This document shows positions 1 to 64,000 of a stretch of DNA of 64,000 nt, piece after piece. Under the pieces are notes generated by a model. The model saw nothing but the letters and a program-made list of their open reading frames with translations. It did no database searches and was not told where the DNA came from. Position 1 is the stretch's first letter; the number at the start of each line of letters is the position of its first letter. Source of the stretch: Massalongia carnosa (lineage: Eukaryota); contig OZ287075.1 in NCBI GenBank assembly GCA_965645245.1, forward strand, positions 310,001 to 374,000, in the 5' to 3' direction. The position numbers and the translations under genes are program-made.

Positions 1-113
1 AGAAGAAAGCCTAAATCATTGACACTGCTTCAATCCTCTCAGCAGTAAGCCTTCTTCATATCAGTCTGAATAAACCGGACCTTGATGAATTAAGTTTCCA
101 GGGTCCTCCTCTT

Positions 114-3100
114 GTGGAAAAGACATTGATTGTTTCAGCATCCACTGTTCAAAGCAGTGTCCCACAGGCCAACCCACAACCTTTCAAAAGTCAACCGATA
201 GACTTCCCCGATCATGAGTCTATGCAAGCCGGTTCTTCATATCAACACAATTCTGCACATATTCATGAGGAGCAAAAGCAGACTCAGAGCTCAGAACCAA
301 TAGCAATGACGCATAAGAAGAGAACCATAGAGAATCTCGATAAAATTCAATCATCGTCTAATCAAGTTCCTGAACAACACGTTCAAGACAATTTCCCAGC
401 CGATATAGAGACGGCATTCGATCAAAATAGTGATTATGAGCGGGAAACTGATGAAGAGTTTCAAAAGGTTAATACTCGACCTACTTCAATCGCTGATACA
501 TCGGTCTTTGCTGTCGGCTTAATTTCTTCAAATGCTATCATGACATTATCATCCAATCAACTCGCGGAATTTGATATAGAAAGCACAGACACCGCTGAGT
601 CTTTCAACGAGTTTGCCCCTTCTGCTTCTGAAAGCACGATTGATGATGATATCCGGGTGCCCTCCCGCCCAGTACGAGGAGAAATATCGGATTTCTGCTT
701 GGCTCTTGGTCTCTGGTGTGATAAAGAAGGCATCAAGCGACGCACCTATGATGGCCTGCTCGAAGTTTTGCAACTGTTAGACATTCATGAAGTGCGAAAT
801 TTGCCAAAGCGACTATCAACTTTGCACTCCTGGTGCCGTAAGCGCCTTCCCCTTCCATCCATTCAGAAGGCAGCGATATCAGTACGACGAGAAAAACAAC
901 CCACCGGAACACCAAGACCGGCTCAAGCGAACGTCTATTACTTTGATACTCGAACTGTCATCAGTATCTTACTTTCAGCCACGACTCAACGAAACATTCA
1001 TATCGGTATGGCAGAGATCGTTGATAGTCCTTCGGAATACTGGCACTCAAACAGTTGGGGTTCTTCTATTCGCACATGTTCCACTGATTTTGCGAGATTT
1101 CCCGATTCATCCCCTATTTTCCCCTCTGAAATTGTGCAGTATCGCTGTGGCAATGATAAATGTGGAATTATTCATGATAGTCACTGCGGACAGGTCATAT
1201 TTTTTGGACGTGATCAAAGATCGCGATCTCTGACCCTAGGTCAAACTCTTGTCAGGGTTCGTCCTTTGATAAGTAGAAAGAACGTCGACGAATATTCAGT
1301 TCCAGTCACGTTTGACTGGCCCGAAGATCAGTTGCTTTTGATAGAAGACGCGGATCAAGATGTCTTATCCGAGCATGTTCTAGCTCGCCGTTTCGATGTT
1401 GCAGTTTGTAGGGATGATCAGTTACGGTCTACAACGCTGTCTTAATTCGTCAGATATTCAACGTCACGCGAGGAGATCTTAGATCAATCAATCTTTCGTC
1501 ACCGATTCGAGCGGAATTAGAATTGGAGGTCTTTGGTCGAGAGTACCTAATCTCACAGCTAATTAAAGGAGTTCAGTCATATCCTCTAGTCATTTTCATC
1601 GACGATTTCGGGTTATATCGAAACATGTATCGTTCCATCACAGGTGTTTATGCCATGCCAGCAGGCTTGCCCGCCTCGGAACGTCAAAAGAGTTTTAATG
1701 CTTACACCATTGCTCTTGGCCCGCACGGATCCGAGTTTAACGATGTGATGAACTGTCTTCATACCAGTTTGGGAAACATGGATCGTGGTTGCATTCTTGA
1801 AATCAATGGACAGAAACAAGCGGCTTGGGCCCCGATTCTAGCATATCTTGGTGATATGAAGCAGCAGCAAGTCTCCGGAGGGTTTCTTGGGCCTCGTACC
1901 AACTATTGTTGTCGCTTTTGTGATGCGGGCCTTCATAATCGAGGAGATTTGCAGCGGGATATTCTACTTCATGGTCGTTATGATCATGAGGTGTTGGCTA
2001 TACGAAAAAAAGCCTAGCATAAAAGGAAAGACAAAGAGACTGGCATATCATATCTTACACGAAATGGGCTCAAATCCGAATCTTGTGCGCTTCAGACATT
2101 AACCCGGGCGCTTGATCTTATCATGAGTTGTCCACCGGATCCGGCTCATAGCGAGTATTACGGACTGGTACGAAGATTGTACCCTCTTCTTTACACGAAA
2201 ATACTCACGAAACGGGCCGCTGAAGAGTTTACAGCTGCCTTGCACTGTTTTCCGTTTCCACCTGCCTGGGGTCGAATACAGTCTCCGGCTATACATATGG
2301 CCTCATGAAGTATGAGCGAATGCGCTCGTGCCTCAGTCGTAATACCTCTACTTCTTCGCTGTTGGTTAAGAAACCATCATGTACGACAGCCTTTTCGAAA
2401 TGGATTAAAAATCCAGTTTCCTAAAGAATGTCGCCATTGCGCTTCAGATGAAGATTTGATAGTGTTTTGCTTTGGGAAACTCGCATGGAGTAACACGTTA
2501 ATCTCGTCTTTTGAGTTATCCCTTAAAGATCGTCAAGAATTTCACAGTCAAATCATCAATGCTCGACAATATTTTTAGGGCTGATGAATGCAGCACAAAA
2601 TCCAAAAGGACAAGGAAAGAAGAAAGACAACGAGAAAAGTGATTTTGTCACTGAAGAGTTGTCTTCCAGTTCTAGACGAGCATCGATTTCTGAAACATCC
2701 ATAAACTTCCTTGATGGTGACACGGACACTCCATTTGAAGAGGCGTCCGTTGATAATCTTGCATCAGATACCAACATGGGACTTTCTGCATCAATGACTG
2801 CTCGGAATGGCGAGGCCAATAAGCTGCCAAACTTTCATATCGGTATGCATTTCGAAAGAGTCATGCAGGAGTATGGTGTTCTGTGGAACGTTAATGTACT
2901 CTTTGGAGAAGACAAACATCGCTTTTTTAAGCAAGCTGTATTGTCAACAAATCATCGAAAGCCAGAGCGACAGCTTTTAGTGAAAGCCGCTATCCTCTTC
3001 ACTGTTGTCGCTCTTTTGAATGGCTCGTTTCGTCATACCGATCTGGAGATCACTCTGCAAATGATTCGTTTGAAGCGGAACTGCCCGGCTCTTCTTGAGA

Positions 3101-3750
3101 GTCTATTATTCCACGGGGATCGCTCACAAACAGACGATCAGGAGTCGACAAATACTTCTCTATTAGAATCTCCCTCATATCCAAAACCTGCAGTGCGGGG
3201 AAAGCTCAAACCTTCCTATGCACAAAATCAAGGTCTTCCTATCAGAATAACCAACTCTACAGAGCTCCGATTTAGGCAACTGATGCAGACTGCTATGATC
3301 GAGTATGGCCTTAACTGCGTCTAATGGGGAAACAAGCCTTTGTACTGGTATGAAAAATGCTCCTTTACTGTCAGGTCAACCGGCAAACCTTTCTCATTGC
3401 ATATTGGCGACTTTCTTCGAATCCGCTCTGGCACATATGCTCAGCTTCGACAAATTTATACTCACTGTCTACCATTTGAGGATATTCACCGAGTGTTCCT
3501 TTGGATTCGACTGCTAGAGACCGCTTCCTATAAAGACGAGGTCCTAAATTTAAGCATCTTTCAACTGATAAACACGGATAGAATAATCCCGTTATTCTTT
3601 GTTGATCCAGATAAGATCTACATTGTTCCTATCAATCGTACACTCAATGAGCCAGTATCCTCACATACTATGCCGACCATAAGTTCAAGCAGTAACAAAG
3701 AATCAGACATGGATTTGTTACATTGTACATGGGGAATCAACTTTTTGTAA
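114..3750 (+). pseudogene. Disrupted CACTA/EnSpm-Plavaka-like DDE transposase (5' end may lie upstream of the window)
   Basis: Consecutive + ORFs (114-1445, 1523-2017, 2123-2308, 2312-2578, 2584-3324, 3340-3750) join into one protein with motifs in CMC/Plavaka order: IFIDDFG; LGDMKQQQ..G..G...YCCRFC; PDPAH; PNFHIGMHF..MQEYG......FGEDKHRFFK; then a C-terminal beta-rich (BAH-like) segment. Breaks: frameshifts near 1440, 2015, 2090 and 2578; TGA at 2306-2308; TAA at 3322-3324. Confidence 0.7.
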
Positions 3751-4092
3751 GAAAAATCGTCATGACGACTGAACTGATGTCGCGTGAATTTAGGACAACA
3801 CTTTCGCTACTAGCCTCAAACATCATGTTGATCTTCATTTCACTTTATCTACCCTTTTTCATCTTTACCTTTTTATCCATCTTTACCTTTTTTCTCATCT
3901 TTATCTTTCTTCCCATCCGTCATTGATTTGTTCTTTCAATCCTATTGCTCATTCCTTCTTAATCTGAGTACTACTATCGATCTCTTCTCGATCATCAGTT
4001 CTTAAACTGGTATGATCGTCTGACTTGATTTTGAGATACAACCTCATCTCACATTGCATTATCACAGATTTCAGCCTCTACTTATCCGCATC

Positions 4093-7000
4093 ATGGAAGA
4101 AAATGTTTATTCCTCATAATATCTTCATCTAAAGCTTTTAACTTACCTTTTTTCAGGCGATCCCGATCACGCCTAGAAAAACGAGGAGAGCGGTAAAGAA
4201 GGATATAGATAAAAAGATGACAAATGAGATCTTGGACACTCATGCCAAGTTTTTCAAGAATGAACCAAAGACAGCCGCTTATTTAGGATACAGCGATGTC
4301 GCCGAATATAGGAAGTTTCGGTTCAGGAGTGTTGTACTGGAATGGTATATTCCATATCATCAAACTGCCAACAGAGAAGTGTCAAAACTTCTCTGGCGCT
4401 TCTTCGAGATCTTCCTGACCTGTCAGATGCTTTTCCAGCTGACTTAGGTCAGCTTCTTTCAAAATATCCTATTACAGATCAGGATGATAGGGCCAACAGG
4501 CGTCAAAACAATGATAGCAGGGACTATCTATATGCCGCCATACTTTTTCGACTCGCAGAAGCCATTGATGAGGTTTCGTCTACTGGATCTTATGATGTTG
4601 AAAGACACAGAGTGGCTTCAAACCGATTTGAAAAAATTATAAGTTTGAACATACCAAATATCAAGATTCCCGCGTTCAACGACACTGTCATACAGTATCC
4701 TAAACTGGGTCCCTTGCAAAATTTCAAAGAAGACGAGTTAGAAAGGTATAGCCGAACCAACTCAATTTTGAAGTCTCTGCAATGTGTCCTCGCGGCAACA
4801 AAGTGGAGGGAAACATTCGTCAATTCAACGCAACGCTCGGAAATGCTTCTATATCATGAAAACTTTGATATTTTTACCGAAGAAGGTCTGCTACGCTGGC
4901 AACATCATGTACTGGACAAAGTCTGCGGTCAGATGCCGAAGGCTTTGAAGGATAATAGTATCTTGAAGCTTAATAAAAAGGTGCGAGAAGAGCTACAACA
5001 AGCTCAAACTGATAGCGAGACCGCGCTTCTCTCAGCTGAGGTATTTATTCAATCTCATATCAGTTTGAAGTTGTCTCTAACATGTCTTGAAAAGCCCGAT
5101 TCCGTTCATGATCTCAAACGATATTTCGACATTCAAAACGCCTTTACAGGCAGCGCAGCACAGACCGGTCCACCTATTGCTATCTGCAAGATAATACTCG
5201 GCATGAAGTTCATTTCGAAGCACGGTCAAGCACAGCTGCTTGACAGAAGTGTTTGTACCCTCATCGGAGACTGCAAAGTCTCCTTTCTTGACAGTCAAAT
5301 AAATGGAGCAGTTTTCATGCTACAGCGATCATGTGGGAGAATACCTATCGACTCGGAACGCGTCAATGATCCCGAACTGGCCAAGGCAGCAAAAAAACTA
5401 GAGAGTATTCAAACATTTTGTGGAATAGTTGTTGACACAATGGGGTTTGGAAAAACCTATACAGCATTACTCTTTCTGGCGTATTACGCGCGATGCATGA
5501 CAGAGAGAGACGTGAACATCATAGCTGCGCATCGACCGGCACTCTGCATTGCTCCGAGTGGAATTGTCTTGCATCAATGGCAAGAAGAAATTATACAGTT
5601 CCCAACCCTTACACTAGTAATCGCACATGGAGACAGACCTATTAACGCTAATTTTGCTATCAATTGGGTTTCAGCAACAGCAATGCGTGAAGCTCCTAGA
5701 AAGCTGACGAATTGGCCTCCTCATTTGCGGTACATTTTTTATCAAAGCAATCCAACCGCTTCACAGGTCGTAATACTTTCGTCTTACGATACTTTTGCGA
5801 GCCGAACTCTTTCTGTACATACGAAATTGAGCAAAAGTGGAAGAGAAAAGAAAACCTTTAATTCTAAATGGACCGGAGTATATATGGACCAGTTCTTTTA
5901 GATGAGGGCCACACATTGCGACATCCTGACACCAAGATCTTTGCCAGTATCAAGCAGCTCGAGGCTGAGGTACACTGGTTTTTGACCGCTACACCCGTCA
6001 TCAACGATTCATTGGTAATGTTTTCATATTGATATGAAAAGGGCTGATGATCTCTAACGAGTCTGTTAGGACATACTCGGACCTTTATTAATCTTATGGC
6101 CACGGGTAAAACAAGACATACTGATGAATCTGACTTCGAGTGAATGGCTGATGCAGCACGCGGCGGAGTCCTATCATAGCTTTGAAGCGATTCAGTCGTT
6201 GTCCGAAACGGATTCTAAACGACGTATCGTCATGGATCCTAAGAGGCATGCACAATTGAATCTCGACCTCTTTTTCGTCATTTATTAACTGTCATACAGA
6301 ATCGAAGCTTTGTTGCTCACTCAAGATGTGCAGCTTATTGCAAAACATTATCACTACATGGACGAGCTGATAATGATTCGCCGCTCCACTGCCTCCATCC
6401 TGAAGGTCAATGATCATGAAACTGTTTCTATGCGCTCCATGATCCTAAGCCACGAAGTTAGAACCGTTGAGCTCACTTATCAAGAAGAAAAAGCAGCGGA
6501 GTCCCAATGTGTACATAGAGCTCACGCTCGGTTAGCTTATTCTTCATATCGATATGAATCTGAGAAGCAAATAAAAGCTAATGTATGGATGCAGGGAATT
6601 TGTTCTAGCCATAAAAGATTGGAAGGGCAAGAAGACGGAGAAGCCACAAATTACAGCTATCAAGAAAGCTGGAGCCGATAATTTTCCACACATCATAGCA
6701 CCATTACGACATTTAACTCTCGCCAGTGCCTCCCTTCTTCTCAGTAGACTCGACCGCATGCTTCGAAAAATAGGCCATAACACCTTGGTCAACGATATCA
6801 ACCGATTTCGAGCAAAAGGCGTGACTGCTCATCATATCATTAATCTTGTGAAACGAGAAGGAGACTCTGATGTTACTACTGGTTCGGAAAAACTCAAATT
6901 TCTGACCTACGGTTCTCCCACCATGAAGTCCATACTATATCAAATTCATACTTATGTATTACCTCATATCGTTACGGAAAAGCCACGGAAGCTATTGATT

Positions 7001-8545
7001 ACAGAAGATGTAGCACTCAAGGCCTTTTTCTGGGATAGCGTGTGTAATTTTGCATACGTGGAGACCGAAGTGTTACACGCTGGATTGACGGATTTAGAGC
7101 GCGTGAATCTTGTTAAAAGATTCAGCGATCCTAAAGATTCCTTACTGATTTTGATAATAATGTATCAGGTGTCGGCACAAGGAGTAAATCTGGATAGATG
7201 TTGTTGTCGGGTTTTAGTGGCAACGCCAGCAATCAATACACCGTCAGAAATTCAAGCTTGGTCTCGAGTAATCCGGGTATGTTATCTGAAAAGAGCGTGA
7301 CCTTTCTTCGTACCGATACGAAAGTCTAATCGTTGCATTTTCATGCAGGTTTCTCAAACCGAACCCGTGTTGGTTGTTCGAGTTGTAACAAAGAATTCTC
7401 ATGATCAATATCGAGACTCCAAGCAAACAGACAAGGCCGTGGTGGACTTAGCCACTCGATCCTTCTCGTCAGAGGTGCAGAACCTACTAGTTGACTTGTT
7501 AAATGAGTCAAACAAATACGTAAAAGAGGCACACGAGAGTCAGAGAGGACACGAGATTCTGAAAGGAAAAGAATTTTCTTCCCACAGAGGATTCAAATAA
7601 CTCGATGAATGTCGAGTTTGACGAGGAGACCGGCGGTAGATTAGCTATCACGGTGCAAGATCCATTGGATCTTGATCTCGATACAGTCACGAATCCTACA
7701 CGCCGAAAACGTCTGAGACCTGACAGATTCGCGGATACAATGCTGCAAGATGATGTTTATCAAGAGTATGGTCAAGGTAAGCGCCGTAAGTTGAAGGGCA
7801 AAGCATCCATGAATGAAGATGTGGACGAAGAATTTTCAGCTCAGTTTGAGGAAGACTCGTCATTTAAGGACAGTGAGAACGAAGAGGAGAAGGATGACGA
7901 GGAATCCGAGGTGACATCGGATGATAGTGATGATGCTTTTCAAAGTGATGGAGACGGAGATGAGATAACTGCCTTGAAAGATATTGTTTTGGAGACGACA
8001 ACGACCAAGAAGTTGAGACAAAATTACAGCAAACTAACTTCCATCGAGCAGGAGCAATACAATCAAGATGAAATGAACTTACGATACTTGTTGAGCTTGT
8101 CACCGACAAGAATCTACACTGTCGAGGACTTGGACCACATCGAAGTACTTGATCGAGCGTTGAGGCTGCTCTTTCATGCTCGGTTCGGTCAAGATCAGCA
8201 ATATATGAGGATTAGTCCTCACGTCACTTACGATAAATTACCAAGCAAAGTGTCAAATGCCATCAAAGCCAAATTACGGGTGGAGGAACAACATGTCAAG
8301 CAATGTTTGAGCATACTCAATGCTGCTAGAGTTTTGTAAGAGTTCTTCCCATTCTGCTGACGATGATGATGCAACTACAGCTAACAGACGATAGAGAACC
8401 TAGAGTCATGCCAAAGCAGGCTTTATTGGAGAAGGCCGTTTCCGAGAAGGACGCCTCCGAGAAGGACGCCCCCGAGAAGGCAGTCTTAGAAGTCTCCTCT
8501 GGAATCTCCTCAGGCGAGAAGGGTTTGTCAGGTCAGAACAGCTGA
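4093..8545 (+). pseudogene. Disrupted SNF2-family (SF2) ATPase/helicase with an acidic C-terminal region
   Basis: Motif I VVDTMGFGKT; Ia CIAPSGIVLHQWQEEI; SSYDTF; motif II LLDEGH (DEGH at 5901-5912, reached through a frameshift near 5880); motif III WFLTATPVIN; motifs V/VI SAQGVNL...EIQAWSRVIR. Likely ATG at 4093 followed by an intron. Several introns, another frameshift near 4380. The 3' end is uncertain (8339 or 8545). Confidence 0.8.
8429..8488 (+). repeat. Four imperfect 15-bp tandem repeats (EKAVS/EKDAS/EKDAP/EKAVL)
   Basis: gagaaggccgtttcc, gagaaggacgcctcc, gagaaggacgccccc, gagaaggcagtctta read directly. Confidence 0.85.
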
Positions 8546-9561
8546 GTTTTGCTGACACTCTCCATCATAAATGGTGATTGATCTCTCGCATTCAAACTTG
8601 GATGAAAGGACCGAGACTAATTTATTTGTTGCGTTAGGCTACCCTATCTTCTACATAGGCACTTGGTACGTTATGTTCTCTGTGCATATTGCAATTCAAG
8701 CTAACAGTCTTATTCTTCAGATCCTCAAGGCACGTCTCTTGTCTGCCTTGTTTCATCAGTTTCATACATGTTGTGAGAGGAGGTACGGGAAGGACTCGAT
8801 GGAGTGATTCAAGACTAGATCGTGCGAGACAGCAACGAGAACGAGAAACATGGCATGAGGATGATAACATTCATAGAGCTGTAGATTAGAAGCTGTCACT
8901 AAATCAATAACTTGTTTCTCTAACCATCAACTGGGCGAATACAACTCAGCTGTAACGAGGTTGCATGAACGTGATATCTCTTTTATAAGATTGTTTTCTG
9001 ATCGTTTTATCCGGAACACGATCTTGAAGGTCTTGAGATCTTGCCAAAACTGAGACGATCTCCAAATCATTGCCAGATGCTTTTTTACTGCAAGCACTGT
9101 TCATACCAATATGAATGTTCACTAAGATATATCCTCTTCAAGACTATAATATTTTCAAAATGATTTCAGACTCTATATTATCCGCAGATATTTCTCATCA
9201 GACACAAGCAGAATTTTAAGCTATCTTACACGTGTAGGACAATGTTGAGTCATCTCAATCAGGAAAGCGCTCAAAAAAACATTCAAACCGGGAACCTGCC
9301 GGTGTACCCATTTTAGCGAAGACATGTCCGGGATCTTGAGACTATTCCATGACCATGTCCGAAAACCCCCAACCGCCCTTAAGGTAATCTGTCGTTTCAA
9401 GTTCCTGATCATTTATCCTTTCGCTTTCTTGAAGTTGGCACATTTTACCTTCTAGATATCCCGATCAAGATTTTTACCGCAGGTTTGATCTCATCATCGA
9501 CTCAAAGGCTCACGCCTGGAGGGTTATGGAATATTGGCACTATTTTCAAAGATTAGCGATT

Positions 9562-10796
9562 CTACTGATGGTTGAAATGATATCCATATGCTAACATTCT
9601 GTATACAACCATCGGATAATACTCTAGCATGAGAGGAGGCTTCTCTTTTCTAGTGACCTCGAAATGGGTAGGAAACTGCGCAACTCTTTCATGGACTCGC
9701 TGTAGGTTCGTGGTAGTGTATCGTGGCCTGGAAAATATTATGTAAATCAATGCTACCCAATTTCCGTCACGCCGTAGGAGCAAGTACTCGCTGTTGAACT
9801 CAGCCACACATCCCGGGATATGCACACGAAATATCCAGCTTCTCGGAGAATTTTCATGGAAATTGCAATAAGACCCAGGTCACCGCTGGAAGACAGCAAG
9901 CCCAGCGCGGAGAAACTATCATTAGTGCTAGCTCGAAGTCGCGACTCCCACACACTCAATCAATCTTTTCATCCGCTTGGTATGTATGCCTTGATACTTT
10001 GAAATTTTGATGATGTATGAGCAGGCGATGGATCAGCCATGAGTCATCCTAGTTATTACGCCTCCTGAGCATGTAATTTCGTTTCTTCCAAGCGGAATTA
10101 AAGCAATACGGGGCAGAATAAGCCATGGTAGAAAGAAGCATACTTTGCATTAATTTTTGTATCAGATCGTAGTGAACTCACTGGCCCAAAGGGTGCAACA
10201 CCACTAACATCAAGCATTTTGATGCCGTGAGGGATTTCCTCTAAGGGAATTTGTGCAACTCGAAATTGAGCTTGTACCTCCGTACTCCTTGGGGATTGGT
10301 TGGGGAGAACCCAAGTAATCCGATCAAGGTTAACGATCCACTTTTGTGCCTTTGCATGCAAGGCGACTAAATGAGAGCGAGCTTATTTCTCTTCGAAGTT
10401 CTTGTCGCAGGTGGATGCCAAAGACCTGAACCAGGGCTTTACTACTCTATATTCTGTACATCAATTCGCATTAGGTACGGAGTACAGAGTACATTGAGGT
10501 TCAGACTTTGCGTTCGCATCATTTGGAAAGATTGTTCATTGGACTACAAGGCACGTCGGGTATGGCCGAGGAGTACTCGATACATCCGCATCAAATGGGG
10601 AGAAGGAGTTTAACGGTAACTTCGTGCGGAGACCAGCATTTTTGAATGTATAGGTTGATGCGATCATTAGCCGTTCATTCATTCCTTTCGCAGCATCAGC
10701 CTTGGCGAAAGAGATGAGTTGTGCATCGTACGATGCAAACTCGAATGGATGAAATCTAGGGGTGTCATGCAAGTCGTCCAGTAAGGAATCATCCAA
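9562..10796 (-). CDS. Possible multi-exon hypothetical gene or gene relic
   Basis: Three protein-like minus-strand ORFs (10536-10796, 10098-10361, 9562-9825); no motif recognised and splicing not resolved. Confidence 0.3.
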
Positions 10797-11688
10797 AGTG
10801 GGTTAACCTCACGGGTGGCTTGAACCCGGGTATGTTCGTGCTCGATGCCGTGACCATCTCCTTATCCATCCGTTCTTTTTGGTGCATTGCTCTGAATGTC
10901 AATCTCCTAGCCTCATGCAGTCTAAGCTCTCTTTTATGATGGCTTTGGGTCGCTTCCGACTGGCGCGTCTAGGAAAACCCGCATAAAAGAAAAAAAGAAA
11001 CAACGAAAGCAATCCTTCTATTTCGGCCACCAAACTTAGATAGGCTGGTTTGTTGTTTTTCTGTTTTCTGTTATTCTTCATTATATATTTTTAAAATATC
11101 AAGAAACTCCTTTGAATCAACAGACTTTGACTAGGAGCAAGTCTTACAGGGGATAGACCACGAAATAATTACATATGGGGACCATCCATGGCTCGTTACC
11201 GACCGCCTATCCTCTACTGACATGCATAACTATGCAGGTCAGGGACAGGCCCTCAGTAGTTTTTTGCGCAGAATTCGAGTCATCTTGCTTTCTTGTCTTG
11301 AGGGTGTAAACGGAATTACCACTTTGGAAAACTGAAGGTGTTCAGCCAAATGATGAAGTTTACAAATCTGCACGAGATTATGCAGCCCGAGTCGCCCGAC
11401 ATGGGAAGCACAGCTTTGGTTGACCCTCGAACCCCTTCACCTCTGGAGATGGCAGATACGTGCAGGTGTTACAAAGATCAGCTACCGATATGATGCATTA
11501 GATGCGGGACCGATGAACTCTGATATATGTAGTGCTAAAGCACGGACAGGTCTCGATGTCTGACGTCTTTGGCCTAACAATGGTATGTTCTCCTCAGAAT
11601 CCTAATCGAACTCCAAGCATCGTTCATTGCTATCACGGGTAGGGGCAGCTAGCTGCTCTGGTGTTTCTCTTCCTCCTGGATAGCGACC

Positions 11689-12998
11689 ATGACGTTGTTC
11701 CACCGAACAGCCAACCGGATCGAAAAAAATGGACAAATACAGCCTCTCGTTGTTGCAGTGGTCTTTCCTGCCCTCGCGACTGTTGCAATCGCTTTGCGGC
11801 TGATATCGAAACGAATGATCAAGGCCAGTCTTAGCATGGACGACTATATGATTCTTGCCGCTTTGGTACAATGTGATATCAGATCCTCTAGATGGTATCG
11901 GCGTTGATTGCTTCATAGTTTTTCATCTACTCGTTAATGGCCTGCAATATACTAGGTAAGCCCAATTTCGCCATGGAAATTAGGTGAGATCTGATTACAT
12001 AGGTGTTGTTGTTGGCGGTGTCGGGCTTCATCTGATGGATCTCCCAGATCGGAATCAGATTGTAATATTCTCCAAGGTCAGCGTGGTCCCCGAGACTTTT
12101 CTGCATTACATCGGTTATCAGAATCTCAACTAACTCGAATCCAGACATTAGTGGCTGTCCAACTCTGCTGGACATTCTCCCTCATGTTTGTCAAGTTCTC
12201 CCTGCTTTTCTTCTACATTCGAATTTTCAGCATTCGGTCGTTTCGAGTCAGCGCCTACGTCGTCATGGGCATCGTCTCGTGCTGGGCAGCGAGCGTGGTT
12301 CTCGAAACATTTCTCCTCTGCCGCCCCTTTAAATCTAACTGGGAATTTACCATCCATCATGTCTGCGGGAACAGAATCGCCAGTTACATAGCAGCGGGCG
12401 GGCTGAATCTGGTCACGGACCTGATGGTTCTCTCTCTCCCGGTGCCCAAGGTCTGGTCGCTACAGATCCCCCGAAGAAACAAAGTGATCCTACTCGGCGT
12501 TTTCGGGGTCGGGTTGTTGTAAGAATTAAGACCCGCTCTCTCATCCCCCATTGGCACTAACCCCCTTGCAGCGTCTGCGTGATCAGCATCCTCCGCCTCG
12601 TCTCCCTCCTCACCCTCACCTACGCCGACATTACCTTTTCCGTTCCCACGGCTCTCCTCTGGTCCATGCTCGAGCCCTGCATCGGCTGCACCTGTGCCTG
12701 CATCCCCCTCATGCGGCCCGTCTTCGGCGCCATCTTCCCTGACCGCCTCAGCAAGGCGCGCAAGTCCTACGGCTACATCCCCGAGCGCAAACAGGCCTCG
12801 GCCCGCTCCGACTCCTACCCGCTCACCAGCCGCACCGCCGCCTCCGCCAACGAGATCAGCATCCATGGCGGAAAAGGCGACGAGAGCAGGAGGGATTCGA
12901 TGGGGGCCGCGGGCGCTGCGGAGACGAGGGAGGAGCTGAGCGAGAGGGCGTTGGAAGGCATTAGCGTCAAGAAGGAGTTTCGCATCCAGCATTGCTGA
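11689..12998 (+). CDS. Pth11-like (fungal rhodopsin-domain) multi-pass membrane protein, no CFEM domain
   Basis: Five exons splice in frame. Motifs: VAIALRLISKR..SMDDYMIL, VKFSLLFFYIRIF, FLLCRPF...W, NLVTDLMVLSLPVPKVWSLQ, SILRL, WSMLEPCIGCTCACIPLMRP. Confidence 0.9.
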
Positions 12999-13354
12999 GA
13001 AGGCCTGGGTGGTTGGGTTGGAGTAGCCATCGAGCCCGTGGCTATGGGGTTTTCTACAAAAGCAAAAGGTAGCCTGAGTAGCGAGCGATCACCTCCGGGC
13101 GTCTAGAGGTACCGGTGTTAATACATAGGGGGCTAGCGCCGATAATTATATAACTCACAATCTGCTTAATCACGAACGACGTTTATGAATTCTTCCAATC
13201 CCCGAACCACATTGGTAGCCTTGGTACCACACGTTCCTCGTTGTTCCCTAGCACGGTCGTTTCGTTCTTTCGTTTGTCTGCATACTTTATCGTCATGGTT
13301 TTGGTTGATACGAGACCCGCGCCACTTTTTACTAAGTAAGCTTTTCTTCCTGGG

Positions 13355-13384
<30 letters not shown>
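13355..13384 (+). repeat. (TATG)n microsatellite
   Basis: About 7 tandem tatg units. Confidence 0.9.
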
Positions 13385-13385
<1 letters not shown>

Positions 13386-14505
13386 TTATCCATGATTGAT
13401 CATCCTATCCCATTCCACTCAAACTCTAACTCACCGTTTGGTTTTATGAGGTTTTCTCGGCAGGTATTAGATTAGATAGATAGGTAGGTACTCGCTCCTC
13501 ATCACGTCTCCGCTTCATTCTTACCCGTATCCTACCGCTTTTCGTTCACGTTTTATCTTATCTTACCTTACGCGGTACCTTAATCCTCTTTCTCTAGTAC
13601 GTTACATTACGTTACCTGCCCGCCAACCTAGGTAATAGTTACATAACCACTCCCAAAAAGCGACGTCAGCTTTCCCGAACTGTGAAACCCCGAAGACGGA
13701 AAACCTTCCAGCTTAGCCACCTCATACATAGTTAGCTGGGGGGGAAGGGGGGAAAGAGCGGGTGTATCTATCTATTTATCTATTTAGCTTTTTACCGAAC
13801 GAAATAGTGGAAGAAAGGAAGGAAGGAATGAATGAACGAAAGGGTTCTAGATAAGGGGGTAGATGGTGTTTAGTTTTCCCGCGAGTTGGTAGTATGTTGA
13901 GGCAGTTACAAAGTTAGTAATTAATAAGTAGGGAAGGATAAATACGTACAGTAAGGCTATATGTCTGGCAAAATGCCGAGTAAAAGAAACGACTAGAGAG
14001 GGGCGGTGAGATGCTAGTTTTCAAACCCCCCCCCAAAAAGCCCACTTAGGTATGGAGTAACTTAGGAGCCGGGCTTTTAAAAGGGGACAATAACAAAATC
14101 CAGGCTCCATCTTTCCCTCCCTCGAAGCCCCATTTTTTGGTTTTTTGGTTTTAAGAAAAGGAAAAAAACGCCTACTTCTCTAGATGGGAGTCGGAAGTTT
14201 CTGGTGCTGAGGGAAGGGGCTTTTTAGCTGAAGTCGGAGCCGGTGGAACAACGGTGGGGAGGGGTGATAGATCTCAATAGCTGAAGATTGGATTGGATTG
14301 GATTGGTGGATGGCTTTGCTGCTTTATGGTGCCTTGCTTGCTCCTCAAATTAAACCTAGAAGAGTTCCATACCGATGTCCTCTGCAGCCTCCTGAGCGGT
14401 GCCGTCTTCACCGTTCACCTTCCCATTGGCGTCCTCGTCGCCGATATCCCTCAGCCCCGCCCTCCCCCCCCCCCCCCCCCCGTTATATTTGCCAGGACAC
14501 GAACT

Positions 14506-15407
14506 CTACACTCGTAGTAGCAACACGGGTACAGCAAGCTTTCGCCTTCTCCTCCCCGCTTTCAGGAATGCCATCTCCCGCATCTGGTCCCGCCGGTGTT
14601 CGAAGATGTACCCGAAGAGGAACTTCGCTCTTGCTACGGGGGAGACCGTCATGAGCAAATGGCGGAACGACTCGCCGTGGCCGTTGAGCCCGTAGTAACG
14701 GATGTAATCTACCCCAGTGGTGTAGGCTTCGCTACCACAAAACTCCAGGAAAGCGTGGCAGAGCTCGTGCAGAAGGGTGCTTAACACACAAATGCGACGT
14801 TCCTCGGCCGAAATCGTGCTTTTATGCTCAGGGTAGGGGTTGGGATCAACCTTGATGCTAGCCTTGTGGAAGCGGCAGTGATATTCACAGCGTGATTTAG
14901 AGAGGGTGTACCCGTAACAACCTTCTTGGACAGCGTCGGCCCACTCGATCTCAACCCTTGGCTGAATTTGAAGGTTACCATCAAAGAAGTGATCACCGAA
15001 AACCATGGCGTATCCCTATAACCCATCCAGGTGAGATTCCTCTAATAACCAATCCATACTATTCTTGAGACGATATGCTCTTTGATTGCAACCCTCAGTA
15101 ATTCGTAACAATCATGTCTGGTCCGGTTCATATGCTGGAAAACCTGCTGTACAAGGTTGGGATACTAGAGGGTGCATGGCGGAGGTGGGGGATCCGATAG
15201 ATATGTACACCGAACTGGCATGATGCCTGCATTCAGGAAGAGTTGAAAAACTAATGCGGAGGATTCTGAGCCAGAGCATTGGCCCGGTCTCATCATACAC
15301 ATGTAGGGACCCCTAAAGGCTCGTGGTTTCCCGAGCGTTTCCTTGAACGCGTAGTAAATTTTAGAGGTTAGGATCGGAGAGGGGAGTTCAAGGGGTGCTT
15401 GAACCAT
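14506..15407 (-). CDS. SprT-like zinc metalloprotease domain protein (5' exon structure uncertain)
   Basis: FGDHFFDGNL...VEIEW...G.T...STLLHELCHAFLE...GHGESF matches the SprT pattern (HExxH followed by HG..F). Upstream ATG candidate at 15407. Confidence 0.65.
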
Positions 15408-17512
15408 GTTTCTGCAGGAGAAACTGCATGCTAGAGTTCAGCGATGAGCGGAGAGTCCTTGACTGTCCAGGCGCTCCTCGGAAGTGGGTTTAGGAGAGAG
15501 AGGAAGCTGATGCTTGCAATTGGCTGATATTGAAGGGAAATTTGAAAGCCGAAGCCGAGGATAGTCTATGAAGAAGATGAAGTGATCTGGCCAGCAGAAG
15601 AGGGCAAAATGGCTTAAAGGGCGAGGGATAGAAAGCCTGAAGCCAAGAGATGTGACGATGAGAAAAAATCAAAATATTCAAGCTCTATATATGGATAATC
15701 CAGAGAACTAGTCTTCGGACAGTTACAAAGCGATGAAACTCCAGGGTCCCTGACACAGACAAATCAATGGAGGGTAAGAGGCATCCAGCTAATAGACTGA
15801 ATAAGAAGCATAAATGAACATACGGTGAGAAATAGCAAAGGCATGGTGACGTCCTTTCGCTCTTTGGAATAATGATATGCATCACTCTGAATGAGCTAAG
15901 ACTGAACCAGCGGAAAGTTGCAGCTTCTAGAAGAAAAACCGAGCCGAGACAGCTCAGGAAAGCAGTGTCTCAGGTTTATTTTCCAAGTTGAACGTCCTCC
16001 CGGAAACGAGATAAAGAGAGATATGCCTAGACCAAAGGCTCTGGACGAAAGCTAGTGCGAAAAAGAAGCCTTAGCACAGGCAACCCCATCAACGATCCAT
16101 TTCCGAATGAAGACAAAAACTCCCAAGTCTAGGTTTTGATGGGGCTGAGCGACTCTGGGACATGTACCTATTCTTCGATAGTAGGAGAAATACATCCCGT
16201 TTGAGGTCTAAAAGATCCCGACGAAGTCTCAAGCCTGCTCTTGGTCTTGAAAGTCGCATGGTAAGTGTATCAAGCACATGCCTAGATCAATGGAACCATT
16301 TTTCGAAGAAGACAAATCCATAAAGGGAAGTTTCAGTGTGAAAGAGCAGCTCTGAAACAGACTTGCAGCTAATTTGCGGCGACCAAATAGGTCTATGAAA
16401 ACACATAGTAAATCATCATTCAATGTACATCTACATAAGTCGAATTTCAGGTGTAAGCTCAGTAAAGGAAGTGGAATTGGATTTCCTCACCGATACTTCC
16501 AGAAAGCATAGTTCAAGGTAAAGCAGACCCATAGAGTATTATGGTATGGCGTATTTGGCCTCGCAGTCTCAACCCTGGTAGGAATGGGAATGGAGATAAA
16601 AATGATTAAAAAATGGTTCAGTTCTTCTGCCGGTATGTAAATATGTTCCAGGAATATCACGGGATTTGCGTGAGCTAATCAATTCAGGGGTGCATATAAC
16701 GAACCAAGGGGCATAAACATTCCATCAGCCTCCCTAAGAAATCCAAACATTCGTTCCCCCCTAAAAGCTTACTTACCCACAAAGAAATAAGGCTGAAGAA
16801 GCCTCATTAGAACACACTCCTGTATTCCGCAAATAAGATTCTATTCATGATATCTAGACAGTTCTTCCACTGGACCACAATCGGCGATAGGGGCAACGTC
16901 TTGGCTCGATCCATTGGTGATAAAATGCGAGTTCAGAGGTTCATCGGCGACTGCCGACATGAAGATGATGACTCCTATTCTACTGTAAATATCCGTATGA
17001 TAATTTCGCGCCGATATGCGTGGCAAGTTCTGCTTGTGCGGCGATTCTGATACCGATTATCATCTGCTCTAGCTCAGTTGATGTTGATGTCCCAATTATG
17101 TCATGTAGCTTTCTGCTCAAGAGCACAATAATTTGAGGTGCGGTGTTGTTCCTGTGGTCCCCCTTGATGTAAAGATCTTCATGCCCTGAACAATGCCCTT
17201 GACTGAGGCAACACCTTGCCAAGACCGAGTGGATGGAACAAAGTCTTCAATACTTATGAGGTCTTAATCCTGACCTTACTCGATGGAATTCGAGACTCCA
17301 AAACAGTGTGCACGTTGAGGGATGAAGCGAAATTGGCCATCGTCTCCGGAATGCTACAGCGGAAGTGTACAAGAACCCTTCGTTCACACCCTGCGACAAC
17401 TCCAAAGCCCATACCACTTCATTGCCGAACGAACTGATCCATAATCCTTTAAACATAGCGCAGAAAGCTATTACGTTGGGAATCTTCGTCCATCCATTCC
17501 TCACCCGCGGAA

Positions 17513-18838
17513 ATGACCATCGAAGAGATAATTTCCTTACACTTCAATCGGTATTCTTCCTCCCTGGCACAAATATCTGCAGACTGCCTGTTGGCAGACG
17601 AGGGGATTTGCGTTGACAACAAGATTTCCTGCACTAGGTGTGGATCGTTAGACGCACCAACGACCCCATTGCGGTCAGAGCCTCGCGTCTCGGGATGGAC
17701 CATTCACGAAGCGGTGGTTGTTAGCGGATGTTACAAAGTTGCTTTCCTTTGCGCCGTGGTTTATCTCTCCCTCTTTCCCTACCAGATCTACTGGAAAATA
17801 CACCATTGTCCTAGCTCCTCTCAAGTGATGTACTGTGCGTCTCACACCGCTTCATCCTAGAATTCTTCCTAGCTCACATGCACTGGATGTCTCCAGCCCC
17901 GAATTCTCAGAATGTCGAGTTCCGCCAGGAATATTTCGATCATTCTCCGCCCATCAGCGAAGATCTACCAAAGATATCGGCCGGAAACCCAAGCCCCAAG
18001 TTTGCCCTCGCATGGCAAGATATTCTGGAACGTATGTATGGTTTCGTTGCGAATAGACCTAGAGGTGTGAATCTGACCGAGTAAATTTAGATTTCTATAT
18101 CCGCGTTCCAGCGGCGGAAATAAAACAGCTTGAACGTGAAAGTCAAGCATTGGCGTTGCAGGATGGTTCTGGATATATTGGGACGTTGAGTGTCTTTCAG
18201 CAGCTGAACTGTATTGTAAGCATCTATTCTCGAGGTTTTTTTTAAGAAGTGCGCAACATGGAAAGCGAGGACAAACGCTGATGATTTTGTTTTTGGTAGA
18301 ATCGGCTCCACCAATTCCTTTTTCCAGATACATACCTCTCTAACCTCACTAAAGAGGAGATTAATGTCCTTCGCTATCATAATGGTGAGCCTCCCCGTCA
18401 TATCAATCTAATAGCTATATTCACCCAGATATACGACCAATGTATTATCAACCCGCGCTGTGCTAACTCGCTCAACATAGAACACTGCCTCAACATGATC
18501 CGTCAAGAGCTCATGTGTGTGGGTGATATGTCTCTCATTACCCTTTACTGGAATTCGCAGTCCCGTTCCCCTGTCGCAAACGGCACCATGCCTCGCCAGT
18601 GCGTCAATTGGACTAGCTTGACAAAGTGGGCCAGGGCAAGAGCAGTGGATATAGTTGCCGAGGGCATGGTAATGCATCCGGTCTTTGGTAAGTCATGATT
18701 GTGCATTGATGGTCTTTGACTCCCAAGGGATGAAGCTTGCTTGTTCCCATAAGATCTAGAGCGGGGTTTCGTCAACCGGTGGTGGTACAGTATCTTAACA
18801 GCAAATTAGGGGCCAGTGTATATGGGGGAAAGACTTGA
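17513..18838 (+). CDS. DUF3328 / UstYa-like oxidase (RiPP/cyclic-peptide tailoring family), six exons
   Basis: Spliced translation is open: TM helix, then YSP..NVEF...AGNPSPKFALAWQDIL...GYIGTLSVFQQLNCI-NRLHQ...RYHNEHCLNMIRQELMCVGDMSL...RQCVNWTSLTKWA...HPVFG. Canonical donors (gtgcgt, gtatgt, gtaagc, gtgagc, gtaagt). The last exon is inferred. Confidence 0.85.
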
Positions 18839-20628
18839 GAGAAATAAGTGGTAGATGAAAGGAATCTGAATATTAGGCTTAAGTGGGAATAGGCGTTCTG
18901 TCACGGTACGCTGTGGCGAGTACGGTTATGCGGAAAACTCGGCGTAAATGGATACGCTGTAGAGAGTGGGAATAGGAGTCAAGAGCAATCTGTACCTCCT
19001 GTGAATGGCGGTACTTGGAAAGAAGGGGAAAAACACGTCGAAGAATATCTAGAAAGCATCATGAAGAGCAACGGAGAAATTGATCTGAAGAGAGGAACGT
19101 GGGCATACAGGAAGAAAAAGGCCGTATACAAAACATAATTTATATGAAAAATGTACGGAGTACTTCAAGCACCACGAAAAGTTCAAATAATATTTCTCCA
19201 CAGGTGCAGATGGACATCAGAAGCGGGAGAGCTTACTCCCATCTCCAAGATCTCATGGAGTAAAATACCTGTCATCACGTTTCTTGATACGGCTGTTGAC
19301 GCGCCACGTCACGACATGAGATACGGAGTACATACATGTCGCGAAACAAGGCGTAGAGTAAGGGCGTAAGCAGTGGCTTTTCGCTAAGGTAGTCGAGGAC
19401 TTTGTCCGTTCAGAGCATGTCCGGAAATACCCCGCGAATGGAGAGCGACTGGAACACGACCGAGATCTCGCAGAAAGCATGGGCCCCTTCCGATCTTGCG
19501 ACTAGTTGAGCAGCAGAAGAACCAACAACGCGCGTGGGTCCAGAATGACTCCCCTTCTTCCTCTGATGTTCCAGGGCGATTGCTGGCGATGGCGACGGGG
19601 AGCAGGGAGGAAAGAAGCTTAAGTAGAAGCGTCGTCGAGTTGGGGCCAATAGATACGCGCCGTCCGCCTCAAGTTCGTCCCGGATCATCCTACGCGCCGC
19701 ATGTCAACGTCGACTTCAGCATCACGACCAGATCCACCAAGATTCCAGGCGCTTAGGTACCGATACGGTATGTATTTGCTGGCACTCGCTGGCATTTTGC
19801 TTCCAAAGATACCTCTTCGTACCGCTACCACCTGCCTCAGACGTGTTTCTGTGCTCGATCTATATCAGGCAGCGGGTGGTAATATGAAACCTACCATCTA
19901 GATACTCGGTACTCAGACTTATACCAATAATACCACGAGCGTATCTAGCACGCACCAAGGGAGCGCTGGTTGCGTGGTGTATTATCGCCTTTTCCCACAC
20001 CTCCACACCACACTCCCTTGTCAACGGACTCACGCTAGTGGGTTTCGGCAACCGGAGACGAAATAATACCAGTACTCGGTGGGTATAGCGTACGCCAGTA
20101 TGAACGATACTTTATACGGCGTACTCCATACCGAGAACCATACGATACCTTGACGCGCGACATCAACGTCCTGGCAAACCCGAGACATGTGGATGCTGTG
20201 TTTGTGTTTTGACTCTTGCTAGTGCCTAGTCGTCCGCTGTGGGTAGGAATGCCTCCAATCCCCAATGTTTACCTCGCGTTTCATGTCTGCTGGTCAATTC
20301 ATTTGCAATGGCTTTCTTATACATTGTGTTTCATCACCAGTCCTACACTAAGCCTACTCGCGAGGATAAGTATCTCTTTCATGTCCTCTGCCTCTCCTCT
20401 CCTGCTTCTCTAAAGATACCCTCGATGAAACGACCGTGAACGTTCTGTGAACGAATCTCTTTTGTACTTTCCTATCGTCGTCGACTAAATTAAGACAACG
20501 GAGCCGGCCTCCACATTAATCAGCGCCAGCTCACCTCCATCGCCTTAGACGTGCGTCATTGCGTGAGTATTCGGCCTTTCCTGTGGCAGTGTGGGCCGTT
20601 GCTGATATGGGACGGCAGTCTGGTAGCC

Positions 20629-22242
20629 ATGCCTCTCGAACCTTACCAATACCGCCCGGCTACTCCTCCATTCTCCGAAGCCCCCATCATCCTTCCCGAT
20701 AGCAGCCACAGCCGCGATACATCTGGCTCGTCGATCTGGTCGCGAAACTCGTCCCCCGACTCCGTTCTTACTCATGCCACCACCCCGAGTCGCTCTCCCA
20801 TCAGGCAGTGCGGGCCCACGCTGCTGCCCAGAATACGGACGCAAGATCAAACCGTGGAACCAAACCTCAAGGTAGCTAAGACTCATCGGAGGGCTTTGTC
20901 CAGCACCGTCAACCCCCCAGGACAGCCCCAACCGTCGAGGCCTCAAGTACAGCGGAGCACCACGACTCCTCCCGAATGTATCTCTCTCCTTTCCCCCGTC
21001 TCGGCCACGTCGACCGTGGACTCCTGGGTCATTTCCGCCTTGAACTCCCCCATCACCATTCCTTCATCCTATACGCGACGACCTAGCCATACCAGATCTT
21101 CGTCCGCCTCGATCATTGATGACGTCGCGCTCCGACAGTACGGTTATCCCACCTATCGCAGCCTACCCCAATACATTTCTCGGACACCACAATATACCCC
21201 TTCCGTTGTTCCCGGAGCGTCCACGTTCGTTCCTCCGCTACCATCTGCGCCGGCGCAGCCTCAGGATCTGGCCCAGGAACTGCAATATGTTACCGAAGAC
21301 GATCCGTGCATTAACCTAACTCAATATCTCACGGGATCCAATCCTCCTGTAAACCTCGTCCCCCAATTCAACATTGTACTTGGAAGAGGCCATCAAATGC
21401 ATTCGTGGTGGGATATCCGAAACCTCAAGGTCTGGGAAGGCTTCAACCTTGAGACCATCAAAGCCATTCCCGATTTCGACAAATTCCTCAGCGTCGACAT
21501 CCGCGCCACCGCGCTTCCCGTGCCCGTCATCTCCCAATCCCGACTCCAACCCCAAACCGAAGCATCCCTCACAGCCATCTACCGAGACTTTTACGCGGCC
21601 AAAGTTAACGCAGCCCTCAAGATCTGCCAAGGTCAATTCAACCATATCTCCATGCGTGCCGAACGCTCCAAAGATGGCCCGGACTTTGTTGCAAACTACC
21701 AAAACGACATCGACAACACCATATCTGGCAACGGACGCGGCCGCGTCGTTGGGCTGGTCATGTCCTTTGACCGGTGGAACACGGGCATGCGCCACGAAGT
21801 CGGCCACCGCAAAATCTTCTACCTCACCGCTCTGGCGCAACTTCATCGCTGCATGCGCGAGCACAGCTGCCGCTACGGCTTCATCATCACGGAGATCGAG
21901 CTGGTCTGCGTGCGCGCCGGCACGGAAGACATCCCTTACTTCGGCTTTCTCGAGCTGGCGCCCACCATCGAGCTCAAGACCCACGAGGGCTTGACGGCGT
22001 GCATGGCGCTGTGGTATCTACACATGCTAGCGAAGAACACGCCGTTGCCGGGCCAGTGCGGGTGGAAGCTAGATGTGGGGCCGCCAAGCGCGATGACGCG
22101 GACGAAGGTGATGGATGAGAAGGACGAGTGGATCCCCGCGCCGCAGAGCGGGGAGAAGCGGAATGCCAAGTTGGCGCGGGGCTGGGTCCTGCCAGGGGAT
22201 CCGTGGAACAAGAAGAAAGAGGGGGTGAGCCGGAGGAGGTAG
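20629..22242 (+). CDS. Conserved fungal protein with S/P-rich N-terminus and a degenerate PD-(D/E)XK-like C-terminal domain
   Basis: Single long ORF with likely ATG at 20629 (MPLEPY). C-terminal WWDIRNL..W..F, GPDF, RVVGLVMSFDRW, LAQL..MREHSCRYGFIITEIELVCVR, LTACMALWYLHMLA. Confidence 0.8.
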   Translation: MPLEPYQYRPATPPFSEAPIILPDSSHSRDTSGSSIWSRNSSPDSVLTHATTPSRSPIRQCGPTLLPRIRTQDQTVEPNLKVAKTHRRALSSTVNPPGQPQPSRPQVQRSTTTPPECISLLSPVSATSTVDSWVISALNSPITIPSSYTRRPSHTRSSSASIIDDVALRQYGYPTYRSLPQYISRTPQYTPSVVPGASTFVPPLPSAPAQPQDLAQELQYVTEDDPCINLTQYLTGSNPPVNLVPQFNIVLGRGHQMHSWWDIRNLKVWEGFNLETIKAIPDFDKFLSVDIRATALPVPVISQSRLQPQTEASLTAIYRDFYAAKVNAALKICQGQFNHISMRAERSKDGPDFVANYQNDIDNTISGNGRGRVVGLVMSFDRWNTGMRHEVGHRKIFYLTALAQLHRCMREHSCRYGFIITEIELVCVRAGTEDIPYFGFLELAPTIELKTHEGLTACMALWYLHMLAKNTPLPGQCGWKLDVGPPSAMTRTKVMDEKDEWIPAPQSGEKRNAKLARGWVLPGDPWNKKKEGVSRRR

Positions 22243-23447
22243 CTTGGCGGACAGACGTTTTGGCCTGCGTACCGGGGGGGGACTAGGGACTGCGGGTTCA
22301 GCAACCCAAAGGAGGTGGATGGATATGTATGCATGCATTGTCTGGTATATGCCATTGCCTCTGCGCTTTAATCTCGGAAACTCTAAATTCAATTCCCACC
22401 ACACCTTGCTTCAATTCTATGGACGTTGGGGCTTCTGGGAAGTCGATCGCGTGAGTTTCACTCATCGTCGTCTCTATCTGGACGGGAAACTTTATGCTAC
22501 AGCGCACGGAACGAACTGGAGATAGACGAACTGGAACGTCGCAGCTAAATATCTATGACGCACAGGATGTGTATCTTGATACGTTTATAAACATAATTAC
22601 AGTATATCTGACAGCTAGCGACATGCCTTGGTATCGTTAAGTAGACGAGAGCTGCTTACAACGTCAGTACCGAGTATAACTCTGCACAGAGTATCCCCTT
22701 GAGTTATCAGGGTTGCATCGTCCGAACGGATTTATTTCAACAGAGGTATAGAGTACGGAGGGCAAACGTCGTCGACAGCGAAACACGCAAAATTTATCTC
22801 CAAACAACCGGGGTAAGAAGCGGCGGCTTTGAGGGTTGGGGCTCTGGATGAAGTCTGAAGGGGGTGCGTCGCTCGGTCTTGGTTGGTCGGGGGCAGTGGG
22901 TAAACGGTGAAAGGCGGGTAATGAAACGATGAGGAGATGCAGAATGTTAAAAGCGAGCGAATGAAGGGTCATATCCTGTATCGTTGAGTAACTGCCGATT
23001 TTATCCAGCTGCGTATACTCTATACACGTAAAAGAAAAGGAGGAAAGGGGCAATGGAAAGTCTCGTTGCTTCGTGAACAGGAACGATATACTCTGTATTA
23101 TTATGCCTTGGATCCAAATCGGTAATATTAAACAGGTTTCGTCCTGGTTCGCGCAATTTCTTTTCTTTCGATACCATAAATTACATCAAGCTCCCCGTAA
23201 TCCTCGAAATATTACGTGAATCATAATAAATCCCCCACCCCCAACCTCTTCGCCTTTTCCGTCAGTCAACCTCAATCGGCACCTCATCCTCCTCCCTTCC
23301 GGAATTAAATCCATCAGAAATCCACCATTCATCTTCGATCAAACTATCACTTGCGCGCATCATCATCAGATCATTGCGACCCAATCTGCCTTACTTACAC
23401 GTTCGTTTCACGTACCGTCCTTCCCAAGGAAGCTTCGCGATCACGCA

Positions 23448-24265
23448 ATGGCTGGCGAAGAACCCGAGGTCGGTGACCAAGGTACGTGTCATTTTCCTAC
23501 CAGCGCATTTTTCGCACCATCGTTGCTGCGATTATCCCCTTGCACGCAGCAATTACCCCTCGCATCATCATCATCTACATTTTCCCCTTGAACTCCACGC
23601 GCTTCCACTGCACCCCTTTCCCCTCAACTCCTCAAAGCTCACTTTCTCGCGTCTGACGCGCAGTCTCGTGGTCGTATGGTGGCGGTCAACCCTCGGGTGA
23701 GGTCGCGGAGAAGAAGACCGAGGGCGAAGTGTCAATCACGTCCAAGCGCGGCAACACCATCAAGCGCAAAGCCGAACCTCACGACCCCGCAGTGCTCGTT
23801 GCGCGCCCCGGCAACGATGTGGTAAAGAAGCAGAGCGAGCTCGAGGTCGAGGAGAAGACCAGCGACAACGCCCACCCCGAGGAGAACGACGAGGAGGTCG
23901 CGACCAACGGCGACGCCCCCGCCAACGACGACAAGAACTCCGGCGAGAAGCGCCCCGCGGAAGAGGACAACGTCGACGAGGAACCCAGCAAGAAAGCCAA
24001 GGTCGGTCGTGGCCGCCCGAAGAAGGTAGCCGGCTCCATGCCCGCCGCCGCCACCGCCGCCAAAAAGAAGGCCGCCGCTGCCGCCGTGGAGAAGAAACCC
24101 GCCACGGGCGAACCCGACACCGCGAAAAAGGGCCGCGGCCGACCTAAGAAGGAAGAAGGTGCGGCCACCGGCACCCCAAAAGCGAAACCCGCCAAGAAGG
24201 AAAAGAAGCCTCGCGCCGCCAACGGCACCGGCGTCGGCAGCCGGACACGAAGCGCCAAGAAGTAA
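23448..24265 (+). CDS. Hva1-type Tudor (DUF2945-like) domain protein with two AT-hooks and a Lys/Ala-rich tail
   Basis: Exon 1 MAGEEPEVGDQ (gtacgt donor) splices to VSWSYGGGQPSGEVAEKKTEGEVSITSKRGNTIKRKA..DPAV..R.GNDVVKKQSEL. GRGRPKK at 24005-24025 and 24131-24151. Confidence 0.8.
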
Positions 24266-26681
24266 ATACACGAACGAGTTTTCACGGCGCGCCTAGCGGG
24301 CGGCTCATATCTAGGCTCGGCAGGGAATGCATTGGATTCCGATCTAAGGGCCTATGCTCTTTCTTCCCTCGCCTAGTATTTCTCGCCTGCTCGTATGGAA
24401 TCTTGGGGAAGGATTTCCTCTCGCCATTAAAGCCTTTTCTTTTTTTTTCCTTTTCTAACTCGTTTGGGGGGGGGCCTAGGAAATGTTTCTATTCTTTTTT
24501 ACATGCGCGGTTTTTTGTCCCTCTTGCGGAGTGGGCTTGGCTATGGATGGCTGCCGGGGCTCGCTTTTCGCTTTCTTCCATTCCCCTTCACACACATACT
24601 GTGGCTGGTGGTCGATTCGCTGGGTTTACGGGAACATGCGCTGTAGGAAGGAACGTGCTATACTGGGAGGGGGGGGATGGAGGGGAGGAAAAGGAGGAGG
24701 GGGGGATGGGGGTGTGATTACGAGCAAGCTGAAAAAGGGTTGGTTGGCTGATTGGTTGTTGGGTCATGCACAGGAGCAATCAGCTGGGGTGGGTTTCTTT
24801 TTAGTTGGTGTGGAGGGAGAGAAGGGTTGGAGAAGTGAGCTACGTAGGTTAGTAGATGTCTATCTAGCACAAAACCAGACCCCATAAAAAAGCAACGAAT
24901 GAGATGCAGTTATAACTTTCTGTTCTTTTCCTCTCCTCTCTCATTTCGTGGCGAGGGGCATTTGCGCAATGGACTTTCTGTTCTTCTCGTTGGAAAGAAC
25001 AACAAAAAAGGAAAAGGGGAAAGAAGAGGATAATTGATTGTCTGTTGTTGATGGTTGGCAATGAGTGGGTGAGTGACTGAGTGAGTGACTGAGTGAGTGA
25101 GATTGAGAGAATAGATAGGCGGGTTCTACTATTTTCTTGATATTCGTTTTTCTTGACGTACTTTTTCCTTCCCCCTCCTGTTTTTGAGACGAGCCAATCT
25201 TTTTTAGCTTTTGCGTTTTCCGTTCCTCGTTCTTCTCTCCCATCAATCCCTCATCAATTCTCTTGATCTTTAAAAAAAAAAAATTTTAAATTGCTTCATT
25301 CTTCCCTTTAATTATTGTCCTCGTCATCGTCCTCGTCCTGTTTGTTATTTATTTGTTATTCGTTCGTTCTTTCCATTGTTTCATTCATTTATTCTATGCT
25401 TCTCCCATAATCCTTCCCCCTTTTACTCCTTCCTCTCAATCTCGCTCCTTCTCATTCAGCAACAAGAAAATTTCAGCAATGGCATATATATATACTAGAT
25501 AAAGAAGTATCTCCTTTGGGGAGGGGAAGGGGGTGGTTTACGAGATGGGGAACTCCGGGCCCTAGCGGGAATGGTACATATGGGATCTTTGGTTTTGGGT
25601 TTGATTCTGATTTTGATTTTGATTTTGATATTTTAGGCGAGGTTCTGGTTGAAAATTCAAGGGTTGGGGGGTTTGAGAGAAGGAAGGAAGGAAAGAGGGA
25701 TTCTAGAATAAAATTGTTTGGGGGAGCAAGAAAGGGGGGAGGAGGGAATTAGAGTAGGAACTAACGTTTTCGGGAGGGAGGGGGGGACTTGTATGTATGT
25801 AGATGGCTGTGTGTATGTTTTGGCTCAGTACTTACTCGTGATATTTTTTTCTTTCTATTTCTCAATTACTTCTCTCTTACTATCTTTATTCCCTTTTCTC
25901 TTTCCCTTCAATTAATCCGTCTCAATCACTTCCTCCTTCCCTTTCCTCACCAGCTCTAAATCTCCCAACTTTCATCAGGTTCGCCACCTCTTTCTCCCTA
26001 TTTCTTTCTCGCCCATGGACTTCGCCTTCGTGCTTCTCGCTGAAACAAACTTCCAGAAAGGAAGGGGGATGGGAGAGATGATGATACGTCAACAAGCTTG
26101 ATACTTTAAGGGGTTTGGAGTCGAGTCTGGGAATGGAGAATTACGGTGGAAAGCGAAGATGGAAAGCGAATGTAGAGTTCGAGTTCGAATTCCGGCACAT
26201 AATATTCCTTTCCTCTGTGGCGTGTTTTCTCTAGTTGAAGTAACAATGCCTACGTGTGCAAATTCCAGCGAGCTGATTGTGGGAAATCGAGGGAGGGGGG
26301 TCATGAGAAGGGGGTTGTTTGAAGGAAAGGGAAGCGAGAAGAGGTCCGAGGATCGGAAAACGGCGAAATGAATGAGATGTTGAGCCGAAAGGTTTCCTGA
26401 ACGTCAAGTTCTATTAGATGCAAAAAGGGGGGAAAGAGAGTTGAGAGATAGGAGAGATGGGGGGGGGGGGTGGGGGGGGAGATTGATGGGAGGAGGGGAG
26501 ATGCGTGAAAGGGTAAGGGAGTGGGAGAGGGAGACGAGAAGAAAAATGTTATCTGAGTGGAGACGGATTGGCTAAGTTCTTCCTCTCGTTTTGATTGTTA
26601 GGGAAGGTGGGCTTAAATCTGGATCGACAAGAAAATTGATAAAGGATACGATGCGCTGCCTTCATCAACCAGGTAAATTAC

Positions 26682-28371
26682 CTACGCCGCCCCGCCATAA
26701 TCCCCTACATTCCCTTTCCACCACTCCCTCCACCCAACCACCTTCCTCTCCCTCCTCGCCTCCTCCGCCGCCCACACCATCGCATGGCTCCTCATCACAT
26801 CCTCCAGTGTGCAGCCCACATACCGCGTCTGCGCTTCCTCCACCCCCTCGCCGAGGTTCTTGACCGCGTTCACAGCCTTTACGAACTGGCCCGTCAGGCC
26901 AGCGTCCCCGCCGCCGTGGCCTCCGCTGGCCGGTGGCGGATGGTGCACGCGCGTGGATTTGGTGGCGAAGTCGTGCACGGAGATGGTGTGGCTGTCGTAG
27001 TGGAGTTCGCCGGCTGAGCCATAGATGTGACCGCGGCGCTCGCATATCTTGTCGGTGAAGGCGGTCATGTGGATGAGGGCGGTTTTGGCGCCGCGGCCTT
27101 TGAGCAATTCGGCTGTGGCGGCGGGCGTTGCAGGATCGGAAGAAGGGGATGATGGAAGGGGATCGTCGTCCCAGGCGATGGTGACGGTTTGGTCGTCACA
27201 CACGTCGTTGGCGGATTCGTACACGCACCGACCGAACCAGGGGCGGCGGTCGATGGCCTCTTGCGGTGTGCTTTCGTTGTAATTTTCGGCCAGGCGGGCG
27301 CGGAGCTGTTGCGCGGCGGCCGGGTAGCCTTGGGTTTGAATGCAATCTTCGATTTCCGGGTAGACGATGTCAACGGGCCATTGGATGTTGCCTTGGGCTA
27401 GGTTGTCTTCTTCGTAGATTTTTTTGGCGCTGTAGATACATTCGCGTTCCGCAGGACAAGTCAAGCAGTTTGTGGTGTCTCCGGCCAGGGCTGGTTTGCG
27501 CAAGCGTTTGAAGTGCGTCAGTGAGCCGGTGGATGTGACGTGAGAGGGGAGGTGAGGCGGTTTGTTGGTGCCGGGTGCCGGGGAACATAGCAGCCAGAGC
27601 ATGAGGTCGATGTCATGGCAAGATTTCGTCAGCAGCGACGGCGCTGCTGTAGATTCTTTTCGCCAGTTGCCTCTGAAATAGGCATTAGACGTGAATCAAA
27701 CCACACCCGCTAACTTACCGGACATAGCTATGGGCGAAATGCCACCAGCCTACAGGCTCGGTGTGCTCGATTGAAATCACCTCTCCGACCACTTCATCCT
27801 CGAGCAGAAGCTTCCTCAGGAGAATGTTGTGAGGGCTGTAATGGAGCACATGGCCGATTGAAAAGATTCTCTGTGGGGGCTCCCCCTGAACAGGCTGCAA
27901 CGCTCGGTAGATTCTTAAGCAGTCGTTCAAAGTCGTCGCCAACGGCTTTTCGCTCATGATATGTAAAGCAAGAGATGATAACGCAATGATGATTTCTGCA
28001 TGGGTTTCATCCAGCGTGCAGACGAAAACCCCATCAACCCCTGGCGCAACCGCAAGGCCTTCCTCTTCTTTCTGTCGCCGATCATTTTCATACTGCACGT
28101 ACTGTCGCCAATCGTCAAAGGATTGGTCTTCTGAAGATGCGTTGAAGCCCCATATGTATTTCTTCCCAAGCGATTCTCTCTTATAACGAGCTGGCTCCGC
28201 CACTGCTACAATTGAGCCTTCTGTAGACTCGGTCACCGCACGAGCGAAAGCATTTCCACGAGCTCCAGCGCCGATGATTAAGAGCCTCGGAGGGCTTCCT
28301 AGATCGGTTTTCGCAGGAAGTTTGCTGTTCCAATCCGGCAAGCATTGTCGTTCGACGTGGGTTGTAGCCAT
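26682..28371 (-). CDS. Gfo/Idh/MocA-family NAD(P)-dependent oxidoreductase (StrI-like)
   Basis: LLIIGAGARG Rossmann motif, EKPLA, GHVLHYSP, EPVGWWHFAHSYVR-GNW across one intron, KSCHDID, FGRCVYES.NDVCD, GGHGGGD. Confidence 0.9.
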
Positions 28372-28590
28372 ATTCGATGAATTGATTTCAAGAGGATTGA
28401 ATTCTTTAGGACTACTCAAATCCAGCAACATCCATTTCGACCACGACTTCTTCCAGGCAGACAGTTTCCCCATTCGAAGCAGCCTCGCTGTTTCTCAGGC
28501 GCAAGTCATTCTGTGTCCTAAACAGGCCGGGAGGCTGAGACACATCGGACTCGAATTCTCGTCAGCACCAGCCCTGGCCTATCATCACCC

Positions 28591-29225
28591 ATGGCGACTT
28601 ACCCATCTGAGGATCCCCTCGTCTGGATTGACTGTGAGGTGAGATTCAACGATTACCACGATTTACTATAGAAAACCCCACGGCTGATTCGGCCATGTAG
28701 ATGACCGGCCTGGATGTGGAGCGAGATAGCATTATCTCGATTTCATGCTTTGTCACCGACGCACAGCTCCGCCTGCTAGATGATCGAGGCTGGGATGCGA
28801 TCATACATCACGACAAGGCTACGCTAGATGGTATGAACGAATGGTGTGTTCGAACACACGGTCATTCTGGCCTTACTACAGCATCCATTGCCTCCACCAC
28901 CACATCTCGGCAAGCCGCGGATGGTCTACTGGGGTACATCACCCGCCTTGTCCCTAAACCGCGGACTGCTCTACTCGCCGGTAATAGTGTACACTGCGAT
29001 AAGGATTTCTTGCGTAAGGATCCATACGGTAAGGTCCTTCAATATTTACATTATCGCATCCTTGATGTAAGCAGTATCAAGGAAGCATCCCGGCGGTGGG
29101 CGCCTCGGGAGATATTGACGCAGATACCGGGCAAAAAGGGTCTTCATCAAGCGCGAGACGATATCTTGGAAAGTATCGAGGAAGCCAGGTTCTATCGAGA
29201 TCAATTCTTCACGAAAAAGCAGTAG
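28591..29225 (+). CDS. REX2: Oligoribonuclease (DEDDh 3'-5' exonuclease)
   Basis: MATYPSEDPLVWIDCE splices to MTGLD; MNEWC..TH..SGL, LAGNSVH.D, LHYRILDVSSIKE, H.A.DDI.ESI.E. Confidence 0.93.
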
Positions 29226-29518
29226 AACTCGACGCTGAAAAGAGAAGAACCAGGAAGACAGAAAGGGAAGCACACGTCCAACATGGCCATACACCTACCT
29301 ACCTGGGTAGCGAAGAGAATGCAGGGAACGGTGGGGAAAAGGAGAAAATATCGCGCTTAGCGGAACTATCGGAATACGGAAAATGTTGCCCCTCACCTCC
29401 GAGAGCCCCACCTTGTTTACATATATATGTACGCCCAGCTGCCATTGTCAACTCTTATAGAATACCATTCCCTCCTCTTATAGCAGATCACTACTTCTTG
29501 TTCTCTTGGACATATTGA

Positions 29519-31388
<1,870 letters not shown>

Positions 31389-31735
31389 AGGTGGTGTACT
31401 CTGTACGGATACAATACAGCTGCTGGGCGAAGAGGTTGTTAAAAGATGGTGGACTGTCTACGCTGAGCATTAGGCATTATACAAAAGGGCCCTTAATAAA
31501 ACCAGAGTGAAGCGGAGTCAATATTGTGGCGTTTTGTGGCTTGATCCGTGCCGTGATGACGACGTCTCGTTACCCTGATTGCGCCTCGTCTAGTCGTAGT
31601 CTGAGTGCCGGGTAGATCATTAAAATGCCCCTCCATTCGATGCCAAGGAAAACGAATACCATCATCCGCATTCAACTTTACCTTCTTTCCTTTGCTTGAA
31701 ATCGTTGATTTTTTTCTTTCGCATTTGATTTCATC

Positions 31736-33113
31736 ATGTCATCCGCATCGAAAGACGAAGGTGCTGGCATCGCACCTCAAAACAAAGGCTCTTGGTCATC
31801 ATTCCTCAAGGTATGCTCAAGCCCACATTACCCTGTGTGTGCATCGATTTGAAGAAATACGAACTCATAGCTACAATAGTCGATAGCCTCTTTCAATGGC
31901 GACCTTTCATCATTGACCGCCCCCCCATTTATCCTAGGCACTATCTCCCTCACTGAGTTCTCCGCCTACTGGACCGAGCATCCCTCCATCTTCGTTGCTC
32001 CTGCCTCCGAGCCTGATGCAGCGAAACGCGCGCTTTTAGTATTGAAATGGTTTCTGAGCACGTTGAAGCAGCAATATTGCAGTAGAAGCGACAAGTTCGG
32101 ATCGGAAAAGAAGCCACTGAATCCTTTCCTGGGAGAAATCTTCCTGGGTCGTTGGGAGGATGCTGCTGGGACTACGGAATTGGTCTCGGAGCAAGTCAGG
32201 TGCGGTAATTGGAATGCTCCTTGTTGAATAAATTTAACACCGTCAGCCATCATCCCCCAGTCACCGCATACTGTATTCGGAACGAGAAACATGGCATGAA
32301 GGTATGCTCCTACCAATCTCAGCCCTAATATCTCTAAATATTGTCCAGCTTCAAGGGTACAACGCGCAAAAAGCGTCCTTTTCACGTACAATTCAAATCA
32401 AACAAATCGGGCACGCCATCCTCGAAATCGCCTCGTTTAATGAAACCTACCTGATCACCCTTCCATCTCTCCACATTGAAAGCCTTCTCTACGGCACCCC
32501 CTTCATCGAGCTTAACAAAACCAGCCACATCATCTCCTCTTCCGGCTACGTAGCTAAAATCGACTACTCGGGCAAAGGTTGGGTGTCCGGCAAGAAAAAC
32601 TCCTTCACAGCGAGCCTGTATCCAGTGGGAAAGGGGAAAGAACCCCTCTACACCATCGAAGGCCAATGGACCGACACCTTTACCATTCGCGACGGTGCCA
32701 AGAAACATGGCGCCGAAATCGAAACCTACAACGCCAAAACCTCCAAAACCACCCCTTTGATCGTCGCGCCCCTCGCGCAGCAAGAGCCTTATGAGTCCAA
32801 TCGCGCTTGGCAGCACGTCGCGGCCGCCATCACCAAAGGTGACATGGACACTGTCGGCATAGAGAAAGGCAAGATTGAGAACGAGCAGCGGGCATTGCGC
32901 CGGCAGGAGCAAAGCGAGGGAAGGGAATGGCAACGGCGGTTCTTTAAGCGGGTGCAAGGCTGCCCGAAGTTTGAGATGCTGGCCAAACCGTTGGGAGAGA
33001 GGCTTGAGAGTGACAAGACAGGTGGGGTGTGGCGGTTTGACGAGGAGAAGGCGAGGGGCTTCAATGGGCCCCTTCCACAGGGGCATGCAGCCAGGCCACC
33101 GACGATCGTTTAA
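31736..33113 (+). CDS. KES1: Oxysterol-binding protein (Kes1/Osh4-like), four exons
   Basis: [45 protein letters not shown] split by an intron, [24 protein letters not shown]. Confidence 0.92.
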
Positions 33114-33976
33114 GAACTCGGCCGGGAAAGTAAAACGGATTGGGATTTGGTGGTTTTGTCGAAGACGGTGAACGGGTTGGCTATGTAGGAATTTTCTCCA
33201 CGCCTAAAGAAGATATTACGTATGCACTAGGTGAGGTTTTCCGGAGGCATGCCGCGATATCGCTAGTGGTAATAGCTCTAGGGCTATATATGCCTGGAAA
33301 ATGGAAGTAGCCAGGTCTCATTCAAAAAAACTCCAACCCAGGTTATTTGTATTCAGTTAATCGAGCAAGCCCTGTATATCTTCGTTTTCACCCTACTCTT
33401 CATCTTCATCTCCAAGCCCCGATCCCAGCCCCTATTCTATCCCTATTCGAAATTATATCTTCCATCCCAACTGTCATCACGGCTTTTTCATGTCGGACTA
33501 TAATTGTAAGCGTAAATGTGAGTAGAAGCAAGTAGATGTATTTGTGTATGTATGAGCTCGGAGACGAGGCAAGAAGATACACGAAGAAGATGAAAAAGAG
33601 AACGAAAACGCAAGAATAAATAAGGGGATCAGGAGATGAAAAGTTCATTTTTGAAGAAGTCTTTCAGTCTTCTTCTTTTATCTTCTTTCCTCCTCCTTTC
33701 CACCCCAAATTTTCTCCTCTGAAGAAGGGAAATGGGCCATAACAGAATTCACCTGACTTGAATGGAATAACCTAAGAGCTTTGGGGACATATTAACAGAC
33801 TCTCGTTGAGCAAAGGAGCCGGGGGGACGGGTTGAGTGTTGTTTCGTCGGGTAGCTTTTGGCTTGCGGGGAGGTGGGTAGTGGGAGATGAAAGAGTGAAG
33901 GGATAGAACTAGGAGGAGCCGGAGAGGGAGGGAGGGAGGGAAGGAAGGAAGGAGAAGCTAGGATAATCTAAAGAAA

Positions 33977-34008
33977 TGAAAAGAAAAGAAAAGAAAAGAA
34001 AAGAAAAG
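33977..34008 (+). repeat. (GAAAA)n microsatellite in a purine-rich intergenic tract
   Basis: About 6 tandem gaaaa units. Confidence 0.85.
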
Positions 34009-34582
34009 AGAGAAGACACACAGAGGCAAGACCAAGATAGATGAAGTGAAGAAAGGAAACAACGAAAGAATTCAAGCCCCAACACCAAAAAAATACAAGA
34101 GAACAAAATCCGTTTTTTCGAAGGGGCGAATCCTCTCGTGTTTTTTTTTGGGAGGGGAAGAGGGAGGGGGGGGGGGTTGGTACCATAGAAGATAGCTATG
34201 GGTTGACCGGAACGGGGCTTGATTGGGGTTCGGGGGATGAATGAGTTTTTGATGGTCGTGGAAGGGTGTGTGTGTGTATGAAAGAGAGTAGGTTAGGGGA
34301 GGAAGTTAGCTAGATATCTATAGGGGGGTTGTGTGTATGTAAGAAGAAGGGGGGGGAGAAGGAGGAGACGAGTCGACCATTTTCAAAGAATTTCTGTCGG
34401 ATAAGGAAGATATTTTCTTAAGGCAGACTCCTGGACGGAAAACATTCGGGAATAGGGTTAGAATGATGGAAGGGAAAATAGTATCCCAATGGAAAGAGAA
34501 TAAAATGAGGTAAAACACTAGCGGGTACCAGAATCGGTGGTTTCGGAAATACTTGTTCGCCAGAATCGACTGCACCTGAATC

Positions 34583-35987
34583 CTATCCGATCCGTTGAAG
34601 GACTTTGATCATATCAGCTGTCACGCCCATAGCTGTCACAGCGCCGCCGGCCCTGTTACGTAGAGAGTTAGCGACGAAAATGCCGAACCGGAATCGCTCA
34701 AGAACGAAGGAGGAAGAAATTTACCCAGCGCCCTGAATAACAAGCGGGCTGCTCCCGTATCGCTCCGTGTAAAAACTAATAATGTTGTCGCTCCCCCTCA
34801 GCCCGGCGATCGCACTGCCCGCTTCGACCCTCTCCATCCCTACCTTCACCTCCCCTTTTCCCACATCGATGCTTCCCACATACCTCACCAGCTTCCCCTC
34901 CCTCCTGGCGTCTTCCCGCACCCCCTCCATGTCGGCATCAAACTCCGGCAACCGGGCCAGGAACTCGTCCGCCGTGCCCGCCTCCTTCAGCGCCGAGGGG
35001 ATCAAGCTCTGCACCGGAAACGCACTGGTGCCGTCGACCTCCAAGCCGGCGATGCGGGCTAGGATGACCAGTTTCCTTGCGACATCCTCGCCGTTGAGGT
35101 CGTCGCGCGGGTCCGGTTCCGTGTAGCCCTTCGCCTTCGCCTTGGCGACTTCCTCGCTCCATTTCCCGCCGCCGTGGCCATCGGCCGGGGCGAAGCTGTT
35201 GAAGAGGAAGCTCATGGTGCCGGAGAAGACGCCTTCGATCTTGCGGATCTGGTCCCCGGTGTCGACGAGGTCACGTAGCGTGGAGATCACGGGGAGACCG
35301 GCCCCGACGGAGGATTCGTGGTAAAGGTGTCCGTGCTGCGGGTGCTGAGCGGAGTGTGCGGCGGAGAAGAGGTCACGCCAGAGGCCGATAGTGTGGCTGA
35401 ATGCTTTTTTGTTGGGCGTCACGATGCTGATGCCTGCGCGCAGGAACTGCGGGTAGCTTTCTGCCACGGCGAGGCTGCTGGTGTTGTCGGCTAGGATACA
35501 TTTCCCCGGGGCATTGGAGAAGAAGGCGAGGATCTCGGGCAGGCTGAGAAGGGGCTGGGAGGAGTTGGCGAGGTCGGTGAGCCATGTGATGGGGGAGAGA
35601 CTGTGGGCGAAGTCTTCGGTGAAGAGGCAGCGGGTGGTGCGCGAGATGAGAGTCAAGGTAAGCTGGGGATAGATGGTTTGCAGGTGGGGGATCTGGGAGA
35701 GGAAGTGCTCGCCCACGCCGCCGGCTCCTGGGGGGCGGGGTCAGTCTGGGAAAGGAGAAGAATGCAGAAGGAAGGAAAGATGAAATGCGATTTGAAGTGG
35801 AAAGACGAGAATTAACTTAATATCACTCTCACGCGAAAAATAAATCAAGAGTTCGACCAATGCATTATAAGTCGGAAAGCGCACGCATGTCATGATCGAA
35901 GCAAAATTACGCAGCCGAACCAAATTATTAACAAGGTCCATTTATCTCACCTATGACGGCGAGATATACTCGCCTGGAAGAAGACAT
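34583..35987 (-). CDS. HOM6: Homoserine dehydrogenase, three exons
   Basis: MSSSRRVYLAVI-GAGGVG, DNTS, VTPNKKAFS, HESSVGAGLP, GVFSGTMSFLFN, GYTEPDPRDDLNG.DVARK, QGAG-AGGAVTAMGVTAD; TAG at 34583-34585. Confidence 0.96.
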
Positions 35988-36226
35988 GATAGTATAGTAT
36001 TCAATCGACGGCGAAGCTAAAGCTGGCAGAATAAATACTTTGAGTCCAGAAGAGAAAAGTAAACCCAAGGTTTGACGAAAGATGACCCCATCCCCTTTAC
36101 TCCTTTTAATTATTTAGGTAAGCAGAATAACTCGGCCCGAATCAGTCGACTACCACGTGACTGTCAAGCTGCAATAACCGAGGAATGACTACCTCCAGCA
36201 CCGAATAAACACATATATTCTTCATT

Positions 36227-37234
36227 ATGGCCACAGAATCTATCTATGGCATTCCGCGCCCAAAGACTCGAGCTAAAGAAATATCCTCCTCCACCACCTT
36301 ATCCTTCACTTCTGAACTAACTTCCCTCCTCGCCCAATCCGCCTCCCACCCCTGTACTACAGCCCGCGCACGCCCCTCCAAGTCCAAACCCTCAATCTTT
36401 ACCGCCCACAACAAAAACACTAAAAAGCGTGCGATCGCCGACGTCTCCGAAGATGCCGCTACCTCCCTCTCCCAAAACCACTCCACCTCCAGTTCTGCCG
36501 TCGATCCCGCAATCCTGCACCGCTCGAAGCGGAAAATGCAAGAGAAAGCACTCCTGTACGCCTCGATGAAGCGCGGCGACTACGTTCCTCCTACCAGCTC
36601 TGCTACAGCCGAAAAACGAGACTCCAACCTCCTGGTTGATTTCGACCGCAAATGGGCTGAAGACGTTGAAGCAGGTCGAACCTCTGACACTTCGTCCTCC
36701 TCCGATGACGACGGTGAAGAGATGGTCACCTATGAAGACGAGTTCGGCCGGCAGCGCCAAGGCAGCCGCGCCGAAGCTGCGCGCGAACTCCGGCGTCGGA
36801 ACGCTCAATCCTACGCCGTAGATGAGCTAGCCCACCTCTCCGCTCGCCCCGAAGCTCCCGCTCGCCTTATCCACGGAGATGTCGTACAGGCTGCAGCATT
36901 TAACCCAGATGCAGCCATTGCAGAGCAGATGGAAGATATCGCGCGAAAACGAGATCGAAGCATGACGCCGCCGGAGGAAGTCCATTACGATGCCAGCAAG
37001 GAGATTCGATCCAAGGGCGTGGGCTTCTATTCATTCTCGAAAGATGCGGAGGGGAGAAAGCGGGAGATGAAGGATTTGGAACGGGAAAGGCAAGAGACGG
37101 AAAAGGGTAGGGGAGAACGGGAAGAAAGGATACGGAAGAGGAAGGAGGAAGTGGAAAAGAGGAGGAAGCTTGTGGCGCAAAAGAGGAGCGAAATTCTTGC
37201 TGACAGGTTTTTAGAGGGACTAGAAGACGGATGA
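36227..37234 (+). CDS. CCDC174 / DUF4078-like coiled-coil protein
   Basis: Single ORF with SKRKMQEKALLY..MKRG, LVDFDRKW, YEDEFGRQR, HYDASKEIRSKGVGFYSFSKD. Confidence 0.8.
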   Translation: MATESIYGIPRPKTRAKEISSSTTLSFTSELTSLLAQSASHPCTTARARPSKSKPSIFTAHNKNTKKRAIADVSEDAATSLSQNHSTSSSAVDPAILHRSKRKMQEKALLYASMKRGDYVPPTSSATAEKRDSNLLVDFDRKWAEDVEAGRTSDTSSSSDDDGEEMVTYEDEFGRQRQGSRAEAARELRRRNAQSYAVDELAHLSARPEAPARLIHGDVVQAAAFNPDAAIAEQMEDIARKRDRSMTPPEEVHYDASKEIRSKGVGFYSFSKDAEGRKREMKDLERERQETEKGRGEREERIRKRKEEVEKRRKLVAQKRSEILADRFLEGLEDG

Positions 37235-38331
37235 ATGGCCTTGGGGTTAAATATTTGCGAGGCGTTATCGGTGGTGGGATTGGTTATCACACCTTATGCT
37301 TCTCGGTGTCACCCAATCCTCAATATCAATGCATTGTCATTGCGTGGGTTCAAATATGTCTGAAATATCTTCTCAATCGTCGCATATTACGGACCATTAT
37401 CGGACCATGTCGAGAATGTCCGAAACCTTCAGCCAAAAGCCAGAATAACAGCGTTTCTTCAAACGTTTCTCAACATCGCCAGCGTTCACCCTAATCGTGC
37501 CGCCGCCCCCATATCTTCCGGAGCCCTCAAACACAAGCCAGAATAGAATAACAAAACCCCTGGAATCTTGCCCTTGTGCTGTTTCCGGGAAATCAAAGCT
37601 CCCTCAAACTAACAGAAAGATAGCCATTTCTTGGCGTACACGCAGCGCTGATACGGAACGGTTCCAGGCTCGATGGATGCACCAAGGGACTTAATGACGC
37701 GGATTCAAATTCCTAGTTCTAGTACTAGGCTATCTATTATCCTCTATACTCCTTATTGCGAGATCTGGGATGATCGATCATACCTACAGAATGTTTGAAG
37801 AGGACTATTATTACGCATGCAATAAGATCTTCTTTCTACGTATTTTGAAAAGACACTGCTTTTTTTGTGCTCAGCTTGACAATTTTCACCTTTTGCGCTT
37901 CCTTTGATACAACTAATCTTCACCGAAGTATTTCACCCAGGGAGAAGAATAAGTTAAAATAAATACTCAAGAGCCCGAAAGAGGGACTTGGTAGCTATGC
38001 AGCCCATATTCATTCCAGTATCCCAACCGAGAAGAAAGATAGTTCCCATTTTGGACCTCCCTTTCCTTTTGCCCCAGATAACGAACTAACCAAAATCCAA
38101 GGGCGGCCCGGTCTTATCATCTACACATCTCACGTATATATCTCGAAGAAACGCAGCTGAAATGAAGCTTAATTCAATTCCCGTCTGCTCAATCTCAATC
38201 TTCAAAATCTAAGCCGAATTTCCTATTAAAAGAAATGCCCGTCGTTGCAGAAGAAGAAGAGAAAACCGCCACGATCCACCACTATTCAAATCCCCTGCCT
38301 TCGTCATTTCCCCCCAAGTCTTGCTGGCCCC

Positions 38332-38687
38332 TTACTTTCCGCCTTGTCCCTGCCCCTGGCCCTTGCCCTGGCCCTGTCCCTGTCCCTGGCCCTGGCCCTG
38401 TGCAGCATTCGCATTTCGGTCCCCAGCAGCTTGCGCGCGAGCCGCGAAGGAGGTTCCGGACATATCCTGACCAGCTTTTGCCTATAATTGCGGTTAAGAT
38501 ATTAGTACTAGTGTACCAAAGGAATCTATGGGAGTAGCAGATAAGGAGCAGTAAGTAGGAAAGCGAACGAGGCAAGAAGACAAGAAGATAAAGCAGGGGA
38601 GAAGGAAGATACCTGTGCAGCCTGAATCCGCTGCGCGTCTCCCTTTGTCATTGGTGATTTGGGTGAAGTGGGCGAGTTGGAAGGCAT
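38332..38687 (-). CDS. 74-aa SMP/LEA-like hydrophilin, two exons (absent from the ORF track)
   Basis: Exon 1 38687-38613, GT..AG intron 38612-38482, exon 2 38481-38332. Translation: MPSNSPTSPKSPMTKGDAQRIQAAQAKAGQDMSGTSFAARAQAAGDRNANAAQGQGQGQGQGQGKGQGQGQGGK. Confidence 0.85.
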
Positions 38688-39527
38688 TTCTTTATTGTTT
38701 CTTTCTTACTTAACTTGCTTCCTTGGATTAGCGGATCGGGATAGATGAAGGAGATTGGGGGATTTAGATAGGTATGAGAGACTTTTGGATCTGGCTAAAA
38801 GGCTGTGGGAGTGGGAATCGATGGTGGGATGGGATGGGATGGGATGAATGGTAATGGTGGTGATGAAGATGGTTTTGGGGGGGGACATTGCTCTACATAT
38901 ATATTGACGGTTTCCTTTTTTCTATCCTCCCTTTCTCTCTCTCTATCTCTCTCTCTACCTAGCTACAGTATCCACGTGCCTAGCTGCCCAGTTTGCCTAA
39001 CCTGCCTACCTACCTACCTGCCTGTCCGCTTGTGTTTCCTCCCATCATCGTCATCATCACGAGTGCGGCCTTTTCTCCTTTCCCGGGCTTATTTAAGTTT
39101 GCGTTTGCGTTTGCGTTTGCGTCTCTCTCTCACACACATACACTCTCGCTTATAGCACAGGCCGCTTTTACACGGGATGGGATGGGATGGAATGAAGTAA
39201 GTGGGTAGGTGGGTGCCTGAGTGATGATTACTTTTCTTTCTCCGTTTTCTCTTCTCTGTTGATTGATTGATTGGTTGCTCCGTAGTTGATTGTTTGTTAT
39301 ATGGGGAGGGTCGAACGGGGGTGAATGAGAGGAAGGGTGAATGGAAGGTCATGACCGACTAGCTGATGGATTAATTAACTCTTCTTGGGAGTTTGAAGAT
39401 CTAATCAATCGGCGGTTTTTTCATCTGTTCGTTCGTTCATTTGCCATCCATCCATCCATCCATATCCCTGCAGCCTTTTTTTTGCTATTTGCAATCCCCC
39501 ATCTCCCATCACCCATTTTTCATACTA

Positions 39528-41547
39528 CAGTCAGATCGGGTTATAAGAAACTCCAAAATCGTAGCACCTAGGTTTCTTATTAAGCGAGGTTTCTAATATC
39601 AAAATTCTTGGCATATTTTCAAGACTATACCTATCGACTACCTAATGGCAAAGAAATCCGTCATTACAACTTGCCTACAGCTAATCGCCATTGAGGTCTT
39701 GATATCCCACTCTTTACGATTCAGACGACGTATCAAATCATCGTCACCGACCTCTCGTTGCTCCTCATATAACCGTAACGTTTCAAGAGCTCGTAGAGCG
39801 TCCTTGTTTTGAACACGTGATACAATGACCTTCTCCTCCTCCGTCTCGTATTCTCTTTCATGGCCATCATATATAGCAACGATGTGATCCTCCAAATCCT
39901 CTTCGGTATCCTCTACCACCTCTTCAACAGGGTTCAGAAACTCGTCAATACGCATGACGCTTTGTATATGATCACGGTCTTTCAAACGCCGTATTGTAGC
40001 TTGTATCTGTAGTCGTTGCTCCGTTTCTTGCTCTTGCGTCCGAGTCTCATTGAGATAGTCATATTTCTCTGCCTCTTCTCGAGTCATTGGCCCATGTTTT
40101 GTCCCGATTACACGAGATTTCAGTCAACAATTAGAGATAGTTAACTGAGTAACACAGTAATTCCAGGCGGCTACGCATCAACGTATTGCCATCAGTACGT
40201 TGATGGTTTTTAACGGCTCCCTATCTGTGTCGTATTCGGAGGTCATGTATTCTAGTCAGCGTTGTCTGTAATGAGCCTTGAAAGCGCCTATAATACCCTG
40301 ATCAGGCGGCTGGCATAAGCTGACAGCATTGACTGACAGAAATATAACGCTAACATGGGATAAACCACCTTCAGCAACTATGATATCCAAGCCGCTTTTG
40401 CTGAGCTGAAAAATTGTCAATTAACAATACAACCTGACGACTTACGTTGCCATTAAATCAGCGTAAATACTCCCGAAATATATCGCCCGACATCCAAGCT
40501 CTACTGTTACTGCGCCATATCATATGCAGGTTACAAGCGTGAACACCCTGTGAACCAAAAGCACGCGGATTTTTGACCGTCCCAATGAACCATATGAGAA
40601 GCTTGTAAGTTCCAGTAGCATTGCAACAGAAATTTGCAGTAATTCTCGCTTTTTCCACCTTGCCGCCTGGGAGCTGTTCCGTAGCTAATGTAGTACTGAG
40701 TGTAGCCTTTCAAAATAAGGCAGTTTCATCCATGTTGTAGATATCTTCCTGATCGTATGATAATAGCTGTACCCGTATTACTTCTAACTCTTCTTCAACC
40801 TCCACGCGCTTGACGGAATCGAGCTCGCCGTGTTGTTTATGTTTTGTAATCTTGTATCTTCTTTTGAAAGAATTCAGCCATCCAATAGAGAACCTGAAAG
40901 AGGATTGATTACGGTACAGAGGCAATCGTTTCCAAAATTTCAAGGCCATTTCTCTTAACAAATCGCCCGACAAAGGCGCTCTTTTGCGTTGCATGCGCTG
41001 TTGCCACTCAAATAAGGCCGTTTCTAATTCAGACCAATGTGCAGTTCGAATTTTCTTCAGATTCGGGCGTAGCAATGCGTGAGATGTATCCAGATGAGCC
41101 CATTTATGTGAGAGGATTTTGGAAACTTGTCCTTTGTCAATTTTATGACGGTAAAGATTGTCAAACCAAACGACCAGTTTTTCGTATTTCTTGTCATCTC
41201 CGGATACAGCAGGATCTTGGTAACGCTGTCGTAATGCTCGTCGTTGGTCGTCGATAAAGGCGTCACGCTTTTTTCTGCTTCTCTCTCTGGGAGAAAGCGG
41301 GGATGTAGAACGTTTTCGAGGATTTCGAGATAGAGTCTCCGGATTTTGACTATTATATCTCAAAGAAGTCCAAGGTTAAGTCATATTTACTATAAGAAAC
41401 CACCGCAAAATTTTTAGAAAAAGTTAAGAAACTTTCTAATAGAGCGAGGTTTCTTATCTCTCACCAGAAAAAAACCGGTCTTTTCGTCCGAGTTTCTTAC
41501 TAGCCGAGGTTTCTTAATCAGCAGTTTCTTATAACCCGATCTGACTG
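39528..41547 (-). mobile_element. pogo/Tigger-like (Tc1-mariner superfamily, CENP-B HTH + DDE_1) DNA transposon, full length, transposase dead
   Basis: Perfect 25-bp TIRs cagtcagatcgggttataagaaact (39528-39552 and 41523-41547), TA on both flanks, subterminal gaggtttct repeats. Motifs LE..LFEW, FSIGWLNSFKRRY, YNMDETALF, LLIDNF, CQP.DQGII. Five in-frame TGA stops and a frameshift. Confidence 0.95.
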
Positions 41548-42680
41548 TACCAGCCAGAAACCCACATAACCCTCTTCCTCCTCCTACTTTCAGGGGAGAA
41601 GAAATGGAGTAGTGCTCACGTGAAAAAGCGGGGGGGGCTTCTGCGGTCTCGGTCTCGATTTGAAGGGAGGGAGGGAGAATGGAGATTTGAGGTTGGTAAA
41701 ATATCAGGTAGACGGGTTGATGTGATGAGGAAGGCGGGGCTTGGGGATCTGGAAATGCTGGTTAAAAATGGGGGGAGGGTTTGCTTTTTGTTTGTTGATT
41801 GATTGGCTGATTGACTAACCTGTTTGCTTATTTGTCTCTCTATTCATATCCACAGGACGCAGCTCCGACTTCCGGATCAGCCAGGCTTCGGCTCCGGATC
41901 ACGCGCTCGCACTCTCATCCTACAAACCGAGGGGGAAGGGGAGGAGAAAGGATTCTCTCAACTCTTTTATTTCTTCGTGTTTTTTTTTCTCTTTTCTAAA
42001 TTATTACTTTTTTTCTTCCAAAAAGTCGGCCATGCGTCACTTCGCTGAGATGCGGGGTTTGGCCTTGGAGGGTTTTGGGATCTGGAATCTTGAAGGGGGT
42101 TGGTTGGTTTGATGAGTGTGTGTGTGTGTGGGAGAGAGAGGGAAATGTGGGATTTGTAGCTGGGGAGAGAGAGAGGAAGGGATTCTTGAGAATGGGTATG
42201 CAGGTGAAATGGGGATGAAATGGAATGAAATGAGGATGAGAAGAAAGAGAAGAAGAATGCATTTCTCGTCCCCTAATCCCATTATTCTGCTTTCTTCCCT
42301 TCTTTCCTCTCTCTCTCTCTCTCTTACACCTTCCAAAACGGAATGACAAAAGAAGAAGAAGAAAAAACGAAAAAAGATGTATGCAGGATAGATAGATAGA
42401 TAGATAGGAGGGATAAGGATGAAGATGAAAAACATTTAATCTACCTATTATACAACATATTTCCTCATCGACTCAAGTCGAGTCGAGAGAAGCGATGATG
42501 GGAAAACCCGGAGAAGGCTGAAAGAAAGTATGTCTGATACAGAGTACCTAGATACCGACCTAGATATTATGCCTAGATACATATCTCGAGATCTGGTTTA
42601 GATAGAGACCTGAGTACCTAGAGTATAAAGGATAGAGGAGTGAACAGTTCTCTATATATACCTTCCATGTACATATATAC

Positions 42681-43993
42681 AAAGTCTGCGGCCCAACCCG
42701 TAATTTTCGTGATTTCGCGTTTTCAACTCATCAACCCCCCATCTTCCACCTCATCATTTCACCATGCTTCGTGCTTCTTTGACCCCCATAAGTGGTAATC
42801 GGCCTCGTAATACTGAATTGACGCCATATCAACGTGGTATGATTGTTGGGGCCCAGGCGTTGGGGCACACACCGACCGAGATTGGGAAGACTCTTAATTT
42901 CACTAAATCGACCGTGCAGAGCACCATTCAGAAGCACTCAATTCGCAACGACGGCGTGTCTAAATCACGTTCTGGACGGCCTGAAGTGCTGTCAGAACGT
43001 GATCGACGTTATATCATCAAGCATGCACGAATCAATCCACGAATCACTTATGCACAAATCAAACTAGAAGTGGGGCTCGGCTGCGGTCGTACGACTATTT
43101 ATCGGGCACTCAAACTGTATGGTTTAACCAACTGGGTGGCTAAAAAACGACCTTTATTGACGCCTGAGGTGGCCAAGAAACGATTGGATTGGTGCTTGCT
43201 GCGGCGTGAGTGGACTTTTGAGCAGTGGTCAAGAGTTATATGGTCAGATGAGTGCTCGGTGGAAAAGGGGTCAGGAAAACAGCGTCAGTGGGTGTTCAGA
43301 TTGCCGAAAGAAAAATGGAATAAAGAGATGATACAACCTGTCCCCAAAGCCAAAGGAGTCAGTGTCATGGTCTGGGCAGCTTTTTGGGGAGATGACAGGT
43401 CAGATCTTTACAAATTGGCTCGTGATTTTGCTGCGAAGAAGATGGGGTACTCGGCGTACTCATATATGGAATTATTGAACGATAATCTGCTTGGAATTTG
43501 GCAACCGGGCCTCATTTTCATGCAGGATAACGCACCTATACATAAGGCTAAAAAGGTGATGGAATGGTTCAATGAGAACGGCATAGAGGTCATCGATTGG
43601 CCCCCCTATTCACCTGATTTAAATCCCATCGAGCACGTTTGGTATGTGCTCAAAAAGCTCGTCTATCAAGTCAACCCGAACATAGATTTGGTGATCGGCA
43701 GTGATGAGGTACTTTGGAAAGCGTTAGAAGAAGCCTGGACGTTGATAGATGTGAAAATGATGAGGAGGTTAATAGAGAGCATGAATAGGAGGATAAAAGC
43801 GTGTATAGCGTCGGAAGGATGGTATACTAAATATTAAAAATCAATTTTTGGGGGAATTCTTGTTTAGTATGTATGTAATCATTATGTAAAGTTTCAAGAC
43901 ATTTCAGCAATCGTGACGTGGTTGATTGTTGATTGAATAGAATGATTGAAATGTTGGTAGGGTGCGGGGCCGCAGACTTTTGGCCTAGTACTG
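42681..43993 (+). mobile_element. Tc1-like DD34E DNA transposon; right TIR complete, left tip degraded
   Basis: aaagtctgcggccc at 42681-42694 is inverted at 43967-43980. The right end continues to ...tggcctagtactg followed by TA at 43994-43995. Confidence 0.9.
42764..43837 (+). CDS. Tc1 transposase, intact 357-aa ORF
   Basis: HTH region with RSGRP linker, KKRPLLT, WSDE, FMQDNAPIH, WPPYSPDLNPIEHVW, GWYTKY. 34 residues counted between the second D and E. Confidence 0.96.
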   Translation: MLRASLTPISGNRPRNTELTPYQRGMIVGAQALGHTPTEIGKTLNFTKSTVQSTIQKHSIRNDGVSKSRSGRPEVLSERDRRYIIKHARINPRITYAQIKLEVGLGCGRTTIYRALKLYGLTNWVAKKRPLLTPEVAKKRLDWCLLRREWTFEQWSRVIWSDECSVEKGSGKQRQWVFRLPKEKWNKEMIQPVPKAKGVSVMVWAAFWGDDRSDLYKLARDFAAKKMGYSAYSYMELLNDNLLGIWQPGLIFMQDNAPIHKAKKVMEWFNENGIEVIDWPPYSPDLNPIEHVWYVLKKLVYQVNPNIDLVIGSDEVLWKALEEAWTLIDVKMMRRLIESMNRRIKACIASEGWYTKY

Positions 43994-44102
43994 TACATAC
44001 ATAGCCTTGGCACCGGCCCAGCCCCCGGGGTATTGGTCCAGCGGCTCCAATCTCGCGGAAGTGCCTGTTGGAAAAGAAAGGAGAAAGCGTCCACCATCAT
44101 CA

Positions 44103-45347
44103 TCATGCCGCCAAGCCCGGCATGCCCTCGACGCCACCGAGACCGGTCCAGAAGGCGTCGAAATCCACGCCGTGGTCGGCAAAGAGGGATTTTCCCTTTC
44201 GGAGCGTTTCCGCTTTTCTCGCGGCCGAGGTTTGAGGTTTCCCTTTCTCTGTTGCGGATGCCTCGATTTCCTGGTCCCCAAGCTGCGCTTCGGCCTCTTC
44301 CCGCCCTTGCCGCTGCCGCCGCCGCTGCCGCCGTTCCTCCTCCTCTACCTGCCCCATCAGCTCCTCCCCCACCAAGCCCCCCCGCCCCTCAGTCTCCCAT
44401 TGCACTAGGTCGATCCAACTCCAAAACAGAGCTTCCTTGCCCATTGCCCCCAAGCGGGCCCTAACCCTCTCTACCTTCCTAGTCGCCTCCCCTGCCTCCC
44501 CCCCATCCCTAGCCCCATCGAGCTTCCAAACCAACCAGCCGCCCCGCCCCTCTACCCACACGGCCACCGTCCTCCCCCCAAACTCGCCCATGTCCAGCTC
44601 TCCCCTGGCCACGGCCCGATGGGCCTCCACCATGCCGCCGTACCATAGATCCCAATCCTTGTCCAGCATCGCCATGCCCGTCCGGCCATCCACCCACTCC
44701 TTCTGCACCCCGGGCAAGACCCTCTCGGCAAAGATCCCGCTCCCGCTAGTAGTAGCAGCAGGAGAATCCCCCACCAGCTCCTCCTCCGCGACCCCAGCAT
44801 CCACCCACCCCCGGCTCTGCCTCACGACCATTTCCCTCGCGCTCACGCCGACCTCCCACCGCCACCGCGCTGGCCCGACCGGCACCCCCCACCAGCGGAA
44901 AAATCCCCACGGCCACCCGGCCACGAAGCGCACGAGGGTGAAGTCCAGAAAGAACATGGCCGTGCGGCGCGCCCCAAGATCCATTAGGTGCGGCCAGTCT
45001 GCGGCGGGGATATCGACGCTCGCGGGGGTGGGGACGCCCAGTGTGGCGAGCAGGATGGAGAAGTAGACGGGGACGGCGTAGGCCGCGCGCCAGAGGAGGA
45101 GGGCAGTGAGCGCAAGGTTGAGCACGAGCGGGACGGCGAAGGAGAGTCGTTTGTGTCGCGGGGAGAAGACGTCGGTGTGGAGGATGTAGATGTGGCCGCG
45201 GGGGAGGGTGGCGAGGAAGCGGGCGAGGGCCGGGGAGGGGGGTTGGAAGGGGTATTTATGGGGGGTTGGGGGGGTAGACTTTGGGGGTGGGGCGGAGGAG
45301 GGTTTGAAGGAGGGTTTAGAGGTTCGTTTGATGGTTGATTTGGCCAT
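44103..45347 (-). CDS. Hypothetical membrane protein
   Basis: Long GC-rich ORF with likely ATG at 45347 (MAKSTIK), two hydrophobic segments and a charged C-terminus; no function recognised. Confidence 0.75.
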   Translation of the reverse strand: MAKSTIKRTSKPSFKPSSAPPPKSTPPTPHKYPFQPPSPALARFLATLPRGHIYILHTDVFSPRHKRLSFAVPLVLNLALTALLLWRAAYAVPVYFSILLATLGVPTPASVDIPAADWPHLMDLGARRTAMFFLDFTLVRFVAGWPWGFFRWWGVPVGPARWRWEVGVSAREMVVRQSRGWVDAGVAEEELVGDSPAATTSGSGIFAERVLPGVQKEWVDGRTGMAMLDKDWDLWYGGMVEAHRAVARGELDMGEFGGRTVAVWVEGRGGWLVWKLDGARDGGEAGEATRKVERVRARLGAMGKEALFWSWIDLVQWETEGRGGLVGEELMGQVEEEERRQRRRQRQGREEAEAQLGDQEIEASATEKGKPQTSAARKAETLRKGKSLFADHGVDFDAFWTGLGGVEGMPGLAA

Positions 45348-45737
45348 TTCTGCCAAGTGTGGAGGGTGGAAGTTTAACGGGTCGATGGTTTTCGGAAGAG
45401 GGAGGTTCAATCAGAAGGCGCTAGGGCTATACCCTTATTAGGTTAGCTCCCTAACCTTGGCCCCTGAATGGCAGCCGACTTTCATGGATGAGAACATACA
45501 GGAGTATTAAACTTAACCATTATATTTACTTATCAGCATTTCTCATCTCAGATCATGTCGACATTACTCTATCCAATAACCGACTGGTGAACGACAAGGT
45601 CATTCCCACGTCCTCTATACAATTAAACAGAACCAGCGACTGCCCGCAGAAGCCAAGAATTTACCATAACCCCCCCACCCCCAATTATCCGCGCCATTCA
45701 TTAAAAGATAAAGCCGCCAACCCCGATACATCTTTCC

Positions 45738-48700
45738 TTAGGGCTTCCCCCGGTAGTAATCATACCTCAGCCTTTCATCCGGCGTTTCCACCCCAGGTAC
45801 ACCCACGTATCCGCTCCCACCCGTTCGCCATCTTTCCATGCCAAAGTGTTCCCTCCCAATATACTCGGGCGGACCCGCAACGCCAATAGGTTGCGCGTCG
45901 GCTAATAGGGTGCTCTCACTTTCATTCCCCGTCTGATAAAAGCCCTGCCCTCTGCCCGCGCTGCCGCCTCGGAATCCCGGCGCACCCAAGTCACCTTGGT
46001 CCCGGTAGGCAGAATGTTGATTTACAGAGGCCGAAATCGTTCCCTGAGGCCCTGTTCGGTTTGCCGCAACCGCAGCTCGACCATCAGGCCCGGGACTCGA
46101 AGCTCTGGAACTTGCATTGGAAGTTCCGCCACTTCCTAGGAAGCTTTTCGGGGTGTTGCTTCGCTCGCTGATCAAATCCGTGGGTCTGCCGTACATTTGG
46201 CCATCGCCGCCATGTTCGTCGGCGAACTCGGCTCGGTCTTTGAAATGAGCAAAATCGAGCTGGGATACAGGAACGATTTCAAAGAATTCTCGTGGTCCTG
46301 TGGGGGCGAATCGCGCTGTCTTGCCGGGTTGGGACCGCGACATGGAATCCATGGCGATGCCTGAGTAATCGCCCGGAGGTGCACCGTCGGCGTTGAGACG
46401 GCCCCGGTATACTTGCGAAAGGACATGGCGTGCTTTCTCGTGGACCATTGGTGTCATGAGAGGTTTGTAGAGGGCAGGATGGCCGAACCTACTTGCGACG
46501 CGGTCGTTTCGACGGACTTTCCTGCCAGGGTCGGCTAAGCTTTCCGGATCCTTCCGAGTGGCTTTGGTGTAGTATGTGCTTGGGTTGTCAAAAGTTCTCC
46601 TGCAATACCATTTGAAGCCGCACATAAGAATTGGGAGGGGAACAAGACAGAACACTTGGGTCCAGGTACCGTTGACCTTGACGACAAGACCAACAATCAA
46701 GTTTGACAGGATGACGGCGAATATAAGACGATTATATACTATCCGCCAGTACTGACCACCGGATTCATTCTTGGTAACGAAAACGTATAAGAGGAGATAC
46801 TTCTTCAGCCAATAATCGAAAGTAAAGTAGAATGCTGTTATGGGGAGGACAAGAGGCTGGAGGGTCACGAATGCAAGCGCCACCGTTGCATAGAATAGAA
46901 AGTAGTTGAAATAGACGGCGTAGTCGAACGGCGTAGGAGCGGTCCATTCAATTGTCTGGCGTGGCGTTGGATGCCTAAACGTGCGAATGAACCAGACCCA
47001 TGTAAGACTGATGACCTGAACGAGGTCAATTGCCGCACCCAGATTGCGTTGAAGAAGCCAGGTAAGCCAGAACGGAGACACGTTGGCGAGGCCGTACATC
47101 AAATGGAGGACAAACTTTCCGTTCCTAATGGCATCCCAGACGCCCACGTGATCGTCACGGTGAATCACGGCGGCGACAAAGGCCCAGACGGTAGAGAAGA
47201 TGGAGAAGATGATGAGATTGTTGAAGACAAAAAAGGCGTAGAGTTTGGTGGTGACATGACGCTCTCGGGACGTTTTGGTGGTGTCTCCAGCTTTGATGGA
47301 AAGCCGCCTAAAAACGATGGGAAGGATGAGGTAGATGAGAGAGATCAAGGCCGGAGAAGCGACACCCTGCACCGCAGACCAAGTCAAGTGATGTCCATCA
47401 AAATTTGTTCTGAAGCCCGGCCAGACTTGTGCCAGATTCGACAGGTTCGAGAGGAACACCGCAATCAAAGCGTTGGGAACAATCCAAATGACGGTCAATA
47501 TCGTGATCCAAAAGTTGTTCATAAAGCGCTTCCACCTTCGCGTGTTCTTCGTTAATGGCAGATTCTGCCAGATCAAATCGTTCGGTCTTGGTGCCAAGGT
47601 GATTGTAGTGCCAAGAGGGTGCTTCTTCCTGGACGCAAAAGCGACGACATGTGCATCATCGATGCTCTCATAGCTGGCAAAACCAAAAGGCATCGAATTG
47701 CGCTTATCGACAGATTCGCGAACATAGTCAATCTCCGACTCCAGCTCACGAATTCGACCCGTTAGATAGTCAATCGAGTCCACCTTCTCATCTCCGTTGT
47801 TCCGACGGTATTCCTTGGGAGGGCGATGGGTGGGCCGGACCAAGGGCAAACGGTCAGGATTCTTTAGATATTTTGCCAGCACTTTTTCCAACTTCCGGAC
47901 TGCTTTCTCATGCTCATCGATCATGCTGGGAAGTTCTTTAACGTTGCGTCCAATGCTCGCTCTGGGCACCCCTGCAGTTTTCTCAACCCCATCAAGTATT
48001 CGGAGGATTCCTTCGTCGGATCTCGAAGGCGACGGGATATCCGTTATCATCAGCGTCCGTGAGTGCAAGCTCATCAGGTAATCTGCGCTTTCAAAGTACT
48101 GCCTTCGCAATCGGGTTATGGCTAGGTAGTTTCGCCACAAAAAGAATGCGATGATGGCGTCAACTGCGTACGCACTGAAAACGTGGGCCCACAAAGCTTC
48201 GCTTTTGATAGATACCGGGGTCATCGTAGCAAACACTTTATCCGGCCCATTTCTCGTCGTGGTTTTGTTGCTCCCAATCGTGTTTGCGGGTATTAAAACT
48301 ACAATACTGATTACACTGAGAGCAAAAAACATATTCCGGCACATTCTGGTGAATCTTAGAAACACTGTCCCATCCAATCCAACTTTATCGACTAGTTGAG
48401 ATTCTTTTACCCGGTTCACAGGCCCAAACCAGGCAAATAGACCTTTACCAATCCGAGGCGGAGCATGCTTTTCATCCGCGTATTTCTGCTTTGGGGCGTA
48501 TACGACTGTATTGTGAGGCCGCATGAGAGAGAACAGTAGGGTGATGAGGATCATGAACCCGACAGACGTGCCCAGAGAGGCCCAAAAAGCGTTTACTTGA
48601 AACTGTAATTGCCTTGATTAGCTGGGGAAAAGTGCCTATGGGCGGTAGACGTACAGCTGCTTTGAACGGATCTTGTACCAGGCAGAACAGCTCATTTGCA

Positions 48701-48756
48701 CCATCAAGAGTGGCAGGATTCCCGCAGTCTACTTTTGCCGGAGCTTTGGCAGTCAT
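45738..48756 (-). CDS. CSC1/OSCA/TMEM63 (RSN1, DUF221) calcium-permeable stress-gated channel
   Basis: Short exon 1 from 48756 splices to FQVNAFWASLG. Motifs VYAPK, GLDG..FLRF.RM, SRTLMITDIP, FGFASY, LAPRPNDLIWQN, YLLLYVF....ESGG.YW; many TM helices. Confidence 0.92.
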
Positions 48757-49502
48757 GATCGCAAATGAACGGACGTCCGGAAATCCCGGACTTGTACCAA
48801 ATAGGGTCACGGACTTAGGGAGAGAAGGGGAGGTTGTTAGAATCGAGGTTGGAAAGGAATTGATTAGGCCATTATTTCTCCGTGATGTTGAATAAGGGTA
48901 CTAGTCATAAATATTTATAGGGGGTCTTCAAGAGGCCGAGCGCAATGAATGAATGACTTCCCAGGGGACGAATTGACGGAAGGAAAGAAAATCAACGAAA
49001 GGAGAAGGAGAAGGTGAATTAAATGCTATTAACTATTAGTGATAGCGAGAATCATTCCCAGATAGATCACAGGAGCAAAAACAACAAAAAACCAATATTT
49101 CTCCGCATTGTTTTCGGAGCGTGTCCTGTCCATAATTTTCGCCTTTCGCGATCTTTGTCATTTTCTATTTTTAAATATCGTGCCCCAACACCTCTGATGC
49201 ACATCTTGGAACACCATACCTAAGAGTGGGCGATTACGGAATGGCCGGATAGCAGACGTACGAGATCTGATTAGGGAGGTACACGTGTGTTATCGAAAGC
49301 GGGATTCAACGACACACACGACCAAATCCAGAAAAACCTTGCGCAAAGGACAGCATGTGTTACTGTCCACCTAATTACATATGTACAACCACGAGCCAGC
49401 AGTTCGAGGACATTCATGACCCGAATTGTATGCTTGGTTTAGCTTAGACCCCGCCTGAGCGGGGAAGTGAGAAAAAATATCTACCCCTCGGCATTCACCC
49501 AA

Positions 49503-50735
49503 TCATAGCTGCCCCGCAGTATTAAAGTCAACCAGCCCCTCTTGTACACGCACCGACATTGTCTTCTCCCCTTCTCGCACCCACACACGGGGATCAAAGT
49601 ACTTCTTGTTCGGCTTATCATCTCCGTCGGGGTTGCCCACTTGCGAGGAGATGTAGTCCTTTTTATTCAGAACGTAATCCCGAATGCCGGTCAGATAGGC
49701 ATATTGCAGATCGGTGTCGAGGTTGACTTTGACCACTCCATGTCCAATGGCGTCCGTGTACTCTTTCTTCGAAGATCCAGACCCACCATGGAAGACGAGG
49801 AATACGGGCTTATCGTCCTTACCGTTAATCTTTTCCTTGACGTAATTTTGATGCTTGCCGAGAAGCTCTGGGTGCAACTTGACGTTTCCGGGCTTGTACA
49901 CTCCGTGAACGTTGCCGAAACCGGCTGCGATGGAGAAATATGGGCTGATCGCGGAAAGAGTCTTGTAGATGTTGTAGATATCTTCTGGCTGCGTGTAGAG
50001 GGCGTTATTGTCAACTTCTTCGTTGTTCACGCCGTCTTCTTCGCCTCCGGTGATGCCAATTTCCTAAAGAGAGTGAGATTAAATAGATCTATAGCCTGTC
50101 TTACGAGAGTCAACATACCATTTCCAGCCATTGCTTCATCGGAGCAGCTCTCTTAAGGTATTTGGCAGTCGTTGCAATGTTCCATCCAACATCCTCCTCT
50201 GACAGATCGATCATGTGGCTGGAGAAAAGCGGTTCGCCATGCTCCTTGAAGTACTTCTCGTCCGCATCCAGCATACCATCTAACCATGGAAGAAGCTTCT
50301 TGGCGCAATGATCTGTGTGAAGGATGACAGGAATTCCGTAGATGGGGGCGATGGCACGGATGTACTGAGCACCGGCAATGGCACCAGCTATCGAAGCTTG
50401 TTGATCACCATTGGCAACTCCCTGGAGTCGAAGTCAGAATCGAAATAGCAAAAACGCAATGTTCTTTACCTTTCCAGCAAAGTAAGCCGCACCACCTTGG
50501 GACATCTGGATGATGAGAGGAGCCTTTTTATCCCTGGCAGCTTCTAAGGACGCAACCACTGTTGACGAGGAGGTAACGTTCTGCAGGCCTGTTAGAATCC
50601 CCTTCATGCATCCAAGGAAATGCGACGCACAATGGCAGGAATGGCAAATTTCTTCTCTTGGCAGTACTTGAAGAGATTGAGGACATCGTCCCCCACGATT
50701 ACACCGGTCTTTCGACTGAGAACATTGGTTGCCAT
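49503..50735 (-). CDS. FBA1: Fructose-bisphosphate aldolase class II, four exons
   Basis: FAIPAI-NVTSSST, SQGGAAYFAGK, LHTDHCAKKLLPWLDG, SSHMIDLSEE, FGNVHGVYKPGNV, VFHGGSGS, KVNLDTD, FDPRVWVREGE. Confidence 0.97.
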
Positions 50736-51024
50736 GTTTATGGCTGATAGGAACTTTAGGGTAAAGAATAGGGAGTTTAGAAGACTTTGAATAGAATTGG
50801 GGGAGAATGTAAGATTGGGGTTGTGGGTGAGAGTTATCTTCGAAGAAACTCAAAGTTACCAACCGGTGTGAGAATGTGGGTGGGGCAAAAGTCGCTAAGA
50901 AGCTGAAAATCCCCCGGTAGAAAAGCAGTGGTCTTCTGGGTTTAAGTAACCAATCAAACAAAGCAAAAAAAGAGAAATCCAAACTCAGCGAAATAGGAAC
51001 CTGAAGGTTACATTTCCATCACCT

Positions 51025-51978
51025 TCATTGGCCCATGATTCTTACAACCCTCCTGACAGCCTCCCCGCCTTTCACTTGAATATCCACAGCAAAGTTCCCC
51101 AGCACCTTCAGCCGATCTGACTCCTCGACTGCTCCTTCGCCTTCACTCCTGATAATCGTAATATCTTCTGCTCCCAGGACAATCCGTTCGCCTTCCTCGC
51201 TCGTCCTGAGCAGAGCCTTCGCTTCTTCCGCAATGTCTGCCGCAGACACCGATCCAAAAATCGCGACTGAATGAGCTCGAGGCAATAACTTAGATGAGGC
51301 AGCCGCATCCTCTGCTGAAGGACTATTAGAACTTCCGGATGGTGTAGTTACTGTTTCCCGCGGAGAGGCTGAGGGCTCTGGATTAGATATGGGTGTCCTG
51401 AAAAAGCGTAGGATTGGCGGCAAGGTAGAGGAAATTATTTCCGTAGCTTTCTGAGGCTGGGAGATTGTCAGTTATCGAGCTTATGCAAGGAAATAGACCT
51501 AAGTACAGATAAGAGGTCCATTTGGACATTCAACAAGCTTCTTTCATCGCCCTCCGCGCTGCTCTCCTCTACATCCCCAGATTTCTCCATTCCATAAGTA
51601 TAGTCCCTTTCAATGGGATACTCCTGCCTTTTCAAATCTCGTAGTTGTTCCTTCGAGACATAGGCTGCTTTCTGGAAAGGGTATAAGATATTTCGCATCC
51701 GCCCAGGGGCAACTGGAATGACAGAACCTGGTACCATCAGGTCTTCCGCATCTGTACTATAGATTGCGGTGGTTGCTGCAGCGCTTACCTTCTTTACCAT
51801 AACCTGGGATATCCTCTAGAAGTTTGACGTTCAGCATGACGGGTTGCTTTCTAACCTTTTTCTTTCCGCGCAGTTGGCGTAGGAATGGCATTGCGACATC
51901 GGGTATATCATAATTAGCAAGACGTCTGCGGCAAAAAAGACACAGAGGGCCTCTTGTGATTCTGGCAAGATTGGCCAT
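51025..51978 (-). CDS. Mitochondrial ribosomal protein bL9m, three exons
   Basis: Arg-rich presequence; VKLLEDIPGYGKE-GSVIPVAPGRMRNILYP (L9 N-domain); IFGSVSAADIA...RLKVLGNF.VDI (C-domain). Confidence 0.85.
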
Positions 51979-52151
51979 GCTAACAGGGGGTGTTTCGGTT
52001 TTGGATGTTCATTAGGAAGAGCTGTGAGAATATCAAAGCTAGTCAACAGATCACCCCGAAATTCACCCGAATTTTTAAAACAAAATAACCGTTCCACCAA
52101 TAAGATCTACGGAGTACTCGCAAAACCACGTGGCATGGATCGCATCTAAGT

Positions 52152-52763
52152 CGCATCGTGCAAGATTATATTATTATTAACTCATTAAGCGTACTATATG
52201 CATCCTAAGGATATGACGCTGTGACTACTATTTATGTACATAAACAACAGTTAGGAAGTGGAAACCTGAACCCTCAGGGTAAAACCACTTCCTAAATCCA
52301 TATTGAACGTTTCGAAAACGTTCTTCTACCACGCGGTGCATACACACAGATCTTCAAGCGCTAGGAATCCTGTAGACTTGATGAACTAGACAGTGTATCT
52401 TCACACGTTCGACGAACATTCTCTGTTTTTAACCGTTTTGATTCAATGAAGAAAAGACGGGCCGTGATCGAGGGCAGATCATGATGTCGTTGTAAATGAA
52501 ACTGTGAAAGTGTGGCCATTCCGAATAAATGGGCTTTTTCGATGAAGTGAAAGGCTTCCGCCTGAGGAGTGTGGTCATTCCGAATGAATGGGCTTTGTAT
52601 GCCTTCGAAGTAGTGGATGATCAATAGAGACGTTGATCATTCAAACGGCCACCGAGGTGGGCTTCCGCGTTGACGATGATCAGATATTGGCCACTCCGAG
52701 GAAGTGTTTATAGCCTACACCACGTAGAGGTTTCTAACCTAGCAGGCCGCATCGTGCAAGATT
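52152..52763 (-). mobile_element. ~580-bp non-coding retroposed insertion (SINE-like or 5'-truncated non-LTR element) with a 16-bp TSD
   Basis: Direct repeat cgcatcgtgcaagatt at 52152-52167 and 52748-52763. A short (TAA)n tail on the minus strand abuts the left copy. Internal repeats and hairpins present. Confidence 0.6.
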
Positions 52764-53741
52764 CTCATGCGAGAGAATAGAAATAAGAGACTATATTTGC
52801 AAGCTCAAAGATAAGCCAATTAGCCCACGGATATTCATGACTCGTTTAGGGCCTCCTTCATTTTGGCCAGAAGACTAAATATATGAGGAAACAGGAGATT
52901 GAATGCGTGTTCGAAGAAAATAACTATCAACTCCGTTCGACCGAGCAACGAACGATCTCGATTCGCATGATCAGTCCCTATCTCTAACCAGTTGACGCTG
53001 TCTACTTTGGATGCTTTTCCAACATGAAATAATCCATAACAACTTTCACCTCCAAAGGCATAACATCCCAATTATGTTTGGAGAATATATAAGCCACGTT
53101 TTTAATATCTCCGACAACCTAAGCGTTGAACTTCTTCCCATCGAAGTCGCTACTTCTATAAAGCCCTGATCTTTCTGGTTAGCTTGTTTGATTCATCCAC
53201 TATTATGCTATTTAATCGGTCAGTTGATCGTCAGTGGATGACTATAAGGTGGCACTGAGACCGCATTTTTTATATGTTCTCTCCTAGTTCGGAACCAAGC
53301 GCGGCAATCTGATCCTGCATCGAGACTATAGTGGTTGGCTTGAACACGTTCAGGATATCAGCAGTAGATCTGGATAGCATGAGATACTCAGATTGGCCAC
53401 CTAAATTTATTATACGCCGAAGTCGATAATCCTTTATAGTGGCAGCCCAGGTCGGTAGACTAGTTGCTCAGTAAATGCCCAAACATTCAGCAACGACATA
53501 AGGTATAAGAATCAGACTTGGATCAAAGCTATGTATCGCACTGTACTCTTTGGCTGAAGTGGATGAAAATGGCACAGCTTTTCTTTTTATATGTCGTTGG
53601 ACGAATCCCTATATTGTTGAAAAAAATAGATATCAGATTTCTAGTCTTTTGTAAGTTTCTCAATCAAATCTGAAAGCGCAAATGATCAAGAACACATATA
53701 TATTATCTATTATAAATCGCCTACTTATAGCCTTCATTTAA

Positions 53742-54760
53742 GGTTCGTTTTCAAGGCGCTGGAATCAAAATTTGTTGGGCGGCATATCAAACCGATGGAG
53801 CGACAAAACCTTGCAGTTCGTCGTTTGCATAAATGGCGTTTCTGGTAGCATTGTTGAGCACTCGATGATCGACGGAGGTGGCCTACAGCAGCTCTATGAG
53901 TCCATCTCGAAAGCGATATTGGAGCATCACCCTAAGGAGCAGTGCAACGGAATTAAAAGCCATACGAGCACCGAATTTCCTCTTGACGAGCGTACCTTGT
54001 GATTACGCCTGAAATTGAACGCCATTTTGGCCACGTTTAGCAACAGTTTGACGGTCTCAATCTCCTCGCCCAAGCCGCTCACTTTGATTGCACACAGTTC
54101 GGGAGCACATTCCTGTGCAGTCATAACTGCGCCCCTAAGACCGGGTATCAGCTTGTCATTCAGATCGCCTCTTGATTATATTTTGGCTACCAACCGCCCT
54201 GCTAGGAAACTGTCTAGATGCGTCACTTTCGCAACGGCCGTGTCGATATACTTCAAGTTGTCCCACCTCAAGTTGCAGAGTTCTACTCTTCCGTGTTTGA
54301 TAACAAGACCACATTGCATACCCGCCGAGCGCTGTTCTTCGAGGCCGCAAAGGCACATACAAACAACATATCACGTGTCAGCCGGGGACGCCGGTTCGCG
54401 GGCCACCTCTATGCACTTCAAGAGATTCTTCGAGATGACGAAGAACTGCCTTCCCTGTTCACGATCCTACGTACAGCAAGACGAGGCCCGCCAAGATCAT
54501 GACCGATTGCATGGAATGGACCAATTCGCTCCTTCAAGAGGGTGGCTGGGTGATGCCGGATCCTGAACATGTCTGGGTGCATTATGAGGTTGCCAACGAG
54601 ACGTGAATGGGATACTTTTCAATCGAAACCAAAGAGAAACTTAACAGGAGTCTACAGATGCCGTATCTTGAACAAAGGCGCTAAGTGACGAATCCAGGTT
54701 TTTTTCGAAGCGATTGAGAAAGCAGCGGCCTTTCTGAAGAATTTAATGGAGGAAAAGGAA
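53742..54760 (+). pseudogene. Choline/carnitine O-acyltransferase domain fragment, 5'-truncated and frameshifted
   Basis: SNRWSDKTLQFVV..NG.SG..VEHSMIDG, YQLVIQIAS, MRHFRNGRVD, AAKAH...SRGR.F..HLYAL, VWVHYEV. TGA at 54000-54002 plus frame changes. Confidence 0.85.
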
Positions 54761-55004
54761 CGGTATTTAGCCTTGGGCTTGAGTTACATTGGCGTAAACC
54801 AACCTGCGGTTTCCCGAGTCTCGTAAGCTCCAGTCGGGTTCTATTTTCTCCGACTCTTACCACGAGCTCAGATTCTGCAGCCGTCGAGGGAGCTCTCGCG
54901 ATCTTTGATACTTCCGCTTGCCGCAGACTCATCCACACATAGGTCAACTTTCCTCTGTTTCAGCTTCTAGGCACCCAGACCTTTAATATGTCGAGCTGTG
55001 GAAC

Positions 55005-55450
55005 TGATGATGATGATGATTGATTCTTGTACCGATCTGACACCGGCCGAAGGCCGGCCCATGCGGGCTATCTACTTGTTTTTACAGGGAAACCCTTTTT
55101 AAAGGGATAAAAACCATGCAGACTACGCCATTATCCCAAACATGTTCCATTTCTGGACTACATTCTTCGCTCGATGTTCTGTGAAATCCTTGACAAAATA
55201 AGAGTTATCACTCGTATAACAGTTGCGATGCTAGTGAAAATTGGGTCAGCAAATTTGCTTTTATTATCCATGTGGTTAGTTTTTTCAACATTTTCGACGA
55301 GCTCATGATCGTTCGATAGTCGTTGGTGCCTATTTGTTTTAGCACTTCGTATCTGCCGTCGATTAGCCTGCAATGTAGAATGATGTGTTTGGCTGTCTGC
55401 TTCTGCCATCCGCACGCTGTAGAACTGATAGCGTAACTAGAGACTGGCAA
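55005..55450 (-). mobile_element. 3' remnant of a Tad1-like LINE
   Basis: ACGWQKQTAKHIILHC...WII..NLL.QFSLA resembles the C-terminal zinc-knuckle region of fungal LINE ORF2. It is followed by a ~190-nt 3' UTR with a ccggcc/ggccgg hairpin and an (ATC)n tail at ~55005-55025. Confidence 0.75.
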
Positions 55451-56553
55451 TTGTGCTAAGGCGAGGGGAGCCCAGGACGAATGGGTGGGATATATACCCC
55501 CAATTTCCCCTGCATTTCAACTTGTAGTCCAAACACGCAAAGAAGGAGTAGAAATACAGGGAGACAGAAACAAGAGCAAAGCCTATATACACCTGGCATT
55601 TGGGCACCGGATTCCCTCGTCCAGAATGTTCCCCTCCTCCTCTCACCCACGCATGACCATTTTTGCCCACTTGTTGTGCCCCCACCCGGAAGAATCGCGC
55701 GGCTAGCCGATTCGATCGCAAGACTGGGAAATGCCCGAACCGAACAGGAAGAAGATTGGGTTAGGCTGGTAGGGAGGAGAAGTTTTTTAATTAAGGGGGG
55801 AAAGGGGGGAGGGAAGCACAGAGAGAAGGGGGGGGAGGCAAAGTGGAGGATTGTCAAGGATACGTTGGGGTCAGGGATGCTTTGCTGTATGGATAGTGGA
55901 AAATAGGGCGGGAGAGGGAGAGAAAGAGAGCTTGTTTAGGGGTATGGGCCAAGTAGGAGGATGAATACCCCACGAGGGGGTCCGTTTGCGCCGGTGAGCG
56001 GTAGTTATGTAGCATCGATAATGGAATTACTTATCAAGAAGATAGATATATGTTCGTTGAAGAAGAAAAAAACGTGATCTTCAAGGCGCCAGGGGATGAT
56101 TGAGATGGGTTGTTGTCAAGGGTCTTGGGCTTTGAATTTGGTGGTTGATATCTCTCTTTCTACTCTACTGCTTCATATCGATGAATCGATCGTGACTGAT
56201 TAGGCCATTACTTAGTGCAGGCAGTCTACCAACCATTAGTTACTTCGTTTTTATTTTGGAGCAACAGGTCTTATACAAGTGATGAAGAAAACTTTGATTA
56301 TGGTGCAGTTATGGTCTGTCGTTAGAAGGACCAATGGCTGATGGTCAAGAGGATCACGTGAAGGCAGCAGCTTACTAGCTAGTGCAGACACGGACAAATG
56401 CTTTTCCATTTTCGGAAGGGACGTCGGACCGGCGCAGGCCATCCCCACACTTTTGTATAGACCATCACCATCGTACTTGAAGTACTTGACTAGTTACTTG
56501 GAAGTTCATTTACCTTGCTTTATCCGAATCTCTCACTTCGGCTTTCGCCAACA

Positions 56554-56687
56554 GTTTGCATTTGCATTCACACAACCTCGGCCCTTTCTGCGCTGCCAAA
56601 GCTCAAGATAGCCCAGAGCGGTTTGCATTTGCATTCACACAACCTCGGCCCTTTCTGCGCTGCCAAAGCTCAAGATAGCCCAGAGCG
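56554..56687 (+). repeat. Perfect 67-bp tandem duplication
   Basis: 56554-56620 is identical to 56621-56687. Confidence 0.95.
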
Positions 56688-56740
56688 TTTCGCTCGATCC
56701 GACGGCTTGTTGGCTCATGGATTGGCAATGATGCTCAAGG

Positions 56741-58537
56741 ATGCCTGAAAAACCATTCACGGTCATCACCTATGCGGCAAGCGCATCGCTCGCCGCCATT
56801 GCGCTCATCTACTTCTTCAATCCCAACCAGCTGCTAGATAGCGAATCATCTAAAAGTACGGCAAGTGCGCGAAAAAAGGGAGTCGTTGGATTATCTAATC
56901 CTGCTAATGACTGTTTCATCAATTCAATCCTCCAGTCATTGGCAGGTCTCGGAGATCTACGGTTGTATCTGATAAGAGAATTACATAGGAGGGAACTCGA
57001 TGGCCCGGCAATCTATGCCGCGGTACCAGAAGAGGATGTCAATAGAAAGCCGGTGGATGTGCGGAAAATGGCGAGCTTGCAAAGCGGCGAAGTCACGCAG
57101 GGCTTGAAGTATATGATTGATAACCTGAATGAGCGGCCCATTTATAAGAAGACCATTTCTGCCGGAGCTTTCGTGCAAGTGCTGGAACATGCGTTTGAAA
57201 CGAGAATTAGCAAATCGCAGCAGGATGCACAAGAGCTGCTGCAAATTGTAGCGGAGAGGTTGGCAGAGGAGTATTATGCAGGGCGGGAAGCACGGAAAAG
57301 AGCCAGACAGGGGGTTACTGGGAGTACTCCGTCAAGAGCATCGATTGATGAAATTGCACCTGCAATGAGCCCTCTGGCGATAAATACGTCCACCGCAGTC
57401 GATGCTCCCTTGGAAAAGGCTGACGAGGATCTCACAGACAAGGAAGAGGGGTTTCCTTTAGAAGGCCACACTGAAGCTCAAACCGAATGCCAACATTGTC
57501 ATTTCATGCCCAAAGCCCACCCAACCAGCTTTGTGATGTTAAACCTCATGGTCCCGCAAAAAAGTTCGACTACGCTCAATGAGTGCTTCGACGCCCACTT
57601 CAAACTCGAGTACATCGACGACTATAAATGCGACAAATGCCGCCTCGAGCATGCCCATGATACCTTCTCCGCCACTCTTGCCCGCGCAACCTCCGCGCAA
57701 CAAAAAGCCTCCTTGCAAGTCGCCATGGCAGCAATCCAAAAATCCCTGGAAAACGACCCGGAGATCCCCCCCAAGAACGTCCAACTCCCCGACATTTCGG
57801 AAGCCCCTAAGCGCAAAATCTCGCGCCACGTGCAAATCACCTCCTTTCCCAAAGTGCTCATCATCCACCTCTCGCGCTCCATCTTTGACATGCGCAGCAG
57901 CTCCAGGAAAAACACCTCCAAGGTTGCTTTCCCCGAGCGGCTGCCGCTCGGGGGCATCCTGAACCGGCGGCACTATAAGCTGCTTGGCATGGTCAGCCAC
58001 CGGGGTACGCACAACAGCGGGCATTACGAATCCTTCCGACGGCAGCACGTGTACGCGCCCATTTCCACCCCCCACGTGCCCCAGCCCTCGGGTCCGTATC
58101 GCTCCCCTCGACCCGGTTCTCTCCAAAGCCCAAACACGCCACGAACACAATCCTCCATTCCACCCAACGATCCCCGTTCCACCCCCACTGCGGAAGAAGT
58201 CCCCTCCACCGCATCCCGCACCCCCTCCCTCTCTTCTCCTTCCGCCTCCCCCCCCTCCACCCGCCCTTCCTCCGGCTCCACCCCCAAAAGCTCTGTCTCC
58301 AGCGCCCCACCTCCCCCCCGTACCAGCTCCATCCCCACCGCCCCCCAACCCGCCAAACGGTCTTTCTCCTCCTCCACCCACGATACCAGCCTGTTCGCCC
58401 GCCATCATCACCACCGGCGGAAAGCGGCGGATCGTTGGTGGCGCATCAGCGACGAAAAAGTCAAGGAGTGCAAGACCGACGAGGTGCTGGGCATGCAGAA
58501 GGATGTCTACATGCTGTTTTATGAAATGGAGCGGTGA
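56741..58537 (+). CDS. Ubiquitin-specific protease (C19) with N-terminal membrane anchor, Ubp16/USP30-like
   Basis: GLSNPANDCFINSILQSL Cys box, QQDAQELL, two CxxC pairs, HRGTHNSGHYESFR His box, WWRISDEKV, YMLFYE; hydrophobic N-terminus. Confidence 0.93.
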   Translation: MPEKPFTVITYAASASLAAIALIYFFNPNQLLDSESSKSTASARKKGVVGLSNPANDCFINSILQSLAGLGDLRLYLIRELHRRELDGPAIYAAVPEEDVNRKPVDVRKMASLQSGEVTQGLKYMIDNLNERPIYKKTISAGAFVQVLEHAFETRISKSQQDAQELLQIVAERLAEEYYAGREARKRARQGVTGSTPSRASIDEIAPAMSPLAINTSTAVDAPLEKADEDLTDKEEGFPLEGHTEAQTECQHCHFMPKAHPTSFVMLNLMVPQKSSTTLNECFDAHFKLEYIDDYKCDKCRLEHAHDTFSATLARATSAQQKASLQVAMAAIQKSLENDPEIPPKNVQLPDISEAPKRKISRHVQITSFPKVLIIHLSRSIFDMRSSSRKNTSKVAFPERLPLGGILNRRHYKLLGMVSHRGTHNSGHYESFRRQHVYAPISTPHVPQPSGPYRSPRPGSLQSPNTPRTQSSIPPNDPRSTPTAEEVPSTASRTPSLSSPSASPPSTRPSSGSTPKSSVSSAPPPPRTSSIPTAPQPAKRSFSSSTHDTSLFARHHHHRRKAADRWWRISDEKVKECKTDEVLGMQKDVYMLFYEMER

Positions 58538-60449
58538 CTTCGTTTCGTGTTGGGATCATTACGCATGCGGGCCTCCGAGGGGGTCGTGGTCTATATAGTA
58601 TGTATGCATCTTCCAAGACCGCCCGCGGGGGGAGGGTTTTTCATGTATCTGGTGGGGAATTTCAGGAGCATTTGTACTCTTTTTCTGGGGGGGGGGTCCT
58701 ATGCACTCGTTTCTCAAGACATTCTCATTTATTTATATATCCGTCCATCCCACACTCCCTTTCCCTTTTCAATCCCCAAGAAAGCAATATATACGTAGAG
58801 TTTAAATATCTTTTCTCTCTCCCTGCTATGCTTAGGTAAGGAAAAACCCCAACCACGCATCCAGCCAGTTGTTCCATTCATTCATTCATTCATCTATCCA
58901 GGATTCCTTCAATTATCGCCGAAGGAACGACGATCTTCGAAAATTGAAAAGAAAAAAAAATATTGAGGGGGAAGGGGTAGTATAATATTGCCGCTTTTTT
59001 CCCCCAGTCTACTCACTTTTTGCTAGTTCCATGCCCATGCTCATTTTCATGCTCAAGCCCATCTTTATGAGTTCGTGTCTTCTTAGCTATATATACATAC
59101 ATATACATTATATACATCCCGAACCTGGGATTGGTGATTGCCGTTTTCATTCGGGAGTTACGGTTGATAATGAGAGGCTGTCGGCAGCAGCGGACGCCCA
59201 TATCAGGGGATCGTTCGACTATCGAGGATATATAAGATCAGGAGCAGGATCCGCCGTTCAACATCAAACCGGCTTCCGTGGCGAGCTTAGAAGCTGGGTG
59301 GGACTCGGAGACTTTACTGCGTAGTCCGTGGGCTCGAGTGGCATAGGGAATAAATGATGCATTAACTAGCTGTGGTAATTGACCGGTGGAGGCGCGTTGG
59401 ATGGGCTGGATGTTTGAGTTCCGGGTTTCGCTACGTCTCGAACATCTTGATCGTGATAAAAGGAGGGCGGATAACTCATGCCAATCGTGACTAGGAGCGT
59501 TTCTCGTATCTGGTTATTAAGACTTTCTCGACAACAATTCTCCTAATTGATTGAGGGATCTTCTGAACTCGACGACAGCAAATGCATAAAATGATTGTAA
59601 ACTCCAATCTAGGGGAAACCCGTAATAGTTTCTCGAATCTTTTCTCGAATTCAAGACACCTACTTCAAAAAATTAAAAGAAAAGAAAATGTGAAGTTGTA
59701 AATCTACGTTCTTGTTCAATCGTAATGTGAGAAATCGCAACTGGATTTTCGTTATGGGGATTTAATACGTATAGTCCACCGTATCTATCGTCTCCAATCT
59801 TGTGCTTTATAGATCTTTACTATTGTATATATATTATACGTTTTTATTAAAAAAAAGGAAAAGAAGAGAAGAGGAAACCAATCAGGCCTCAATCCAAAAT
59901 ACCATTCTCCCCCCTACCTCTCCTCGGGTCTTTATCATCCTCATCCTCATCATCATCATCATCGCTTTCTCCTTTTCTTCGTCGTCGACTCGTCATCAAC
60001 AGGCAAGTAGGTGCAATTCCCCTTATTCAACCCGTGATCAATCTACCTGCGTAGGTATTGTACCTACACACCACCTACGTAACCAGCCTAAAATACAAAA
60101 AAAAAAGAAAACACAGCTCCAGCTCCATTAAATGACCTCCTTCCCGCTCATATCAATCTGATCGTTCCAATCCCCCCCCCCCCCTCGGGTCATCTACACA
60201 GATGAACTTCCATTTTTTCTGGTTCTTGGCATCAATCGGAAGCAAAGCAAGGGAACAAGCGAAAAGGAAAAATAGCCCCTTGAATTTTTTTTTCCTCGCC
60301 TCCCCCGGGATTGCGATCTAAGGAAAAGATGGGGCAACAGGGATAGGAACAAAAAAGAGAATACATTCAGAGCTTTGTTTCTCTCCATTCTCCTCTTAAT
60401 GCTCTGGATCGCTGTTCATTTCGGCTGATTCAAGCTTCTCAGGCCACAG

Positions 60450-63400
60450 CTAATGTCCACCATAATTCCCCCCCCACCCTCCACGGTTTCCCCCTCCCCC
60501 GACGCCATAATAACTGCCGCCGAACCCACCAGCTCCGTAACCCGCGCCGCCATATCCACCGCTGCCCTGTTGCGTATGCTGCTGCGCTGCAGACTGATGG
60601 TGCCCGCCTAATGCACTGACACCGGGAGGTCCAGCTCCGTACTGTGACGCTTGCTGTCCATGCTGCTGCTGTTGCTGCTGTTGCATCTGGTGTGTGACGA
60701 GGCCAGGGTAACCGCCGTAGCCTTGCTGGCTCTGCTGCTGGCCCGGAACTTGGTTGGACGGTGGGAGCCCGGCAGTGACGCCTTGCATGCTGTTTGCTGC
60801 GGAGCCGGGACGCCCGCCTGGCTGGCCGAGCGCGGGGCTGGGGCCTCCGGGGACCTTTGTGGAGTCGCCGTAAACGCCGCGCGCTGAATCTTCAATAGCA
60901 CCGGATTGTCCTCCTTGTTGATGAGCTAGGCCTTGGACTTGTCCCGGGAACCCGGATGTAGATCGGGCAAAAACATCAGGCATATTGCCATAAGCGCCCA
61001 CGCTGGTACCGGAATATTGCTGCTGGCTTTCCGACGGCTGAGCGGAGCCTGAGCGTCCATAAGCTGCAAGACTTGCGCTGCCAACCCCGTCCCTGCTAGG
61101 CGCGGATTGTTGTTGAGCGAAACCGCCTATGTTCGCCGGAGAGGAAGAATGTTGATCGTAGGATGTCTGCTGCGGAGACATGCCGTAGCCCTGATGCGGC
61201 TGACCGTACATGCCCTGTTTGCCGGCTGTGCCGCCGGCGAACGGTCCTCCTCCATATCCGCTGTGATTGCCACCGTACCCGAACTGAGGATTATGTGTGA
61301 GATATTGTTCATCATACCGACGTACATCGTCAAACATCGGACGCTCCCGACCATACGGATGGGAACTTACTTGGTTGAGGTATGCCGAGTAGTACGGACT
61401 GGCATAGTACGGGTGACCATATGGGTATGCGGTATGCTGGCCTCCAGCTTGTCCTTGAGCCTGTTGCTGCTGGAGCATCTGGTGGGTTGGTTGCGGCTGG
61501 CTCTGTTGTTGCTGGTTAGGAATTGCAGGATTAGGAGTGGAGTTGCCGCTGGTTTGCACTTCTCCCATTTGACCGTATCGAGCTTGGGGGTGCTGCGGAC
61601 CTTGGCTGGTGGCGTGATGAGTTATCTGCTCCCCTACCGTCGTTCCAAAGGCACTTCCAATACGCTGCTGAGCGGCACCAGCTTCTTGTGGGCTCTGCTG
61701 TGACTGTGCATAATTACCATAATAATTTTGGTAAGAACTGCGTTGGTTGTCAGATGTGTAGTTTGATGAGGTGTCATTTGACGCGGATGAGTAATTAGCC
61801 AAATGCGACTGTGCCGGAGGTTGAGGTTGAGCCGTAGCCTGAGAGCCTGCAGGATAACCGTCATATTGAGGCTGGGGTGGTTGTATTTGCTGGCCAAAGG
61901 GTTCATATGCTTTCTGTGCTGGAGCCGAAGCCTCCGGTTGGCCTGCTGCACCGTAACGATTGTTGAATTGGTTATAGGGATAACTTGTCTGGGAAGACTG
62001 TAGAGGGACTTGCTCGGTCGAGACTGGTTGGATTGGCTGCTGCGTGGTGGGCTGCGGCGGGGTAGGTTGCTGGTTGATTGGAAGCAATCCTGGCAGTCCT
62101 GGAGCTTGCCTTGGTGCTGACACGGCTTCGCTTACAGGAGGCTGAGAAGGAAAAACTTGTAGCGCTGGCGCTGGCGCTGGCGGAAGGGCTGCTCTTGGTG
62201 CAATCGGAGAATGTTGAGGAGGCTGAGCTCGCGTCTCAGCCTCTTCTCGATCACTGTCAACATCCATATCCTCCGTCGTCCCGTTGAGGCCCATGCTTCC
62301 AAACTGTACCGCTGTTCGATCTAATGCATGTTTCCCTGGCATAACAACAGCCTCTTGCTGCTCGAGAATTTTCCTTTGGAAGCTGGCTGAACGTCCTGGT
62401 AGTCCTGTTGCCTTGTAAGCGCTCGTTGCGTAACCGCCCAATGGAGGTCGAGCGTTTGAGAGCTGTTGCGAAGCAGGAATGGGCATTCCACTATCAGCGG
62501 CACTACGCGGATCGTTCGTGCTGGCCACAGTACTCGCGGCTGTGGCAGAAGCTGCTGGACCAGAGGTATCGAGGACTTGCTCCACATTGGTCTCTGTCAA
62601 CTCATCTTTTGAAGGGGTAATATTAGCGGGTTGTTCCGGAGACAACAAATCCGAAGGGGGTGGAGTATTCGGAATCTCCGAGCTACTTGCTTCGTCAGGT
62701 ATAGGAGGTGGCAAAGCAGCCATATCAGCGTCTGAAGAGGCTGATGGAAGGGTAATTGACTCTTCCACCATAATCTCATGGGTAGAAGCTGCTTGAGGAA
62801 CTTTGGGTGGTGTCGGAGCAGGCGCGGGCTTGTTGAAGATACTTGCCCAGCTTCGAGTACCATCGGGTTTAGAGCTCGCCTGCGGCAGAGTTGCCGCAGG
62901 CACTGAGGTCACATCCGGCACTGCAATATTCTCCCATGAAGACTCCATTATCGTATTTTCAGTCTCTGTAGGCTGGTCCCAAGTGCTTTCCCCATCCACC
63001 TTGTTGGTTGTAGTCTCCGAAGCCTCCCAATCTCCTGTAGGTGCGATTTCTGTAGGTCCTTTGGTGATGTTCGCGATTCTCGAGCCATTCGTTGTCGACC
63101 CTCCCCGACCTCCACGACCTGCTCCTCGACCACGGTCTGAACCGCGACCTCGACCTCCACGAGTACCATCAACCCCACCTCTTCCACGTCCAGCCCGGGA
63201 TCCATTGGTAGTTTCATTGAGGGGGCCTGCTGGATCTTTGACCTTTGAGTGGGAACGGTCTTTTGTCTTTTTCTTGACCTCACCCCATTGAGAGATATTG
63301 CCTACGGGTAACAATGCACATTAGCAACTGATTCTGGCTTCACCGCTAAATTTTAAAGCGCACACCTTCAGAGATCCGTTCAATGGTGTTTTCGAGGTTG

Positions 63401-63669
63401 CCATCGGTCTCTTGTAGCGCAAAGACTAAATCTTCATCGGTCCAATCTGGGAACATTTCCTTCATGGTGCTGAGCTTGGCCGCGTAAAGTTTCTTCAGTT
63501 GCCCAAGCTCTCCCTCATCCTCATGAGCAGATACCTCCATAATATTTTGCTTATCTCCATTCGTTTGGCGACCACTGCTACGAGCACCACGCGTATTAAA
63601 GCTTCCACGACCTCCCCGACCAGCACCTCTACCCCGTTGGATAGATGGTCTTGATTTGACTTCCGACAT
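60450..63669 (-). CDS. DEF1: RNA polymerase II degradation factor Def1-like CUE-domain protein, two exons
   Basis: CUE-like MKEMFPDWTDEDLVFALQETDGNLE.TIERISEG splices to NISQWGEVKKK; RGG repeats; QQEAVVMPG; long Q/P/G-rich tail. Confidence 0.88.
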
Positions 63670-64000
63670 AGCTTAATTTGCGCTTTGTGGTAAGAAGAAA
63701 TGCAAGGTGACACTGTCCGTTGATGCTGAGAGCTCCGTTACAAACTGGCCGTGTGAACTCTTTGATCAACTACCCAGCGAGCTTCACATGAAACGTGGTT
63801 TGTGAAATGTGCGTTCTGGATGGGTGAATGACAGATTCGGCAGGCGCTGATTTTGGGGGGGTAATGTTATCAAAACCACAAGAAGTTGAGCTTTGACAAG
63901 AGAAGGCAAGTGAAGTACAGAGGAGTTAAGTGAATTGGCTCAGGTGAAGAGAAATGGAAGTGATATTAACAGCAGTATTAGATGTCAACGCTTGTTGAAG

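What the first reader, a model, noticed from the sequence alone, without database searches (positions are those of the whole stretch)
114..8900. Candidate large DNA transposon pairing a CACTA/Plavaka-like transposase with a SNF2-family ATPase
Seen: a ~1,200-codon gene with motifs in CMC/Plavaka transposase order lies ~340 bp upstream of a co-oriented ~4.4-kb gene with SNF2 motifs I, Ia, II, III, V and VI. Both carry frameshifts, whereas the housekeeping genes in the window are intact. Known: some DNA transposons carry helicases (AcademH with RecQ-like, Helitrons with PIF1). I do not recall a fungal CMC-type element defined by SNF2 cargo. Inference: the two genes form one mobile unit over 8 kb, and the ATPase (divergent motif I DTMGFGKT, long D/E-rich tail) might remodel chromatin for transposition or counter silencing.
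Basis: partly seen in the sequence, partly recalled or inferred. Interest (0 to 1): 0.8.

Follow-up and report, generated by a model that had tools for sequence, protein, structure and literature searches.

The report
Fungal transposon carrying an SNF2 ATPase
The first 9.4 kb of the window is a decayed copy of a many-copy jumping-gene element of a lichen fungus that carries, besides its RAG1-like cutting enzyme, its own chromatin-remodeller-type ATPase gene, a combination so far mentioned in print only in passing.

Summary
Both genes are real. Window 222-3750(+) is a pseudogene of a ~1,180-aa DDE transposase. Its core folds like RAG1, and it is distantly related to Plavaka/EnSpm transposases. 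Window 4217-8339(+) is an SNF2-family ATPase gene with four spliceosomal introns.

Contigs from three public runs that hold this fungus cover window 1 to about 9386 at roughly 10-100 times the summed depth of the unique flank. This includes the spacer between the genes and a 1-kb tail. Other copies lack the window copy's frame breaks. One predicted protein from another copy joins transposase and SNF2 sequence. So the two genes belong to one dispersed repeat of at least 9.4 kb. Its left end lies off the window.

No TIRs or TSDs could be seen. Adjacency of the two genes in other species could not be tested. Among distant transposase relatives in metagenome contigs, 0 of 17 loci have the SNF2.

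The idea is not new. A 2012 meeting report and a 2013 paper mention fungal En/Spm-derived "Entons" that encode an SNF2 helicase, but they were never described in full.

Verdict: a probable new member of that barely documented kind. The ATPase's role, whether helping transposition or countering silencing, is inferred only.

The parts
1..9386 (+). Part of one copy of a multi-copy element that lies in the window. The left end is off the window. The right end is at about 9386-9389.
   Evidence: Summed contig depth over 1-9078 versus 9613-14418 and 14953-16000 (the bin 14419-14952 holds a low-complexity spike): X1 17,122-95,623 versus 819-934; X2 269-796 versus 25-27; X3 28-105 versus 0.1-6.3. The unique unitig of X1 starts at 9360. 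Loose ends behind 9386 in X2 and X3 have discordant letters.
222..3750 (+). Pseudogene of a DDE transposase related to Plavaka/EnSpm, with no introns. The frame is open from 15 and the first ATG is at 222.
   Evidence: collinear with P0001, P0002 and P0003 (1,151-1,191 aa); the core is 59-64% identical.
1418..2578 (+). Catalytic core. D62, D146, C165-x2-C168 and D241/H244/E246 (numbered on this piece) are invariant or nearly invariant.
   Evidence: 60-sequence alignment. (pLDDT 91.5). (RAG1 6dbr_A E 5.2e-7, TMq 0.40-0.47; BbRAGL 6b40 E 2.6e-4).
1436..1436 (+). Frameshift in the transposase. Most other copies have one more base here.
   Evidence: table 4.
2004..2044 (+). Scrambled stretch with three indels relative to other copies. 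It holds the stop TAG 2015-2017.
   Evidence: (table 4).
2306..2308 (+). In-frame TGA where relatives have W.
2571..2571 (+). Second frameshift in the transposase.
   Evidence: table 4.
3322..3324 (+). In-frame TAA. All contigs laid from X1, X2 and X3 read C at 3322.
   Evidence: (table 3).
3751..4216 (.). Spacer between the genes. It is as multi-copy as the genes and holds an 18-nt tandem repeat at 3855-3917.
   Evidence: bin 3739-4272: X1 58,978; X2 442; X2 contigs 3601-3938 and 3962-4754..
4217..8339 (+). SNF2-family ATPase gene, broken. About 1,287 codons remain after the introns are removed.
   Evidence: P0115 starts at 4217.
4361..4361 (+). Frameshift in SNF2. Other copies have one more base, and P0115 reads straight through.
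   Evidence: (table 4).
4825..4828 (+). Site where the window copy lacks about 230-300 codons that relatives and other copies have.
   Evidence: P0110, P0117, P0118, P0130, P0263. (loose ends before 4825 and behind 4828 in X1, X2 and X3).
5879..5880 (+). Two extra bases in a TA run, just before motif II (DEGH).
   Evidence: (table 4).
6015..6069 (+). Intron 1, 55 nt, GTAATG...CTAAC...TAG.
6246..6299 (+). Intron 2, 54 nt, GC-AG. It holds the stop 6286-6288.
6531..6594 (+). Intron 3, 64 nt.
7277..7348 (+). Intron 4, 72 nt, GTATGT...CAG. It holds the stop 7298-7300.
7562..7562 (+). Frameshift in SNF2. Other copies have one base fewer.
   Evidence: (table 4).
8340..9386 (.). 3' tail of the element. 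No protein relative was found. It has a 15-nt tandem repeat at 8429-8480 and intron-like signals.
   Evidence: depth as high as over the transposase.. (no relative aligns beyond 8351).

Best explanation
The window opens inside a decayed copy of a large cut-and-paste DNA transposon of a lichen-forming ascomycete. At least 9.4 kb of the element lies in the window.

The element encodes a roughly 1,180-aa DDE transposase. This enzyme belongs to the EnSpm/Plavaka/Transib/RAG1 group and presumably cuts and rejoins the element's ends. Downstream, on the same strand, the element carries its own intron-bearing SNF2-family ATPase of about 1,550 aa when whole. Its profile scores best against Rad5, it shows no RING or HIRAN domain, and it has a conserved N-terminal region of unknown fold.

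Shown: both genes, the spacer and a 1-kb tail are repeated together, about ten to several tens of times, in this fungus. Other copies keep the reading frames that this copy has lost.

Inferred: the ATPase is an accessory protein of the element. It may use ATP-driven DNA translocation either to open chromatin at the element's ends or at target sites, or to counter heterochromatic silencing. The element is probably one of the fungal 'Entons' (En/Spm-derived, with SNF2) mentioned by Kapitonov, so more genes may lie upstream of the window.
For: Transposase:
- 109 relatives at E <= 1e-3; the best are 59-64% identical and intact.
- D, D, CxxC and D-x2-H-x-E are conserved in 60 sequences.
- The model has pLDDT 91.5.
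- Foldseek gives 44 PDB hits at E <= 1e-3, and every row shown down to rank 44 is RAG1 or BbRAGL.
- Pfam Plavaka gives weak hits in 7 of 33 relatives and is precomputed on 4 of 109.
- Atlas neighbours include Plavaka clusters.

SNF2:
- Pfam hits.
- The family profile scores best against Rad5 in the PDB (5.6e-33; next Rad26 at 8.9e-24).
- The SNF2 lobe of the model gives Z 17.1 to ALC1 (rmsd 2.9, 187 aligned) and Z 16.7 to Rad5 (rmsd 4.5, 212 aligned).

One unit:
- Depth is 10-100 times the flank over 1-9386, including the spacer, in three runs from three studies.
- Depth is high at both ends and lower over the SNF2 middle.
- Deletion joints such as 4267>6478 appear in X2 and X3.
- Thousands of variant unitigs were laid (X1 3,857; X3 788; X2 284).
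- Flanks behind 9386 are discordant (all).
- P0263, from another copy, joins transposase residues (window 3061-3249, 92% identical) to SNF2 residues.
- No inverted-repeat partner of the right end lies between the genes.

Other copies carry the bases that keep the frames open (tables 3-4; P0115).

Prior report of Entons with SNF2: passages in PMC3520738 and PMC3627910.
Against: - No terminal inverted repeats, target-site duplications or empty sites were seen. The left end is outside the window and no genome is held.
- The right end (...TTAAGGTA at 9386) shows none of the published Plavaka termini (ACA or TGATG). Its place is known only to a few bases.
- The window's own protein gives no Pfam hit even at E <= 10.
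- Among distant transposase relatives in metagenome contigs (27-49% identity), 0 of 17 loci hold a relative of this SNF2.
- The hit lists of the two proteins share no contig length or species.
- None of 153 SNF2 relatives shows transposase similarity.
- So linkage outside this species is unproven.
- Summed contig depth is only a rough guide to copy number (the tool's own caution).
- Entons are said to encode five to six proteins; only two are seen here.
Confidence: 0.68

Rival explanations
1. Two separate repeats lie side by side: a Plavaka-like transposon and a different element or duplicated host segment that bears the SNF2. They abut in this and some other copies through nesting or a local duplication. 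The SNF2 is not a gene of the transposon.
For: - Depth over the SNF2 core (5341-6408) is about a half to a quarter of that over the transposase.
- 0 of 17 distant transposase loci carry the SNF2.
- No cross-species linkage was found.
- The SNF2 has four introns and the transposase has none, which hints at different origins.
Against: - The spacer and the 1-kb tail beyond the SNF2 are as deep as the transposase, giving a profile that is high at both ends and low in the middle.
- Joints that delete parts of the SNF2 fit internal-deletion derivatives of one element.
- No inverted-repeat partner of the right end lies in 3751-4300.
- P0263 shows the same neighbourhood and orientation in another copy.
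Confidence: 0.17
2. The block is cargo or a passenger inside a still larger mobile or duplicated unit, such as a giant Starship-like element or a segmental or subtelomeric repeat. It is copied by that unit rather than by the DDE transposase.
For: The repeat runs off the window's start. No termini were seen.
Against: - The right end has discordant flanks within a gene-bearing region.
- There are very many variant unitigs at 90-99% identity.
- Internal-deletion forms are typical of DNA transposon families.
Confidence: 0.1
3. The SNF2 is an ordinary single-copy host gene (a Rad5/Rad16/Ris1-type repair ATPase) that happens to lie next to a dead transposon.
For: The profile scores best against Rad5.
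Against: - Its DNA is about 10 times or more the flank depth in three runs.
- It carries three frameshifts and an internal deletion.
- None of 18 relatives scanned shows a RING or HIRAN domain.
- Near-identical paralogues form clusters of 6 and 18 members.
Confidence: 0.03

Closest known systems
[quoted passage not shown] Source: Kapitonov's 2012 talk, as reported in PMC3520738, and one sentence in PMC3627910. I read only those passages.
   Same: Fungal host, an En/Spm-group transposase, and an element-encoded SNF2 helicase in a large element.
   Different: Only two genes are seen here, because the rest of the element, if any, is off the window. The transposase is nearer to Plavaka than to Pfam's EnSpm models. 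No Enton sequence was available for comparison. 'Entons' occurs in no other relevant paper of the library.
Plavaka transposons (Pfam PF18759), within the CMCT clade of EnSpm, Mirage, Chapaev and Transib. Some carry a TET/JBP dioxygenase. Source: Kojima 2025, PMC12730594, passages read.
   Same: [quoted passage not shown]
   Different: Pfam similarity is weak (7 of 33 relatives, at most 27.1 bits; none for the window copy). The cargo is an SNF2 ATPase, not TET/JBP. The published termini (TGT..ACA, or CATCA..TGATG, with 2-3 bp TSDs) could not be checked and are not evident at the right end. The families described in that paper come from Basidiomycota.
RAG1 / Transib / ProtoRAG transposases (PDB 6dbr, 6b40).
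   Same: The best structural matches of the catalytic core (E 5e-7 to 2.6e-4).
   Different: Only 9-12% sequence identity and TM about 0.4. There is no RAG2-like partner. This is a similarity of fold class, not membership.
Rad5 / Rad16-type SNF2 ATPases (PDB 6l8n).
   Same: The best sequence-profile match (5.6e-33) and a long insert between the two helicase lobes.
   Different: No RING or HIRAN domain was found in 18 relatives. The N-terminal region of about 570 aa is different and conserved. The gene is multi-copy and sits in a transposon.
Other DNA transposons with a helicase or nuclease partner: Academ with RecQ, and P and piggyBac with a DEDDh nuclease, as listed in PMC3627910. Helitrons are recalled.
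   Same: A second, conserved nucleic-acid enzyme gene rides with the transposase.
   Different: A different transposase superfamily and a different helicase family.

Membership tests
CMCT-clade DNA transposon (EnSpm/Plavaka/Transib group) | RNase H-like DDE catalytic core | tested here: met
   The model has pLDDT 91.5. RAG1 and RAGL are the top Foldseek hits at E 5e-7 to 2.6e-4. D62, D146 and E246 are conserved in 60 sequences.
CMCT-clade DNA transposon (EnSpm/Plavaka/Transib group) | [quoted passage not shown] | tested here: inconclusive
   C165-x2-C168 is invariant. A conserved H at 189/190 follows, but I did not establish an H(3-4)H pair.
CMCT-clade DNA transposon (EnSpm/Plavaka/Transib group) | Terminal inverted repeats (mostly CA..TG) and 2-5 bp target-site duplications | not testable with these tools
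   The left end is off the window, no genome is held, and the right end is placed only at about 9386-9389.
CMCT-clade DNA transposon (EnSpm/Plavaka/Transib group) | Dispersed multi-copy family with deletion derivatives | tested here: met
   depth ratios, variant unitigs, joints and discordant right flanks.
Plavaka (Pfam PF18759) | Match to PF18759 at or above the gathering score (26.3 bits) | tested here: not met
   The window's pieces give 0 hits at E <= 10. Of 33 relatives, 7 hit weakly and 3 reach 26.3-27.1 bits. This is a distant relationship, not membership by Pfam's rule.
Enton (Kapitonov 2012) | Fungal element with an En/Spm-group transposase plus an SNF2 helicase | tested here: met
   The definition comes from the passages read.
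Enton (Kapitonov 2012) | Five to six conserved proteins | tested here: inconclusive
   Two genes are seen in 9.4 kb. The element runs off the window's start. No protein relative was found for the tail 8340-9386.
Enton (Kapitonov 2012) | Sequence similarity to reference Enton elements | not testable with these tools
   No Enton sequence is held in any library available here.
SNF2-family ATPase | SNF2 N-lobe and Helicase_C lobe with motifs I and II | tested here: met
   for the window; 15 of 18 relatives scanned have SNF2-rel_dom (the 3 without it were short, 572-647 aa, and matched only the family's N-terminal region). GFGKT and DEGH are seen. Structural Z is 15-17 to ALC1, SNF2h and Rad5.
Rad5/Rad16 subfamily | RING (and, for Rad5, HIRAN) domain | tested here: not met
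   No such Pfam hit at E <= 1e-3 in 18 relatives. Only the ATPase core scores best against Rad5.

The most novel reading that the evidence does not exclude
A lineage of Plavaka-related transposons in lichen-forming and other ascomycetes has taken an SNF2 remodeller, with its own conserved N-terminal module, as an obligatory second gene. The large, unnamed SNF2 family found here (454 clusters at E <= 1e-3, many of them multi-member or fragmentary) would then be largely transposon-borne. It would be a eukaryotic case of a transposon bringing its own chromatin motor to open donor or target chromatin, or to resist silencing.
Probability: 0.3. Interest if true: 0.7.

Novelty: new member of a known kind. 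Interest (0 to 1): 0.5.

Why it matters
Cut-and-paste transposons are usually thought to carry one or two genes. A transposon-encoded SNF2 motor would be a direct handle on how mobile DNA deals with chromatin, whether for access to its ends and targets or for escape from silencing.

The only trace of such elements in the searched literature is two sentences about 'Entons'. This locus offers a concrete sequence with intact relatives (P0001-P0003 for the transposase; P0110, P0113 and P0118 for the ATPase). From these, the family could be defined, its termini found and the ATPase tested.

It also flags a sizeable, uncharacterised fungal SNF2 family whose members may be annotated as host repair or remodelling genes.

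Tried and rejected
- Whole genome: none is held, so copies, termini, TSDs and empty sites could not be aligned.
- Earlier findings of this scan: nothing for this place or sequence. One unrelated Naegleria note came up.
- RNA: no RNA holder is listed, so nothing can be said on expression or splicing.
The smaller one found no relative among 55 pattern matches.
- Metagenome contigs with the transposase alignment: 17 loci, all distant at 27-49% identity, and 0 with the SNF2.
- Genome contigs: one chance 32-residue match in a Verrucomicrobia MAG.
- Viral contigs: none.
This is a weak negative, because the word-index lists are short.
- Fused gene models: none of 153 SNF2 relatives has transposase similarity. 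P0263, found later, is the one exception.
- RIP as the cause of the stops: rejected. TpA/ApT is 0.54-0.70 and (CpA+TpG)/(ApC+GpT) is 1.23-1.38 over 1-10 kb, like the rest of the window. Differences between copies are symmetric transitions.
- Inverted repeats within 1-9480 that pair with the right end: none.
- Second copy in the window: none.
- Fold of the SNF2 N-terminal region: the P0113 model (pLDDT 81.7) was searched whole, and only the SNF2 lobe (557-880) drew matches, so residues 1-400 remain untested.
- NCBIfam: only far sub-threshold bacterial SNF2 families.
- Atlas for the SNF2: generic SNF2 clusters only.
- SNF2 tree with Rad5/Rad16/Ris1 references: not built, because no reference sequences could be brought in. 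The PDB profile ranking stands in for it.
- Supplements of PMC12730594 (Plavaka termini figure, sequences): not opened.
Full report
**What is there**

The + strand of window 1-3750 holds one long reading frame broken into three frames: 15-1445, 1418-2578 and 2527-3750. It aligns collinearly, without gaps that could be introns, with intact proteins of 1,151-1,191 aa. P0001, for example, matches at window 438-1436, 1439-2581 and 2557-3744, and the core is 64% identical.

Breaks in this copy:
- frameshifts near 1436 and 2571;
- a scrambled stretch at 2004-2044 containing TAG 2015-2017;
- TGA 2306-2308, where relatives have tryptophan;
- TAA 3322-3324.

After a 466-bp spacer comes a second + strand gene at 4217-8339.
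- Pfam finds SNF2-rel_dom (E 2.7e-7) and a sub-threshold Helicase_C.
- Alignment with relatives and inspection of the sequence show four short introns with fungal splice and branch signals: 6015-6069, 6246-6299 (GC-AG), 6531-6594 and 7277-7348.
- These introns contain all the in-frame stops.
- Once they are removed and three frame changes (4361, 5879, 7562) are stepped over, eight segments totalling about 1,287 codons have no stop.
- The copy also lacks about 230-300 codons near 4825 that P0110, P0117, P0118, P0130 and P0263 all have.

**What the first protein is**

- Neither the window's pieces (0 Pfam hits even at E <= 10) nor its closest relatives match a Pfam family.
- 7 of 33 more distant relatives hit Plavaka PF18759 weakly (E 3e-6 to 6e-4; three reach the 26.3-bit cut-off).
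- 4 of the 109 relatives carry PF18759 precomputed.
- A 60-sequence alignment keeps D62, D146, C165-x2-C168 and D241/H244/E246.
- The AlphaFold model of the core is confident (pLDDT 91.5).
- Foldseek against the PDB returns RAG1 and the amphioxus RAG1-like transposase as all the rows shown down to rank 44 (E 5e-7 to 2.6e-4, TMq 0.29-0.47, most 0.33-0.47).
- Kojima (PMC12730594, passages read) describes exactly this. [quoted passage not shown]

So the refutation 'no RNase H/DDE fold' fails, and the transposase reading stands.

**What the second protein is**

A HMMER search of 1.84 billion representatives gives 454 relatives at E <= 1e-3 (243 at <= 1e-10, 59 at <= 1e-30). Many are short fragments.
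- 15 of 18 scanned have SNF2-rel_dom.
- None has a RING or HIRAN domain.
- One (P0117) has an N-terminal OTT_1508-type deaminase domain.
- A profile of 12 long members scores best against Rad5 in the PDB (5.6e-33; next Rad26 at 8.9e-24).
- The named relatives are all from lichen-forming Lecanoromycetes.
- A model of P0113 shows well-folded N-terminal domains (residues 1-400). The whole-model search matched only the SNF2 lobe, so their fold is untested.

**Are the two genes one unit?**

No genome is held, so I used public runs. Five runs share over half of the sampled words of 114-8900, and a sixth shares a small part. These six runs come from four studies. I laid contigs of four runs on window 1-16000 at 80% likeness.

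| Run | Summed depth, 1 to ~9078 | Summed depth, flank (9613-16000 without the spike bin 14419-14952) |
|---|---|---|
| X1 | 17,122-95,623 | 819-934 |
| X2 | 269-796 | 25-27 |
| X3 | 28-105 | 0.1-6.3 |

- The flank is covered by long, near-identical contigs, so these runs hold this fungus as DNA.
- The repeat is covered by 3,857 (X1), 284 (X2) and 788 (X3) short contigs at 90-99% identity.
- The spacer is as deep as the genes. In X2, contigs 3601-3938 and 3962-4754 tile from the transposase end into the SNF2 at about ten times flank depth.
- Depth is highest over the transposase and over the 3' tail (8011-9078), and lowest over the SNF2 middle.
- Joints such as 4267>6478 (X2, X3) show copies with internal deletions. 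This is the pattern of one element family with deletion derivatives.
- The unique unitig of X1 begins at 9360, which for 31-mers puts the last shared base near 9389.
- Loose ends behind 9386 in X2 and X3 read discordant letters. The right end is therefore at about 9386-9389 and the copies are dispersed.
- The repeat continues to the window's first base, so the left end is not in view.

Independently, P0263 comes from a 2.0-Mb contig and its 90% cluster has 18 members.
- Its residues 1-63 are transposase (window 3061-3249, 92% identical).
- Its residues 62-503 are SNF2, including the 272 residues that the window copy lacks.
- So another copy has the same neighbourhood and orientation.

Other copies also carry the bases that keep the frames open:
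- one more base at 1436, 2571 and 4361;
- two fewer at 5879;
- one fewer at 7562;
- C at 3322.
- P0115 reads straight through 4361.

**Evidence against, or missing**

- No TIR, TSD or empty site was seen. No inverted repeat inside 1-9480 pairs with the right end.
- The right end shows none of the published Plavaka termini.
- Linkage in other species is untested. The SNF2 query found nothing in metagenome, prokaryote-genome or viral contigs.
- The transposase query found 17 metagenome loci, all distant at 27-49% identity, and 0 of 17 hold this SNF2.
- The hit lists share no contig length, species or neighbouring locus tag.
- None of 153 SNF2 relatives has transposase similarity.
- The SNF2 is therefore not a general feature of the wider transposase family.
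- Summed contig depth is a rough proxy for copy number.
- The stops are not due to RIP.

**Comparison with what is known**

- A search for 'Plavaka' plus 'SNF2' found one paper, on a red alga, which I did not open.
[quoted passage not shown] - 'Entons' occurs in no other relevant paper of the library.
The present element is most simply a member of that group. If so, further genes may lie upstream of the window.
- The nearest described parallel is the carriage of TET/JBP dioxygenases by Plavaka, EnSpm and KDZ elements, which is read as escape from methylation-based silencing.

**Mechanism**

Shown:
- a DDE transposase of the RAG1/EnSpm fold class;
- an SNF2 ATPase with intact-looking motifs in relatives;
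- co-amplification of the two genes.

Inferred:
- the transposase excises and inserts the element;
- the ATPase acts as its accessory, either giving access to chromatinised ends or targets or countering silencing.

Nothing here tells these two roles apart.

**Verdict**

The novelty is modest, since this is a probable new member of a known but barely documented kind. Interest is 0.5.

Noticed in passing
window 39526-41549: An element of about 2 kb bounded by perfect 27-nt inverted repeats (39526-39552 and 41523-41549). It encodes a pogo/Tc5-type DNA-binding region (HTH_Tnp_Tc5 and HTH_ABP1_N in ORF 40710-41375, minus strand).
   Followed up: partly
window 42713-43837: An ORF with Tc1/mariner transposase domains (HTH_Tnp_Tc3_2 and DDE_3). 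It lies next to the pogo-like element, in a region of about 44% GC (39-44 kb).
   Followed up: no
protein P0117 (relative of the SNF2, 2,330 aa; not in the window): A relative of this SNF2 carries an N-terminal OTT_1508-type nucleic-acid deaminase domain (E 1.3e-8). It could be a real fusion of a deaminase with a transposon-linked remodeller, or a merged gene model.
   Followed up: no
window 4825-4828, in other copies: Contigs of X1, X2 and X3 leave the window sequence before 4825 and behind 4828, with the same loose letters in all three runs. This is the site where this copy lacks about 0.7-0.9 kb of SNF2 coding sequence.
   Followed up: partly
window 8336-8387 and 8668-8707: Two more stretches with intron-like signals (GTAAGA...GCTAACAG and GTACGT...GCTAACAG) lie in the element's 3' tail. 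The SNF2 gene may run on, or a small third gene may lie here. No protein relative aligns beyond 8351.
   Followed up: partly
window 14419-14952: A depth spike in all three runs (X3 7,975 against about 3) at a poly-C, low-complexity tract near 14448. It is probably low-complexity cross-matching.
   Followed up: no
window 56554-56687: A perfect tandem duplication of a 67-nt unit.
   Followed up: no
window 27715-63320: Host genes have long open frames and strong Pfam hits: phosphoglucomutase (30063-31388), oxysterol-binding protein, homoserine dehydrogenase, an RSN1/CSC1-type channel (45738-48617) and a UCH protease.
   Followed up: partly
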